DNA from: Owenia fusiformis | Taxonomy: Eukaryota | Assembly: GCA_903813345.2 (NCBI GenBank) | Contig: CAIIXF020000001.1 | Coordinates: forward strand, 14,508,001-14,572,000 | Direction of reading: 5' to 3' | Length of the DNA: 64,000 nucleotides | Shown: one piece after another, positions 1 to 64,000 of the stretch | How the letters are laid out: each line of letters opens with the position of its first letter | Position numbering within the stretch: the stretch's first letter is position 1 | The notes under the pieces: generated by a model | Seen by the model: only the letters and a program-made list of their open reading frames with translations | The model's database searches: none | Told to the model about the DNA's origin: nothing | Program-made: the position numbers and the translations under genes

Positions 1-100
1 GTGATTTTGGCCATTGTTGGACCAAAATTGTCACAAGTGAAACCCCCCTGGAATTTTTCAAAAAGTGAACCCCCCTTGGCAAATCCTGGCTACGGGCCTG
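1..100. mobile_element. Right terminus of a non-autonomous TIR DNA element (CCTGGCTACGGGCCTG end), truncated by the window edge
   Basis: Ends in ...cccccttggcaaatcctggctacgggcctg. The identical 16-nt terminus occurs at 29555-29570, and related termini bound 48610-52684. Confidence 0.6.
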
Positions 101-1367
101 ATTGCACTAAAAAACAAAAAAATGTTAACAAAAACAGTAAATAAAATATATATAGATAATTTTTGCATTAAATTGTTGCCAACATGACATAAAGGACCGT
201 GTTTTTTAACATAATGTTTTCAATAGTGGTTTAAGACAAAAACATTGTTGAATCCAGTTCACCATTTCGATACCTATCCTTTCTGGGTAATTTTAACTGT
301 TAATTGGAAAATAATTTTTATACTTCTGTTATGCTGGCAACTTCGATTCATATTTGTAATTTGCGATTAATTTGTCACACGGATAACTCTTGATTCCATC
401 GATTGTCTGATTCAGTGACCGGCTGTTGCCTAGAGGGTAGCGCACTCGCGTAAACTGTTGACTGGCTATAGTTGCTGACCTAGCATAAACATGTTAGTTA
501 GTTAATTAGTAAGATATTTATTAAAGTCTCACGTTGTTTACAATTTACATTCTGAAATATCATTCAATAATCAACATGAAGTCGAGTAAGTGAATGTCAA
601 ATTGGCAGCCATGATCTAGCGACATCGCCAGGTCTTACCTTGATTAATTTGTAAATTGCTTTTTTGACATATTAGATGACAAGCTCCAAATGACTCACAT
701 ACATTTTTATTTAAAACATAAAACCCAGCGACAAATTATCAAACTTCAAAAATATATTATTTTGTCACTCACAGAATACACTTGTGATTCCTTGTTCGTT
801 TCAGTTTTTCGGGACACCCGGTGTGAAAGAAATGATGATCCCCCATAGTCCCCAAGGGACTATGGTCCCCTTTCTTAAGCTTAACGGCCCTTACTGGCCC
901 TAATTGCGTATTGCGTATAAGTATAAGGAAAAGAGTTGTATTGAGGTCACCATATAAATCAATGGAGAGTAGGACCATAATTTGATAGGACCTCCTACCC
1001 TTTTACACCGACATGGACGCATTATCGGAAACCTATTGACCAAACTGAATGCCATCATTATAGCCAACAAGACATTTTTGAAAATTCAAAGTTTCATTTT
1101 GTATTTATTCCAAAGTTCCATAACGTATTTATTCATATTGATTAAAAGTGATTTGGTTGCTCATTTGAAAATTTCATAATGGCGCTGATACGCCCACTTA
1201 GGTTGTCATGTGTAAATGTAAAGTTACATTTGATTTATTTTTATATGACATACTGGAAATGTTCACTTGTACTTTTCTAATATGTCTTATAAAAATAAAC
1301 TATAACACAATAATGATGTAAAACTAAAAAGGAATATGACACGATGATTTCACCACTTATATGATAA

Positions 1368-1571
1368 AGCATTCACTCTCAAAATGATGTGGGATAGACA
1401 AAATAAAGTGCACAGGGTTTCAGATTCAGCATCCAGCCGCAAATTAAAGCTGGCGCCATAATCCACAAAATAAAACAACCCAGCCAGTCGTAGGAAGAAA
1501 TTGCGTCAGATTCCGATCACTTTCCCTCAACCATTAATGCCATAACGAGCATACATCTAGATAGACTAAAT
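1368..1571. repeat. Diverged interspersed repeat, copy 1 (copy 2 at ~60373-60613)
   Basis: Collinear shared blocks gcattca.tctcaaa(a)tgatgtgggataga / cgccataatcca / tcaaccattaatgccata / tagat.gactaaat in both places. Confidence 0.6.
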
Positions 1572-4500
1572 ATTATACTATCCCGATCTTTGTATTTTGA
1601 AATTCGTGTTTACTTTGACATGATTTCACTTATTTGTGGAAGCTAGAAACCAGATAGAAATTACCCAGAACGCAGAGTTAGCATTCTTTATTGTGACTTT
1701 TTGCCCTTATTTTTTCTCACATAGCGTCAGATATTTAGATACAAAGTGTCATTTTATGGGTTACATTAAATCGTTTTAAAAGGTATATACAAGTTGCCGT
1801 TTTCGAGCTATCGTTGGAGTCACCTGTATGAGCATACAATTTCAATAAAAACTTGTATTGTATAGTTGAGTTTTCAATTATTTATTCCAAAAATGTCATC
1901 CCTTTTAACAGAGCTTGATAAGAAAATGCTAAGGTTCGTGACAACGTGGACAGCCTACCCACACTATTCCCATTACGAAATGGAAGGAGATGTACGTTCT
2001 ATAATTGTTATAAATTACTACCTGTAGTCTTGTGATTTTATCATGCTTTGTAATGGAAATGACAAGGTATTAAACAAAATTTATTGATTGTTAGAAAACG
2101 TCATTGAGTTTCTCTTTGTGGAACGTCATGACAAGAAGTTCAAAATAAAAAAGGTACTCTAAAAATAGATACACACGGTGTATATGACATAGGTATCAAC
2201 TACATTAGATCATTACACATGTTGATACACTAGAAAATCCAACAGTGGGTTACATGAAGCTGATACCTGAAACGTAGAATTAGCAGAGAAACTGTTCATT
2301 GACTCAAACAGTGTAGCTAACTTTGTAATACACCGTTTGTGGTAGAGGAGATGGAACTATATAGCGCAACTTCTTGATATACGTATTATCCAAGCAGAGA
2401 GCTAAACAGTCACATTCGTTTAGAACGTAGAACGCTCGAGTCCTTCAATAATAGTCGCTGTTTCCAGAATCGGAAAATGCTCAAATACTAACGTTATTAG
2501 GAATATAATGCTATTACGTGATTTATATCGAGAAACATACGGGTTGAAGCTAATAAAACAGTTGATCCAAATCTCTGGAGACGATCTACTGCTCACGATG
2601 GCGCTGTAAGAAGTATTTCGAGGCACTGGGGAGATAACATTTTACACCTAGTCTAGTAGAAAAATGGAGCGGTTTGGGACCTAAACTCGATATTGCTTTT
2701 TATTTTCGATCATGTAGGAGATGCTTCAACAATATCTGATCATAATTGGATGAAATGAAGCAGATGTGAGGACATGGATGTAGTAGATAAATCAAAAGAA
2801 ATTATACAGTGAAACAATAAAGTAATAGGTAAGAGTGTTTCAAATTAGATTTTCAGTCGACTACTAGTTATTACACAAAATATTGAACTCATAATCATTG
2901 TATAATTTATATGAAAAATAACTATTTTTGTTTCTACAAATCATTGTACGCAAGTCAATTTAACGACACATGCATGTAACTGCTAATAGCTTTTCCCTTA
3001 AAGATACTATTATTAAACGCAGAGAATCTTCGTCGTCTGCATCCCATACTGAGTTCGATCAAGTCATGCGCACACTTATACGTATATAGAATGCATATTT
3101 GTATATCAGAATAATTGTTACAATATGCGTCTCCACCCTTCTAAATAAATCAATTATAATCAAATAACTTTTTATGAAACTATTATGGTAACATATGGAA
3201 AATGTTTTCGATTTTGTATCAACCTTTTAACAACATTCCAAATAATGGTAATACTCAAATTCATCCGATAAAGGTCTCAAATTCACCCGATAAAGGTGAT
3301 GTAAATTGTCATCCATCAGTTAGCGCGATTAATGGGATCTTTGTTTCTATTCTCATCTATCAAGAGGAAATAAAAACAAGATAAGGACTGTCAAATAAAA
3401 ACGAGCTTTGGGCAAATAAATTTGAATAGCAGAATGGAAGAATAAAGATGGATGGATGAAACATATTAAGGTGTCAATGGCTTCTATAATTCTTCTTGGA
3501 ATTGTTCTTTTGTTGTTATCCAAGAATTAATCAACCTTGAAATATGTCTAGATTCGCATTACACGCATGAACAACATACCATTATGTTTGTAAGTCAAAA
3601 CAATATGGGGATATTTCATTTTTATTAATGGGATAAGACGTTATCATAATAAGATGATATTGTTAGTAATGTAAGACCTAACATTTTTATCTCCGTTTGG
3701 TATTAGATTCTAATTTCTCCCCCACAGGGAATGAAAACGCGTTTAGTATTATCGTAAAGAACATCCGGAAATATTTCATGATGGTCAATACACTTTCAAT
3801 AGTTTTTTTATTGTTTTTTTTACTTTACTTCCGGTTTGAGAATTAAAAAATATATTTCTGATATAGTCTTAGTCTTCTGATATAAATCTTAGCATAATTT
3901 GTAGCTTTAACAGCTATTCTTGACGAAGAAAGCATCAAGTAAACATTTTTAAACCATTCCAAGCCATTTAATTATTTAGTTTTTGATCCGAAATCGAACT
4001 ATTGAATCATCCCCAAAGGGAAGCACAGTTTTGTTTGTCTGTGAATAATTTGCCGTTGTGTTTTTTCCAAAGCAAAAAATTCGCTATTTTCATCCCCAAA
4101 ACATAAAAATTGTTACAAAATGACAGCTTTTTATTTATAAAGTGTTTCTAGAATATGGGGTAATATAAACCAGCAACAAATAGTTATTCCTCCAAAATAT
4201 ACTGATTTTTATCAATTGATGAAATTTGCATATAACACATATACAACTTTCAAATAGCAGGTTTGTGCTTTAATTTGACCATTAGTGGAGAAGTATACGT
4301 AATGAAATTAACAATAATGCAAAAAAGTGCACGCTACGTTATGACGATGTTTTCAATGGTTTAATCGTGCTATATCACAACTTCCCTTTACATGCTTTGA
4401 CAACATAGTTTTTCCCACTCATTAAATCTCTTTTTATGTACTGAGTGTTCCCACTCAAAATAATTAAAAAATTCTCCATTCAAAAACTTATTTTGGTCCA

Positions 4501-5269
4501 CTCTGTATCTAAGGGCTATATTTAGCTTACCATTGATCTGTGTAAAATTCTTTGACCCTCCCATTTTCATAGCTAATTTCAAATTGATGAGAAGCATCGA
4601 TCCAATGAGTCTGGTAACCAAAAAAGGCGTTCGGAGTTTGTTGAAAAACTTTGAGATGTTGCATAGTTTAAAATAATACAGATCAAAAACATTTTTAGTA
4701 AATGATAGAATACTGTCTCAACTGCTATAATACAATTCTTCTTGAGTTCTATAATGCATGTATCAGCAGATACTTTAAAACATGGAGATATACAACGCAT
4801 TGCCGTTTATCATCTTATTTGGAATAACTAATTCGGAGTTAGTTCATGAAGATGTGAATCCATCGATAGACTGTTTCGTTCAATCCAACATCAACTAAAT
4901 TAATTTTAGAAAGAAACAAGCGGAACTTTTCGAAGTGAGACTTTAACTGGATAAAGTGACATTAATAGGTTGGAATTGTTGCAATTGAAATAAGAGTAAT
5001 ATATTGTCAGCACGAGACATAGAATATATACACGAACTGTTAATTATCGGGTCTTTTAACGCCCTTGTCTAGATACCAGACATGGCCAATCTCATTCCTT
5101 TGCCTTGAATTCTTACTAACAAGTGACACAATTGGTTCAATATTCTGATTTGTATAGTGAATAAAAATGGAATGTTTTGTGTCAGCTCTTGAGTATTTCA
5201 ACGACATTTAGGAGATATTGGCAAATTGCAGCTGATTTGATTACTGTGACATCAAATTTACCAAATGCG

Positions 5270-5960
5270 TAGCATATTTGTGGTGTGCCACAGGGGTCTA
5301 TTTTCGGACCGATCTTATACATGTATATATCTGTAGTTATCATATCACTGTCATATTCCTCACTCTTTTATTGGTCCATGTCATACACGTGACTAAAAAA
5401 TAACTAGCGATATTCAACGGAAGTCACGTGACTTCCGGTGAATATCAAATGATATTCAACGGCCATGAATGGACATTTGAAAAACATTCCCAACCTTGTT
5501 TCCCACATGGCCAATACTATGAGTATGAACACAATGGTTCCATTTTCATTGATCCATTGCAATGTTACAATTAATTATAATGTTAACATGAAACCTTAAA
5601 TTAAGATACTACAATTTGGGAGTTGTTATTTATTGACTATACAATTTGGTAGTTGATATTTATTGTTATATTGAAGAAATATAAATGAATATAAAGAAGA
5701 AATATAAATGTATTTCAATGTTAACATATGACTTATTTAATTATATAAGATGTTATGACAGTGATATAATAAAACAAATATTTAATTCTATTTTCGGTGA
5801 ATACCTGTGACACTTTCACAAGATGATATTCCACTGGCCCTTCGGGCTTCGTGGAATATCACTTGTGAAAGATGCACAGGTATTCACCGAAAATAGAATT
5901 AAATATTTGTATAATATCATGACTAATGAAGATGCTTTGTATGCGACGCAGTTACTTTGG
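5270..5960 (+). mobile_element. Degenerate LINE (CR1/L2-group) reverse-transcriptase remnant, split by a Crypton-like insertion
   Basis: 5278-5320 translates CGVPQGSIFGPILY (RT 'GVPQGS.LGP' motif). After the insertion, ttgtatgcgacgcag resembles the LYADDTQ motif. Confidence 0.45.
5340..5915 (+). mobile_element. Non-autonomous Crypton-like element (terminal/subterminal IR pair plus terminal long hairpin)
   Basis: atatcactgtcata (5342) pairs with tatgacagtgatat (5754). This is followed by a ~137-bp near-perfect hairpin at 5774-5910 with a cccttcggg apex. Confidence 0.6.
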
Positions 5961-7623
5961 TCGTTGATATCAATGTTTTCGTTAATACCCAACTGAGAAA
6001 ATATTCATATATTTTAAATATAATGTACTTCATATTATTCGGAACACGCATTGTCACATATTGCAACAACGTTGGCGGGAAGTCACAAATATAAAACTTA
6101 CATGAACAAATAATGACTGCCCCTAAAAATCATGTCTTCATCTCACTCTTAATACATATCACATGTGCACACTTTTTGATAAAAATTACTTACTCAAACG
6201 CCCATGGTTAATATGTACATTAATAATGAGTAAAAAGAAAAAACAAGGAATAATTTATCAGTGCTTTTAATAAACGTCACTTATTTTTTCCCGGTCTTTG
6301 TGACTTTGAAGTAGTTAAACAAAAAGATAAGTTGGAGAAACTCTAGAACAACCGAATCATTCATAATCTGGTAAGAAAGTAATTACTATCATTCAATTTG
6401 ATGTATGTAAGTCTTGTCATTGTTAAACAAAATTTATATTGCCATTTCATTATGGTCTTATGGTATTATTTTGGTATCATTTTATATTGACTGATATAAC
6501 ATACAAGAATGTCTCTTATTCCACACAGCCATGAAAATATGAAGAGTAAATTGATTTTCTAAAAAGTATCACCGTCACAGATATCTTCAAAACCGAAGCA
6601 TTGTTTTTCTTTTAAAGAGATAGAAGGTGTCAATATTGAAACTTGCACCTGACATCCAGACTTATAATCATATAATAGTTGGAATTAACATAGACCTACG
6701 TCAAAGCTATTGTAGCGTAGTTTGCCTCCTAATAATATGCGATTGACAGGCGAACAATGTCTAATAAGTGTGTAAATACAATGCATAATGCTGTGTTGAT
6801 TTGATGCCGACATGGCGCAGTGTACCAGTATCGCTGGTTGTGCTAGCACATGCATAAAGGTGATCAAGAGTGCATCCGTAACAATATTTGCATCCGTGTT
6901 TTTCATGTGTCATTGAAGTGTGTGTTTTCTCTGCAAAATCGACATCACAGAGATCCAATCTGAATTAATCTTTCTTGGAGCATGAGATTAGAATGAGAAA
7001 TTGCAAATGTTGGCATAATCCATTAGAAGATTCCTATGAAACCAAGAACGACATGGACTTTGATGTCACGGTTGATCCGAAATCAATATATTAACTATCA
7101 CATTGACAAATGATGCATTCAAAATCGAATTATCAATACAAAAATTATTCGATCTAAAGTGATGTTGGTTTGCTTTCAGATCGATATGTGACTTATGATT
7201 GGGTCGTTAGATTACAATATGTGGAAGTCGAGTTGATGATGTTCACCACACTATCGAAGCTACGACCGTACAGAAATTGTTACAATACCGAGAAAATAAT
7301 TTCCATTACAGATAATAGGCATTGAGGCATATACACTATATTTATGTGTTCAATATATCACAGTTACAGTGCATTCGGACAGAGACATAGACATATTCAT
7401 GTTGTTTTCGATTCCGATTGAATTGTTCAACGAAATAAAGAATAAAAAATCGCCACTTAAATAACAATCAAGATGTCATTGACTCTTAGCATAAACTCCG
7501 ACATAAAAATGGTAATTGTTATAATGCGAATACATCCTATTCAGAAAGATATTCAGGATAACTAAAGCTGTTTCCGCATTGTGTGAAATTGTTTTAAAAC
7601 ATCGATCACAAACACACAGCAAA

Positions 7624-9048
7624 ATGTTCAATGTGTCTTTCAACGATGCGGACTTAGAGTCCGATGGATCGGCTGCTGAGACGTACGTCGTGATGGGGAT
7701 GTTGATCTTCTTGTCGGTTGTAGGGACATCTGGGAACATTATTGTCATCCGGGTGTTTTCTACTGGAAAAGACCACTTGACATCAGTCTTCTTCATATTG
7801 GTTCTTGCCGTCACTGACCTATTTACATGCGTTGTCATTATGCCATTTACTGTATACATGGAATATGTGAAATACAATACTGATTCTGACTTTATCTGTA
7901 AGTTTTACCATATGGTGATCACATCCAACATTCCGTTTTCTGCATTCATCATGGCTGCTATATCTGTCGATCGCTATCTGTGCATCTGTCAGCCTTTTAC
8001 GAAGTACATGACGACATTCAAAGCTAAAGTAGTGACTGGATGTCTTGCAGTATTGTCACTGGCCCTCAGTATTATTCCCGTCTTGAGTGAAAGCGTTTAC
8101 CACTTAGAGTATGCAAACACTACGGACAACAAACCTCACAAAACGCCGTATAATGGTTCCCTACATGACCATACTTCACCAACCACTGAGTCGTTTCTGA
8201 CAAGCACAGGAAAAGTACGTAATAGCTCTCATGTGGGTCAAAGAAAATTGGTATTAAATAACGTAGGTCATTGTAATGTTACATCTCTTATTGTACCGAC
8301 AGATGTTAGAATAGCCTATAGAAAACTATATACAGCTATATTTCTTGCTTCCGTATTAGTTGTCCTTATTATGTATATTATGATTTACGTTTTCATTGTC
8401 CGGCGACGAAGCCGATATAGTGCGAACCGTCCTAGCACTTTGGAAAGCACCTCGTATGGAAAACGTAAGGGTTCTAAAGCAACGGTTGACACTACAACTA
8501 AGAATGGTGACGATATAACCGCGGAAAATGAACAAGAACAAAAATTGATTGACTCTAAAATTAGTAGTACACATGCGAGTCCAGATGATCAATCCAAAAA
8601 ATTAAGTGGAAATAGAAATACAAGCCCTGGCAAAGGCACCGGTGAGGTACTTAAAGAAAAAACATATAAACCACATTTATCAAATGGGAGGCATGTGTCT
8701 ATTGCATTACCGATGGTAGTGAACAACACCGTTTCTCATCAATTTAGTGTGGAAGATGATAGACCAACAGTTTGTATATCATGTATGCCAATGGACAGAC
8801 ATACGCGAGCCAACATTAAACTGGCTATTATGTTATTTGTTGTTGTAGTTGTATTCCTTATCTTCTACATCCCCGCTTTTATGATGAGCCTTTTCATTAT
8901 AGATATTAATAAGGTCGTGTTTTACATGTATTTTGCTCATAATGTGGCAAATCCTATCATTTATGCTTACATGAACACTAACTTCCGAGATGAAGCTAGA
9001 CGTCTATTTGCATCGCGTTGTCAAAACAGTCGCCAACAAAGGTTTTAG
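7624..9048 (+). CDS. Intronless rhodopsin-family (class A) GPCR, peptide-receptor-like orphan, 474 aa
   Basis: Seven hydrophobic segments with class-A motifs: GN (TM1), LAVTD (TM2), Cys at the top of TM3, DRY (SVDRYLCICQP), ECL2 Cys (GHCNVT), FYIP (CWxP equivalent, TM6) and NPIIY (TM7). Long polar ICL3. First in-frame ATG is 7624 (aaaATG); the ORF-track start at 7579 is a TTG. Confidence 0.93.
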   Translation: MFNVSFNDADLESDGSAAETYVVMGMLIFLSVVGTSGNIIVIRVFSTGKDHLTSVFFILVLAVTDLFTCVVIMPFTVYMEYVKYNTDSDFICKFYHMVITSNIPFSAFIMAAISVDRYLCICQPFTKYMTTFKAKVVTGCLAVLSLALSIIPVLSESVYHLEYANTTDNKPHKTPYNGSLHDHTSPTTESFLTSTGKVRNSSHVGQRKLVLNNVGHCNVTSLIVPTDVRIAYRKLYTAIFLASVLVVLIMYIMIYVFIVRRRSRYSANRPSTLESTSYGKRKGSKATVDTTTKNGDDITAENEQEQKLIDSKISSTHASPDDQSKKLSGNRNTSPGKGTGEVLKEKTYKPHLSNGRHVSIALPMVVNNTVSHQFSVEDDRPTVCISCMPMDRHTRANIKLAIMLFVVVVVFLIFYIPAFMMSLFIIDINKVVFYMYFAHNVANPIIYAYMNTNFRDEARRLFASRCQNSRQQRF

Positions 9049-10789
9049 GAATGAGAATGTTGTTTTCACTCTTAATGCTTGACAAAAACAAAGGCATGGT
9101 ATGATGATCGTGCTCATCAAGACTATTTTCGTGAAGACAAAGCTATCATGTAACATTGCGATTACGATTGACAGGGTTTCTCAAACTTTCACTTTGGATT
9201 TCGAGGAGGAATTCGAATTGTTCTATGACCAAATTCGCCCAAACTTGTTTAGGCATGAACAGGCTTGCACGGACAGTTTCGTGTGTCTTGGCGTGTCCTT
9301 TCTTGCCTAAGCATGATTTGCCAATACACATACGTATACTCAGGTATGATCAACCTTCGCCATGATAGTTAATTCGGAATGACAACGCTCAGAGGTATGA
9401 CCGATCTTTCATTCGTTGTTATTACATGATTAAGTTTGACAATTTCGCCCAGTATGTTTGTCAAAAACCTTGGCCTAAAGGGGAATTATTTTAAATATGT
9501 CGAACTAGTCGCTAAATTTGTCAAAGCATCGTGGAACATTCCAGCGCAAGTTTTACTGTTTGAAGACCTTTTCATGAAAGTTATTAATTCATGATCAAAG
9601 ATGTACCCTACTTAGAACTTTTTCATATTCGCAAAATTGCAGACAGATCCATTGAAGGGGAAAGATTGTGAAAACAGAAATGTAAATCATACCAATGAGG
9701 TTTCGATAGGTCGTAACTCACACAGATATGATTAAGAATGGCACTGAGATTATAATTAGCCATGCATTACCGTTGAATTATGATATTTTAATTGAGAAAC
9801 ATTGCAATGAATTCATTCATTTATTTCCAAAGGTTGTCATTGAGATGCCTATCATCAAAAATATCGTAATTGTAATTACCCTCTGGAGTATTTTGTCTAA
9901 AAACAAGGTCGTTTTGGAAGAAAGGATTTGTGATCGTTTAAACTAACACTTTGCTTGGGTATTAAAGAAGATATCATATATGATATATTAATGTCAATCA
10001 TATACTGCATTATCATTTTAGATTAAGAGGAACATTAAGCTAATTGGATATAGTGCAACAAATATAATAGTTATACATACCACCTACGTGGTAGAATGTT
10101 ACATTGCTACGGACATGCTTAATTAACCGTAAGCAAAAAAACTATGCTGTTAGTTGCAGATGTACAACAAAGCTACTTTCAATGATTATAAATGATGTAT
10201 TATAAGTATCATTAGCTCTTGAAGTACTTGGACAGAATATGGTATACGATATGAGCATGCAAGTAGCATTCGAGTGGTTGTACCTTAGATTATTCATCTT
10301 ATTTATCTACATCTTTATAATGGGGTTAAATCAAGATATGCATGGATGCACATCCAAGGTCTTTTCTAGAATGCTGTAGTATTTAGCTGATTGGCCTTGC
10401 GTTGAAATGTCGTAAATCAAAACTGCTCATTTCTAAAGAGACTGGCATTTGTCATACTCTTAAGTGTGCATTTGTTTAAGTGGGATTAGTGGGGACTCTT
10501 CAGACCAAACGTTCCGGGGCACTTATTAGATAATAAAGGTTAATATGACTATTGAACAATGCCCAGGAATATAAGCCGGGAGATTTCTACTTAACAAATA
10601 CACACTTGGATCACACTTAATTGGAGTAAATGTTGATACTTTTTAGTCAAGTAATAAAAATGGGGAATGTTCATTACGAACTTGGTAGGGGCGGATATGA
10701 TGTGAAATCCGTGTGACAAGAATTCCGCCCACGTAGAATATTGTACACGGCCAGTTAAGTGTGTTTGAATATTTTTGACGATATTTCCA

Positions 10790-13050
10790 TATATTGTATC
10801 ATTGTTCGTGATGTACATGTACTGCAAGACGTATATAAATACCATTATTCTGTGTTGTTGACGTATATCTACACACACATACCCATCTGTCTTATTGTAT
10901 TATTCTCGGTGGTATACATATACTGTAACTCATATATTTTTATTTTCATTGTCGAGGAAGCATACATGTACTTACACACACGATATTCTGTCACCGTTGA
11001 TGACATGATGACGTACATGGACTACCATATGCAGTATGTCATTGTTGGTAATGTATAGGTACTGACATACATACAATTGTTCCATTGTTTTTATGACAAA
11101 CATACGTCCCAAGTCATATTCTGTCACTGTTGATGGTTGATGACGTATATATGATGACGTACACGGACTGTCACATAGTAGTAGTATATCATTGTTTGTA
11201 ATATACAGATACTGAGACACAAAATATCGTTTCATTGTTTTGATGGCGTACATACCTCAACACATGGTATTCTGTCACAGTTCATGAGGTATATATGATG
11301 ACGTAAATGTACTACCACATATATAGTATATCATTGTTGGTAATATACAGATACTGACACACAAAATATTGTTTCATTGTTTTGATGGCGTACATACCTC
11401 AACACATGGTATTCTGTCACTGTTGATGACGTATATATGATGACGTAAATGTACTACCACATATATAGTATATCATTGTTGGTAATATACAGGTACTGAC
11501 ACACAAAATACTGTTTCATTGTTTTGATGGCGTACATACCTCAACACATGGTATTCTGTCACTGTTGATGACGTATATATGATGACGTAAATGTACTACC
11601 ACATATATAGTATATCATTGTTGGTAATATACAGGTACTGACACACAAAATACTGTTTCATTGTTTTGATGGCGTACATACCTCAACGCATGGTATTCTG
11701 TCACTGTTGATGACGTACAAATGTATATATGATGACGTAAATGTACTACCACATATATAGTATACCAGTGGTGGTAATATACAGGTACTGACACGCAAAA
11801 TATTGTTTCATTGTTTTGATGGCGTACATACCTCAACACATGGTATTCTGTCACTGTTGATGACGTATATATGATGACGTAAATGTACTACCACATATAT
11901 AGTATATCATTGTTGGTAATATACAGGTACTGACACACAAAATATTGTTTCATTGTTTTGATGGCGTACATACCTCAACACATGGTATTCTGTCACTGTT
12001 GATGACGTATATATGATGACGTAAATGTACTACCACATATATAGTATATCAATGCTAATATACAGGTACTGACACACAAAATACTGTTTCATTTTTTGAT
12101 GGCGTAAATACCTCCATACGTGGTATTCTGTCACCGTTGATGACGTATATATGATGATGTAAATGTACTGCTACATATAATATGCCATTGTTGGTAGTGC
12201 ACAGGTACTGACACACACAATATTGCTTCATTGTTTTGATGACATTGATACTTCCACACACGGTATTCTGTCACTGTTGATGACGTATATATGATGACGT
12301 ACATGTACTGCCACAGGTATAGTATGTTATTGTTGGTAATGTATAGGCACTGGCACACATACGATTGTTTCATTGTTTTAGTGACGTACAAACTTCCACA
12401 CATGGTATTAATTTTGTCATTGTTGTTAATGTATAGGTACTCGCACACATACTATTGTTTCATTGTTTTGATGACGTACAAACTTCCACACATGGTATTA
12501 TGTCACTGTTGATGACTTATAAATGATAACGTACATGTACTGCTACATATATAGTATGTCATTGTTGATAATATACAGGTACTGACACACATAATATTAG
12601 TTCATTGTTTTATTTTAATGACGTATATACTGCCACGCACGATATTCTGTCACTGTTGATGACGTATATATGATGACATACGTGTACTGCCACATATATA
12701 GTATGCCATTGTTGGTAATGTACATTTATTGACGCATAGTACTATAATATTGTATCATTGCTTGGATAACGTACATGTACAGTCACTCACATATTACATC
12801 AAAGAGGATAACGTATATGTAATGTCACACACACACAATATTGTTTCATTGTTAAAGACGTATGGTGTCCTGACACGTATATTATGTTATTGTTTTTGAT
12901 GAACATGTACTGCAACACATACATGATATGTATATCACATTATTGTTGGTAATGAGCATTTACATCAACACATATATGATATCATTGTTGGTCTATACAT
13001 TCTGTCACACATATATTGTATTGTTGATATTATTCAGTAAATCATATTCA
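10790..13050. repeat. Minisatellite with a 142-bp higher-order unit built from three ~42-55-bp subunits
   Basis: ca(c/g)atggtattctgtca recurs at 11261, 11403, 11545, 11687, 11837 and 11979 (spacing 142, 142, 142, 150, 142). The flanks decay into ~40-bp monomers. Confidence 0.92.
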
Positions 13051-13179
13051 CACATATATTGGCTAGGTATGCATTAGTGCATTCTGACAAACTCGAAGAC
13101 AGTAGCCATGCGTTATCTGAATGCTAATGTTACGAAGAATGTTGCATACATTCGTGGTTGCGCGGTATTTTTGATACGG

Positions 13180-13700
13180 GTGAATATGCCATACTTACCT
13201 GCGGAGTATGCCATATTCCGCAGTAAATATGAAATACATTGATTTCAATGAATACCCGATACTCACCTGCGGAATATGTCATACTCACTTGCGGAATATG
13301 CCATATACCGCAGGTGAATATGACATATACCGCAGGCGAAAACGTGATGCAGAAATACTTGATTTAAATGCGAGAATCAACTCTAAATGTAAAACTACTC
13401 TGGATTACTAATATAGTTAGTGAGTTGAGTACTAATATATGAATCCTGGATTGATTGAGTAAGTTTATTACTTGAGATTGGTGAGTGCAGTGAGTAAGTT
13501 GATATATTCGATACACTGTACTGTTCAGAAATTCAGTAATAATTTATAAATTTTTAATCGTTCGTTCAAACGATGCAATTGACAATTGCGTAAATCCGTA
13601 TCACGTTCTCATTGGTTAGTTGTATGTCATATACCGCAGGTGAATCTGTCATACACCGCAAGTGAATATGTCATATTCGTTGCGGAATATGACATATATT
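13180..13700. repeat. Interspersed element with ~21-bp AATATGYCATAYWCCGCAGGTG tandem/inverted repeats at both ends
   Basis: Arrays of aatatg(c/t)cata.../ccgcaggtg at 13183-13336 and 13623-13697, in mixed orientation. Confidence 0.55.
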
Positions 13701-14789
13701 TTTATCTTATTTACCGCGTAACAGCTAATGCTTTATTTTGTCTAGGTTTCTGTGTTCAGTCTGGAACGATATACCTTTGTAAAATAATTGAATTAAATTT
13801 CTCTCTTCATCGCCATTGTGTAAAAAGGTTTTACTGTATGAAACAATGTACGTATTTAAGCATAATTTAATCTTATTGTGCATTTTATCAAATTCAATTC
13901 TTTTCTTAGGTTTTTGTGATTAAATCCTTTAATGAACTTTCAAGGAAAATTAAATCCAACAGATATATAATTACTATTCTGACATTTTTAGATTTGAAGC
14001 TAATCTGCTAATTGGGTAAAATTGCAGCTATTACTGTGAATTACAAGAAACAATAAATTTATCCAACAAAAGGCGGTATTTTCGTTTTTATCAAAGAGTG
14101 TTATTTTGATGTAAATCACGACTGTTTCGTAATGACACTCTGAGCCTATTCTAGCATGGCATTTTAACTATTGTAGTGAGAGACAGATGATAGATTAGAA
14201 TCGAGGAAATTCAGTAATTACCACGATTTCTTTTTTTCTAATATTGCAATCTGGGCTTTGGCCTGTGTGATTTATTGCGTGTAAGTTAGCGTTAGTGCGG
14301 TTAGACACATGCCCCTAAAGATAATCATCAAACGTGTCCACTGAAAGTTATTGAGGAAAAAAATTATACTGACCTGAAGATATAATATCCCTTTAAAACA
14401 TCTCCACATTCGTTATTGCTAGCACTTTGAATATTGTAATTCGACTGTCATCAAGATGTTGTCTCCTAAGGTGAAATATTAGAGATGTGATGGGGGATAA
14501 ATGTGTATTTGATTGCCTCAATTTATTTTATCTAACGATATGTTTTATTGGGTTGTTTACTTATATGTGAATTCCTCCCTCCAAGGTAAGCTAAAATGTA
14601 TGAATTAATATATAGTATATAGATAAGATAGCTTTATTCTTGTTATTGAGCAGAGAATGAAAAATATTTTTTTAAATCAGGGGACTATTTGGCATGAAGA
14701 AGACTGATCGCTTTCCAAACTCAACCTTAAAGGTCCGGTGCCAATAGCTCTGAATCTCAATCAACCCTTATTAAGTAACTACAGGTAGT

Positions 14790-15235
14790 GACAAAGTTGA
14801 AAGCAACATGTACAAGTCCTACCAATTCATTCCTTATGATTACAATTCATATAGTATCTCTCAAAAGATCTGTGATATGTTATTGATGAAATTATTAAGA
14901 ATTCAAGGTGCAAAATGGAGGGAGTGTTTGAATTCTCCCAAATAATATAAATGGTAGAGATCATAAAAATACAAAATTACAAGCAACATGTACAGTTGAC
15001 CTACCAATATATCCCTTACAATCTCAAATATAATATCTCCCAACAGATCCACGATATATTATAAATTAAGTTAGGACTCAAAGTGCCAAAATGAGTAAAT
15101 TCCCTAAAACAATAAAATATGTTACCACATTTTTATAAAAATGTTTTCCTCAAATACACTGTGGGGATATTTAGAAAATAGACATGACAAAGAATCATTT
15201 GAGCCCAAAATATTTAAAAACTAAACTAAGTCATA
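14790..15235 (+). repeat. Interspersed repeat with two internal ~180-bp units; related copy at ~49490-49680
   Basis: aagcaacatgtaca...cctaccaat...ccttacaatctcaaatataatat...gga(c/t)tcaaagt occurs twice here and once at 49497-49615, followed in both places by gaaaatagac..gacaa.gaat.at.tgagc.caaaatatt. Confidence 0.6.
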
Positions 15236-16703
15236 TTACAATGCCAATACAATATAACACGTTTGTTGAAACTCTTAATAATATTGTAATGCTTTGCAGA
15301 TCGTGTACCGAGGTTACCTACAAACTAGGTATATACACCCGATCCGCACAGTAAAATCACGGTACCGCACGGTACATAAAGAATATGGTACCGCACGATA
15401 CCGTTGGAGTATTGTGCCGTACTATACAGTGTTCATGGTACCGTACGGTACCATTTTAGTCTATTTAGTCAGATTGGCTGTGAATACCTAACATTCTTTT
15501 GAGTTTTTCACGTAGAGTATTTCTAATCACTCAAATAAATCTTGGATTTCTCTCCACTTTTTCCCTTTCCTTAAGCCAATAATATCCTTGCACATTTCTT
15601 CTTAAAAAGGTGCTAAGGATATTCAATGTATTTTCTACAGAAAGTGCAAAGGACAGACTCGTGTAACGTTTTAAAATATGTTTTATCAATTATTTACAAA
15701 GGAGTGGTATCGATATAGAGAACTTTTTGAACACACGTTTCTCTGAAACCAGTCATAGAAAAATCTAAAAATTTAACACATCGTCAATTTAATGGTCATC
15801 TTTTGAATGGTAACAATATATCTTGAAAAATATATATATACTTTCATCTATATCGTTTTAGAAAACACATTAAACACTTGTTTTGTTCTTGGTATCACGT
15901 TTCCAGAGTGAAATGAAACATCTTTCCGAACCTCATTGGAACAAAACGACATAAACACAACATGTTTAGGTCTCTCGATATTGTAACTTTCCAAAGGAAA
16001 TTTTGATTGATTGTAAAAAAGTATCTTGTTAATGAAATAAAAGGTTTATTTTGATTTTTTAAATCTATTTTGGGGGGATTTTGTTTTAATTTTTTGAATA
16101 CTTTCAAGCAAGCAAAAGTTCCTTTGTATTACTATAATATTGAGAGGTCTAAAAACATGTTGAACATGCTATTTTGTTCCAAAAGGTTCGGAAAGACATT
16201 TTATTTCTCAAGAATTGGTAGAAAGGAGCAAAAACAATTGCACTAAAAAAACAAAAAATGTTAAACGAAAACTAGAATTTTAAAACGTATTTTTCTCTGA
16301 ACCACTTTTTTAAAAATATATGAATAAGTTCATTTCTCGCTTATTAATCAACCAGTTATTTAATATGTTTTCGACAAAAAAAACACATAAGGGTGAACAC
16401 AATAAATTGGTGTGAATTATTACTCAAAAACATACATTTGACCACTAGATTCTACTTTAAAAACAATATTAGGTGGTTTAAACTTTACAGGGGGCCTTTA
16501 ATAAACGTTGGTATTAACTTTATTGTTATCAACGCTTGGAAAAACTGCTGGCGTAGAAAGTTTATAAATTACCCTTTGAAATTGAACAGATGACTCTGAG
16601 AGTAGTGAAATTCAATTTGGAACTTTTCATGCATGGTGTTTAGAAGGTGAGAAATCTTAACACTTTGATACAAAGTCTTGTATCTTGCATACGCAATAAC
16701 ATA

Positions 16704-18060
16704 CAGGGTGGGACAAACATATTATCGATTTCAAAGTCTAATAACTCATCCATTGTTATTGATGGCATGATTTGCCTCAAACCTTTTGAAATGACTAGTT
16801 TTGTATATTAGTGGTTTTCATGTACGTCTCTGCCTTTTTTGGTGGTCGCCAACGTTTTAACGAAGTTCACTTTCACCTATCTGAATACATGTATGTCAAC
16901 AAGCAGCACATGAGATTCTCGGCTGCTAATAACCCTACACAATCTCAAGATGGCCACTCAGTGTTGAGAAAATAACAGTATGGTGTGCTATAGGAAAGAA
17001 GGGCATTGTGGGCCCATTCTGGTTCAAAGATACCCAAAGAAACCCTAATTTCGAAAGGTACCAGAACATAGGGAGTATTTCCTGATGATAGGCTTATCTC
17101 ACGCAGAACCCCATGAGATCAACCAAATACCACTGGACATGATTCGGTGAGTTATTGTTAAGGTGGCATATAACCCTGTTTATTTTTTTCGTGAAGCCAC
17201 TCAGTAAAAGTATGATTTCTCTGCACTGATATCCAATCAAGATCATTCGAGTATCTATGTGTTCCTGACACGTTTGGACATCCGGGAATGACAACCCAAA
17301 GTTTGCACGCCATTTTGACGTAATCTATGAGTGAAATCGGGAAAACAAAATGGTGTGATATTCTTTCAAGATTGCTTATAATAACTATTTACAAAAATGT
17401 TCCCGAGACATAAATCTATTTAGGTAAAGTTTTGTTTTCAAGTCAGAAAGCCTCAATGAGATAATACAAACCCAGAAAAAACTCGGAAGACTGCAGTACA
17501 CTTAATCCCCATATAAAACTTAACTTGCCTACGTGACATGTACTAACATGTTCAAACTGTATTATAGAACCTTTTCAATATGGCATTTGCTCTGTGTTCT
17601 GTATATCCATCTACCTGCTTAATAAGGCAATGTATCTTCAAATAAAACCTTAGATAAGGAGATTAGTCTATGGAACACTTTTGTAAATCGTTTTCACAAG
17701 CAATTTTGTTTGTTTATCTCAACTTTTGTCTTCCCGATTTCAGTCATAAATTACGTCAAATGATCTTGATTGGACATCAGGGTGCAGAAAAGTCGTAATT
17801 TTACTGAGTGGCTCCGCGAAAAAATAAATAGGGTTATAAGCCACGTTAACTTCAAAATACATGTCAAGCACTCGGCCAGCGTTGCGTATGGATGGAACAC
17901 GCCATTCATTAAAATGGACTTAGTGATTTGATTGACAGCCACCAAAAATCAAACAAAACTTGCATCAATTCTTAGTCATCTCAGAACGTTTGAGACCAAT
18001 CATGCCAATAATGAATGAGTTATTACACTTTAAAATCAGTAACATTTTTGGCCCACCCTA
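16704..18060 (+). mobile_element. Decayed Tc1/mariner transposon with frameshifted transposase remnant
   Basis: TA-flanked TIRs cagggtgggacaaa / tttggcccacccta. 16855-17030 translates in pieces as EVHFHLS..YVNKQHMRF..NNP...PLSVEKITVWCAIGKKGIVGPFWFKD, typical of a mariner-like DD(D) domain. Confidence 0.85.
17162..17845. mobile_element. Kolobok-like non-autonomous element nested in the mariner
   Basis: ~80-bp imperfect TIRs (ggtggcatataaccctgtttatttttt... / ...aaaaaataaatagggttataagccac). TTAA on both sides (17158-17161, 17846-17849). Confidence 0.75.
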
Positions 18061-18699
18061 TATATGTTGACTTTTACGTTACAGATCTTTTGTTCATTGA
18101 AACATTTTGGGGTTGTTTAAGAATTTAAGAGTGGGACCATTTAAGGCACTGCCTTAAGAGTGAGATATTAAGATTACTTAAGTACTTAATTATTACAACA
18201 CCAGGTGATTAAGAAAACGTCATAACAAACATGCAAGGTTTTAGTTCAATTGACCTGACACGTCAACCCCCAGCGGTCATTTCTCTTGTTATATTCACGT
18301 TAAACAAGCATGATAAAATCTAGTTGCTGTGACTATTCACTGTATCTTTGTTAAGATATTCAATATCGAATTAAGACAAATTGAAGTAAATTGCCAAGGA
18401 TATTTCTATTCCATTACTGATCGAAGGCTCTATTGAAGATTGATGAATTTATATAAAGAAATTACTTTGGTACTGACTAAGAGATATTAGCCATTGAATT
18501 ACGTTTGATGCTCAATTTTCTCCACGGTGATTTCGTAATTGGAACTGTCATAGCGTAAGTAAGTTTACGTGTAAACAAACTTACACTTTCTGTTATCCGA
18601 CAGGCCAAGGGCAATATACAAGTGTAATATATACATAACCTTCCCACCCACCCATACAATTTGAAATATAGCCCTATCTATAGCGATGACACTTTATCT

Positions 18700-21550
18700 G
18701 CCGTTGACATGAGGTCATTGTAATGCGTTCTGCAAATTGCAATATTCTTTCTGTTTAAGATTGTTGAGGATAACAGCATTCTCTCTGTTATTGACATGAG
18801 GTTGTTGTTATGTATTCGGCAAAATACGTAAATTTTTGTCATGGACATGAAGTTGTTCTATTGTATTCCATCGTCGCTTTCCACTGGGTCTAGAGACCCC
18901 GTGTCATAAAATGTCAATTTGTTTCTCCAATTCATATGTGCCGGTTAATGGCCAGGTGTTAAGTCCACGGACCAAGGGCTTATTTAATACCCGGGGCTTC
19001 AGTTGTGTACCCAACGAAACGACAAGACATCCTGGGCTTTATATGATCTACATTACACAATGGTGTATAGAGGGATCAGTTTTTCTCAGACCTAGGTACC
19101 TTTTTTCTGTACCGTTTATTGTATTATATGCGGTTATTTTACTCTATGGCATTGCAATCCGTTCACATCATTAGCTACATAATTGATTAACTCAAATATA
19201 TGATATGTAAATAAGGGTTAATATGAACAGAATAAACAGGGAAATGTACTTGAAGTGGCGATTGTGTTTTCTGTCAGTCAGTGTTACCCCCCTTACCCAG
19301 CTCTATAGCGCGGTATGAGGTGACCCGATTATGCAAATGAGAAGACCCCGTTAAGTTGGTTTCCTATCAGAACAATCAAAACGGACGCAGACAATCTTCG
19401 TTTTAACTGTTGTTCCTCAACGTTTCGTGACCAAAATTCTCTAAACTATAGGAAATATGTTAAGTTATGAGGATGGATTGATTTTACTTACCAATCACCA
19501 ACATGAGCTGGCATATTCAGCTCTGGACTTCATGTCCAAAGGGGGGTAACACACATCGTCAGAATCAAATTCAAGTTATCGCATCCCATTTTAATTGGTT
19601 GATAGAACAGTATACGGTAAAGGCTGAACGCCAAATACATTGGAATTGCGAAAGAGGAACGTTCCGGGTTTTACGTTCGGACCCATTAAAACGTCCTGAT
19701 TCATCATGTGACAAAAGGTAACTGGTCAACTCGTACCCAAGACAACTCGTACCCAAGTCAAGTCGTACCCAAGACAACTCGTACCCAAGACAACTCGTAC
19801 CCAAGTATATGTTTTGTTTTGAATCAAGTGTTGGGATGGGAATGGGTATAGATATACATATTATAATGGTTACATACAGTTCAGAATAGTTTGAAGTATG
19901 TAGAAGAGTTTTTGGAAGAAATCGATTGAAATTTGTGACCAAATATATTGGTCACAGATTCAGATGTTTGAGGGAAGAGATTTATGTTTATTCCACATAT
20001 TCATAATCATTGTTCACAATATTAGTGGTATTTTTGTATGTTAATGAGTGTTTGGAACAAGTATCAGATCTAATTCATCTTGAAATATGGTATTATCAAA
20101 ATTATATAGATTTTCAAAACTTGCGCCTATTTCTTATTAAACAGATAATCTATTTAGGATTTCATATTATCAGATTAAAGAATGATAATTCTAAGAAGTC
20201 ACCTTCATAAAATTAAGCAATAAAAAATATTCTAAATAATATGAATATCAAATATTATTTTGATACTTATTCATACATGATATAATACACTTTGCATGCA
20301 TGTGTTCAAATATAATCCAATTAAGTTCAAAATGGAAAAGAAATTAACAGATTAAAGTTCCCTTATTAATTTTCTCTGAATGCACTAAGCTAAATTAATT
20401 GTTTGATTCATTTGTTGAAAAGTTACTGTTGTAATTATATTCATTTATATATATGTATTACAAAAAAAGTTGAGAACAAGCCCTTCAAAGCACTTCAAAG
20501 GTAATCCAAGTTAAAACAAAATGCTTTGCTTAATCCATTAAGAAAAAATGTCTTCTAAATTCAGAAAAAATATTGAGGCACATTATAAGATTTTATTTCA
20601 ATTTGTTTTCTTATATGCACCCATAATACAGAAAATAAACGTGGGTACGAGTTGTCTTGGGTACCAGTTGACTTGGGTACGAGTTGTCTTGGGTACAAGT
20701 TGTCTTGGGTACGAGTTGTCTTGGGTACGAGTTGACTTGGGTACGAGTTGACTAGGAAGCTGAAAAAATATTGAAAATGTCTATACGGACTGAATAAATA
20801 TCGCATCGTTGATTGGCCGATTGGTTTTGTGGCGTCTCACAAAACTCTGCGGGCAACTGCCAGGATGAGCAATATTGAAAGTGAACTCAGCTGGGGTTTA
20901 TTTACACAGTGGTCGGTTAAATCGGTCAGATTTATCAATGTGTGAGGTAAATTCTCACTGTTATCGAAAAAATTATACTTGAATATTTATACAGCTTTTA
21001 TAGATGTACATAGTGTAATCAAATCATGTTTATTTTTTGTTTTGGATAAATACCCCATTGGAACACATTGAACAATATTCAATAGTATATTCTTTTCCAA
21101 ATACCATAAATTAATTATATTGTATTCGGCAAGTTGCGTAAATTCTTTCTCTCATTGACATGAGGTTGTTCTATTGTTCTATTGTATTCTGTAAATTGCG
21201 GGGTTTATTTACACAGTGGTCGGTTAAATCGGGCAGATTTATCAAGGTGAGGTAAATTCTCTCTGTTATCGAAAGATGACAATCTTAGAATTATACTTGA
21301 ATATTTATACAGCTTTTATAGATGTATATAGTGTAATCAAGTCATGTTTATTGTTGGATAAATATCCCATTGGAACACATTGAACAATATTCAAAATAGT
21401 ATATTCTTTTCCAAATACCATAATTATATTGTATTCGGCAAGTTGCGTAAATTCTTTCTCTCATTGACATGATGTTGTTCTATTGTATTCTGCAAATTGC
21501 GTAAATTCTTTCTAACTGACATGAGGTTGGTCTATTGTATTCTGCAAATT
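18700..21550 (+). repeat. Interrupted ~50-bp tandem repeat (TGACATGAGGTTGTTCTATTGTATTC...) including a ~305-bp tandem duplication (20893-21199 / 21200-21480)
   Basis: The unit is seen at 18705-18870 and 21115-21550. ggggtttatttacacagtggtcggttaaatcgg starts both 20893 and 21200. Confidence 0.7.
19717..20760. mobile_element. Foldback/Mutator-like non-autonomous element with 16-bp subterminal tandem arrays
   Basis: Five CAACTCGTACCCAAG(A/T) units at the left and seven inverted units at the right. Flanked by TGACAAAA / TGAAAAAA (8-bp TSD, one mismatch). Confidence 0.8.
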
Positions 21551-22101
21551 ACAAGTTATAGTGAAGCTGCAAATGGAGCGGTTACTCTCTATCTTTGCTT
21601 CTAGGGCTTTTCTGGTAATAATACAGTGCAAACTGCTCGATGAATCTGTAATTCAACGTATAAAACGTACAGCGTTTGGGTCCCAGTTGTTAGAAGCGCT
21701 TTTCACAGCTGATGACCAAAACGCCGCTAAAAGGAGGGACTCTACATGTCAGAATAATATACTACAGAATGGCATTTTTGTTTTGCTTTGTATGGAACAA
21801 GTTTGAAGAAAAACGGCGCAGTATGAGACTTACAATCCTTGATTTTCAAACATCTGGTAGGTCTAAAATTCAAATTAACGATTTTCAACGTGCATAATTG
21901 GACCCGCATGACATGACATTTTATAAGGGAGCCAATATACGTATGTTGAAAATTCTCATTACTGGGTCAGTATCTATTCATTATCAGCGTCTGAACATGT
22001 ACATTGTTGTGCAGTCAATAAAGGTTAATAAATAACTAAATAACTAAATAGATGACTCAATCAACGGTTTAACACCCGATGGGCCCTAAATAAACTTAAT
22101 A

Positions 22102-23093
22102 CAGGGTGACCGGAAAAAAGGAGACCATTGAAATAGGCAATATCTCCTAAAATAGACTAGTGACATCAATGAAATTTTGCATACATCAGGACAGTTCTAT
22201 GGAAATTTGTTCCTGAAAGTGTCAATACAAGCAGTCAACTGGTTCAGGAGCTATGATCATTTACATAACATGCTCCAAATAGGCGCAATTGAGACCAACG
22301 CAGAGCTGGATACATTTGGCAAATACCCTTACATATTCCGACCTTGTTATGGCATTACATTTAGCATTTATTGCCACCTTTAGGTCAGCAATTGTCTCAG
22401 GATTGTTTTGGTACACATTGTCTTTCAAATTGCCCCACAAAAAGAAATCAGGTGGATTCAAATTTGAGGTGTATGGAGACGAAGCTTATCTGACCTATGG
22501 CTTCTGACTCAGTGGTCCCACTCAGTTACAGTATCATCCTAAGGAGGTTTTGGGCAGCCCTTGGTTTTCATATGGGATTTAATTGTGCCATATAGTGGTT
22601 TTAGTAACATGGCACTATGCCCAATACCTAAAGTGACTCTTAAGATTTGGTAAATCAGCACTTTGGCAACAGGATGATGAACCACATGTCAGATAACCCT
22701 TCATTGCCATTACAGCCTAGACTTGAATCCTGCTGATTTCTTTTTGTATGGATATTTGAAAGACAATCTATACCAAAACAATCCTCAGACTATTGTTGAC
22801 CTAAAGAAAGCAATCACTGCTATATGTAATGCCATAATAATGCCATAGAGGGCAGAACATGTAAGGGTAGTTTGCCATATGAATCCAACTCTGCGTTGGT
22901 CTCAATTGTGCCTATTTGGAGCATGTTATGTAAATGATCATAGCTCCTGAACCAGTTGAATGCTTGTATTGAAACCTTCAGTAACAAATTTCCATATAAC
23001 TGTTCCAGTGTATGCAAAATTTCATTGATGGCACTTGTCTAGTTTAGGAGAAATTGATTACTTCAATGGTCTCCTTTTTTTCCGGTCACCCTG
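22102..23093. mobile_element. Palindromic mariner-derived element made of two inverted 3' halves
   Basis: TA-flanked cagggtgaccggaaaaaa / ttttttccggtcaccctg, with ~360-bp inverted arms. Both arms encode a transposase C-terminus (minus: NPPDFFLWGNLKDNVY; plus: LNPADFFLYGYLKDNLY). Confidence 0.88.
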
Positions 23094-23879
23094 TACATTG
23101 AGTCCCTTTTACGAAACATTTCTTCTTGATAATCTCCTTTATGTTTCCTTCGTGTCAAGTTGAGCATGAACCTAATTCAAAGGTCTACTGATAAGAAACC
23201 CGTTTAAGTGTCATGCCAGTATTGAGTAACAATCGATTGGTATCAAATACAATTGAGCATTATTAGTTTTTAGAAAATCTTGCTGAAGATCAAATGGTAA
23301 AAAATATATCATTCTGTCTTTGATTTTGCTAATTTGCCAATCACTGGTTTTGATTTACATCCTTACACCTAAGATCTGATTTGGATACATTTATACAAAT
23401 TTTTCATTTAATTAGCTCAGAAACTTAGAAAATAGAAAAGCAATTGTGTGACAGCAAAGGATAGGAATGTAAAATATTAATTTTAAAGTATTCTTTATAA
23501 CCAGTGTATCTCCTTTACAGTTGTAAAAAATATCTGAAAGGGATTTGACAAATCTAAGTAATATAGAATCGTCCAAACTAATATAGGAATGGAAAAGAGA
23601 CTTACATGTTTTAAATTAGCATCAAAAATAAACTCAAATGCACCCCGTTTCACATTTACGTAATTAAATTAAATAACTAATTCCGTCAAATGAAAAGCAC
23701 ACGGGATATGTTGACATCCCTTGACACAGAGTTATCAAACTCAACTGGAGTATTTAAGACATATCTAAACATTTGATGAAGTCTATCGTGAATTTCTAAA
23801 AAATATTTTTTTTGTAATGTTACAAATATTCACGTTTAAAGTTTTTTATCTTAAAGAAAAAGCAAAGCCTCTTTTAACT

Positions 23880-24400
23880 ATATTTTTGAAAGAATTATTA
23901 CTTGTGTTGTAACACAAGGATCTGTTTTGGGCCCTATTCTATTCGTTCTTTACAACAATGCAAAATTGAGGACAAGAAAAATCTTAGGCTGGTAGAAATC
24001 AGGTAAAAATTCATTAAATATTGACAAAACTGTTAACATGTGTTTTGCTGATCAGTGCAATTATACGTTATTCAAATGACGTTAAAACCGTAATTATCTT
24101 ACAGTATTGTGATTCATTGCTTCCTCTCTTTAAAGCATATCAAATGTAATATGTAAAAAGCGTCTGCTAGATTCTGATACTACTCATCATATCTTTCTGT
24201 TTCACTTGTAACATGCTCTGATATCATAAGACACATTTTTGATTAAAGCTTATCCGATGGAAAGAATGCTCCTTGCAAGCTCATTTATCTTTTGATATTG
24301 CAGCTATTACTGTTAATATATTACCAATATTTAACAAAATACGGTGAGATGTTTTGATATGGTCAATATTGATCATTTAAAATACAGTCCTCATATCAAG
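23880..24400 (+). mobile_element. Highly degenerate LINE RT remnant
   Basis: 23903-23960 translates CVVTQGSVLGPILFVLYNN (RT QGS motif). Downstream fragments are shared with 32955-33045. Confidence 0.45.
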
Positions 24401-24614
24401 TTGGGTACTTACTAACTTTAATATATCACACAGTTGGTGTCATCGACTTACCCATTAATAGTATAGGAAGGTAGCTTAAACTCACTTCTAGACAATAGAC
24501 CTTTCCAATAAACCCTGTCACCTTTTGGTACATAAAAGAAGCTATGATATATTGGCTAGATTGGTGATTTTTTCCATTGTTTGTTCTTTTCGAAATAAGC
24601 AACAAATTAGCCTA

Positions 24615-25596
24615 CCCCAGTCACATTTCCTACGGCGACCTTGCGGTCTATCATTTCTGCGGCCAGTAGCTTTTCTACGCTGGCCGCAGAATTTCTGCGC
24701 TCTCATACTTTTGCAGTCACATTTCCCACGGCAGCCGCACGGTGAATTTTAAATTTCTATTGATAAATAATAGTTTTTTTCATTTTATTTACATCAGGAC
24801 AATTTATAAATGTTATTCAAAGTGCTAGGATGTAATATCAAATGAAAAGTGATCGTGAAACATTGACAAATAATGATTCAATCTTGTTGAGCCAGTTGAT
24901 TTCTACGGGGACCTCAGAAATGAACAAATATTATAACTCCGAGTTATAATTTCTACGCCTTCCTTGCGGCCTGTAAAAATCTGCATACGCCGTACGGAGG
25001 CCGCAAGGCGAGCGTAGTTTTTCTACGCTCGCCGCAGAAATTCACCGATTTAATTGTTCTGCGGTCGACTTGCGGCCGCCATGCGACAAATGTGACTGGG
25101 GTGTTACACCCCAGTCACATTTCCTACGGCGACCTTGCGGTCTATCCAATCTGCGGCCAGTAACATTTCTACGCTCGCCGTGGAATTTCTGCGCTCTCAT
25201 ACTTTTGCAGTCACATTTCCCACGGCAGCCGCACGGTGAATTTTAAATTTCTGTTGATAAATAATACTTTTTTCATTTTATTTACATCGTGACAATTTAT
25301 AAATGTTATTCATAGTGCTAGGATGTAATATCAAATGAAAAGTGATCGTGAAACATTGACAAATAATGATTCAATCTTGTTGAGCTTGTTGATTTCTACG
25401 GGGACCTCAGAAATGAACAAATATTATAACTCCGAGTTATAATTTCTACGCCTTCCCTGCGGCCTGTAAAAATCTGCATTCGCCGTACGGAGGCCGCAAG
25501 GCGAGCGTAGTTTTTCTACGCTCGCCGCAGAAATTCACCGATTTAATTGATCTGCGGTCGACTTGCGGCCGCCGTGCGACAAATGTGACTGTGGTG
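24615..25596. mobile_element. Tandem head-to-tail dimer of a ~490-bp TIR MITE (PIF/Harbinger-like)
   Basis: Two near-identical copies, 24615-25103 and 25107-25596, each with TIR (ca)ccccagtcacattt / aaatgtgactg(g/t)ggtg. They are separated and followed by TTA. Confidence 0.85.
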
Positions 25597-27279
25597 TTAG
25601 GCTGTATTTTTGTATGACCACGGTGCAATTGAATTGCATATATAATATTTTAATGAGTTTTCTCCCAAGGTACTTCTTACACACCCTAATGATATATGCA
25701 TAAATAGACGATGGCATCAATTTCTATCAATTCCTGTGTAGAATCTGAAAATGCGGCAGGCAGCCTCCTGAAAAATGAGCATTTTATTTCAAATGATCAA
25801 AGACTATACTAAAACATTTCTCATATTCTAGATCTGTTAAATATGGATATTATATAAATGGTTAAGCACTCGTGCCAAGAGAGAAATGAGAGAAATGGGG
25901 TTCCATGGACTATCCAATCAACTTTTATTATTCGTATATAATCGGAATATATTGTATTCTATCGGGGCTGCCATTAGATATAAACACAGGTACAAATGAT
26001 TAGGTTTTAGACTATGGCTCATTTAAAATGAAAAAGATTATAAACTGAGATGAAAGATCTAAAAATACTTAAAATCTAGGGTTTGCGGATCAACATATCT
26101 AACCTATAATGTCATGGCGTATCATGGCTGAGAAGAAATGAGATGTCATGGTTTATCATTATGCTTCAATACGTGCACAGTCAGTCACCATATTCTTTAA
26201 TTACTGGGACTATGACAAAGTATATATCAATTGCTAGAGAACAGGAAGCAGATGTATCCCCTTTTGCTCGCTCAAGAACTGTGAACTTGCATTTTTTGTG
26301 CGCTCAAGAACTGATCTTGCTAACGCATCATAAAGAACACAACCGGAATTGTAACTATAGGCTACTTTGAAATACAATAAATACATTTTGTAAATGGACG
26401 GGCACACCTAAAGTAAATGATTACCCAAGTACTAATTCTGTTAAATCAGTATACATGATGAGAAAAGTAATACCTTAGGGACTTTCAATTGTTATTCATG
26501 GGATAGACGCCATGAAACTTTGATGAGATATTTCATCAGTTGAACAATTGTGTGAAGTAGACCTAGGTACAGAGGTCGGCTTTATTGAAAAGTCAAATAA
26601 TACGGTACACAATTATTCGTCGCCTGGATCAGAAACAAATAGAGTGACACCAACGCTCGGGTTATACGTTTGCATCGTTAAATGTTGATTAATTTTTATA
26701 GCTATCTCTTTCATCATAATGATCATAAAACACCGACGGTTGACATGACCTGCACAGAAGCTCACAAATCCATCTCTGATATATAAAAAAAACATGATCC
26801 TTATTCCCAAATCTTTTGATCTTCAAAAAATAAGATCCCTTATTTTTATGCAGATATGATGTAAAAAAGTATCCCTTATTTTTAGTTTCTTATCCCATCG
26901 AACGAAGTGGGATATAGAGAATGGCTCCGTTAGTACATACTGACGTCCGTCCGGGCAACAGACAATGTTTTCATAGCTATTTTGTTAATTCTAATGCTTT
27001 TTAAAGACAAACGTACAAGAAGTTCAGGTAACATATCTTCAATCTCTATTTTCGGAGGTTTGGAAGATTTGTACGTATAAGTACATGTAAAACGAATTCT
27101 GATCATTCTGATACTCGTCACGTCTTTATGGTTTGCGACTAGCAATTGCAAGATAATCCGGCACAATGAGACTTACTGGCTGATCCCATCTTGATCTGAT
27201 ATCATCGAATGGAAAGAATTAATTGATTGCTATGAAGGCTAATTTGATCGCTCGGTCTTTATCCTATCTAAAAATTCCT

Positions 27280-27432
27280 ACGGATCCATAATCAGCCATA
27301 GGAGGAAAACTGTAAATACACCACTTGCCAATATTGTTTTTTATTGTCCACCAGTACAATTTGTCCAAAAACCACTCGAAGCTGAGATTGAACCCAGGAC
27401 CTCTAGCTTGAGAAAAACACACCACTGCACCT
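27280..27432 (-). mobile_element. tRNA-derived SINE head (degenerate)
   Basis: Minus strand reads ggtgcagtgg (A-box-like) ... gaggtcctgggttcaatctc (B-box-like). It does not fold as a complete tRNA. Confidence 0.45.
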
Positions 27433-28289
27433 TATAAATTGACTGCCCGAGTCGCATAACCTCATAACCTGAGTCCATTGCGATGTCAAAAAAAGTAAAA
27501 TAGAGACCCGGGAATAGAGACTATGAACTATGTCTGTTAGATGTTAGGGGCAAAATCTCGTGCTCGTGTAGTTGTTTATTCACTTGTAAAGTAATTGGTA
27601 AGATACTTTGTACATTTTATATCCAAATGCCTTGGGTAAAACATGAGATACCTAGGAATAACATTCACATGTTAAACGTAATGTAAACATATTAAAATAA
27701 AATCATATTTTTCTGCCGAAACTAGGTTGTCCGTTTAACGGAACGAAGAAAGCAGCTTTTCGTACCCGTCCTTTGGAGCACCTCTTGTCATTGACAGCGA
27801 AAACAGAGCCTTGAATAATGGATTTAGCTAAGCTAATTCTGATTATTTTCTCATATCTCTTAATCTGTTCTCTCTGATATTTCCTTAGTCGACAGTTCGT
27901 GTGTTTGAACCTCTCACTTCTTTTATTTGATTATTTCAGGTCCATTAGTATCTATTCAATTACGGTTTTATCCATGACTCGTTCACACCAAATGTGTATA
28001 AAATATGTGTTAAAATAGGTTCTATAGTCTCCCGTCCGTCCCTAGTTTACACGTTATTGATAGTTTTGCACGTGATAATATCTAGTACTTGCATGTAAAG
28101 GAAGTGTAGGGCTGTAAGTTATTGCATAGACACTGACACTATTAATCAAAATGGGCAAAAAGCTTGTGAGAAAAAACAGTACAGCCTGTCTTAAGGAAAC
28201 AAACCCAATAACCCATATATAGTAATCTAACGAAAAGGCACTGTTCCTCCCTATATTCAAAATGACATAGTCGCAATTAAAATTAGTTA

Positions 28290-28920
28290 TCAGGAAACAA
28301 GAGAGCAACATGGATATACTCCAGGATGACCTTGACAAACTGGTCTCAGTGGGCAAATACATGGCAAATGAAATGCCATCCCTCAAAATGTACTGAGTAT
28401 TGACAGACGTAAATCACCCATCACACACAAGTACACTGTACACTATGTTAGGAGAAGAATTAAAATCTGTGACTCACATTCCATATCTAGGGATTGAAAT
28501 CAAGAACAACCTAAACTGGACAACACACATACAAACAGTAGTATCGAAATCTAACAAGGTACTATAGGCTTCCTCCGGCGCAACCTCCACCAGTGCCTAG
28601 AGAACATTAAAGCCAAGGCATATAAGTAACTAGAACGGCCAAATCTAGAATATAGTGCAGCATGAGTTCCTTACCGCCAGAAAGATATCAACATGCTGGA
28701 ACATGTACAAAGGAGAGCAGCCAGATTTGTTACCAGGCTGTGTCACCCAAGCTCTCCAATACCTACAGTGGGGATCACTATCCCGTAGGGAGGCTACTAG
28801 ACTTTCCCTCTTCTACAAAGGAACTCATCACAACTTAGCAGCCATGACTATACCTACGTCATACTTCAGCCCTCAAATAAACACAAACACTAGACAGTTG
28901 AAGTTCCATCCTGAGTTGAT
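28290..28920 (+). mobile_element. 5'-truncated LINE (CR1/L2 group) ORF2 C-terminal fragment with stops and frameshifts
   Basis: Translates in pieces ILQDDLDKL...PYLGIEIKNNLNWTTHIQTVVSKSNK..GFLRRNLHQC...RPNLEYS...LEHVQRRAARFVT. Confidence 0.88.
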
Positions 28921-28934
28921 TTAGACGGAACAAA

Positions 28935-29570
28935 ATTTAGGAGTTTTGGGCTTATTTGGCACCTTCTGAGCGATTCTTGGATCAAAATATATGATTTACG
29001 TATTTCAAAAAAATGAATTTTTAGGCTTATTTGGCGCATTCTGGGCAATTCTGTTGCATTCTTAGCAATTCTAGGATCAAAATATATGATTTACGTATTT
29101 TAAAAATCGAAATTTTAGGCTTACACGTTCTGAGCGATTCTAGGATCAAAATATATGATTTATTAAAAAGGGCATGCTCCCCTGAAAAAGTTAAGATTTT
29201 TGGGCTGATTTAGTGTTTTCTGGGCAATTCGAGGATCAAAATATATGTATATAAATTTATGTATTTAAATAAAAATTGAATATAGGCTTATTTGGCACCT
29301 TCTGAGCGATTAAAGGATCAAAATATATGATTAATTTCCGAATCATTTAGTTGCCTCGCTATTCTAGTAGTCAATTTGAGAATTTTATAAAAAGAAAGTG
29401 GCAATCACATCAAAATACACCGTACATATGTCACCAAATGTTACCTTCTACCTCGAAATGTCAGAAAATTCTTCAAGAAAGCAAAAAAGGTAGGTCCACA
29501 TTATTTTAGGAGATATTTGGGGGGGGCTCGCACGAGCCCCCCGAGCCCCCCCCCCCTGGCTACGGGCCTG
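28935..29570. mobile_element. Right part of a TIR element with short subterminal tandem repeats
   Basis: About five copies of ttt(a/g)ggcttatttggcaccttctgagcgattctaggatcaaaatatatg. Terminus cctggctacgggcctg, as at 85-100. Confidence 0.7.
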
Positions 29571-31049
29571 CTTGTAATGACGATTTAATACGGATAACAG
29601 ATATTTCTAAAAGGTTTTTTAAATGTGTACTTTTGAGCATGCGCAGTCGATATTATTATCTAAATAACAAACTTCGCGTAAATACGAAATCCAAAAGTAG
29701 AAATGGCGGGAAATTTCTCACCTTATTAGAAGGACTTTCAACCTCAAGTTCTATTTTTTAAATGTTAAGGTTCAAATTGTATTCTATTCAAATTATATCA
29801 GTGTTAAACTATATATCTGCTTTAAATGGGTGTATTAGCCTTTTGCGGATTATTGATGTAGATGTAGATGTAGAACATCATAGTTCCACCTAGATTAAAA
29901 GAGTTGATGTTTTAAATAATGTAGGGCAGACAAAATCAAAACCAAAAGTGTTTATCATCTCATTCCGTATATATAAATGTGTTTCATGTTATGGATAAAC
30001 AACCCACGTTGACTCTTGTGAAAGGTAAATGGCCCGTGATGTAATTAGTTTAGCTTCAATGCACTGTACATGTATGTAACAGTCCAGGTAGTGTTTAAAA
30101 TTTGATTTCGTTTGTGTTTACTTTTCAACTATTGAATGAGTGAATAGGTTGTAATTAGTTCAGCTTTAGTGCACTGCGTGAGACATTCAATCATCTTTTT
30201 GCCACACTGGTGTTGGATAGCTAGCCAAGTGAAAAAGAATGCACTCTTCTTTGTTACAACTGGTTTTTTTCAAATAAACTACAGTTCTTCGCATGTGGCT
30301 ACCTAAATGGAAAAGAAAATATTAGGTCCTTACTATCATTAAAGTATGAACTTTATTTTACCGAAATAACATCTCAAATAAAGTGAGGTATCATTGAAAT
30401 AATTCATACACTGGGCTCAATCAAAGTGTTGCCATGTTCACACAAAATAACATCCACAAAACACTGCAATATATTATAATCCATTTAATTCGCCCAAGTT
30501 GATCTACAAGACAGGTATCGAGACAGATTTTCATTTGAAAGCGACCTCCGTTTGAAAGCTTGACGTTTATTTGAAAACCTCTTCCTAGTGTATTTATATA
30601 TGTTCAGTGACTTTTTTAAACGCAATAGAATTTTAGGTTATTAGTTTTTGCCGATCTGTAGTTTATGTCAACTGTATACAATCCAACTAAGAGGCTTCAT
30701 TTATCATTTTCACCTTATCTAAGTTTATTAAAAGTGTGAAATTGAGCTGAGTTTGAAGTTCATCTCAAGCCTCATTTTACAATTTACACTTTGATCCCCC
30801 TTTGTCATCAATCAACAGAATCAATTCAATGAGAGTATAGTGTCCCTTTACAAAGACTTGTTTTGTTCCCGCTTTTATGGAATCTAACTCTGAGAGGGGT
30901 ATAATCGACTTTTGTGACGTAAAAAAATTAGTATTTTTACTAATTACTAACTAGCCTTTCTGTAACACAGGTGGGGATAATACTATAGTGCAAGCGAATG
31001 CAATTTTTTCCCAAAAAGTTACATTTTCTCGCATGCCTTCTATACAATG

Positions 31050-31690
31050 TACATCACTTGATATCACTAGAAAAACTGAAATTATATTTAACAGGTTAAA
31101 AGTGGACCTATTTTTTAAAAGTCAATTATTTGCTCATCATTTTACAAACATTGACTCACCAGCCTGCAACTGTGGTCATGAAAATGAAACCCCTACTCAT
31201 TTTTTCCTCAAATGCCCCCAATTTGTAAATGATAGAATCCAACTACTTATAGATCTCCATATTATTGGTTGTTTAGAAAAATTCTTAGATGCTAACTCTG
31301 TTAGCAAAGTAAATATGCTTTTGCATGGTAACAGCGAACTTAGTAATGAAGATAATACACTTCTGCTGAAAGCAACTTTAAAATTCCTAAAAGCAACCAA
31401 GATTGACGAACATGTATATTACACCATCCCATAATTTACACCACTGCATACCTTTTTTTGTAAAGCATTCCAATATCAGCTTTAATTGTACTTTTTCCTT
31501 TTTGTTTATATATGAATAGTTACGAATAATTGTAACAAATTTGCATTTGTTTTGCATATAAGTGTATGGTATATTTACTTCGAAGTTCAACACAAATGTT
31601 AATTGATTAAGTTTGTTGAATTTTCATTGTATGATATTAAATGTTATAATATATGAACTTGAAATAAAAATGATTAATAAAAAAAATACA
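31050..31690 (+). mobile_element. 3' end of a LINE (C-terminal Cys/His domain plus 3' UTR and A-rich tail)
   Basis: DSPACNCGHENETPTHFFLKCP...LLHGNSELSNEDN...FLKATK is the CxC..E...H..L.CP tail of CR1/L2-group ORF2. Ends aataaaaatgattaataaaaaaaa. Confidence 0.8.
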
Positions 31691-32281
31691 ATGTACAATG
31701 TTGATGTAGCAGAAATTAACAGTACCAATTAAGTAAGGGGAGTCCTTTTAAATGGCGTTAACTCTTATTGGCGTTTAATTAAAAGCAGTTGTCCACCACG
31801 GCTCGATTTGGAATTTTATTTAACTTATACTAATGAAAACAACGACACGGACAAACACTTTTTGCAGACGACAAATCTATACTCGAATTGTCAAATCAAC
31901 CCAAACTCATCTATTAAATAGAGGGCAGAACGTATACCAGAGACTTTATTGGTAAGTTGCATTTGACTTCGAGATTATGTAAACTTCTTCAGATGTAAAA
32001 GTGCAAAAAGGAAACACCTGCTGCATGGGCCCCCTAATAGGCGTACACCAAGTTAAACACAAACACAGTACGTATCGTTATAAAGATTTTACAATGTACA
32101 TTTGTGTTAAGTTCAAACAATTTTGATCCTTTTTTAAAAGCGACGTCTGATTATATTCTCCTGTCTTATGCTTCCAAATAATATTAAGTTGTTACAAAAC
32201 GCTAAGTTATGTTGCTTATCAGAATTATCAATTGTATCTCAACAGATTGTAGGAAGAAAGGAGTGTTGTCCACCGACCTAT

Positions 32282-32622
32282 AAATGTTGTCCTGATTTTC
32301 AACCCCTTCCACCCCTGATTTTACATTTTTTTATTGCATAAATATGTTGCATCATTTTGACATACAGTTAACCCCTTCAAAGGAAGGAATTCCTTTAGGG
32401 GTTTTAAAGATATCCAATATTGGTGACCAAAATTAAGCTGAAAGCAATGGATCACATGAGTTTTTCCCTATGGGAAAATAACCTGGAAATATTGTTTTCC
32501 ACTTATCAAAAGGGAATTACTTATTCCTTTGAAGGGGTTAACTGTGTGTCAAAACGCAACATACTGATGCAACAAAAATGAAAAAGCAGGGGTCGAAGGG
32601 GTTGAAAATCAGGACAACATTT
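32282..32622. mobile_element. Palindromic MITE
   Basis: aaatgttgtcctgattttcaacccctt... pairs with ...aaggggttgaaaatcaggacaacattt. Inverted arms of ~110 bp. Confidence 0.8.
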
Positions 32623-33455
32623 CAGAAAAATCATGTGAGTGGGTTGTTTGCATCTTACCTGTCTCAGAGTTGAAATTTTTTATCACCTCTATGAGTGCTT
32701 TTCCTGGATGTAATGCATTTGCCTTACATATGCACCTGTTAAAATCCTCAGAAAATAGCCAAAATCCAACATATGACTGTCCAAAATTTGTTGCGATACT
32801 TCCCCCCTTCAAAAGTAATGTTGTCCATTCTTATTTGTTACGCAAGAGTATTATGGTACCACCCTGCTGCAAACAACTGGGAGAGTGTAATGGGTAAGAA
32901 TACGTGTAATGACAGTTGCTGAAACTGTTGCTAAAATGGTGCAAGATAATGCTTTCGCATTATGATACTCATAGCATCTTTCTGTTTCACCTGAAACATC
33001 ATCTCAGGGCTGAGAAGATTTGAGATGTCATGGTTTATCATGATGGTGCTTTCGATTCGAACTAATATATAGGTCGGTGGATTGACTCAATAAATCAAAC
33101 CCCGGTGGTAAAGGGATGCTGTTGAAAAGCTTTTACTGATATTAGCTTATTAACCTTTTTAAGATTTACAAGTTATACGGGATAGACCTAAACATATTAT
33201 GATTGCTCATACTGACATTGATGTATCCCTTTCTTACAGAGGTATAAGTAACGTCATTGAATTCGTGCAATTGAATAAATGATGGGATGGGGCATATTTC
33301 TAATAAAGAATGTATACATTCATGATTCTTAATTGGACTGTCATGTTATTCTTTAATCAAGTGTGAATAGTTATTATGAAATTTATGATGTCAGAAGGAA
33401 TGTTATTGTGGTTAGTCATACTATCAAGTAATCGGAATGGGAACTAATGAACTTG

Positions 33456-33722
33456 TTGGTCGACGGGGAGGTCTGAAGACAATACTACAGTATAGTATTA
33501 CTTTGACAAAAAATAATAAAACAAAGGTACATCATCTTAAATGAATCGAAAAGATGAAGGCAATCCATTGTGTTGATTGTACCGTTTTGGTCGAGGGGGG
33601 TCTGGAAGACAGTACCAGAGTGTATGGTATTACTATTACAAAAAATAATAAACAAATTAAGTACATCTCAAATGAATCGAAAAAAACTTCAGGATTTTTA
33701 CCAAGGCAATCCATTGCGTTGA
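33456..33722 (+). repeat. Two-copy ~130-bp direct repeat
   Basis: ttggtcga.ggg...gaagac...acaaaaaataataaa...aaatgaatcgaaaa...aaggcaatccattg.gttgat at 33456 and 33587. Confidence 0.75.
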
Positions 33723-34252
33723 TCCATTATTCAAATAAAATATTCGCCCTGGTTTCAAGGGCACTCAAGGCATAAATATAAATAGTTGACATAACAACCC
33801 ATGTATTTGTGGGCAAAATATAATGATACAATCTTTATAAGCATTACATAATGTTACATAATCGTACATAATAATTACGTAACTATACTCAAAGTTATTT
33901 TTGCAAATAGGGTTAAAAACCGGCTACTAGCAAGAGTAGCGAGATAGCCCATATTTTATCTCCTCATCTTACCATGTCGTGCCTATTTGCTAAAAGACCA
34001 ACAGTTCTGACTTTATTTTAGGATATTCATTAAAAGAATGGGTCGCCTTCTAGTTCAATTCCATGAATTTGAAACATCAGAGATACGTATGATACGTATC
34101 TGAAACATCGTAGATCTCCAATAACTTTTATATTCAGATATAGATATGATCAGATAGCTGAGAAAATAAAGTTAGAATTGTGAGAACAATATCGACATGC
34201 ATCTTGTAAAGATTACTGCCAATATCTCACTTTTTATTCCCTCTGACTCTTT

Positions 34253-35250
34253 CATTGCACAGAATTGGTCGAATAGCCGATATATGTCATTCATTGATTA
34301 AACATGACGTCATATTTGAGATCTTAAGATAAATCTGACGTCATGACGTCAGTGCCATAGAAACTGAGATTGTCTTATTTTATTTTGACGTCATTCCAAT
34401 GTAATGAGCCATTTGTTTGAAATGGGCCGAAAAGTTAAAGGTATGAGGATTCTAATCTCAACGGAATCAAACAGATCTACCTTCAAAGTTACAGAAACCT
34501 GAGATTACTAAGATACCATATGATTTTAAGTACCTCTACCAGACCGTTGAATATCCTCATTTCACCATTTTGACGCCATTTCTAATGGATTTCAATGGAG
34601 TCATGCATGAATTCCTCATGATTTTTTCAAAACAAATGGGCCGAAAAGTGTGCATGTGTACATTGCTTTAAACATGTTAAATCAGTAAAGGTTGATGTCT
34701 AGTTATAGAAACCTGAGATTACTAAGGTGGCAAATCAATATCATTCGCACAGTAAGCTTTTATCATTTGGAGGTAATTTTGTATGGAAAATAATGGCGTC
34801 ATACATCAGATATGTTGAATTTGGATAATTCCAAAATTATTTCGCCGAAAAGTGTTTTGTGCCAGTAATTTACTCTAAATGGATTTGGAAAATTCGTCTT
34901 TCAACTTAACAGAAACCTGAGATGAATAAGGCTTCACGTGTATTTTACTACTCCTACCACACCGTTGAAGTTTACTCCTTTCATCATTTTGACGTCATTT
35001 TGCATTGACTTCAATGGCGTAATAGGTGATTTTTGTTAATTTATTTCAAAGTTATTTCGCCGAAAATTTTCGACACCTAGATTGTTCAAAGTGGGTTAGA
35101 TTGATAGGCATTAGTACCTAGTTACAGGAACCTGAGATGAATAAGGTGCCATTTCAAAGTCCCGCGTTCTGTTAACGTTCAAAAGTTTTCAACTGAGGAA
35201 ATCCCATTGACTTTTAAAAACCGGAAGTCAAGGTTTTGCGCATGCGCATT
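34253..35250 (+). mobile_element. TIR element (CATTGCACAGAATT end) with internal ~200-bp tandem units
   Basis: Starts cattgcacagaattgg; a recurrent a(g/a)aacctgagat unit follows. 34253-34757 is a near-identical inverted copy of 37434-37959. Confidence 0.75.
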
Positions 35251-36360
35251 GTATTTTTGGAAAAACACATTGCTATATAAGAATCAAGACCTATACTACT
35301 TATCTTATTTTGCTCCAACAATCGAATGGGACACTGTCTGTTTCAATTATGAACATAACATTACATCATACTATGAATCCCATTTTATTTCATTCTGGTC
35401 CTTGTGTTTAAGGAGTTATTTATCGTTAATACAATACAATATAATATATCCTCTCTCGATCGGATACGATGACCCCCAATTTTGTTCCCTTTTTGGACCC
35501 TTTTCATGGAATTCCCTTTTATTGGGATCTACTGTATGCGTCAATATTCTCAATACGTATCTCTCTTTGAACATTGGTACTAGCACGTTCATGCATCAAG
35601 GCTACTTGCCTTGCCCTTTTATTTTTTCCTCCAGACGATCTATTTCAGAATCTATCAAGTTTAGAAAAGGAAGAATTCGAGTCTAGGAGTCTAGTTTAGG
35701 GGACATTAACATGCAATTCTGTGTATGTAAGTATTAAAATGTCAAGTGATTATATATGTCAATACATTGCATTGATTATAATTCAATCACTCACAGATCG
35801 GCTTTAAATAAGGTTGTAAATGACTTCTTAATGAGTCTATGTAAATCAATTATTTCATCTGTCCGATACTGTTTATTTTCCAGACAGCTTCAAAAGAGAA
35901 ACATTCCATGCCAAATGGACAGTATCAACGAGGTCGAAAAAATAAGGTGGACAAATTATTTTAGTTTTCGGTTAACCATCTAAACAAATTAGGAAGATGA
36001 TTTCAAAATAATTTAGTTCAGTAGATTTCTCTGTAATGTATCCTCCCCTTCTTTTGTACATACCTTGCATTTGAATTGTATGGAAGTCAATGGGAAGTAA
36101 GCGGGCAACATCCATCGATACCATAAGATACTACATGAAAAATCTCTAAAAACATTCCAAAAAACATTACTAGTCATGTTGTTATCCAAATATATCTCAT
36201 GTCACTGAATATCAGAAACAGTGTCTATAACATTATTTTTCACTTACTAATTTCAACATAGATTTTGATATGATGAAACGAATCTGTAATGTTAATTTTG
36301 ATTGAGTTGTGTGTTTCTATACCTTTGTATTGGTAATGTATTTAAATGTTTAATTATTTG

Positions 36361-38113
36361 TTATACCCCCACCACATAGTGTGGGGCCATATTGACGGCC
36401 TAGGCGCCTCCGTCTGTCTGTCCGTCCGTCCGTCCGTACGTCCGGCAGTTTTCTCCAAAACCGCTACAGATATCACCTTCAAATTTTCAGGGATAACTTA
36501 TGAGTGCATACAGATGTGGATGAAAAAAATTTAACTCGATACCAACTTCCTGTCGGCCATTTTGAAGTCAAATGCTAAAATCCTTGTCTGCAAACGGCTT
36601 CACGGTTGCTTTTAAAACTTTAATATCTTGTTCGGCTCACTTCATTCTACATCTGATTAGGTTTTGGACCTGTTAGCTCAGTCATGTCAGCCATTTTGAA
36701 TGTCTTAAGAAAAGTTAGCGCGCGATAATACTTTCTATCATATTGAATGGTGTTTTTGAGTTTTCATACTTTAACTTTTCAGTAGCTTTATAAATAATTT
36801 CAGGTGTACTTTGTCGTAAAAGTCTATGTTATTGTTAACAGTTATATGTGGTAATTTTGTAAAAGGAAATAAGCAAAAACTCATAATCACTTTTTTATTG
36901 TCGGCCATTTTGGATTTTTCAGTCCTAAAATCTTGTCTGTAAAGTCTTGTCTACGCGTTTTCAGGTGAACCGTTTGGTAGATCAATTTCAAATTTTCAGG
37001 GATGATTCTTAGTATGAAAATCTAGATCTGATTAGTTTTTTGGCATTCTGGATAAATGTCAAAGCAGCCATTTTGGATTTTCCGTCTTAAAATCTTGCCT
37101 GTAAAGTCTTGTTTACGCGTTTTTAGGTGAACCGTTTGGTAGATCAATTTCGAATTTTCAGGGATGATTCTTTGTATGAAAATCTAGAACTGATTAGTTT
37201 TTTGACATTCTGGGTAAATGTCAAGGCAGCCATTTTGGATTTTCCATCCTAAATCTTGTCTGTAAAGTCTTGTTTACATGTTTTCTGGTTAACTGTTTGA
37301 CGGATCAATTTCAAATTTTCAGGTGTGGTGTGGTCATTGCACAGAATTTGTCCAGGTTACTGCGCATGCGCAGAACCATTACTTCCGGTTTTCCGAAGCC
37401 TATGGGATTTATAATGGAGACATTTTACGAACGCTTACTGTGCGAATGATATTGATTTGCCACCTTAGTAATCTCAGGTTTCTATAACTAGACATCAACC
37501 TTTACTGATTTAACATGTTTTAAGCAATGTACACATGCACACTTTTGGCCCATTTGTTTTGAAAAAATCATGAGGAATTCATGCATGACTCCATTGAAAT
37601 CCATTAGAAATGGCGTCAAAATGGTGAAATGAGGATATTCAACGGTCTGGTAGAGGTACTTAAAATCATATGGTATCTTAGTAATCTCAGGTTTTCTGTA
37701 ACTTTGAAGGTAGATCTGTTTGATTCCGTTGGGATTAGAATCCTCATACCTTTAACTTTTCGGCCCACTTCAAACAAAATATGATAACTTTTGGTGATAT
37801 AGGTTCATTACATTGGAATGACGTCAAAATAAAATAAGACAATCTCAGTTTCTATGGCACTGACGTCATGACGTCAGTTTTATCTTAAGATCTCAAATAT
37901 GACGTCATGTTTAATCAATGAATGACATCTATCGGCTATTCGACCAATTCTGTGCAATGTATTTTTTGGCATTCTGAGTAAATTTTAAGGTGGCCATTTT
38001 GGATTTTCCGTCCTCAAATTGTGTCTATAAAGTCTTGTCTTCTCATTTTCAGGAGAACCATTGGACGGGATCACCCATTGGTGGGGACATTTTGTACACA
38101 TTTGTGTTCTTGT
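36361..38113 (+). mobile_element. Helentron-associated (HINE/pearl-like) non-autonomous element with ~170-bp core repeats
   Basis: 5' ttatacccccacca..., a (GTCY)n microsatellite at 36412-36442, tandem gccattttggattt... cores, a 3' subterminal IR tggtggggac, and a short hairpin before a T-run. Confidence 0.75.
37335..37959 (-). mobile_element. Complete 625-bp TIR element nested in the HINE-like element
   Basis: Perfect 14-bp TIR cattgcacagaatt / aattctgtgcaatg. Inverted homologue of 34253-35250. Confidence 0.8.
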
Positions 38114-38944
38114 TTTATTTTTTGGAATAATATTTAGATAAAAAAAATGACACCGTATATCAATTCTAACAATTCAACATTGCACTTGCAAGATCATTTT
38201 TCTATTCAAACAGTTCAGCTTTCTGGATGTTGTATCATTTCATCATTGATATCATTTCCTTTGTTTTATAGTCTTTATATACGCGTGTCCCTTGAACTCT
38301 TGACATTAGGGCGGTTAAGCTACACGATTTCAATAGTACGTGAACGTGTATAATTATGGTCCTCTAGGGGTACAATTTCCCCTATGTAGTACTTATTTGC
38401 CCGCTTGAGTATATAGGTATAAGGAAAATAGTTGCATTTAGGTACTTAGAAAAGAAATGAGAAGGAGACAGTTAATCTCTGGGGGTCATAATATAACACG
38501 TTCGTGTACAGGTTCTCTTGAAAACGTGTAGCTTAACCTCCGTATTATCTGGATGACGATGCGATGTGCCAAGAGACTTTCTTTGACAACAGTTATACTG
38601 ATAAATACGACCTACATTAATTATTAACATGACATTTATCTACGTGGATATGACAAGGGGATGTTCCATCACCGACAGAGATTTGGATTTTATACCAAAT
38701 ATAAGGGACAAACACAGGTTGAATCGACTTACATCGGGACCCAGATATATATTCGATATCTGATATTTACAGTAGATTGCGATCGTCTTCAAATCAATTT
38801 TATGTACACTATTACCCAATGGTTTAGACCTCAGTAATTCAACGTGTCAAACTTCGTGACATAATGGTAGAATGATGAAGATCGTGACGTCTAATAGTAG
38901 TTACGTTCACTTAGAACCTTAATTATAAATGGATTGGAAGCAGT

Positions 38945-41900
38945 ATGGTTCGCTACGAAACAACTCTGCTTACGATTGGCTTTGGAAGTCTTGTCATATT
39001 CAGCCGCATAGGAACGTTCGTTTTCACCCCTCTGTGGATTGATTCCTTGACATCTTGCAACGGAACAGTTGCCAATACTTCAATGGTACCATCGTACCGA
39101 CGTATAGACACCTTTTTTATTGTGCTATCACAGGGCGTTTCATGCACATCAATCTTCGGAGTATTGTTGCTATTTGTTCTTGTATTTTTCCCCAATAAGA
39201 TCTCAGAGGTGGAATGGAAATATCCCAAACGCCAGTTCCTCATCCCAGGTACTGCAATGACATTATCAGCCATTCTAGGAAATGCTGCACTAAGTGGGAA
39301 AAGAACAGCTCCATATCTTGCTTCCGTTCTGAGCAACTTCAATATTCCCATTACTTTTGTGATAAGGTAAGTCAAAGTCTATACAGTAGGGAGTTTAAGA
39401 TTAGCGTAAATAACCCATTTACCTATGCACTGGTGATCCACTCGATTACGCTGGTTACCAAAACGAGCCGTTTTGGTAACAAAATGTCGGAACGTCGTAC
39501 GATTTTTCTCGTTTCCTTTTTTCACGCGTTGTAGGCAGAATCCCAACGACGTTTTTTCTCACAACGTGTATCAGTAACATATCTTTTAGAAAATGTACAT
39601 GTTTGTGAAAAATAGACGATTCTGTTGAACTATTTGTTCGCAAATATGTACACTTTCTTAAAACATATGATACTGATACACGTTTGTGTTAAAAAATGTC
39701 GTGGGAATTCTGCCTACAACGTGTGAAATAAGGAAACGAGAAAAATCGTACCTTCGATGTTCCGACATCTTGTTACCAAAACGAACCGTTTTGGTAACCA
39801 GCGTAATCGAGTGGATCACCAGTGCTTTACCTATGAGTAGTTTGTTATTACACTAAGCGGTATTTTACCTAAGTTACAGGGTTGACCGAAGATAGGTAAT
39901 TCGAAAAAGTATGTTTTTATCCAACAAATTATGTCATTTCTATATCAAGTATTATCCATTAAACTTTAAAATAGTAACAACAATCATTTCTCAATCGATT
40001 TGCATAACAATTAAGTGGTCGAACACATTCATTGATGCGATAAACAATGCCATGTGATGATGCATGAAATTGTTGAATTTACACATTCTTCATCAGTTTT
40101 GCTTATTGTAAATGTACATAAATCAGCCATTTTCTCGTGCTTTTAATTGTTTAACTTTACTATTTGGTCACTCTCATTGCTGGATCTTAAGTCACTGCCC
40201 CATTAGCGGGCCCACAAGCAACACCCCCTCCCAACTACAGTAGCAACACCCGAGCTCTCTGAAGTATATATAACAGTTCTTGGAGGTGACATGTACTGTT
40301 ATATGCCATATAAGCCATCGCATGGTTTTCATTCTACAATTAGAATGTTAATTTTATCATAAATTGTAGCATGCGGTTTCGTAGCCTTTTACGTTAATCT
40401 TAAACTTATTTTGCAATACGCATTACCTACGTATCCGTAACAAACATACGGAAAGGGATAGGTACACGTATATTTTTACGCTAATCTTAATCTCCCTATT
40501 GTGACAAAATAGTCTTATTTTGCCATTAACATAAAGCTAGTGTCGTTTATTGTTACACAAATATTCAATGTAATTGTAAGTGCAAGCCCTGATTTTTGAT
40601 TCCAGATTCATAATTCTAAGGAAAAGACCAACCCTTAAGAAACTGTTATGTGCTATTGTTGTCTCTTTATCTGAGTTCATGTGTCTCATTCCGAGTATTT
40701 TTCCCTCTTTGGAGACAAGTAGCCAGCACCAACAGGATGGAGGGGCACAAGGAGTAGCAGGTGTGTTGTGGCCTCTCTGCTTTGTTTCGTCAATGGTAAG
40801 ATTGGCCTTATTTTAGCCCTGAGGCTAATAGTTTTTATCGTAACTTTGTAAGGTGAGTTTGTTAGGCGGTCAGTGTGTGATGACGTCGGCTCGCTTTCTG
40901 TCCGTACATTTCCAGGAAAAGTGAGCGACAGATTAATTCGACTGGTAATTAATCTCGGTCACTGCGTTCCCTCGGGAAATATTGATATCATTCTTGTGAT
41001 ATTCCCCTTATCATATCCCTCCTGGTGAATAATTACTTTTTTATCCTATGGATACGAAATATATATAGAGGATATCCTATGAGTTTATGCTCGTGCAGAT
41101 ATCAATAACCATGAGTGGATTAAAATCATATCACGAGTAAATCATAGGATGTTCTTTTTATTCCATAGTTAAAGTCATCATCTGAATCGTCGGAAATTAA
41201 GTCATTTAATTCGAATTTTCCAAACGATCCGGCGATGTTGACACTTAGCCTCGTTTTGAGTCTGAAGTAGCAAAAATCCATAAACCATTGCATACGACGT
41301 CGTATGTCATGGCTAAAAAACCGTATGCTATGGTTAAGTGAAAATTTGTCAAAAATATCATATTTTACCACTGATTACAAAAATACCGTTTTTATTTTCA
41401 CATGTTATCCTATGAATATCATGCTAACTATGGAATAAATGGGGATAACGACATAAGATAGTTTTGGTATGCGGCACTAAAATCGTATCCGACTGATATG
41501 ACGTGATATTCAATCGTATCTGACGGATACTATTTTTTCATTAGTTTTGAATTTAGCGCCGAAAATTGTTTGACAAGTATAGCAGCCTTGCCTAATATTG
41601 AACTTCCAGAATATAGTTCCAAACATTATGTGCTCATTAAAATAATTTAAATGTTTTCATGCAATCACTTTATTCGGTTTACAATGTAGGACCCGAACAC
41701 AATAAAAAACGAGATATTATATTATATTGTATTTCATACCTACTGAGGTTCTAGGTACATAACGAGCGGGAATATATAGTGTATCTAGGGACAGGGATGG
41801 ATACACGCACGCTGTATCCATCCCGGTCCCGGCCCTGAAATTTTTTTTCAAAATTTTTTTCAATTTTTTTCCATTTTTTTCAATTTTTTTTTTAAATTTT

Positions 41901-44467
41901 TTTTTACCAAAATTCAATTTTTTCACATTTTTTTAGTTTTTTTTTAGATTTTTTTTTAAAATTTTTTGAAAATCTCGCAAACTTTAAGACCAAGAAAACG
42001 CCTAGTACCTTGAGTATGTTTTGGAATTTTGGATCTTTATAAGGTATTGATGTACCTAGAACCTCAGTAGGTATGAAATACATCTGTTATGTACGGTCGG
42101 TTTTGGATACAGGGTTTATCCCGCGGGAAATATGTGTATCTCCCTCGGTCCCTGCGGTCCCCTCGGGAGATACACATATTTCCCTTGGGATAAACCCTGT
42201 ATCCAAAACCTCCCAGTACATAACCCTTATGTATTGTATTATAATTATATTATATTATATTTTATCCTATGCCAAGTACAGTTTTAGGGAGATCAGTTTG
42301 TAAGATATATCCCGTATCCTGATTTTGAGGTTTCCATATCCAGAACCTCCATATCTCCCGGCATATCTCACGCTTCGGTGCATATCTTCCCGCTCCGGTG
42401 CATATCTTCCCGCTTCCGGTAAGTAATGGAAATGCAATAAAATGACTTTGCATATGAATGATTTGTTTATTTTTGCACCTTGTACTATTGAAATGGCCAT
42501 ATGCCCCTGAAAACTCTACTTGGTATAGGATAAAGCAGTTATATACGGTCGGTTTGGTTATTGGGTTCAAACCTCGTGAGATATGCACATCTACCTTCGG
42601 TGCCTACGGTCCCTCAGGTAGATATGCATATCTCCCTCTGGATAAACCCCATATCCAAAACCTCCCAGTACATAACCCTTATATATTATATTATTATATT
42701 ATATAGAACCTCATATGATTTCAGATTCCATTCGGATTAACAAATACACTCAATGAGAGAAGTGTTAAAAAGTCAACTGGTAACAGCTCTGAAGATAAGC
42801 GATTGAACATAATATTTTTTCTCTTTGGATACGGGTTTTCTCAGTTGATTTCAGCTGTAGTGCTATTTTGGGCAGATATCATCCCCGGCTTTGGCAATGC
42901 GTCTGGCATCTCAAATCTGTTCGAAACGTAAGCCCTGTATTGCTAGAAAACATACTTATCTCTGATAGAATTATAAAATTTAATGTTGAATAAAACATTC
43001 TTCGATTCATGCAGTAAAACCTGTATTACTGAACACCTCCTATTCTGTCCAAAAGAGTTAAAAGAAACTCGAAATGTGAACACCTACCTGTTTTTGATGG
43101 CGCAATAATGCTCAGACAAGTTCTACTTATTTAGAATGATCCATGGCTAGGGTAAAATACAATAAACAACAATAAATATATGTATTATAGACCCTTTATC
43201 CGATGAATCAATGTTTCTTTGCCTATCTCATCCCATGTTTTGTTAATACCATAAGAACCATTTTTACCATTTTTCATGCAGATGGTGGTTTAATGCTCAG
43301 TGTAGTATTGGGTTGGCAGGATGTAGTGCAACACAAGCTTTCTATTTTTCTGGATTGATGTGGTGTTATATCATTGCAGACATAGGGATTAATCTGTTCC
43401 TACGCTTTACAGAAGGGGCAAATTATCTTGTCATGCTTTTAGTGAGTATCTCAAATACAATCTAAACTATACAGTGTTGTAGACTCCCTCCATAAGTTTG
43501 GCAATCGTACGGTCCCATTGGATTGTGCGCATAAGCCTGTTCAATTTCGTATACGTTTTTACTGCAATAAGTGCATGGACAATCTCAAACTTGATGAATC
43601 GCTAAAAATAATCAGGCTTTAACACTAAGTTAGAAAGACAACTGTCTGTTTCCAAAATTTAAATTAGAGGGGTGTATTAATAGATTGACGAATTATTCCG
43701 AACAAATTTAAATACTATGAAATTATCCTAGGATAATTTCATCTGTGAGAATAGGTTCATCAATAAAATATAATATAATAATAATGCATAGAAACAGGTA
43801 GACCTAATACATTACGGACAAGATTTTTGCACGAAACATCCAAAATGGCCGCCTTATAGTTAACACAGCATGCCTCAAAAGTATTACCTCAGACCATGAA
43901 GCATCTCTGAAGATTTGAAATCAATGCTTAAATGTGAAATTATATTGCTCAAAGAGCAGGGCATGCCATTGCATCTTTGATCATTTGAGTATGTAATCGT
44001 ACATTTATACCATATTTATGTTTTCTTTCAGACAATACGTACTCCACTTCTCTTTCTATTCTGGACCTTGTTCAGGGAATGTCCCTTCTATTGGGATCCA
44101 CATGCCAATCTTAGTACTTACTTGAGTATTGGTGCGATCGCTCTTATGCTTCCAGCCATGTATATTTACAATACTGGGTAGGTATATGTTACGTTAAATA
44201 TCAATCGATATTTTGGCTCATTTTTATAATATACACTCTCTTTCTATTCTGGACCTTGTTCAGGGAATGTCCCTTCTATTGGGATCCACATGCCAATCTT
44301 AGTACTTACTTGAGAATTGGTGCGATGTATCATGTATGCTTCATGTTTGTTTCAGAGACCCAGAGCATATTGCAAAAACACCGTCGGAGACAGATGCAAG
44401 AAAACCATTATTAGCCAATGACAAAACCTGTGACAGATATGGAAGCAATGTTCATGATATACAATAA
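38945..44467 (+). CDS. CRT-like transporter (chloroquine resistance transporter homologue, DMT superfamily), paralogue A, 410 aa, 6 coding exons
   Basis: Exons 38945-39366, 40606-40795, 42725-42927, 43282-43441, 44032-44177 and 44356-44467 are all GT-AG and sum to 1233 nt in one frame ending TAA. About 10 hydrophobic segments. Motifs KRTAPYL.SVLSNFNIPITFVIRFIILRKRP, FWADIIPGFG, QCSIGLAGC and EGANY resemble crt-homologue proteins. Family call is by recognition, not search. Confidence 0.85.
39387..40498. mobile_element. Non-autonomous TIR element in intron 1 of paralogue A
   Basis: TIR tagggagtttaagattagcgtaaa / tttacgctaatcttaatctcccta. Absent from the equivalent 131-bp intron of paralogue B (empty site ...tcta|ttgagacaaaa). 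Confidence 0.8.
39427..39825. mobile_element. Mutator-like palindromic MITE with 9-bp TSD
   Basis: Long TIR gcactggtgatccactcgattacgctggttaccaaaacg...; TTTACCTAT on both sides (39418-39426, 39826-39834). Confidence 0.88.
40935..41462 (-). mobile_element. Crypton-like non-autonomous element, reverse orientation, hairpin partly lost
   Basis: Residual hairpin apex ctcggtcactgcgttccctcgggaaatatt followed by ttatcctatg repeats. The architecture mirrors the adjacent elements. Confidence 0.4.
41725..42235 (+). mobile_element. Crypton-like non-autonomous element
   Basis: Perfect 30-bp IR atttcatacctactgaggttctaggtacat (41731-41760 / 42050-42079), then a terminal hairpin at ~42086-42224. Confidence 0.7.
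42258..42690 (+). mobile_element. Second Crypton-like element directly downstream
   Basis: IR tttatcctatgccaagtacagtttt (42261) / aaaactctacttggtataggataaa (42510), then a hairpin at ~42538-42675 homologous to the previous one. Confidence 0.7.
44237..44326 (+). repeat. 90-bp intronic duplicate of part of exon 5 (44049-44138)
   Basis: 89/90 identical by eye; no splice sites at its edges. Confidence 0.9.
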
Positions 44468-45329
44468 TATAGTGTTTGTTTTTAATAACCAATTATGAAA
44501 AGCATGTTGTTGTCTTTGAGCGGATATACAGATACAGAATGATGTCAATCAATCCAAATACACTTATTGGTGACGCAAGATGATATGCTGTATATTATTT
44601 GTCACATAATGCGTTTTAAATAACACAGATGCGAGTATGACGTATACCAGTTTCACCACCAGGTGGTTTGTTCGGGTCGGATGGCTTGATGGCATGGCGG
44701 GTATAGTAGAAAGTTACAGAAAACTAAATATGTAAAAAATAACAAAAAAAATATATAATAAAATATATCCAGTAAAGGAAAATGTTATCTGTTCAATACA
44801 ATAAAAGATATTTCACTTTTTTGATTTTGTAACATGGGGTCTATGGGGAATCAAACCGATCACTTTCAAAAAAATTAGATTTTCAAAGTTGATTAACAAT
44901 TTTCGAAACCATATTTCTAGATGTAGATTTCAAATATGATTTCACTTTGACTGAATTTTGAATATTTAATGACGTAAATCTAGATTATTTCTACTCGCAT
45001 CTAGTCTATTAGGATTGTTTTCATGGAAATAATCCAACCTTAAATGTCTCATAAATCATATTCTGAATCGCTAATCACTTCAGTGCGACCCATAACACCC
45101 ATAAAACCAGTAATGATTACATCAATTTGATTTAGTTTATCATGAAGCCACATGTCTCCTCTTTCTATCAGACATTACCATTATGTGGAGACTAGCTTAC
45201 TTTTCAAGTAGCACTCGATTTTTTCCTGGTGTAAACCTAGCTATCTCAATATAAGGTCCCTAAGGAGCTTTCGTGTTACAATTTCAATTATATTTATTAT
45301 ACCATCACCCAAATAAAGGGTATTGGGCA

Positions 45330-46520
45330 AAAGTACATACAGTAAATAAGCATATAACAATTAAGTATTTGTAACAAACATATTTACAATTGCTTCACAG
45401 CCTCATTTAAAAACTTACATAATGCTAACAATACTTTACTATCAGATTGTAACAGCTTGGCATATTTAAAAGTACTAATGTTTTTACAAAAATATTGGGG
45501 TAAATATTGTTTTCTACATTCTAATATAAAATGAAATTCATCTCCTAATGAATTGTTATTACATAGTTCACAGAATCTTCTATTTCTTTCTACATTTCTA
45601 TACCTACCCCTCTCAATAGGTAATTTTGTGTTGGACATTCTGTATTTTGATAAAATGACTCTAATTTTTGTGAGGCAGTGAAAATAAGTAGTAACTTAAA
45701 TTCTGTTTTAAAAATTCTATAATTAAAACCTATGCTACTATTACTTACATCATTTTTTCATTGTTAGTGCTTAATCTATACCAATATTTTAATATACATA
45801 AATCAGATTTTACTCTTAATGGCATTCTCCCTAACTCACCATAAACCATAAAGTTTGGTGTTGATGCTTTGACTTTAAGGATTTACTTTAAAAACTTTAA
45901 ATGTAATTTTTCTATTTTTGTATTGTTGATAAAGCCCCATACCTCACCCCTATATAACAAAATGGGGACAACAAGCGTATCAAAAAGATGTAATTGTGTC
46001 TTAATTGGTAACGAATATCTATTACGCTGGCTAAGTATAGCAAACATGGCCTTTTCTGCCTGGCTATATACATTTTTAATACTTTGATTAAATCCATCCT
46101 TTTGATCAATAATAACAAGATATTTAAAAACAGACACATTTTCACGTTTAATTCCATCCAAAACTACATTTTGAATACCTCTTCTACCAGTTTTATTATT
46201 ACTAAAAACCACAACCTTGGTTTTATCTAAATTGATGTGGACTTTCCATTTTTTACAATATTGTGATAATTTAGAAAAGGCATTTTGCAAATTGGTCATA
46301 GAATTAGCAAATATCACAGTATCATCTGCATACAATAGAACAAGCAACTTTAAAAGTACATTTAGTTGTGCGTAGGTTCACAATAGGTTCACAACTATTG
46401 TCAAGTAAAAAGGCTTCTACATCATTTATAAACAAAGCAGAAAGCAAAGGGGAGAGATTTTCTCCCTGACATAGCCCTAAAGATGGGCTAAAAGATCAGA
46501 CTTTTTTTACATTATTGCCA
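45330..46520 (-). mobile_element. 5'-truncated LINE (RTE-X-like) ORF2 remnant
   Basis: Minus strand: CQGENLSPL, LLYADDTVIFA, YCKKWKVHINLDKTKVVVF, and C-terminal KLPIERGRY...RFCELC...GDEFHFILEC, with frameshifts. Confidence 0.88.
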
Positions 46521-46599
46521 CCTTGCAGGGCCTGTTCTAGGGGTTTTAGTACTAGTTGAGAAGGCATTTAAATTGCTATATTGACGTGAGCAATATTGT

Positions 46600-46858
46600 G
46601 TCGGGCGTTAATGACTTTAGTCGGGCAATAATGACATTATCCGCTCGGCTATGTTTCCCGGGAAAAGTGATATCGTTCAGTGCGTAAGATTTTCTATTTC
46701 AAATTTGCTATTTCAGCCCTGGTCATTAACGGTGGTAATAATAGTAATAACGTCATTTCTGCCGGCTAAATAGTGAAATATTGGACCTTGGGCCTGCGGC
46801 CCTTGGTCCAATATTTCACTATATTGCCCTTTGAAATGACGTTATTGTACTATTATCA
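46600..46858 (+). mobile_element. Short Crypton-like element / long hairpin
   Basis: Hairpin 46738-46857 (atagtgaaatattggacc...ggtccaatatttcactat, apex gggcctgcggccc), preceded by a ttaatgac / gtcattaa IR. Confidence 0.55.
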
Positions 46859-47139
46859 TGAGATACACAACTCTTAATATATATAGACGTGCACGGACCT
46901 GAGGACAATTCGGGAAATACGGGCTAATCTCAGCTTTAAGCGTTAATATCTGCCTTATTTAAAAAGCTAACTATGTGTATTATATATCATTTTTAAGTAT
47001 TTTTTATTCGCATTTCACTGAAATTATTTTTCCTTGAAAAGTATGATGGGATCTACCATATTTTTTAAGTTAAATGTACTCCGACATCGTCAGATACGCT
47101 GTAAGGCGTTACATTTCACGCTTACACGGTTCGTTGAAA

Positions 47140-47790
47140 TCGGAATAACTTTTGAAATACTGATCAGAATTTTACTAAAATTTCACATTTTATTCATTGA
47201 AACATGTGTTTTTATGACGTCACAATTGCCTAGCGGATACAGTTCAAATCGTCTTATATGAACGCTTTTAAGATTTTCAAAATTGTGTAAGGTTTTGAAG
47301 GCGAAGGAGACAAGCAATAAATTTACCTTTATTTAACCTTCTAATTTAGGTCTGATTTCAAAAAAATATTAACTGCATAATATTGTCATGTCGAAATTTA
47401 CAAAACAATAACCGATTTCTTTCTTTTTCAAATAATAAGAGAATAAGAGTTGCTTTTAGAGACTTGACAAAAATGTAACGCATCGATTTTTACCACAAAT
47501 CCCATACATATCAATTTTTACTAACGCCCCAAGTGGATTTCCTGACCGTTTTTCAAAAATCAAAAACATTTTAGAAATATTGTCCTCGAGATCTTCATGC
47601 TCTGTGAATTTCACCAGGATTGAATAAGAATAAAGCATCTTATTTATAGGTTGACTAAACTTGACAAAATGTAACGCTTGTCGTCTTTGACGTTATAATG
47701 CTGATTGCGCCCTATACGGCCCATTGTATTGTTTTTGTATTTTGACGCCATAATGTTACTCTAATTGTCCCCTGTTTCGTGCGACGTGTA
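47140..47790 (+). repeat. Interspersed DNA-element fragment; inverted homologue at ~62140-62790
   Basis: For example, aaaacattttagaaatattgtcctcgagatctt (47563) is the reverse complement of aagatctcgaggacaatatttctaaaatgtttt (62333). Collinear over ~650 bp. Confidence 0.8.
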
Positions 47791-48609
47791 ACTGTGTTGC
47801 GTCATATAATGTGTCGGTATTATGTTTCGGTAATCGAAAACCGATGACAATTTTTTATAATCTGCTTATATTTTAAAACTTACGTTCATCTAGACATAAC
47901 TTTTGCTATCACATGGTAGAATCATATAATCGCCACCGAATGGACGTATGGAACAATAAAACTGACAAACTGCGTGCATAGTATGGGTTGGATACCGCGA
48001 CGTGCAAGTGATTGCTGCTCTCCGCCAGAACCAACAGATGAGTTAAAGAGGTGTTTGTGACAAAGAGAGACGAACCAGTCTCTGTGTCACGTGTAGAGAA
48101 ATGGTGGCCAGGTGAAGGGTTATGGTCTGTAATCTTTCATAGAATGAGAGACAATGGTGTGACTTATTTAAAGTTTAACCTTTTCATAGTAAATCTGAAA
48201 CTTGTGTTATGTAAGTCTTGTGACTAGAATTAATCTCCAGTCCCAATAACATAATGATTTACCTTGGCAATTAATTTCACCCATGCGCGAAAATACAATG
48301 ATTATTCAGTGATTATTCTGTGGACCATGATCACATATGAAAAAACGACATATCATTGGAAAGAGGAAGTATAGTTAGATGTTGAGATATTTCCTCCCAA
48401 ATCATTCATAAATTGGCGAAAGCAAGCATGGAAGAATAACTCATGAAATAGATTCTTCGGTGCTTTATATACACAGTGAATATAAAACAGTCCATATATT
48501 CTTAAACACAAGTGTCCCTTTTAACACTCTTGACATGATTAAAATCATAACATCTTGTTACTTAAAACATGTACACAGATTACATTGACATCAGGACCCA
48601 GACATATAT

Positions 48610-51600
48610 CACTGGCGTAGCTAGGATTTCTCAAGGGGGGGTGCATGAGGCAAATTTTTCAGATTAATGAGGCAAAAAACTCGGAAAGCGGCAAAAAGTG
48701 TCAATGGGACAAAATCTACTCACACATCCAGTCATCTAGTACCAGTCAAAAAAAGAATATATTTTATTTAATAATGTATTTTAATACCCTAGACATCATC
48801 ATTTTTTTACGCACATCATTTCTTACAAGTATTTAGTGGGTAATCTTCAATATATTTCATTTTAAATAATGCTAAAATTAAAATGCCAAGGCACCTGCTT
48901 GCAGATATGTATACTTACCTAGTAAATCATAGTGACCTTCACGGCCTTGGCAACTGGTTTTGTAAAATAAATGGATAGTGTGTTTCTTTCCGCCAGAGTA
49001 CTCTGCAATGATTTTCTGCCTCCACCCATCCTCAGATGTGAACACTTCTTGATGAAGGAGGATCCTAGCCTCAAGAACATCTGCAGCAAGCTGAAAAATA
49101 AGATAATAAATAATCTGTTATACAATCTTATTCTAATGACTGTGATAAACCTACATACTTTTTAAATGATAAATACCACAAAGTGCCACAACCTAAATAA
49201 ATAAAAAATTAAAAACTATTATTCTAGTAATAAGAGACTTGCATGGTCAACTGTACATGATTATAATATATAATACATTTACACATTATAGTGTAGGTTC
49301 GATGTAAAACTTTTTTCTTTTTAAAGTACATATTAATACTAGTATTATCAATAACTTGTCTTATTTGATCTCAGAGGCTCAGCTAAGCTAGAATATTTTA
49401 ATTGTATTATAATAAACTTTTGAAAAATCTTGGTAACAAACACAAATACTAGGTATGTTCTTAGGCAGAATCAGATCTATAAGGTGGCTTAATTGCAAGC
49501 AATGTTCAGTTGACATACCAATATACTCCTTACAATCTCAAATATAATATAATATATTCCAAAAGACTCACAACATGTTATAAATTGATGAAGCTACTGA
49601 GGATTCAAAGTTCCAAAGAAAATAGACCCGACAAGGAATGATATGAGCTCAAAATATTCTTAAATTGAAATTAGTTTTGTCAAGAGTACTCTCAAGGATT
49701 TTGCCAGATTAGATTCAGCCTTTAAGTATTGGTAATTCAAACATGCCAAGTGTGTCTCAGCCAATCAGCTTGGAACATTTCAGTGTTTTAATTTATTGAT
49801 AAATGCATGAAAATGATTTTGCTGTGCATTTAATTTTTGATAAATGCCAGCCTCACCAGTACTATTCTTTAAAAAGGGGTGACAGCATATCATCAGTGGG
49901 TTCATTTCAGTCAATGCTATGATTTTCCAATCAAATTTTCATAATTTTTCTACATCAAATTAATTATTTAATTTCCTATAATATTTTGACAAACAAAACC
50001 TCAATAGTTTTCAAAGGAATATCAATTGTAACCCAACACCCCTATTTAGCATTTCTTTATAATAAACTTGTCCAATACATTTTGATTTCTTCAAAGACAC
50101 TAATCTTGTAAATGTAATTGGTGAACAGTTCTACTTCATCATCACCAGAGTCATGTTGCAATAAAAAATCATGTATCATTCTATATTGGAAATATATAGT
50201 ACATACACTCATGCTTTTATATTTTTCCAATATAGAATGATACACGATTCTTTATTCCTTAAATAGATGAATAACTTTACATAATTTGATAAAATAAATA
50301 TCAAATAAAGATTCTTCAAGTCAGTGTTTTCAATCTTGTCAGCCTTTCCATCTCTAATTTGATACATAAGTACATGTCTTTAATAGTACATAAATTTAAG
50401 ATACTGTAGTGTGTTTACTGACTCACCTGGAGCTCAAATTCTCCACCTTCAACTCCCTCTCTTGTCATATTTCTCATTTCCTCATCAAGTGATTTATATC
50501 TCTCCATCGGAACACATCCTCTTTCCTTGTACTTTTTTTTATGTTTATTGTAATGACGACATATTTTTCTTCTAAAAGTCAATCCTGCTTGTCGCTCTTT
50601 TACATATGTAATTGTTGAGTCACAGCCTCGAGATAAGGCCCGGAACATACAAGACCCATCTCCTTGTATTTTCACCACATCAACTGAAAATAATAAGTGA
50701 TCAGTGAAGTTTAACAGACAATGATTATTTTATGATTATTTTATTCATATTACATATTCTTTTCAGAGTGATTTTCGTTTTCTTTGAATAGCGTAACCAA
50801 TTACAAACATTTCTTTATTCCAATTCTAGGATCCAATGGAGGATCCCAAACTTGAATATCACAAGGCTTTATCCCAGCACAAAATTTTCAGAATTATTCC
50901 AAAGCCTCTGGAAAATATTTTGACTAAGAGTATTCTACAAAATCAGATGAATGAGGATTCTTTGAGTTGACCTTTTAGAGCATGGGTATGGTAGTGGCCT
51001 CGGAATTTGTGTGACAACAATTATATAATCAATTGAATTATGTTTGTGAATTATTATCATTTCACTCAAAGTCTTTATTTCATTAAATATTTAATTTGAA
51101 AACATAGGATCAAATCCTATGCTAAGGGCTGATGTGAAAAAAGTCACTCCACCCTGGTGGGAATCAAACCCACAACCTCACTCCTCATAAATGTACATAT
51201 AACCCTCTGTTCACAATACCATATTACGAGATCCAGAGCTTTCATTAAGAAGTGATGATATGTCTTGTGTACTTGATAAATGTTTTTTTTATGGCATTGG
51301 ACGTGATGTTTGGTATGGTATCACTCACTATCTATCTTTTTAGTATGATTATTATTAGGTAGTTACGTACATGTTGAAGTACATTTCGACATATTCCCTA
51401 AACATACATGGGGTGATAACTTATAGACTTACCCTCCACAGATGATTCATTGATTGGTATTGCACATTACTTTTGGTATGGGATCCTACTGATATTTATG
51501 TATTTGTACGGGTATGGACCTATATCCTCTTGGTACGGGGTTGGGGCATGTGAACGATTTGATATCAAAAGGCCACGAAGCCTCGCCAATGCTCAATGGG

Positions 51601-52684
51601 AATATAATAACATTCAATGAGAATGATATCATGATCCTGGCAAACGCCTTCAAATGCTGACGCACTTGCCCAGCCTTTATGAGATCCCGGGAATATGATT
51701 TGTATATAGATAATCTATATCAAATACAGGAGAGTTCAGCACATGACGAAAGGAAAAAAAAGTGAAATAGGCTTCAAAGAATCAGGTGTGTTGGTTCCAT
51801 ACCTATAGAGACACAACTCTGGCGAATATTTTAATAAGTGGCAGTTGTAAAAATACACAATCTATATCGTGAAAAGTGAAATTCAGGAATGGGGGAAATA
51901 TATTTAAGAGAAAGGGGTGTCAGCTTAGCAGACAACTTTTGAGTGGTTGGCTCCTTCCATATAAATACGCAAAATATGCGAAGCATGTTTATTTAAATGT
52001 ATCTTGTTAAAAATGGGTATATGCATCGTGATTATTCATCAACAGAAAAGAGGAGAGAATTTTTTACGAATCCTTCCACCCCCACACTTATAATGGACAC
52101 GACCATGCTAACACAGCAATATTCTTCTCAAAAAACTTGAAAATTAATCGTCTTGTTCCTACTGTTCTGGTTTTTATTTTTCAGTATTTTTACGCTCAAA
52201 AAGTAACTATTACTTACATTCATCACCTCTACAAATCATCCTCTCACAACTAATCCAAATTATATCGTAATCTGTAGAATTCAATTGGAGCATTTACAGA
52301 AGATTTGTGCTCAGGCTGTGCTTTTCGTTCAGTGTTGAAGGCGGGATAAAATTTCTTGCGCAAATTTGAAAAGGTTGCGCAATACACTATCATGGTCAAA
52401 TTTATTCGCGCAGTGCTACAACCGGAAGTTTATGAGAACGAAACATTCTTTCTCTCATTTTTAATAGATCTTGGGTATTAATCAGAGTGACATTCCAGGT
52501 TCTCGTATGGAAAGTGGCGTCAAAGCCATGGAGAAAGTGCTACAAGTGACTTGAGGCAAAATATTCACGTTTTTTCTGAGGCAAATAAAAAAAAATTGAC
52601 GAGTCAAATTTTGTAAAAAGCGACGAGGCAAAACTCAAGGGGGGGTGCAAGCGCACCCGACGCGACCCCCTGGCGACGGCCTTG
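48610..52684. mobile_element. ~4.1-kb TIR DNA element with TATAT TSD carrying an OTU protease gene
   Basis: Left end CACTGGCGTAGCTAGG; right end reverse complement CAAGGCCGTCGCCAGG. Subterminal GAGGCAAA repeats and ctcaagggggggtgca at both ends. TATAT at 48605-48609 and 52685-52689. Confidence 0.7.
48919..50683 (-). CDS. Spliced OTU-domain cysteine protease (deubiquitinase-like); two exons, gene ends not defined
   Basis: Exon 50683-50427 (ttttcag|..DVVKIQGDGSCMFRALS...GVEGGEFELQ|gtgagt) joins in phase 0 to exon 49090-48919 (ttttcag|LAADVLEARILLHQ...KHTIHLFYKTSCQGREGHYDLL|gtaagt). Cys-loop, V-loop and His-loop motifs are all present, with no stops. Confidence 0.78.
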
Positions 52685-52757
52685 TATATGATATCTTATA
52701 TGATACATAGCAACTGTTTACAAACTAGGTCTATGAACAATATCACTCTATGATTTA

Positions 52758-54396
52758 CACTGTTGCTCATAAATATGGAATATTAGATTTGGCAGCTCAG
52801 AATTCAAAGTTTTGAGTAAGAGAACATTTATTTGGAGTTGGCTCAGACATTTATTTTCTAGGCAAATCATAACCACATATTTCACCTACAAATCAACATT
52901 TTTTAGAGAAAAAATATTAACATTTAAGTTTAGAAAATTACTGTTACTTAAACAGGGGTACGCTAAGAATTTTTGCATTTTCAAAACAGCCTGATCCAAA
53001 TCATCATGTAAAACAGATCAGACAAAATAAACATCTGGTCATGAAGATTGAAGTGTCCTCTATCCAATAATAGCACAAATATGTGATATGTCCTCTTTGT
53101 GCTGCAATCAGAGCATCGACCCTACGGGACCAGCATTGAATGAAACATCTGACCTTTCAAAGTGAAATAAGGCCCCATTCCCCAATCTGGGCAGTGCGTA
53201 ATGTGTCTAAATTTTGAGATTGGGGTCCAAGTCACGAATCTCATTACCAAGGTCGTCCTACATTTGCTCTGCATTAGCCTGATTAGCTGAGTTTTGTGCC
53301 CATGGTACCTGGTCCACATTGCCTGCCCTGGTGTAATCCAACATGATGCCTCTAGCATATGCAACAGCATGATCATTCTGCAGTTGAATGTTGCCCCAAA
53401 ACACTCTGTTTACATGTGGTACTTGATGGAGGTCCAAAAGGTCAATTTACTCTGAAATTATGTTTGGGAATCACCAAGGGGGTGCAATTTCTGTAGTACT
53501 GCTCCAAACAACCTCTGTAATACTGCTCCAAACATAAAAAGGGTCGCCTTCATGGACTGCCACATCAGTAAGTGTCCTTATTGTCTCTTTCCCCTGGTCT
53601 ACGACAGAAACGAACACAATTGTCAACTTTGTGGAGGACACATCTTATTTCTTCACATGCTTTCATATGATACCAAAGATTAGGTCCAACGTTTTGGTGC
53701 TTTCCTGCCCATTGAGGGCACCTTTCTTTGTTATGATCAGTCAGCTGTGGTCTCTTTAAAGATCTCATGGCCTTGCATCCGTTATAAAGAAATCACTGGT
53801 TGTCTATAGCTCTGGAACACGGGCTTTGTGGTGAGACAGCCATTCATCTCATAGCCTACTGGTTGACTTAAAGCGATGTTGATGACATAAATGCAGCAGA
53901 TGGTGGTCTTTTCTTACATTTTTCTCTCTAGGGCTACTATTGCCATGACCTAGAGTCATATTCCAGTGCCTTTGGTACCACTGCAAAATTTTAGAGACTG
54001 TTCCTGACACACCCCTAGGGTCCTGGCAATGGCAGTTTGTTTCATGCCAGAAAGCGCCATCCCTATGACCTGCCATGCTCTTTTTTCTCTATATTCTATG
54101 GGGCATGCCTTCTAAAAACTCTTAATTAAATTTTTATAAAATGTGCACAATGATTACAACTAAGATTTGGACACCTCTTTCAAGTTACCAATATCATGAG
54201 GTCATGGGGTCACCTGAGTGAATACAAGTTTAATCAACCATAAATGTTTTAACTTTTCATACCAATCAGTTTTATATGCAAAACTGATGAGGGAATGAGA
54301 ACACAATACAAAATTTCATCAAAATGTTATCATTTTGTAGAAATTCCATCGAACAGTTCGTATCTATAAAATATTCCATATTTATGAGCAACAGTG
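52758..54396 (-). mobile_element. Full-length decayed Tc1 transposon
   Basis: TA-flanked perfect TIR cactgttgctcataaatatggaatatt. Minus-strand transposase remnants include GTVSKILQWY, KRPQLTDHNKERCPQWA, and LQNDHA..ARGIMLDY...VPWAQNS.. (corresponding to FQQDNA..H / WPAxSPDLN). Confidence 0.88.
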
Positions 54397-54511
54397 TAGG
54401 TCAATCACTTGACATACTGAAAGGTGCTCAGCTATAATAGATGAAGATCGCAATCGTTAGACGGTACTACCATTCACGCAGAACACTTATTATAAATGGA
54501 TTGAACGCAGT

Positions 54512-57500
54512 ATGGTTCGCTACGAAAAAGCCTTGCTTACGATTGGCCTAGGAAGTCTTGTCATATTCAGCCGCATAGGATCTTTGGTTTTAGTCCCGCT
54601 GTGGATTGACTCCACATCATGCAACGGAACTGTTGACAATACCTCAACGGTACCATCTTACCGACGTATAGATACCTTCTTTATCGTGGTTACGCAGGGC
54701 GTTACAAACACATTGTTATTTGGAATTTTGTTGTTATCTCTTCTTGTATTTTTCCCCAAAAAGATCACAGAGTTTGAATGGAAATATCCCAAACGTCAGT
54801 TCCTCATCCCAGGTACTGCAATTACAATATCAGCCATTCTAACTTGTGCTGCACTGAGTGGGAAAAGAACAGCTCCATATCTAATTTCCGTACTGAGCAA
54901 CTTCAATATTCCCATTACTTTTGTGATAAGGTAAGTTAAAATCTATTGAGACAAAACAGTCAGTTTAATGTTTTGCCATTTACACAAAGCCAGTCTAGTC
55001 TATCGTCTCGCGATCAGTTTATTTGCAAATACAAGTCCTGAGACTGATTGTTTTATTCCAGATTTATAATTCTAAGGAAAAGACCAACCCTCAAGAAACT
55101 GTTATGTGCTATTGTTGTATTTTTATCTGAGTTAATGTGCCTCATTCCGAGTATTTTTCCCTCCTTGGAGACAAGTAGCCAGCACCAACAAGATGGAGGG
55201 GCACAGGGAGTAGCAGGTGTGTTGTGGCCTCTCTGCTTCATTTCATCAATGGTAAGATTTGACTGACCGAGTGTCCCAAAAATGTGCCCAAATGAAAAGA
55301 GGTACTTTTTTCCTTCATCGAAAAAGATACAGGATAAAAACAATTCATCCTCAAATTAGCAGTTAAAATGTATCGAAAATTGCCAGTTACTCAGAAATAT
55401 GACATTTTAGATGACATGCTCTAAATGACCTCCATCACGATTGAATGAATACTGAATTCTAAACTTGGAAATGGGTCATGGTGCAAGACAACCTTTTCTA
55501 ATAACTAGTAACTTAGAATTATCTGGTGAAACCACAGGGGCTTGTCTGGAGGGTCGGGCAAGCCCTCCGATATGTTTTTACTGATCTAACCAATACACAC
55601 TCATCGGAGGGCTTGTCCGACACTCCAGCCAAGCCCCTGTGGGTGAAACGTTTAGATGTTAATGATAGTTAAATTGTCAAAATTGACTAAATTGACTAAA
55701 TATTCCTTCATCACTTACTAGTATTCCATGTTTGTCTTGGTACAATTTTGGACATCCTGTCTTCATCTCCCAATATTTTTTATCGTAACAATGCAATGTA
55801 TTATGGGTGAACTTGGTGATTGGGTGACATCGTCTTTCTTTTCTTCATATTTCTAGAAAAAAGGAATCGACACTTTCAGGGATGTTTTAGTTTTGGTTTC
55901 TAGAACAGATCATGTTTAGGTTTTAGCGCGATGGGCAGATTTTAAGGCGGCCATTTTATAAGCCTATATTCCTATGTCGTGTCATTTCGACATTTAATGT
56001 TATACTCTTTTACAAGATGACCTTGCGTGGCGAGAAAACTGTTAAATCTGATTATTAAAAGTTTGGCGAAAACATTTAAGATTACTTTCTCGACACAGCC
56101 CATTCTTTGCTAGGAAATGTGACATGGCAAAATGTATTAGTGTAATATATAATTAAGCAAAGGCTTTGAAAAAAACATATTGTTAGAATTTTTGCTGGTC
56201 ATATAGGTCTTTCTTGTGCAAAAATGAGAGAATATGATGTTGCATTGTAGCAGTCATGGCAAGTGAAAATTTTGTGCAAGATCGATATTCGAAAAACTGC
56301 TAAAATACACGGTGGGCCGAACAAATGTTACTTATCTAGTATACAATCAGAATTAGGGTAACAATTTTAGCCCATTCCACTGGTGATCCGTTCGATTATG
56401 CTGGTTCCCGAAACGGTTCATTTTGGTAACAAAATGTCGGAACGTCGAAGGTACGATTTTTCTCACAAACGTATATCAGTATCATATGTTTTAGAAAATG
56501 TACATGTTTGCGAAAAATAGCTCAGAAGACGGAATCGTCGATTTAATTCCTCACTTAAGTTACATAAACGGTTTGGGTTAAAAGTGCAGATCTTAATTAA
56601 CTGTTTTTCGAAAAACCGTTTATGTACAGGGTGTCCCAGAACTCATGAGAATTTTTTGAGGGAGCTATAAGGCATGAATGATTTTCCTTCAAATTAAGTG
56701 CACTTAAAGGGACCCAACACCATGGTCACATGATCAGTCGTGTGGAGGTAAGCTCCCAGTTGAAATAAAAGCACTGTCCTCCTTTGGTTTCTGTGAAAAG
56801 TAGCTAATACCCTCATGTATTGGTCAGTTTGTGTGTCACACGACTAATCCATACCATATGCTTCATTCAACATATTTTATGCTATTGAGCTGCATATATA
56901 AACAGTACTTTGCAACTAAGGTCATACAGTATACTTACCCCTTGCAAATTGTAATTTATTGAATTCACAGTAAACCCATCAATTTTTAAGAAAACAAAGA
57001 ATATTGTTCTCATGGATCTATTATTTATGTTAGACTAACTATGAAAATATAAATATGAAATAATATGTTAGCTTGAAGTCATATATAAGATGAAAATATA
57101 TGTTCATGCATTTGCATTTTTCCAAAGGGAATATTCCCATGTAAGTAAATACAGGTGCAATATATAATTTATATGTATATCTATGTCATCTGTCTATACA
57201 TGCGCGTATAGCCTAGTGTTACATGTGAACAAGATCGTTCTGGAAAGAAATGAGCGTGGCAGATTTGCTAAAAAGCCACATACACCACAAAAGCAAGACC
57301 AATTTGAAAGTAAGTTCATTATTATTCTCAAGGGTACACTTCAAGTGAAAGCTACATTGCTACAGGGTGGCCTATCATTCTGAGACAAATGTATTATCCA
57401 ACGATTGTGATTTTCACAGCTAAAATATGATATCTTGAGCAGATGGAAATACATTCCCATGAGATATGTATATATAGTCAAAAGTTATAACTATTTATTG

Positions 57501-60500
57501 AGTGTAATGAAATGTATCCTTCGCTAACTGCTTTTGTTTGAGATAGTTATCATGAAATATTTTTAAATTAATTTTTATGTGTGTCATTGATCCTAATCCA
57601 CACTGTAGTCTGGTGTTTGTAGAGCATTGCGACTCGTACAACTTATTCTCACAAATATCAAACCTCATTTACTAATTAATTTTTTGTGTGAACATGAAGA
57701 GTCCAAGCATTGCTTTTTTATGTTTATTGTATAGCTATATTTAGCCTTGATATCCATGATTTTTCAAAAGAAAAAAATTGAAATTCTAAGACGGTGAAAA
57801 ATCATTAAAAAATACACAGATTCAGAATCCGGCAAGCATTTTCCCTTATTCCTCTCCGTTAAGAAGTTTTGTAAGGTGTTGGATCCCTTTAATAAACAAA
57901 CATTGAGGAATAACTGACATGAATTTCAGGCACATATCTTTTATATTTCTGAATTTATTGACATTTGAATTCTACATCGCCACAAACCCTGGAGTAGTCA
58001 GAGAAATACAACAATTTACGTCACATTTTGATAATATTTATACAACTTCTCTACTATAATAGCATTGTTTTCATTGAATTATTTTAGCGTTTCAGTACAT
58101 TAGTTAATAGGATCATACACATTCAGCTAACGTATCTCTACAGAGTTATTATAGCATATTATCTGCAGTTGATGTCGTCTTTTCAGCTTCTCTTTATACA
58201 CATTCCCAAATCCCCCAATAGCCATTTCTGTAGGGTGCTCTGAAACAACATGACTCAATTCTTCCTCTGTTTCAGTGACATGGCTCACTAATCTTTGTTT
58301 AAGGTCCCCAAATAAATCAAAAGTCCAGTAGAGCAAAATCTGGCAAGTATATGGAGCTACTATGTACTGTGAAGTCTCAATAGAAAGTAAAGTGGATGCC
58401 TTACTGACATGCATGCAGTGACTTATTGACTGGTGCATTGTCAATATGCAAGATCATATTGGCTAGCAAATGGGGACATTTCTTTCAGTCCCTCAGGAAC
58501 ATGTCATTATGATTTTTTAGCAAACCAATTGTACAATCTGTTGATGTATTGGTCTCTATCAAAGTTTATATATTGTTTTATCAAAGTGCATCATCAATAT
58601 GAGAAAAATGCTGTACTAAGCTTATACAAAAAACATTGGTTTTATAGTTGAGAATTTGTATAAAATTGACAAAATGTGACATAAACTGTTGTATTTTCCC
58701 GATAACTCCGGGGTTTGTGGCGATGTAGAAATTTCAGTAAATTCGAAAATATAAAAGATATGTGCCTGAAATTCATGTCAGTTATTCCCCAAAGTGTGTT
58801 TAATAAGTGTACCAAATTTGAAGAAAAATCACCCATGCCTTATATCTCCCTCAAAAAATTCTCATGAGTTCTGGGACACCCTGTAACTTAAGTGAGGAAT
58901 TAAATCGACGATTCTGTCGTCTTCTGAACTATTTGTTCGCAAATATGTGAAACATATTTGTAAAACATTGCTGAAACATGTGATTCTGATACACGTTTCT
59001 GTTAAAAATGTCGTGGGAATTCTGCCTCCAACTTGTGAAATAAGGAAAAAAGAAAAATCGTAGCTTCGATGTTCCGACATTTTGTTACCAAAACGAACCG
59101 TTTCGGTAACCAGCGTAATCGAGTGGATAACCACTGCACTGTATAGCTCTCTGAATAGTGGGAAATTAAACATATTGTATTATTGTATATTACATTACAT
59201 GTACTAATATTATGATTCTCAAACACACTTAATCATTTCAGATTCCATTTGGATTAACAAACACATTCAATGAGAGAAGTGTTCAAAAGTCAGCTGGGAA
59301 CACCTCTGAAGCTAAGAGATTGAACATAATATTTTTTCTCTTTGGGTATAGTTTATCTCAGTTGATTGCAGCTGTAGTGCTATTTTGGGTAGATATTATC
59401 CCAGGCTTTGGCAATGCGTCTGGCATTTCCGATCTGTTTCAAACGTAAGTCATATATTACAGGATTTCATTTTCATTTTAATGTAGCTAATATTCAATTG
59501 ATGTATGAATAATATTATAAAACACAATAGATAACGGTATTTCAGTAAATAATTTTACATATAGACTCTTTATCCAATGATTATGCCAATGTTTCTTTGC
59601 CTTTCTCATCTCATATTTTGTTTCTACCATAAGAACCATTTTTACCATTTTTCGTGCAGATGGTGGTTTAATGCTCAGTGTAGTATTGGGTTGGCAGGAT
59701 GTAGTGCAACACAAGCTTCCTATTTTTCTGGAATGGTGTGGTGTAATATCATTGCAGATATCGGGATTAATCTGTTCCTACGCTTTACAGAAGGGGCAAA
59801 TTATCTTGTCATGCTTTTAGTGAGTAAATTTTTACACCCCAACAAATTAGTAAAGTTAAAATCTAACAGTGCAGATCTAGAATATGAGGATCAAAACATA
59901 CAAGGATACGCATAAGGAAAATTGGAATCATAAATCAGCTTTGTTCCATTAATCTTATTCCTATTCATACCCCATGTCGCTTTTTAACGACTGACGATTA
60001 GAAAACTTTTAAGGGGGGATATTAAAAAAACACGCAGAGTGCAAATAATATATAAGCACAAGTGCCAAAGGGAAAGAACCAAAAGTTGTAATGGAACTTA
60101 GCAAGAAAAAGCAAACTCTAAGTGCATACCAGTCAAGAAAAACAAACCACATATAGCCAAAAACCATGATCTAACGTGAAAAGAAACAATGTCTAATACC
60201 CCCTTTCCCCCACCATTCATGAACCAATATCACAATCCAAGACCAGAAGACCAAGGGACATTTCATTCATACTGAAGTCATTACAATATATGTTGAAGAA
60301 AAAATTAGAAATAGATAGCCAATACTCATAACCTCAAAAATAGTTGTAGATACAAGTATTCATACAAGATAGAGCATTCAGTCTCAAATGATGTGGGATA
60401 GATATTAAAATCCAGTCTCCAAGTCCATAGGCGTTTCAAAGGGTCAACATCCATTCACAAAAGCCGTCGCCATAATCCATAAAACACAATAATGCATGAT

Positions 60501-63500
60501 GGTCATCAGGAGAAAACTATGGCTGGTTTCGATCCCTATTTGTCAACCATTAATGCCATAGCCGGGATCCACCTCAAAAGATGCCAAGGTGCCATATATA
60601 TAGATGGACTAAATTTTCCGAACAAATTCCAATGTTGTGAAATCATCCTGTAAAATAAGTTCACCAATAAAATGTGATATGTAGTAACTAAAGTAATAAT
60701 TGTGATGAAAATTAAAGTACATATGCTATACATTAATTGCAGTATAGTAAACACTATTCCTCAACTTGAAGACATTGCATAAATGTTTGCGCGAATATAG
60801 TTCACTGCAACATACCTTGAGACTATTTCTTCAGACTGGGAGGCATCTCTGAAGATTTGAAATCAATTCGTGAATGTAAACTTATTAAAAGAGTAGTGTA
60901 CATCTCTTTTATTGATTAGGTCAATGTGTATATATAATAATGCCTCATTTGAAAGAACACTTTCATAATATGTTTTTGTTCTATTTTAGACAATACGAAC
61001 CCCACTTCTCTTTCTATTCTGGACCTTGTTTAGGGAATGTCCCTTCTATTGGGATCCTCATGCTAATCTTAGTACTTACTTGAGTATTGGTGCGATCGCT
61101 CTCATGCTTCCAGCCATGTATATTTACAATACTGGGTAAGTAAATGTAATGTGAAATGCAAATCGAAATTTTAGCTCATATTCATGTCATATGCAGATAT
61201 ATTGTTGATTTTGTTCATTAGCAGAGATCTTAAACTAGTAAATAAAGCAAATAAAACAATTTTTAAATGTGAATACTATTATTTCTTCTATTCCCGGGAA
61301 ATATGGTGTTTAACGTGGATATTGGGTTTATAGACTTTTAAACATGGCAACAAAATAAGGACTCGTTCGGCTTTCGGAAGAATAAGAAGGTAGTCCCAAA
61401 AAACAGAACCAAAAAACTTTGAATAATTTGGGGTCATCCTGTACTTGATCGTCGATTTCAAAGTTCAGAATGAATTTTCCACGAGATTCTCAAAACGTTT
61501 TAAATGCAATGCAAGGCGACTGATTGCCATGAAAACTTGAAGATTTGATTTGAGAGATTATCCGATAAGTCTGGTAACCACACAAAAATATCAGGGTTGG
61601 CCTGGGTGGTCTATTAGGAAAATCATCCTCTGATAACATATGGCGTTAAATTTAAAGTCATAGCGTTCTTAAAGCTAAAGTTATATAGTACCAGTGGTCC
61701 TAAATAATAAAATAATGTAACAAGTCCTTCAACTTGGATTGTATTTGATCTAAAAGAGGAGTTCAAGTGGTCCTCCAACCTCTTTGAAGATAGCCTTAAA
61801 GTCCCCATATAAAGTTTAAACCACTTTGGCTTATATTGTTATCTTACCTTATCAAAGTGTGATATGTGAAACTTTTTTTAAATTTCAAAAAGTGGTTTTT
61901 GATAGACCTTTTGTTTCAAAATTTGTGAATTTATTTAAAACTAACTTTTAGAGGTCACTCTTTTAATTAGCCACAATTCATACCAATGCATAGCATTCAT
62001 CATCGCATGTTTTTTGCCGAAAAGATTAAGAAAATCGGTTCATAAATAAGCGAGAAATGAACTCATCTGTGCATGAAAATGGTTCCGAGAAAAATGCATT
62101 TCAAAATTTTAGTTCTCATAGAAACCAATGGTACATTACACGTCGCACGAAACTGGGGACAATTAGCGTAACATTATGGCGTCAAAAAACCAAAACAAAA
62201 CAATGAGCAGTATAGGGCGCAAACAGCCTTACAACGTCAAAAACGACAAGCGTCACATTTTTTACAAGTTTACTCAACCTAAAAATAAAATACTTTATCC
62301 TTATCTAATCTTTACAAAATTCACAGGGTAGCAAGATCTCGAGGACAATATTTCTAAAATGTTTTTGAATTTTGAAAAACGGTCAAGAAATCCATTTGGG
62401 GCGTTAGTAAATATTGATATGTATGGAATTTGTGGTACAAAATCGATGCGTCACATTTTTTCAAGTCTCGAAAACCAGCTCTTATTTTAATATTATTTGC
62501 AAAATAGACAAACTGGTTATTGTTTTGTAAATTTCGCCATGACAATATTGTGCAGTTAATTTTTCTTTCAAATCAGACCTAAAGAAGGTTAAATGAAGGT
62601 AAACTTATTGCTCGTCCCATTCGCCTTCAAAACCTTACACAATTTCTAAATTTTTAAAAGCGTTCGTTTTAAGATAATTTGAACTGTAGCCGTCAATCAA
62701 TTGTGACGTCATAAATGCACATGTTCGATTGAATAAAATGTGAAATTTTAGTGCGATTTTGATCATTATTTCAAAAGTTATCCCAATTTCAATGATTTCA
62801 ATTTCAATTTTTAATGATATCTAAAACATATTCTTCCTTTTAACCTGGTTAGACAATCAACATTGGTTTATTATTGAAGTTTTTGCCACCTTAGTGACAT
62901 CACTAATGTTGTAAAATATTTTTGATATGCTAAAACATTGAATTTGCCCATTAAATATGGCATTTTATTATTGAAATAGTGTGTCCTTTGTTCAGTCTTT
63001 GCATTGGTGTTAAAAAGATAATCTTTTTTGAAATGCATCAAGAAATATTTGATGATTAAAAAATTTCAACTTTTTTTGAAAAATGACGGGAAATTTGAAT
63101 TTTTGAGAAATGAAATGGTCACAACTTTATTTCAAAAATTTTTTTTTCAAAAATCTCTAAAATAACTTTTTGAGTCGTGACAAATAGTAAATGAATAATA
63201 ATGCTGATATAGCAGTATCAATGAAATATTGACTGAGTTTCTTTCAACCTGTCTTAATTGCCAGCTTTAGTTGAGCAATCTTTGAGATTGGGTGACTTTA
63301 TACCATCTCCTGGAGACCTTCCCGTACCCAATATTCACTGGGGTTTTCATCAGGACTATTAGCTCGGTGGTCATCAGGCTGTATGAGTTCAGGTACATTA
63401 TGGAAATTCTGTTCGTTTCTCATGGCACACCACATGTTTAAGTGAGACGATGGTGATATATTTTATTGAAGTAAAAGTGTACAATTCATAATCCACGGCT

Positions 63501-64000
63501 AGATTGCATCTTCAAGTTTCATTTGGTATGCAACTTATGATTTTGGATCGAAAATTAAAAAAATTATAGCATTTTGTTTTAAAAAGTGGCTTTTTAGCCC
63601 ACCGTGTAATTAAGCAATCTGAATAAAATGTTCATTTTTTGATTGCAATTCTACTTCCTACACCCCACCCCCTCCCCACAAAAGAGGGATCTGATAAAAT
63701 AGAAGGGTATGCAGTTGTAAACAAAAAGCTGACCATCTTTTTAAACATTGGTCAATGAACTTTACACATAGAGGTTTAAACATGATGGAATCAAATTCTG
63801 GCAAAAAATCACAAAAACAGAGGTCTCTATAGGATGAGAGTACCATATATGTATCTTACATTTGTATCATGTATGTTTCATATGTGTTTTTCAGGGACCC
63901 AGAGCATATGAAAACATCATCGGAGACAGATGCAAGAAAACCATTATTAGCCAATGACAAAACCTGCGACAGATATGGAAGCAATGTTCACGATATACAA
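54512..64000 (+). CDS. CRT-like transporter, paralogue B, 6 coding exons (stop codon expected immediately beyond the window)
   Basis: Exons 54512-54930, 55062-55251, 59242-59444, 59660-59819, 60990-61135 and 63895-64000. Same phases and internal exon lengths (190/203/160/146) as paralogue A. Open frame ending ...YGSNVHDIQ. Confidence 0.85.
55531..55642. repeat. GC-rich hairpin / tiny MITE
   Basis: ccacaggggcttgtctggagggtcgggcaagccctccgat pairs with atcggagggcttgtccgacactccagccaagcccctgtgg. Confidence 0.7.
56627..58883. mobile_element. Mariner-derived element with long TIRs, nested in the MITE
   Basis: TA-flanked cagggtgtcccagaactcatgagaatttttt / aaaaaattctcatgagttctgggacaccctg. Minus-strand remnant APY..ILLYWTFDLFGDLKQRL resembles PYSPDLAPxDFxLFxxLK. 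Confidence 0.85.
56708..57888 (+). mobile_element. Kolobok-like element nested in the mariner's left arm
   Basis: TIR agggacccaacacc / ggtgttggatccct with TTAA on both sides (56704-56707, 57889-57892). The mariner arm resumes after it. Confidence 0.8.
60373..60613. repeat. Diverged interspersed repeat, copy 2 (see 1368-1571)
   Basis: Shared collinear blocks with 1368-1571. Confidence 0.6.
62140..62790 (-). repeat. Interspersed DNA-element fragment, inverted homologue of 47140-47790
   Basis: Collinear reverse-complement similarity over ~650 bp. Confidence 0.8.

What the first reader, a model, noticed from the sequence alone, without database searches (positions are those of the whole stretch)
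48610..52684. TIR/TSD-bounded DNA element carrying a spliced, catalytically intact OTU deubiquitinase-type domain and no visible transposase
Seen: imperfect TIRs (CACTGGCGTAGCTAGG / rc CAAGGCCGTCGCCAGG), GAGGCAAA subterminal repeats at both ends and TATAT on both flanks delimit a 4075-bp unit. Inside, two minus-strand exons (50683-50427, 49090-48919) with canonical splice sites join in frame to give GDGSCMFRALS...GGEFELQLAADVLEARILLH...IHLFY...GHYDLL. The ORF track shows the first half only; the His half lies in a frame it does not report. Established: D-x-x-C and H-x-D are the OTU catalytic motifs, and OTU domains occur as cargo in viruses and in some mobile elements such as Helitrons. Inference: this is a cut-and-paste-type element that mobilises a ubiquitin-editing enzyme, either captured host exons or an accessory anti-silencing/anti-degradation factor. 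Related termini at 85-100 and 29555-29570 suggest a wider family.
Basis: partly seen in the sequence, partly recalled or inferred. Interest (0 to 1): 0.8.

Follow-up and report, generated by a model that had tools for sequence, protein, structure and literature searches.

The report
Transposon-like unit carrying an OTU protease remnant
A 4-kb stretch of an annelid chromosome looks like one defective cut-and-paste transposon that still holds the two exons of a ubiquitin-removing (OTU) protease but no transposase, and the protease may be left over from a transposase gene that once began with it.

Summary
Exons 50683-50427 and 49090-48919 (minus strand) join in frame. The public Owenia fusiformis gene model for this locus uses the same junction. 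The modelled product folds as an OTU protease.

The two ends share a terminal motif found at exactly four places in the window. One end is of each of two sub-types, in the right orientation. They carry the same subterminal motifs and are flanked by TATAT (chance about 0.002). One insertion is the likelier reading.

- The OTU frame has no start codon ahead of its catalytic Cys, and the public model starts after it.
- A strong splice donor after the His box leads nowhere.
- No transposase remnant was found.
- The gene is single-copy among annotated proteins.

New lead: the only long relative found outside Owenia is an unnamed 849-residue protein with an N-terminal OTU fused to a hAT-type transposase.

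Best reading, about 45%: an internally deleted, hAT-like (5-bp duplication) non-autonomous element that kept the OTU-coding front of its transposase gene.

Main rivals: captured host exons, or a host gene sitting by chance between two element fragments.

The parts
48605..48609 (.). Left copy of the putative 5-bp target site duplication, TATAT
   Evidence: Read. Chance of a 5-mer flank identity at this spacing is 0.002.
48610..48625 (+). Left terminus ('A-type'), CACTGGCGTAGCTAGG
   Evidence: One of the four exact matches to CANNNNCGTNGCNAGG. The next 18 nt, AGGATTTNNCAAGGGGGG, are shared only with the terminus at 70-87(-). Alignment.
48626..48700 (+). Left subterminal region: the 16-mer CTCAAGGGGGGGTGCA (48630-48645) and GAGGCAAA at 48647 and 48669
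48878..48918 (-). Unused strong splice donor GTAAGT (48918-48913), followed by the read-through tail and stop codon (48880-48878) used by the public gene model
   Evidence: tblastn of P0002 covers 49096-48881.
48919..49090 (-). OTU exon with the His box (..IHLFY..GHYDLL); 57 codons plus 1 base
   Evidence: Translation. P0002 match. Pfam OTU hit on profile positions 55-128, 17.5 bits. Beta-sheet half of the OTU model.
49091..50426 (-). GT-AG intron of 1336 nt. It holds a dispersed repeat piece (49491-49658, similar to 14975-15214) and a 39-nt-arm hairpin (50160-50256).
   Evidence: Junction as in P0002.
50427..50683 (-). OTU exon with the Cys box (GDGSC..). It starts in phase 1 behind AG 50685-50684 and has no in-frame ATG before the Cys.
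   Evidence: ORF 50415..50729. Pfam OTU 13.5 bits on profile positions 1-46. 43% identity to paralog P0003.
52218..52293 (-). Candidate first exon: ATG, then 25 codons, then a phase-1 donor AAT|GTAAGT. Unverified.
   Evidence: One of 5 candidates from a simple scan, 2 of them inside the unit. No similarity to the paralog's N-terminus.
52553..52658 (+). Right subterminal region: GAGGCAAA at 52553, 52578 and 52625; the 16-mer CTCAAGGGGGGGTGCA (52634-52649); a short G/C hairpin (52643-52658)
52669..52684 (-). Right terminus ('B-type'), CAAGGCCGTCGCCAGG, followed inward by a G-run, hairpin and C-run as at 29491-29570
52685..52689 (.). Right copy of the putative target site duplication, TATAT
21..100 (-). 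A-type terminus of a related element (CAGGCCCGTAGCCAGG + ATTTGCCAAGGGGGG). Its body runs off the window start.
29491..29570 (-). B-type terminus of a related element (CAGGCCCGTAGCCAGG + G-run/hairpin/C-run). No partner terminus was found to its left.

Best explanation
48610-52684 is one insertion of a non-autonomous cut-and-paste DNA transposon. It has short imperfect terminal inverted repeats, clusters of a subterminal 8-mer that would serve as transposase-binding sites, and a 5-bp target duplication.

Its only coding content is a two-exon OTU deubiquitinase domain on the minus strand. I read this OTU as the surviving 5' part of a gene that in the autonomous ancestor continued, through the splice donor now dangling at 48919/48918, into transposase exons lost by internal deletion. 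This is the way Ds elements derive from Ac. The most likely superfamily is hAT, of the kind that makes 5-bp duplications (hAT5-like).

If the element moves at all, it would be moved in trans by a related transposase. In the ancestor, the OTU domain would have removed ubiquitin from the transposase itself or from proteins at the transposition site.

In this copy the domain keeps its catalytic codons, but no start codon ahead of the Cys was found. It is therefore either a recent remnant or made from an unseen upstream exon.

Shown: the OTU fold and junction; the shared termini and motifs; the flank identity; the existence of an OTU-hAT fusion protein related to this OTU.
Inferred: a single insertion event; the hAT affiliation; the deletion history; any activity.
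For: Boundaries:
- 4 of 4 exact matches to CANNNNCGTNGCNAGG in the window are the two ends plus two other element termini.
- The L end shares AGGATTTNNCAAGGGGGG with the terminus at 70-87. The R end shares the G-run/hairpin/C-run layout with 29491-29570. The unit therefore has one end of each type, in the correct orientation.
- 5 of the 7 GAGGCAAA matches and both copies of a perfect 16-mer lie at the two ends.
- TATAT flanks termini whose positions are fixed by alignment to the other copies. Chance is 0.002; any duplication of 5 bp or more is about 0.0025.

OTU:
- P0002, an exact match annotated in Owenia fusiformis, uses the junction.
- P0002 model: pLDDT 73.3. All 3 PDB matches at E<=0.001 and every listed row are OTU-family domains.
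- Paralog P0003 passes Pfam OTU with 24.4 bits against a cut-off of 23.3. Its model also hits OTUs: 39 matches at E<=0.001, with all 31 rows listed being OTU domains.
- The 141 codons are stop-free where chance gives 6e-5.

Transposase link:
- The profile search of longer proteins gave one hit among 8000 scored, P0006.
- P0006 has OTU at residues 22-175 (26.2 bits) and DUF4371 (75.8 bits) in one 849-residue protein.
- Its nearest Atlas cluster carries DUF4371, FAM200-ZBED5 RNase-like and Dimer_Tnp_hAT.
- hhalign of the Owenia OTU profile against P0006: 97.6% probability, E 3.4e-12, 142 columns, 32% identity.

Compatibility with hAT and gene structure:
- hAT families with 5-bp duplications exist (passage of PMC12730594 citing Repbase Reports).
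- The donor after the His box is strong and unused. The paralog's two isoforms diverge at the same residue, which I infer marks the same intron position.
Against: - No transposase remnant is in the unit. 0 of 10 interior ORFs hit Pfam, and tblastn with P0006 matched only the OTU exons.
- The gene looks single-copy among annotated proteins. The exhaustive search gave 3 hits at E<=0.001: the locus itself, one paralog cluster at 43% identity, and a spurious bacterial repeat protein. P0002's cluster has 1 member on 1 contig.
- The interior is single-copy in the window apart from one intron piece.
- The TIR match is 11/16, which 20 window 16-mers reach by chance.
- The subterminal motifs are direct, not inverted.
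- The classical hAT 8-bp duplication is not present, and the YARNG start fits only the R end.
- P0006 comes from an unnamed assembly of unknown organism and is only 26-32% identical. It shows that such fusions exist, not that one exists in this genome.
- No in-frame start codon precedes the Cys.
- Copy number, empty sites and transcripts were not testable.
Confidence: 0.45

Rival explanations
1. The OTU gene is an ordinary, lineage-specific or long-domesticated host gene. The two ends are fragments of two separate insertions of one abundant element family that happen to lie either side of it. The 4075-bp 'unit' never moved as one piece.
For: - The OTU is single-copy among annotated proteins and is annotated as a gene.
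- A 43%-identical paralog on another chromosome is annotated as a normal OTU protein.
- The neighbourhood is full of element debris: an RVT_1 fragment at 45883-46374, a TA-flanked TIR element at 52756-54398, and repeats at 47131-47791.
- Both other termini of this kind in the window are solitary.
- The TIR identity alone is at chance level.
Against: - Two independent fragments would need to be one A-type and one B-type, correctly oriented, of the same sub-family (shared 16-mer and GAGGCAAA clusters), and flanked by the same 5-mer (chance 0.002).
- The gene lacks a start codon before its Cys and has a dangling donor. That fits a truncated gene better than a maintained one.
Confidence: 0.25
2. 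It is one non-autonomous TIR element that captured exons and an intron of a host OTU gene at the DNA level, as Pack-MULEs and other gene-capturing transposons do. The OTU was never part of the transposon's own gene set.
For: - The same boundary evidence as for the best explanation.
- The intron is retained, which argues for DNA-level rather than RNA-level acquisition.
- The fragment lacks a start and an end, as captured pieces often do.
- A cellular-looking paralog exists.
Against: - The only paralog found is 43% identical in protein, far too distant to be a recent donor.
- Yet the open frame (chance 6e-5) argues against long neutral decay.
- The nearest long relative outside Owenia is a transposase fusion, not a cellular OTU.
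Confidence: 0.15
3. It is a Helentron/HINE-type rolling-circle element. OTU reading frames are known cargo of that group.
For: - Helentrons carry OTU-like proteases (passages of PMC4067079 and PMC9741609).
- The element has short terminal or subterminal inverted repeats.
- A small G/C hairpin lies near one end (52643-52658).
Against: - There is no Rep/helicase or endonuclease remnant (ORF-level only).
- Helentrons and HINEs make no target duplication and sit in T runs with at least two T on each side (passage). Here a 5-bp duplication is present and only one T abuts each end.
- The hairpin lies inside the terminal repeat, not beyond it.
- The nearest fusion relative is a hAT-type protein.
Confidence: 0.03

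Closest known systems
Internally deleted non-autonomous hAT elements (Ds from Ac), and the hAT5 group with 5-bp target duplications
   Same: - Short imperfect terminal inverted repeats starting CA.
- Clusters of a short subterminal motif at both ends.
- Size of a few kb.
- The front of a gene is kept and the rest deleted.
- A 5-bp duplication, as reported for hAT5 (passage of PMC12730594).
- The OTU's nearest long relative is fused to a hAT-type transposase.
   Different: - No transposase remnant and no autonomous partner were seen.
- The 8-bp duplication of classical hAT is absent.
- The YARNG terminus rule (recalled, not from a call) fits only one end.
- An OTU domain on a hAT transposase was not found in print in my searches.
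Ginger1 DNA transposons, whose transposases carry a C-terminal OTU or Ulp1 domain (PMC2836005; abstract and passages read)
   Same: A cut-and-paste element of marine invertebrates in which an OTU protease is part of the transposon's own coding capacity. Introns are present in the gene.
   Different: - Ginger1 has 40-270-bp TIRs, termini TGTNR, and CCGG or CCGT 4-bp duplications. Its OTU is C-terminal to a Gypsy-like integrase.
- Here the TIRs are 16 bp and begin CA, the duplication is TATAT, there is no integrase, and in the related fusion protein the OTU is N-terminal.
Helentrons/HINEs with OTU reading frames (PMC4067079 and PMC9741609; passages read)
   Same: Mobile DNA of animals that carries OTU-type proteases whose activity has not been tested. 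Non-autonomous deletion derivatives are common.
   Different: That group uses rolling-circle mechanics: no target duplication, T-run insertion sites, a Rep/Hel/endonuclease gene, and a 3' stem-loop beyond the subterminal repeat. None of these is met here.
Cellular and viral OTU deubiquitinases (OTUD1, OTUD3, OTUD5/DUBA, yeast Otu2, nairovirus vOTU)
   Same: The fold (TM 0.5-0.63 to 4bop, 3tmp, 4bou), and the D-G-x-C and H-Y-D boxes in the expected places.
   Different: - 11-20% identity.
- The exhaustive sequence search with exon 1 found no cellular OTU at E<=0.001.
- It is a small stand-alone domain with no partner domains.

Membership tests
OTU cysteine proteases (Pfam PF02338) | Profile match above the curated cut-off | tested here: inconclusive
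   The window's pieces score below the 23.3-bit cut-off. Exon 1 scores 13.5 bits on profile positions 1-46. P0002, which lacks the Cys box, scores 17.5 bits on positions 55-128. The full spliced peptide could not be submitted. Paralog P0003 passes with 24.4 bits over positions 1-128.
OTU cysteine proteases (Pfam PF02338) | Catalytic Cys box (D-G-x-C at a helix start) and His box | tested here: met
   GDGSC in exon 1 and GHYDLL in exon 2 align with the same boxes of P0003, P0005 and P0006. However, no start codon precedes the Cys.
OTU cysteine proteases (Pfam PF02338) | OTU fold: a helical lobe plus a beta-sheet | tested here: met
   P0002 model: pLDDT 73.3, pTM 0.69. The top PDB matches are OTUD1, OTUD5, Otu2 and OTUD3. 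P0003 model: pLDDT 62.6, with the same families on top.
OTU cysteine proteases (Pfam PF02338) | Deubiquitinase activity | not testable with these tools
   Needs recombinant protein and ubiquitin substrates.
hAT superfamily (non-autonomous member) | 8-bp target site duplication (5 bp in the hAT5 group) | tested here: inconclusive
   The 8-mers ACATATAT and TATATGAT do not match. The 5-mers TATAT and TATAT do, at chance 0.002. hAT5 with 5-bp duplications is on record (passage).
hAT superfamily (non-autonomous member) | Short TIRs with the YARNG start (rule recalled, not from a call) | tested here: inconclusive
   The R end CAAGG fits. The L end CACTG and the two related termini CAGGC each miss one position.
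hAT superfamily (non-autonomous member) | An autonomous partner with the same termini that encodes a hAT transposase | not testable with these tools
   No genome is held. There is no remnant in the window. The link is indirect, through P0006.
Ginger1 | TGTNR termini, 40-270-bp TIRs, CCGG/CCGT duplication, Gypsy-like integrase | tested here: not met
   The termini begin CA, the repeat is 16 bp, the flanks are TATAT, and there is no integrase ORF. Criteria are from PMC2836005.
Helentron / HINE | No target duplication, insertion in T runs, 3' stem-loop beyond the subterminal repeat, Rep/Hel/endonuclease partner | tested here: not met
   The 5-bp flank identity, the single T on each side, the hairpin inside the terminal repeat, and no Rep/Hel remnant at ORF level. 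Criteria are from PMC4067079.
Mobile element in general | Several copies with the same ends and different flanks, or an empty site | not testable with these tools
   No genome. The window holds no second copy of the interior.

The most novel reading that the evidence does not exclude
There is an undescribed lineage of hAT-type transposons in marine invertebrates whose transposase begins with an OTU deubiquitinase. The Owenia unit is its Ds-like derivative, which still makes a stand-alone OTU protein. Copies of this kind supply deubiquitinase in trans to the family, or are the raw material from which small host OTU genes such as the paralog P0003/P0005 were domesticated.
Probability: 0.25. Interest if true: 0.6.

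Novelty: new variant of a known kind. Interest (0 to 1): 0.42.

Why it matters
Ubiquitin-type proteases turn up again and again on mobile DNA: Ulp1 on Mutator, OTU on Ginger1 and Helentrons, and tegument-like proteases on Helentrons. As of the 2022 paper read, no transposon or viral OTU domain had been tested for activity.

A third, unrelated transposase type (hAT) carrying an OTU would strengthen the case that removing ubiquitin is a general need of DNA transposition. A small deletion derivative that keeps only the OTU would give a compact protein to test.

For this genome the practical point is smaller. The annotated gene at this locus is probably a transposon remnant whose model starts after the catalytic cysteine.

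Tried and rejected
- **Whole genome.** None is held, so there was no copy count, empty-site search or partner search.
- **Sequencing runs.** 24 were listed and no RNA holder was listed.
- **Six-frame Pfam scan of the whole unit.** It was replaced by a scan of 10 interior ORFs, with 0 families, and by tblastn with P0006.
- **Homology search in the window for the paralog's N-terminal and C-terminal exons.** At chance level: 50 of 100 and 73 of 100 shuffles reach the observed score.
- **Word-indexed searches.** With P0003, only itself among 89 candidates. With P0002, only itself among 12.
- **PDB profile search.** Only weak OTU hits, E 0.048-0.8.
- **Related loci for P0006 or the OTU alignment.** None in metagenome contigs or viral contigs.
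- **Rfam and tRNA scans of the region.** Nothing above threshold.
- **Literature search for the terminal 12-mers.** It returned only unrelated primers.
- **Literature searches for OTU with hAT.** Nothing relevant. Repbase Reports and paper supplements are not in the library, so 'not in print' is limited to these searches.
- **Earlier findings of this scan.** None for this genome or these sequences.
- **Transib (5-bp duplication, CACWATG termini; recalled) and PIF/Harbinger (TWA duplication; recalled).** Considered and set aside, because the termini and flanks do not fit.
- It was read in the wrong phase.
Full report
**Where the window comes from**

The window is AT-rich (32-39% G+C). It holds spliced genes and much repeat debris. 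A 144-residue database protein, P0002, matches the locus letter for letter. Its sources name it as an unnamed or uncharacterized protein of the annelid Owenia fusiformis, on a 62-Mb contig. No whole genome is held for the window.

**Checking the observation**

- The left terminus is CACTGGCGTAGCTAGG (48610-48625). The reverse complement of the right terminus is CAAGGCCGTCGCCAGG (52669-52684). They agree at 11 of 16 positions.
- That match alone means little: 20 16-mers in the window do as well against the right terminus.
- What lifts it above chance is the family context. The pattern CANNNNCGTNGCNAGG has exactly four perfect matches in 64 kb. One further match has a single mismatch. Shuffles give 0.78 at that looseness.
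- An alignment of the four termini has 10 invariant positions in the first 16 and shows two sub-types.
  - The left end and the terminus at 100 continue with GGATTT..CAAGGGGGG.
  - The right end and the terminus at 29570 continue with a G-run, a short hairpin and a C-run.
  - The unit therefore has one end of each type, facing inward.
- The two ends also share a perfect 16-mer, with 2 matches in the window against 0.09 expected.
- They hold 5 of the window's 7 copies of GAGGCAAA.
- These shared motifs are in direct orientation, not inverted. The best inverted alignment of the two 150-nt ends is weaker than the direct one.
- The termini positions are fixed by the alignment to the other copies. 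With those positions, the flanks are TATAT on both sides. Random pairs of positions at this spacing show this at a rate of 0.002.

**The coding part**

On the minus strand, ORF 50415..50729 and ORF 48878..49117 hold the two halves of the domain.

- Exon 50683-50427 ends on a full codon before GTGAGT.
- Exon 49090-48919 starts on a full codon behind a pyrimidine run and AG.
- P0002 uses exactly this junction.

By Pfam the halves score 13.5 and 17.5 bits for the two halves of the OTU profile, below the 23.3-bit cut-off.

Indirect evidence for the OTU identity is consistent:
- The 43%-identical Owenia paralog P0003 passes the cut-off over the whole profile.
- 27 of 30 language-model look-alikes of P0003 are OTU clusters.
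- The model of P0002 (pLDDT 73.3) and the model of P0003 (pLDDT 62.6) both find only OTU domains at the top of the PDB: OTUD1, OTUD5, OTUD3, Otu2 and nairovirus OTUs, at TM 0.5-0.63.
- The 141 codons are free of stops where the local stop frequency gives a chance of 6e-5.

**What is missing from the gene**

- Exon 1 starts in phase 1 behind an AG. The frame upstream has no ATG before a stop.
- The public model therefore starts at the Met one residue after the catalytic Cys. That would give a dead enzyme.
- A scan for upstream ATG exons with a phase-compatible donor gave five candidates, two of them inside the unit. The better one is at 52293-52218. None resembles the paralog's N-terminus.
- At the other end, exon 2 stops one base into a codon at a near-consensus donor (TAG|GTAAGT). 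The public model reads through it to a stop 13 codons on.
- The paralog's two isoforms, P0003 and P0005, diverge at exactly the same residue. The read-through residues of P0003 are what a GTGAGT donor would encode. This is my inference from the protein sequences. It points to a shared intron position, and so to a downstream exon that the window's copy no longer has within reach. The left terminus is only 309 bp away.

**Relatives**

- An exhaustive profile-free search of 1.84 billion representatives with exon 1 found three proteins at E<=0.001: the locus itself, the paralog, and a spurious bacterial repeat protein.
- Word-indexed searches with P0003 and P0002 found only themselves.
- A profile of the Owenia sequences, searched against longer proteins, found one hit among 8000 scored, P0006.
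- P0006 is an 849-residue protein from an unnamed assembly. It has an N-terminal OTU domain (26.2 bits) followed by DUF4371 (75.8 bits).
- Its nearest Atlas cluster carries DUF4371, the FAM200-ZBED5 RNase-like domain and the hAT dimerisation domain. P0006 is therefore a hAT-type transposase with an OTU at its front.
- Profile comparison with the Owenia OTUs gives 97.6% probability, E 3.4e-12, 142 columns and 32% identity. It includes a shared RYKSLD stretch and the GHYDLL box.
- tblastn with P0006 found only the two OTU exons in the window, and nothing of the transposase part.
- Ten interior ORFs gave no Pfam family.

**Reading**

The boundary evidence favours a single insertion of a non-autonomous TIR element.

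Three facts fit together:
1. The OTU frame is open but headless.
2. It ends in a strong donor a few hundred bases from the element's end.
3. Its nearest long relative outside Owenia is the front domain of a hAT-type transposase.

They fit if the unit is an internally deleted derivative of an element whose transposase gene began with OTU exons.

A 5-bp duplication is not the classical hAT signature. However, hAT families with 5-bp duplications have been described (passage of PMC12730594 citing Repbase Reports 2007).

I put this reading at about 0.45. That the unit is one insertion of some TIR element I put at about 0.65.

The rivals:
- A host gene lying by chance between two fragments of the same family: 0.25.
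- DNA-level capture of host exons: 0.15.
- A Helentron-type element: 0.03. Its no-duplication, T-run and 3' stem-loop features (passages of PMC4067079) are not met.

**Comparison with what is known**

- OTU domains on mobile DNA are established. Ginger1 transposases carry a C-terminal OTU (abstract and passages of PMC2836005). Helentrons carry OTU frames (passages of PMC4067079 and PMC9741609).
- This unit meets none of the Ginger1 structural criteria: TGTNR termini, long TIRs, CCGG duplication.
- My searches for an OTU on a hAT transposase found nothing relevant. They do not cover Repbase Reports or supplements.
- I therefore rate the finding as a new variant of a known kind, with moderate interest. 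The locus itself is probably a dead or dying single copy. The useful product is the lead to OTU-hAT fusions.

**Limits**

- Copy number, empty sites, the autonomous partner and transcription were not testable.
- The absence of a transposase was tested only at ORF level and with one hAT query.
- P0006 comes from an unknown organism.
- The shared intron position in the paralog is inferred from protein sequences only.

Noticed in passing
window 52756-54398: A 1.6-kb element with perfect 29-nt inverted ends (TA plus 27 nt) lies 71 bp to the right of the OTU unit. Its minus-strand ORFs are broken. One gives a weak HTH_23 hit of 18.1 bits, below the cut-off. It looks like a decayed Tc1/mariner-type element.
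   Followed up: partly
window 38897-44464 and 54464-64000: Tandem duplication (83-95% identity) of a gene whose first long exon gives sub-threshold CRT-like transporter hits of 22.1 and 20.5 bits. The OTU unit lies in the spacer between the two copies. The second copy runs off the window, so a second copy of the spacer cannot be excluded.
   Followed up: partly
window 47131-47791 and 62136-62795: A 660-bp repeat in inverted orientation, 86% identical. It is probably a dispersed element.
   Followed up: no
window 45883-46374 (-): A reverse-transcriptase fragment (RVT_1, 40.8 bits) of a non-LTR-type element.
   Followed up: partly
window 28930-29570: The B-type terminus at 29570 is preceded by five copies, about 90 bp apart, of a subterminal repeat (28932-29329). 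The stretch abuts what reads like the C-terminal end of a retroelement ORF at 28700-28930. No partner terminus was found.
   Followed up: partly
window 11026-12826: A satellite-like array of about a dozen 142-bp units.
   Followed up: no
window 34253-34760 and 37430-37959: Long inverted repeats of about 500 nt, 93-99% complementary, enclosing about 2.7 kb. This is a young foldback or long-TIR element.
   Followed up: no
window 22114-22473 and 22711-23080: Inverted repeats of 210 nt and 130 nt (82-90% complementary) forming a roughly 1-kb foldback.
   Followed up: no
window 55542-55632: A near-perfect palindrome that hits the mir-3688 model on both strands at about half the gathering score (46.6 of 84 bits). 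It is probably a small hairpin repeat rather than a microRNA gene.
   Followed up: no
window 7525-9048 (+): An intronless 507-residue open frame, the longest in the window. Not examined.
   Followed up: no
window 50160-50256 and 49491-49658: Inside the OTU intron there is a hairpin with 39-nt arms, 92% complementary. There is also a piece 76-86% identical to 14975-15214. These are small nested repeats.
   Followed up: no
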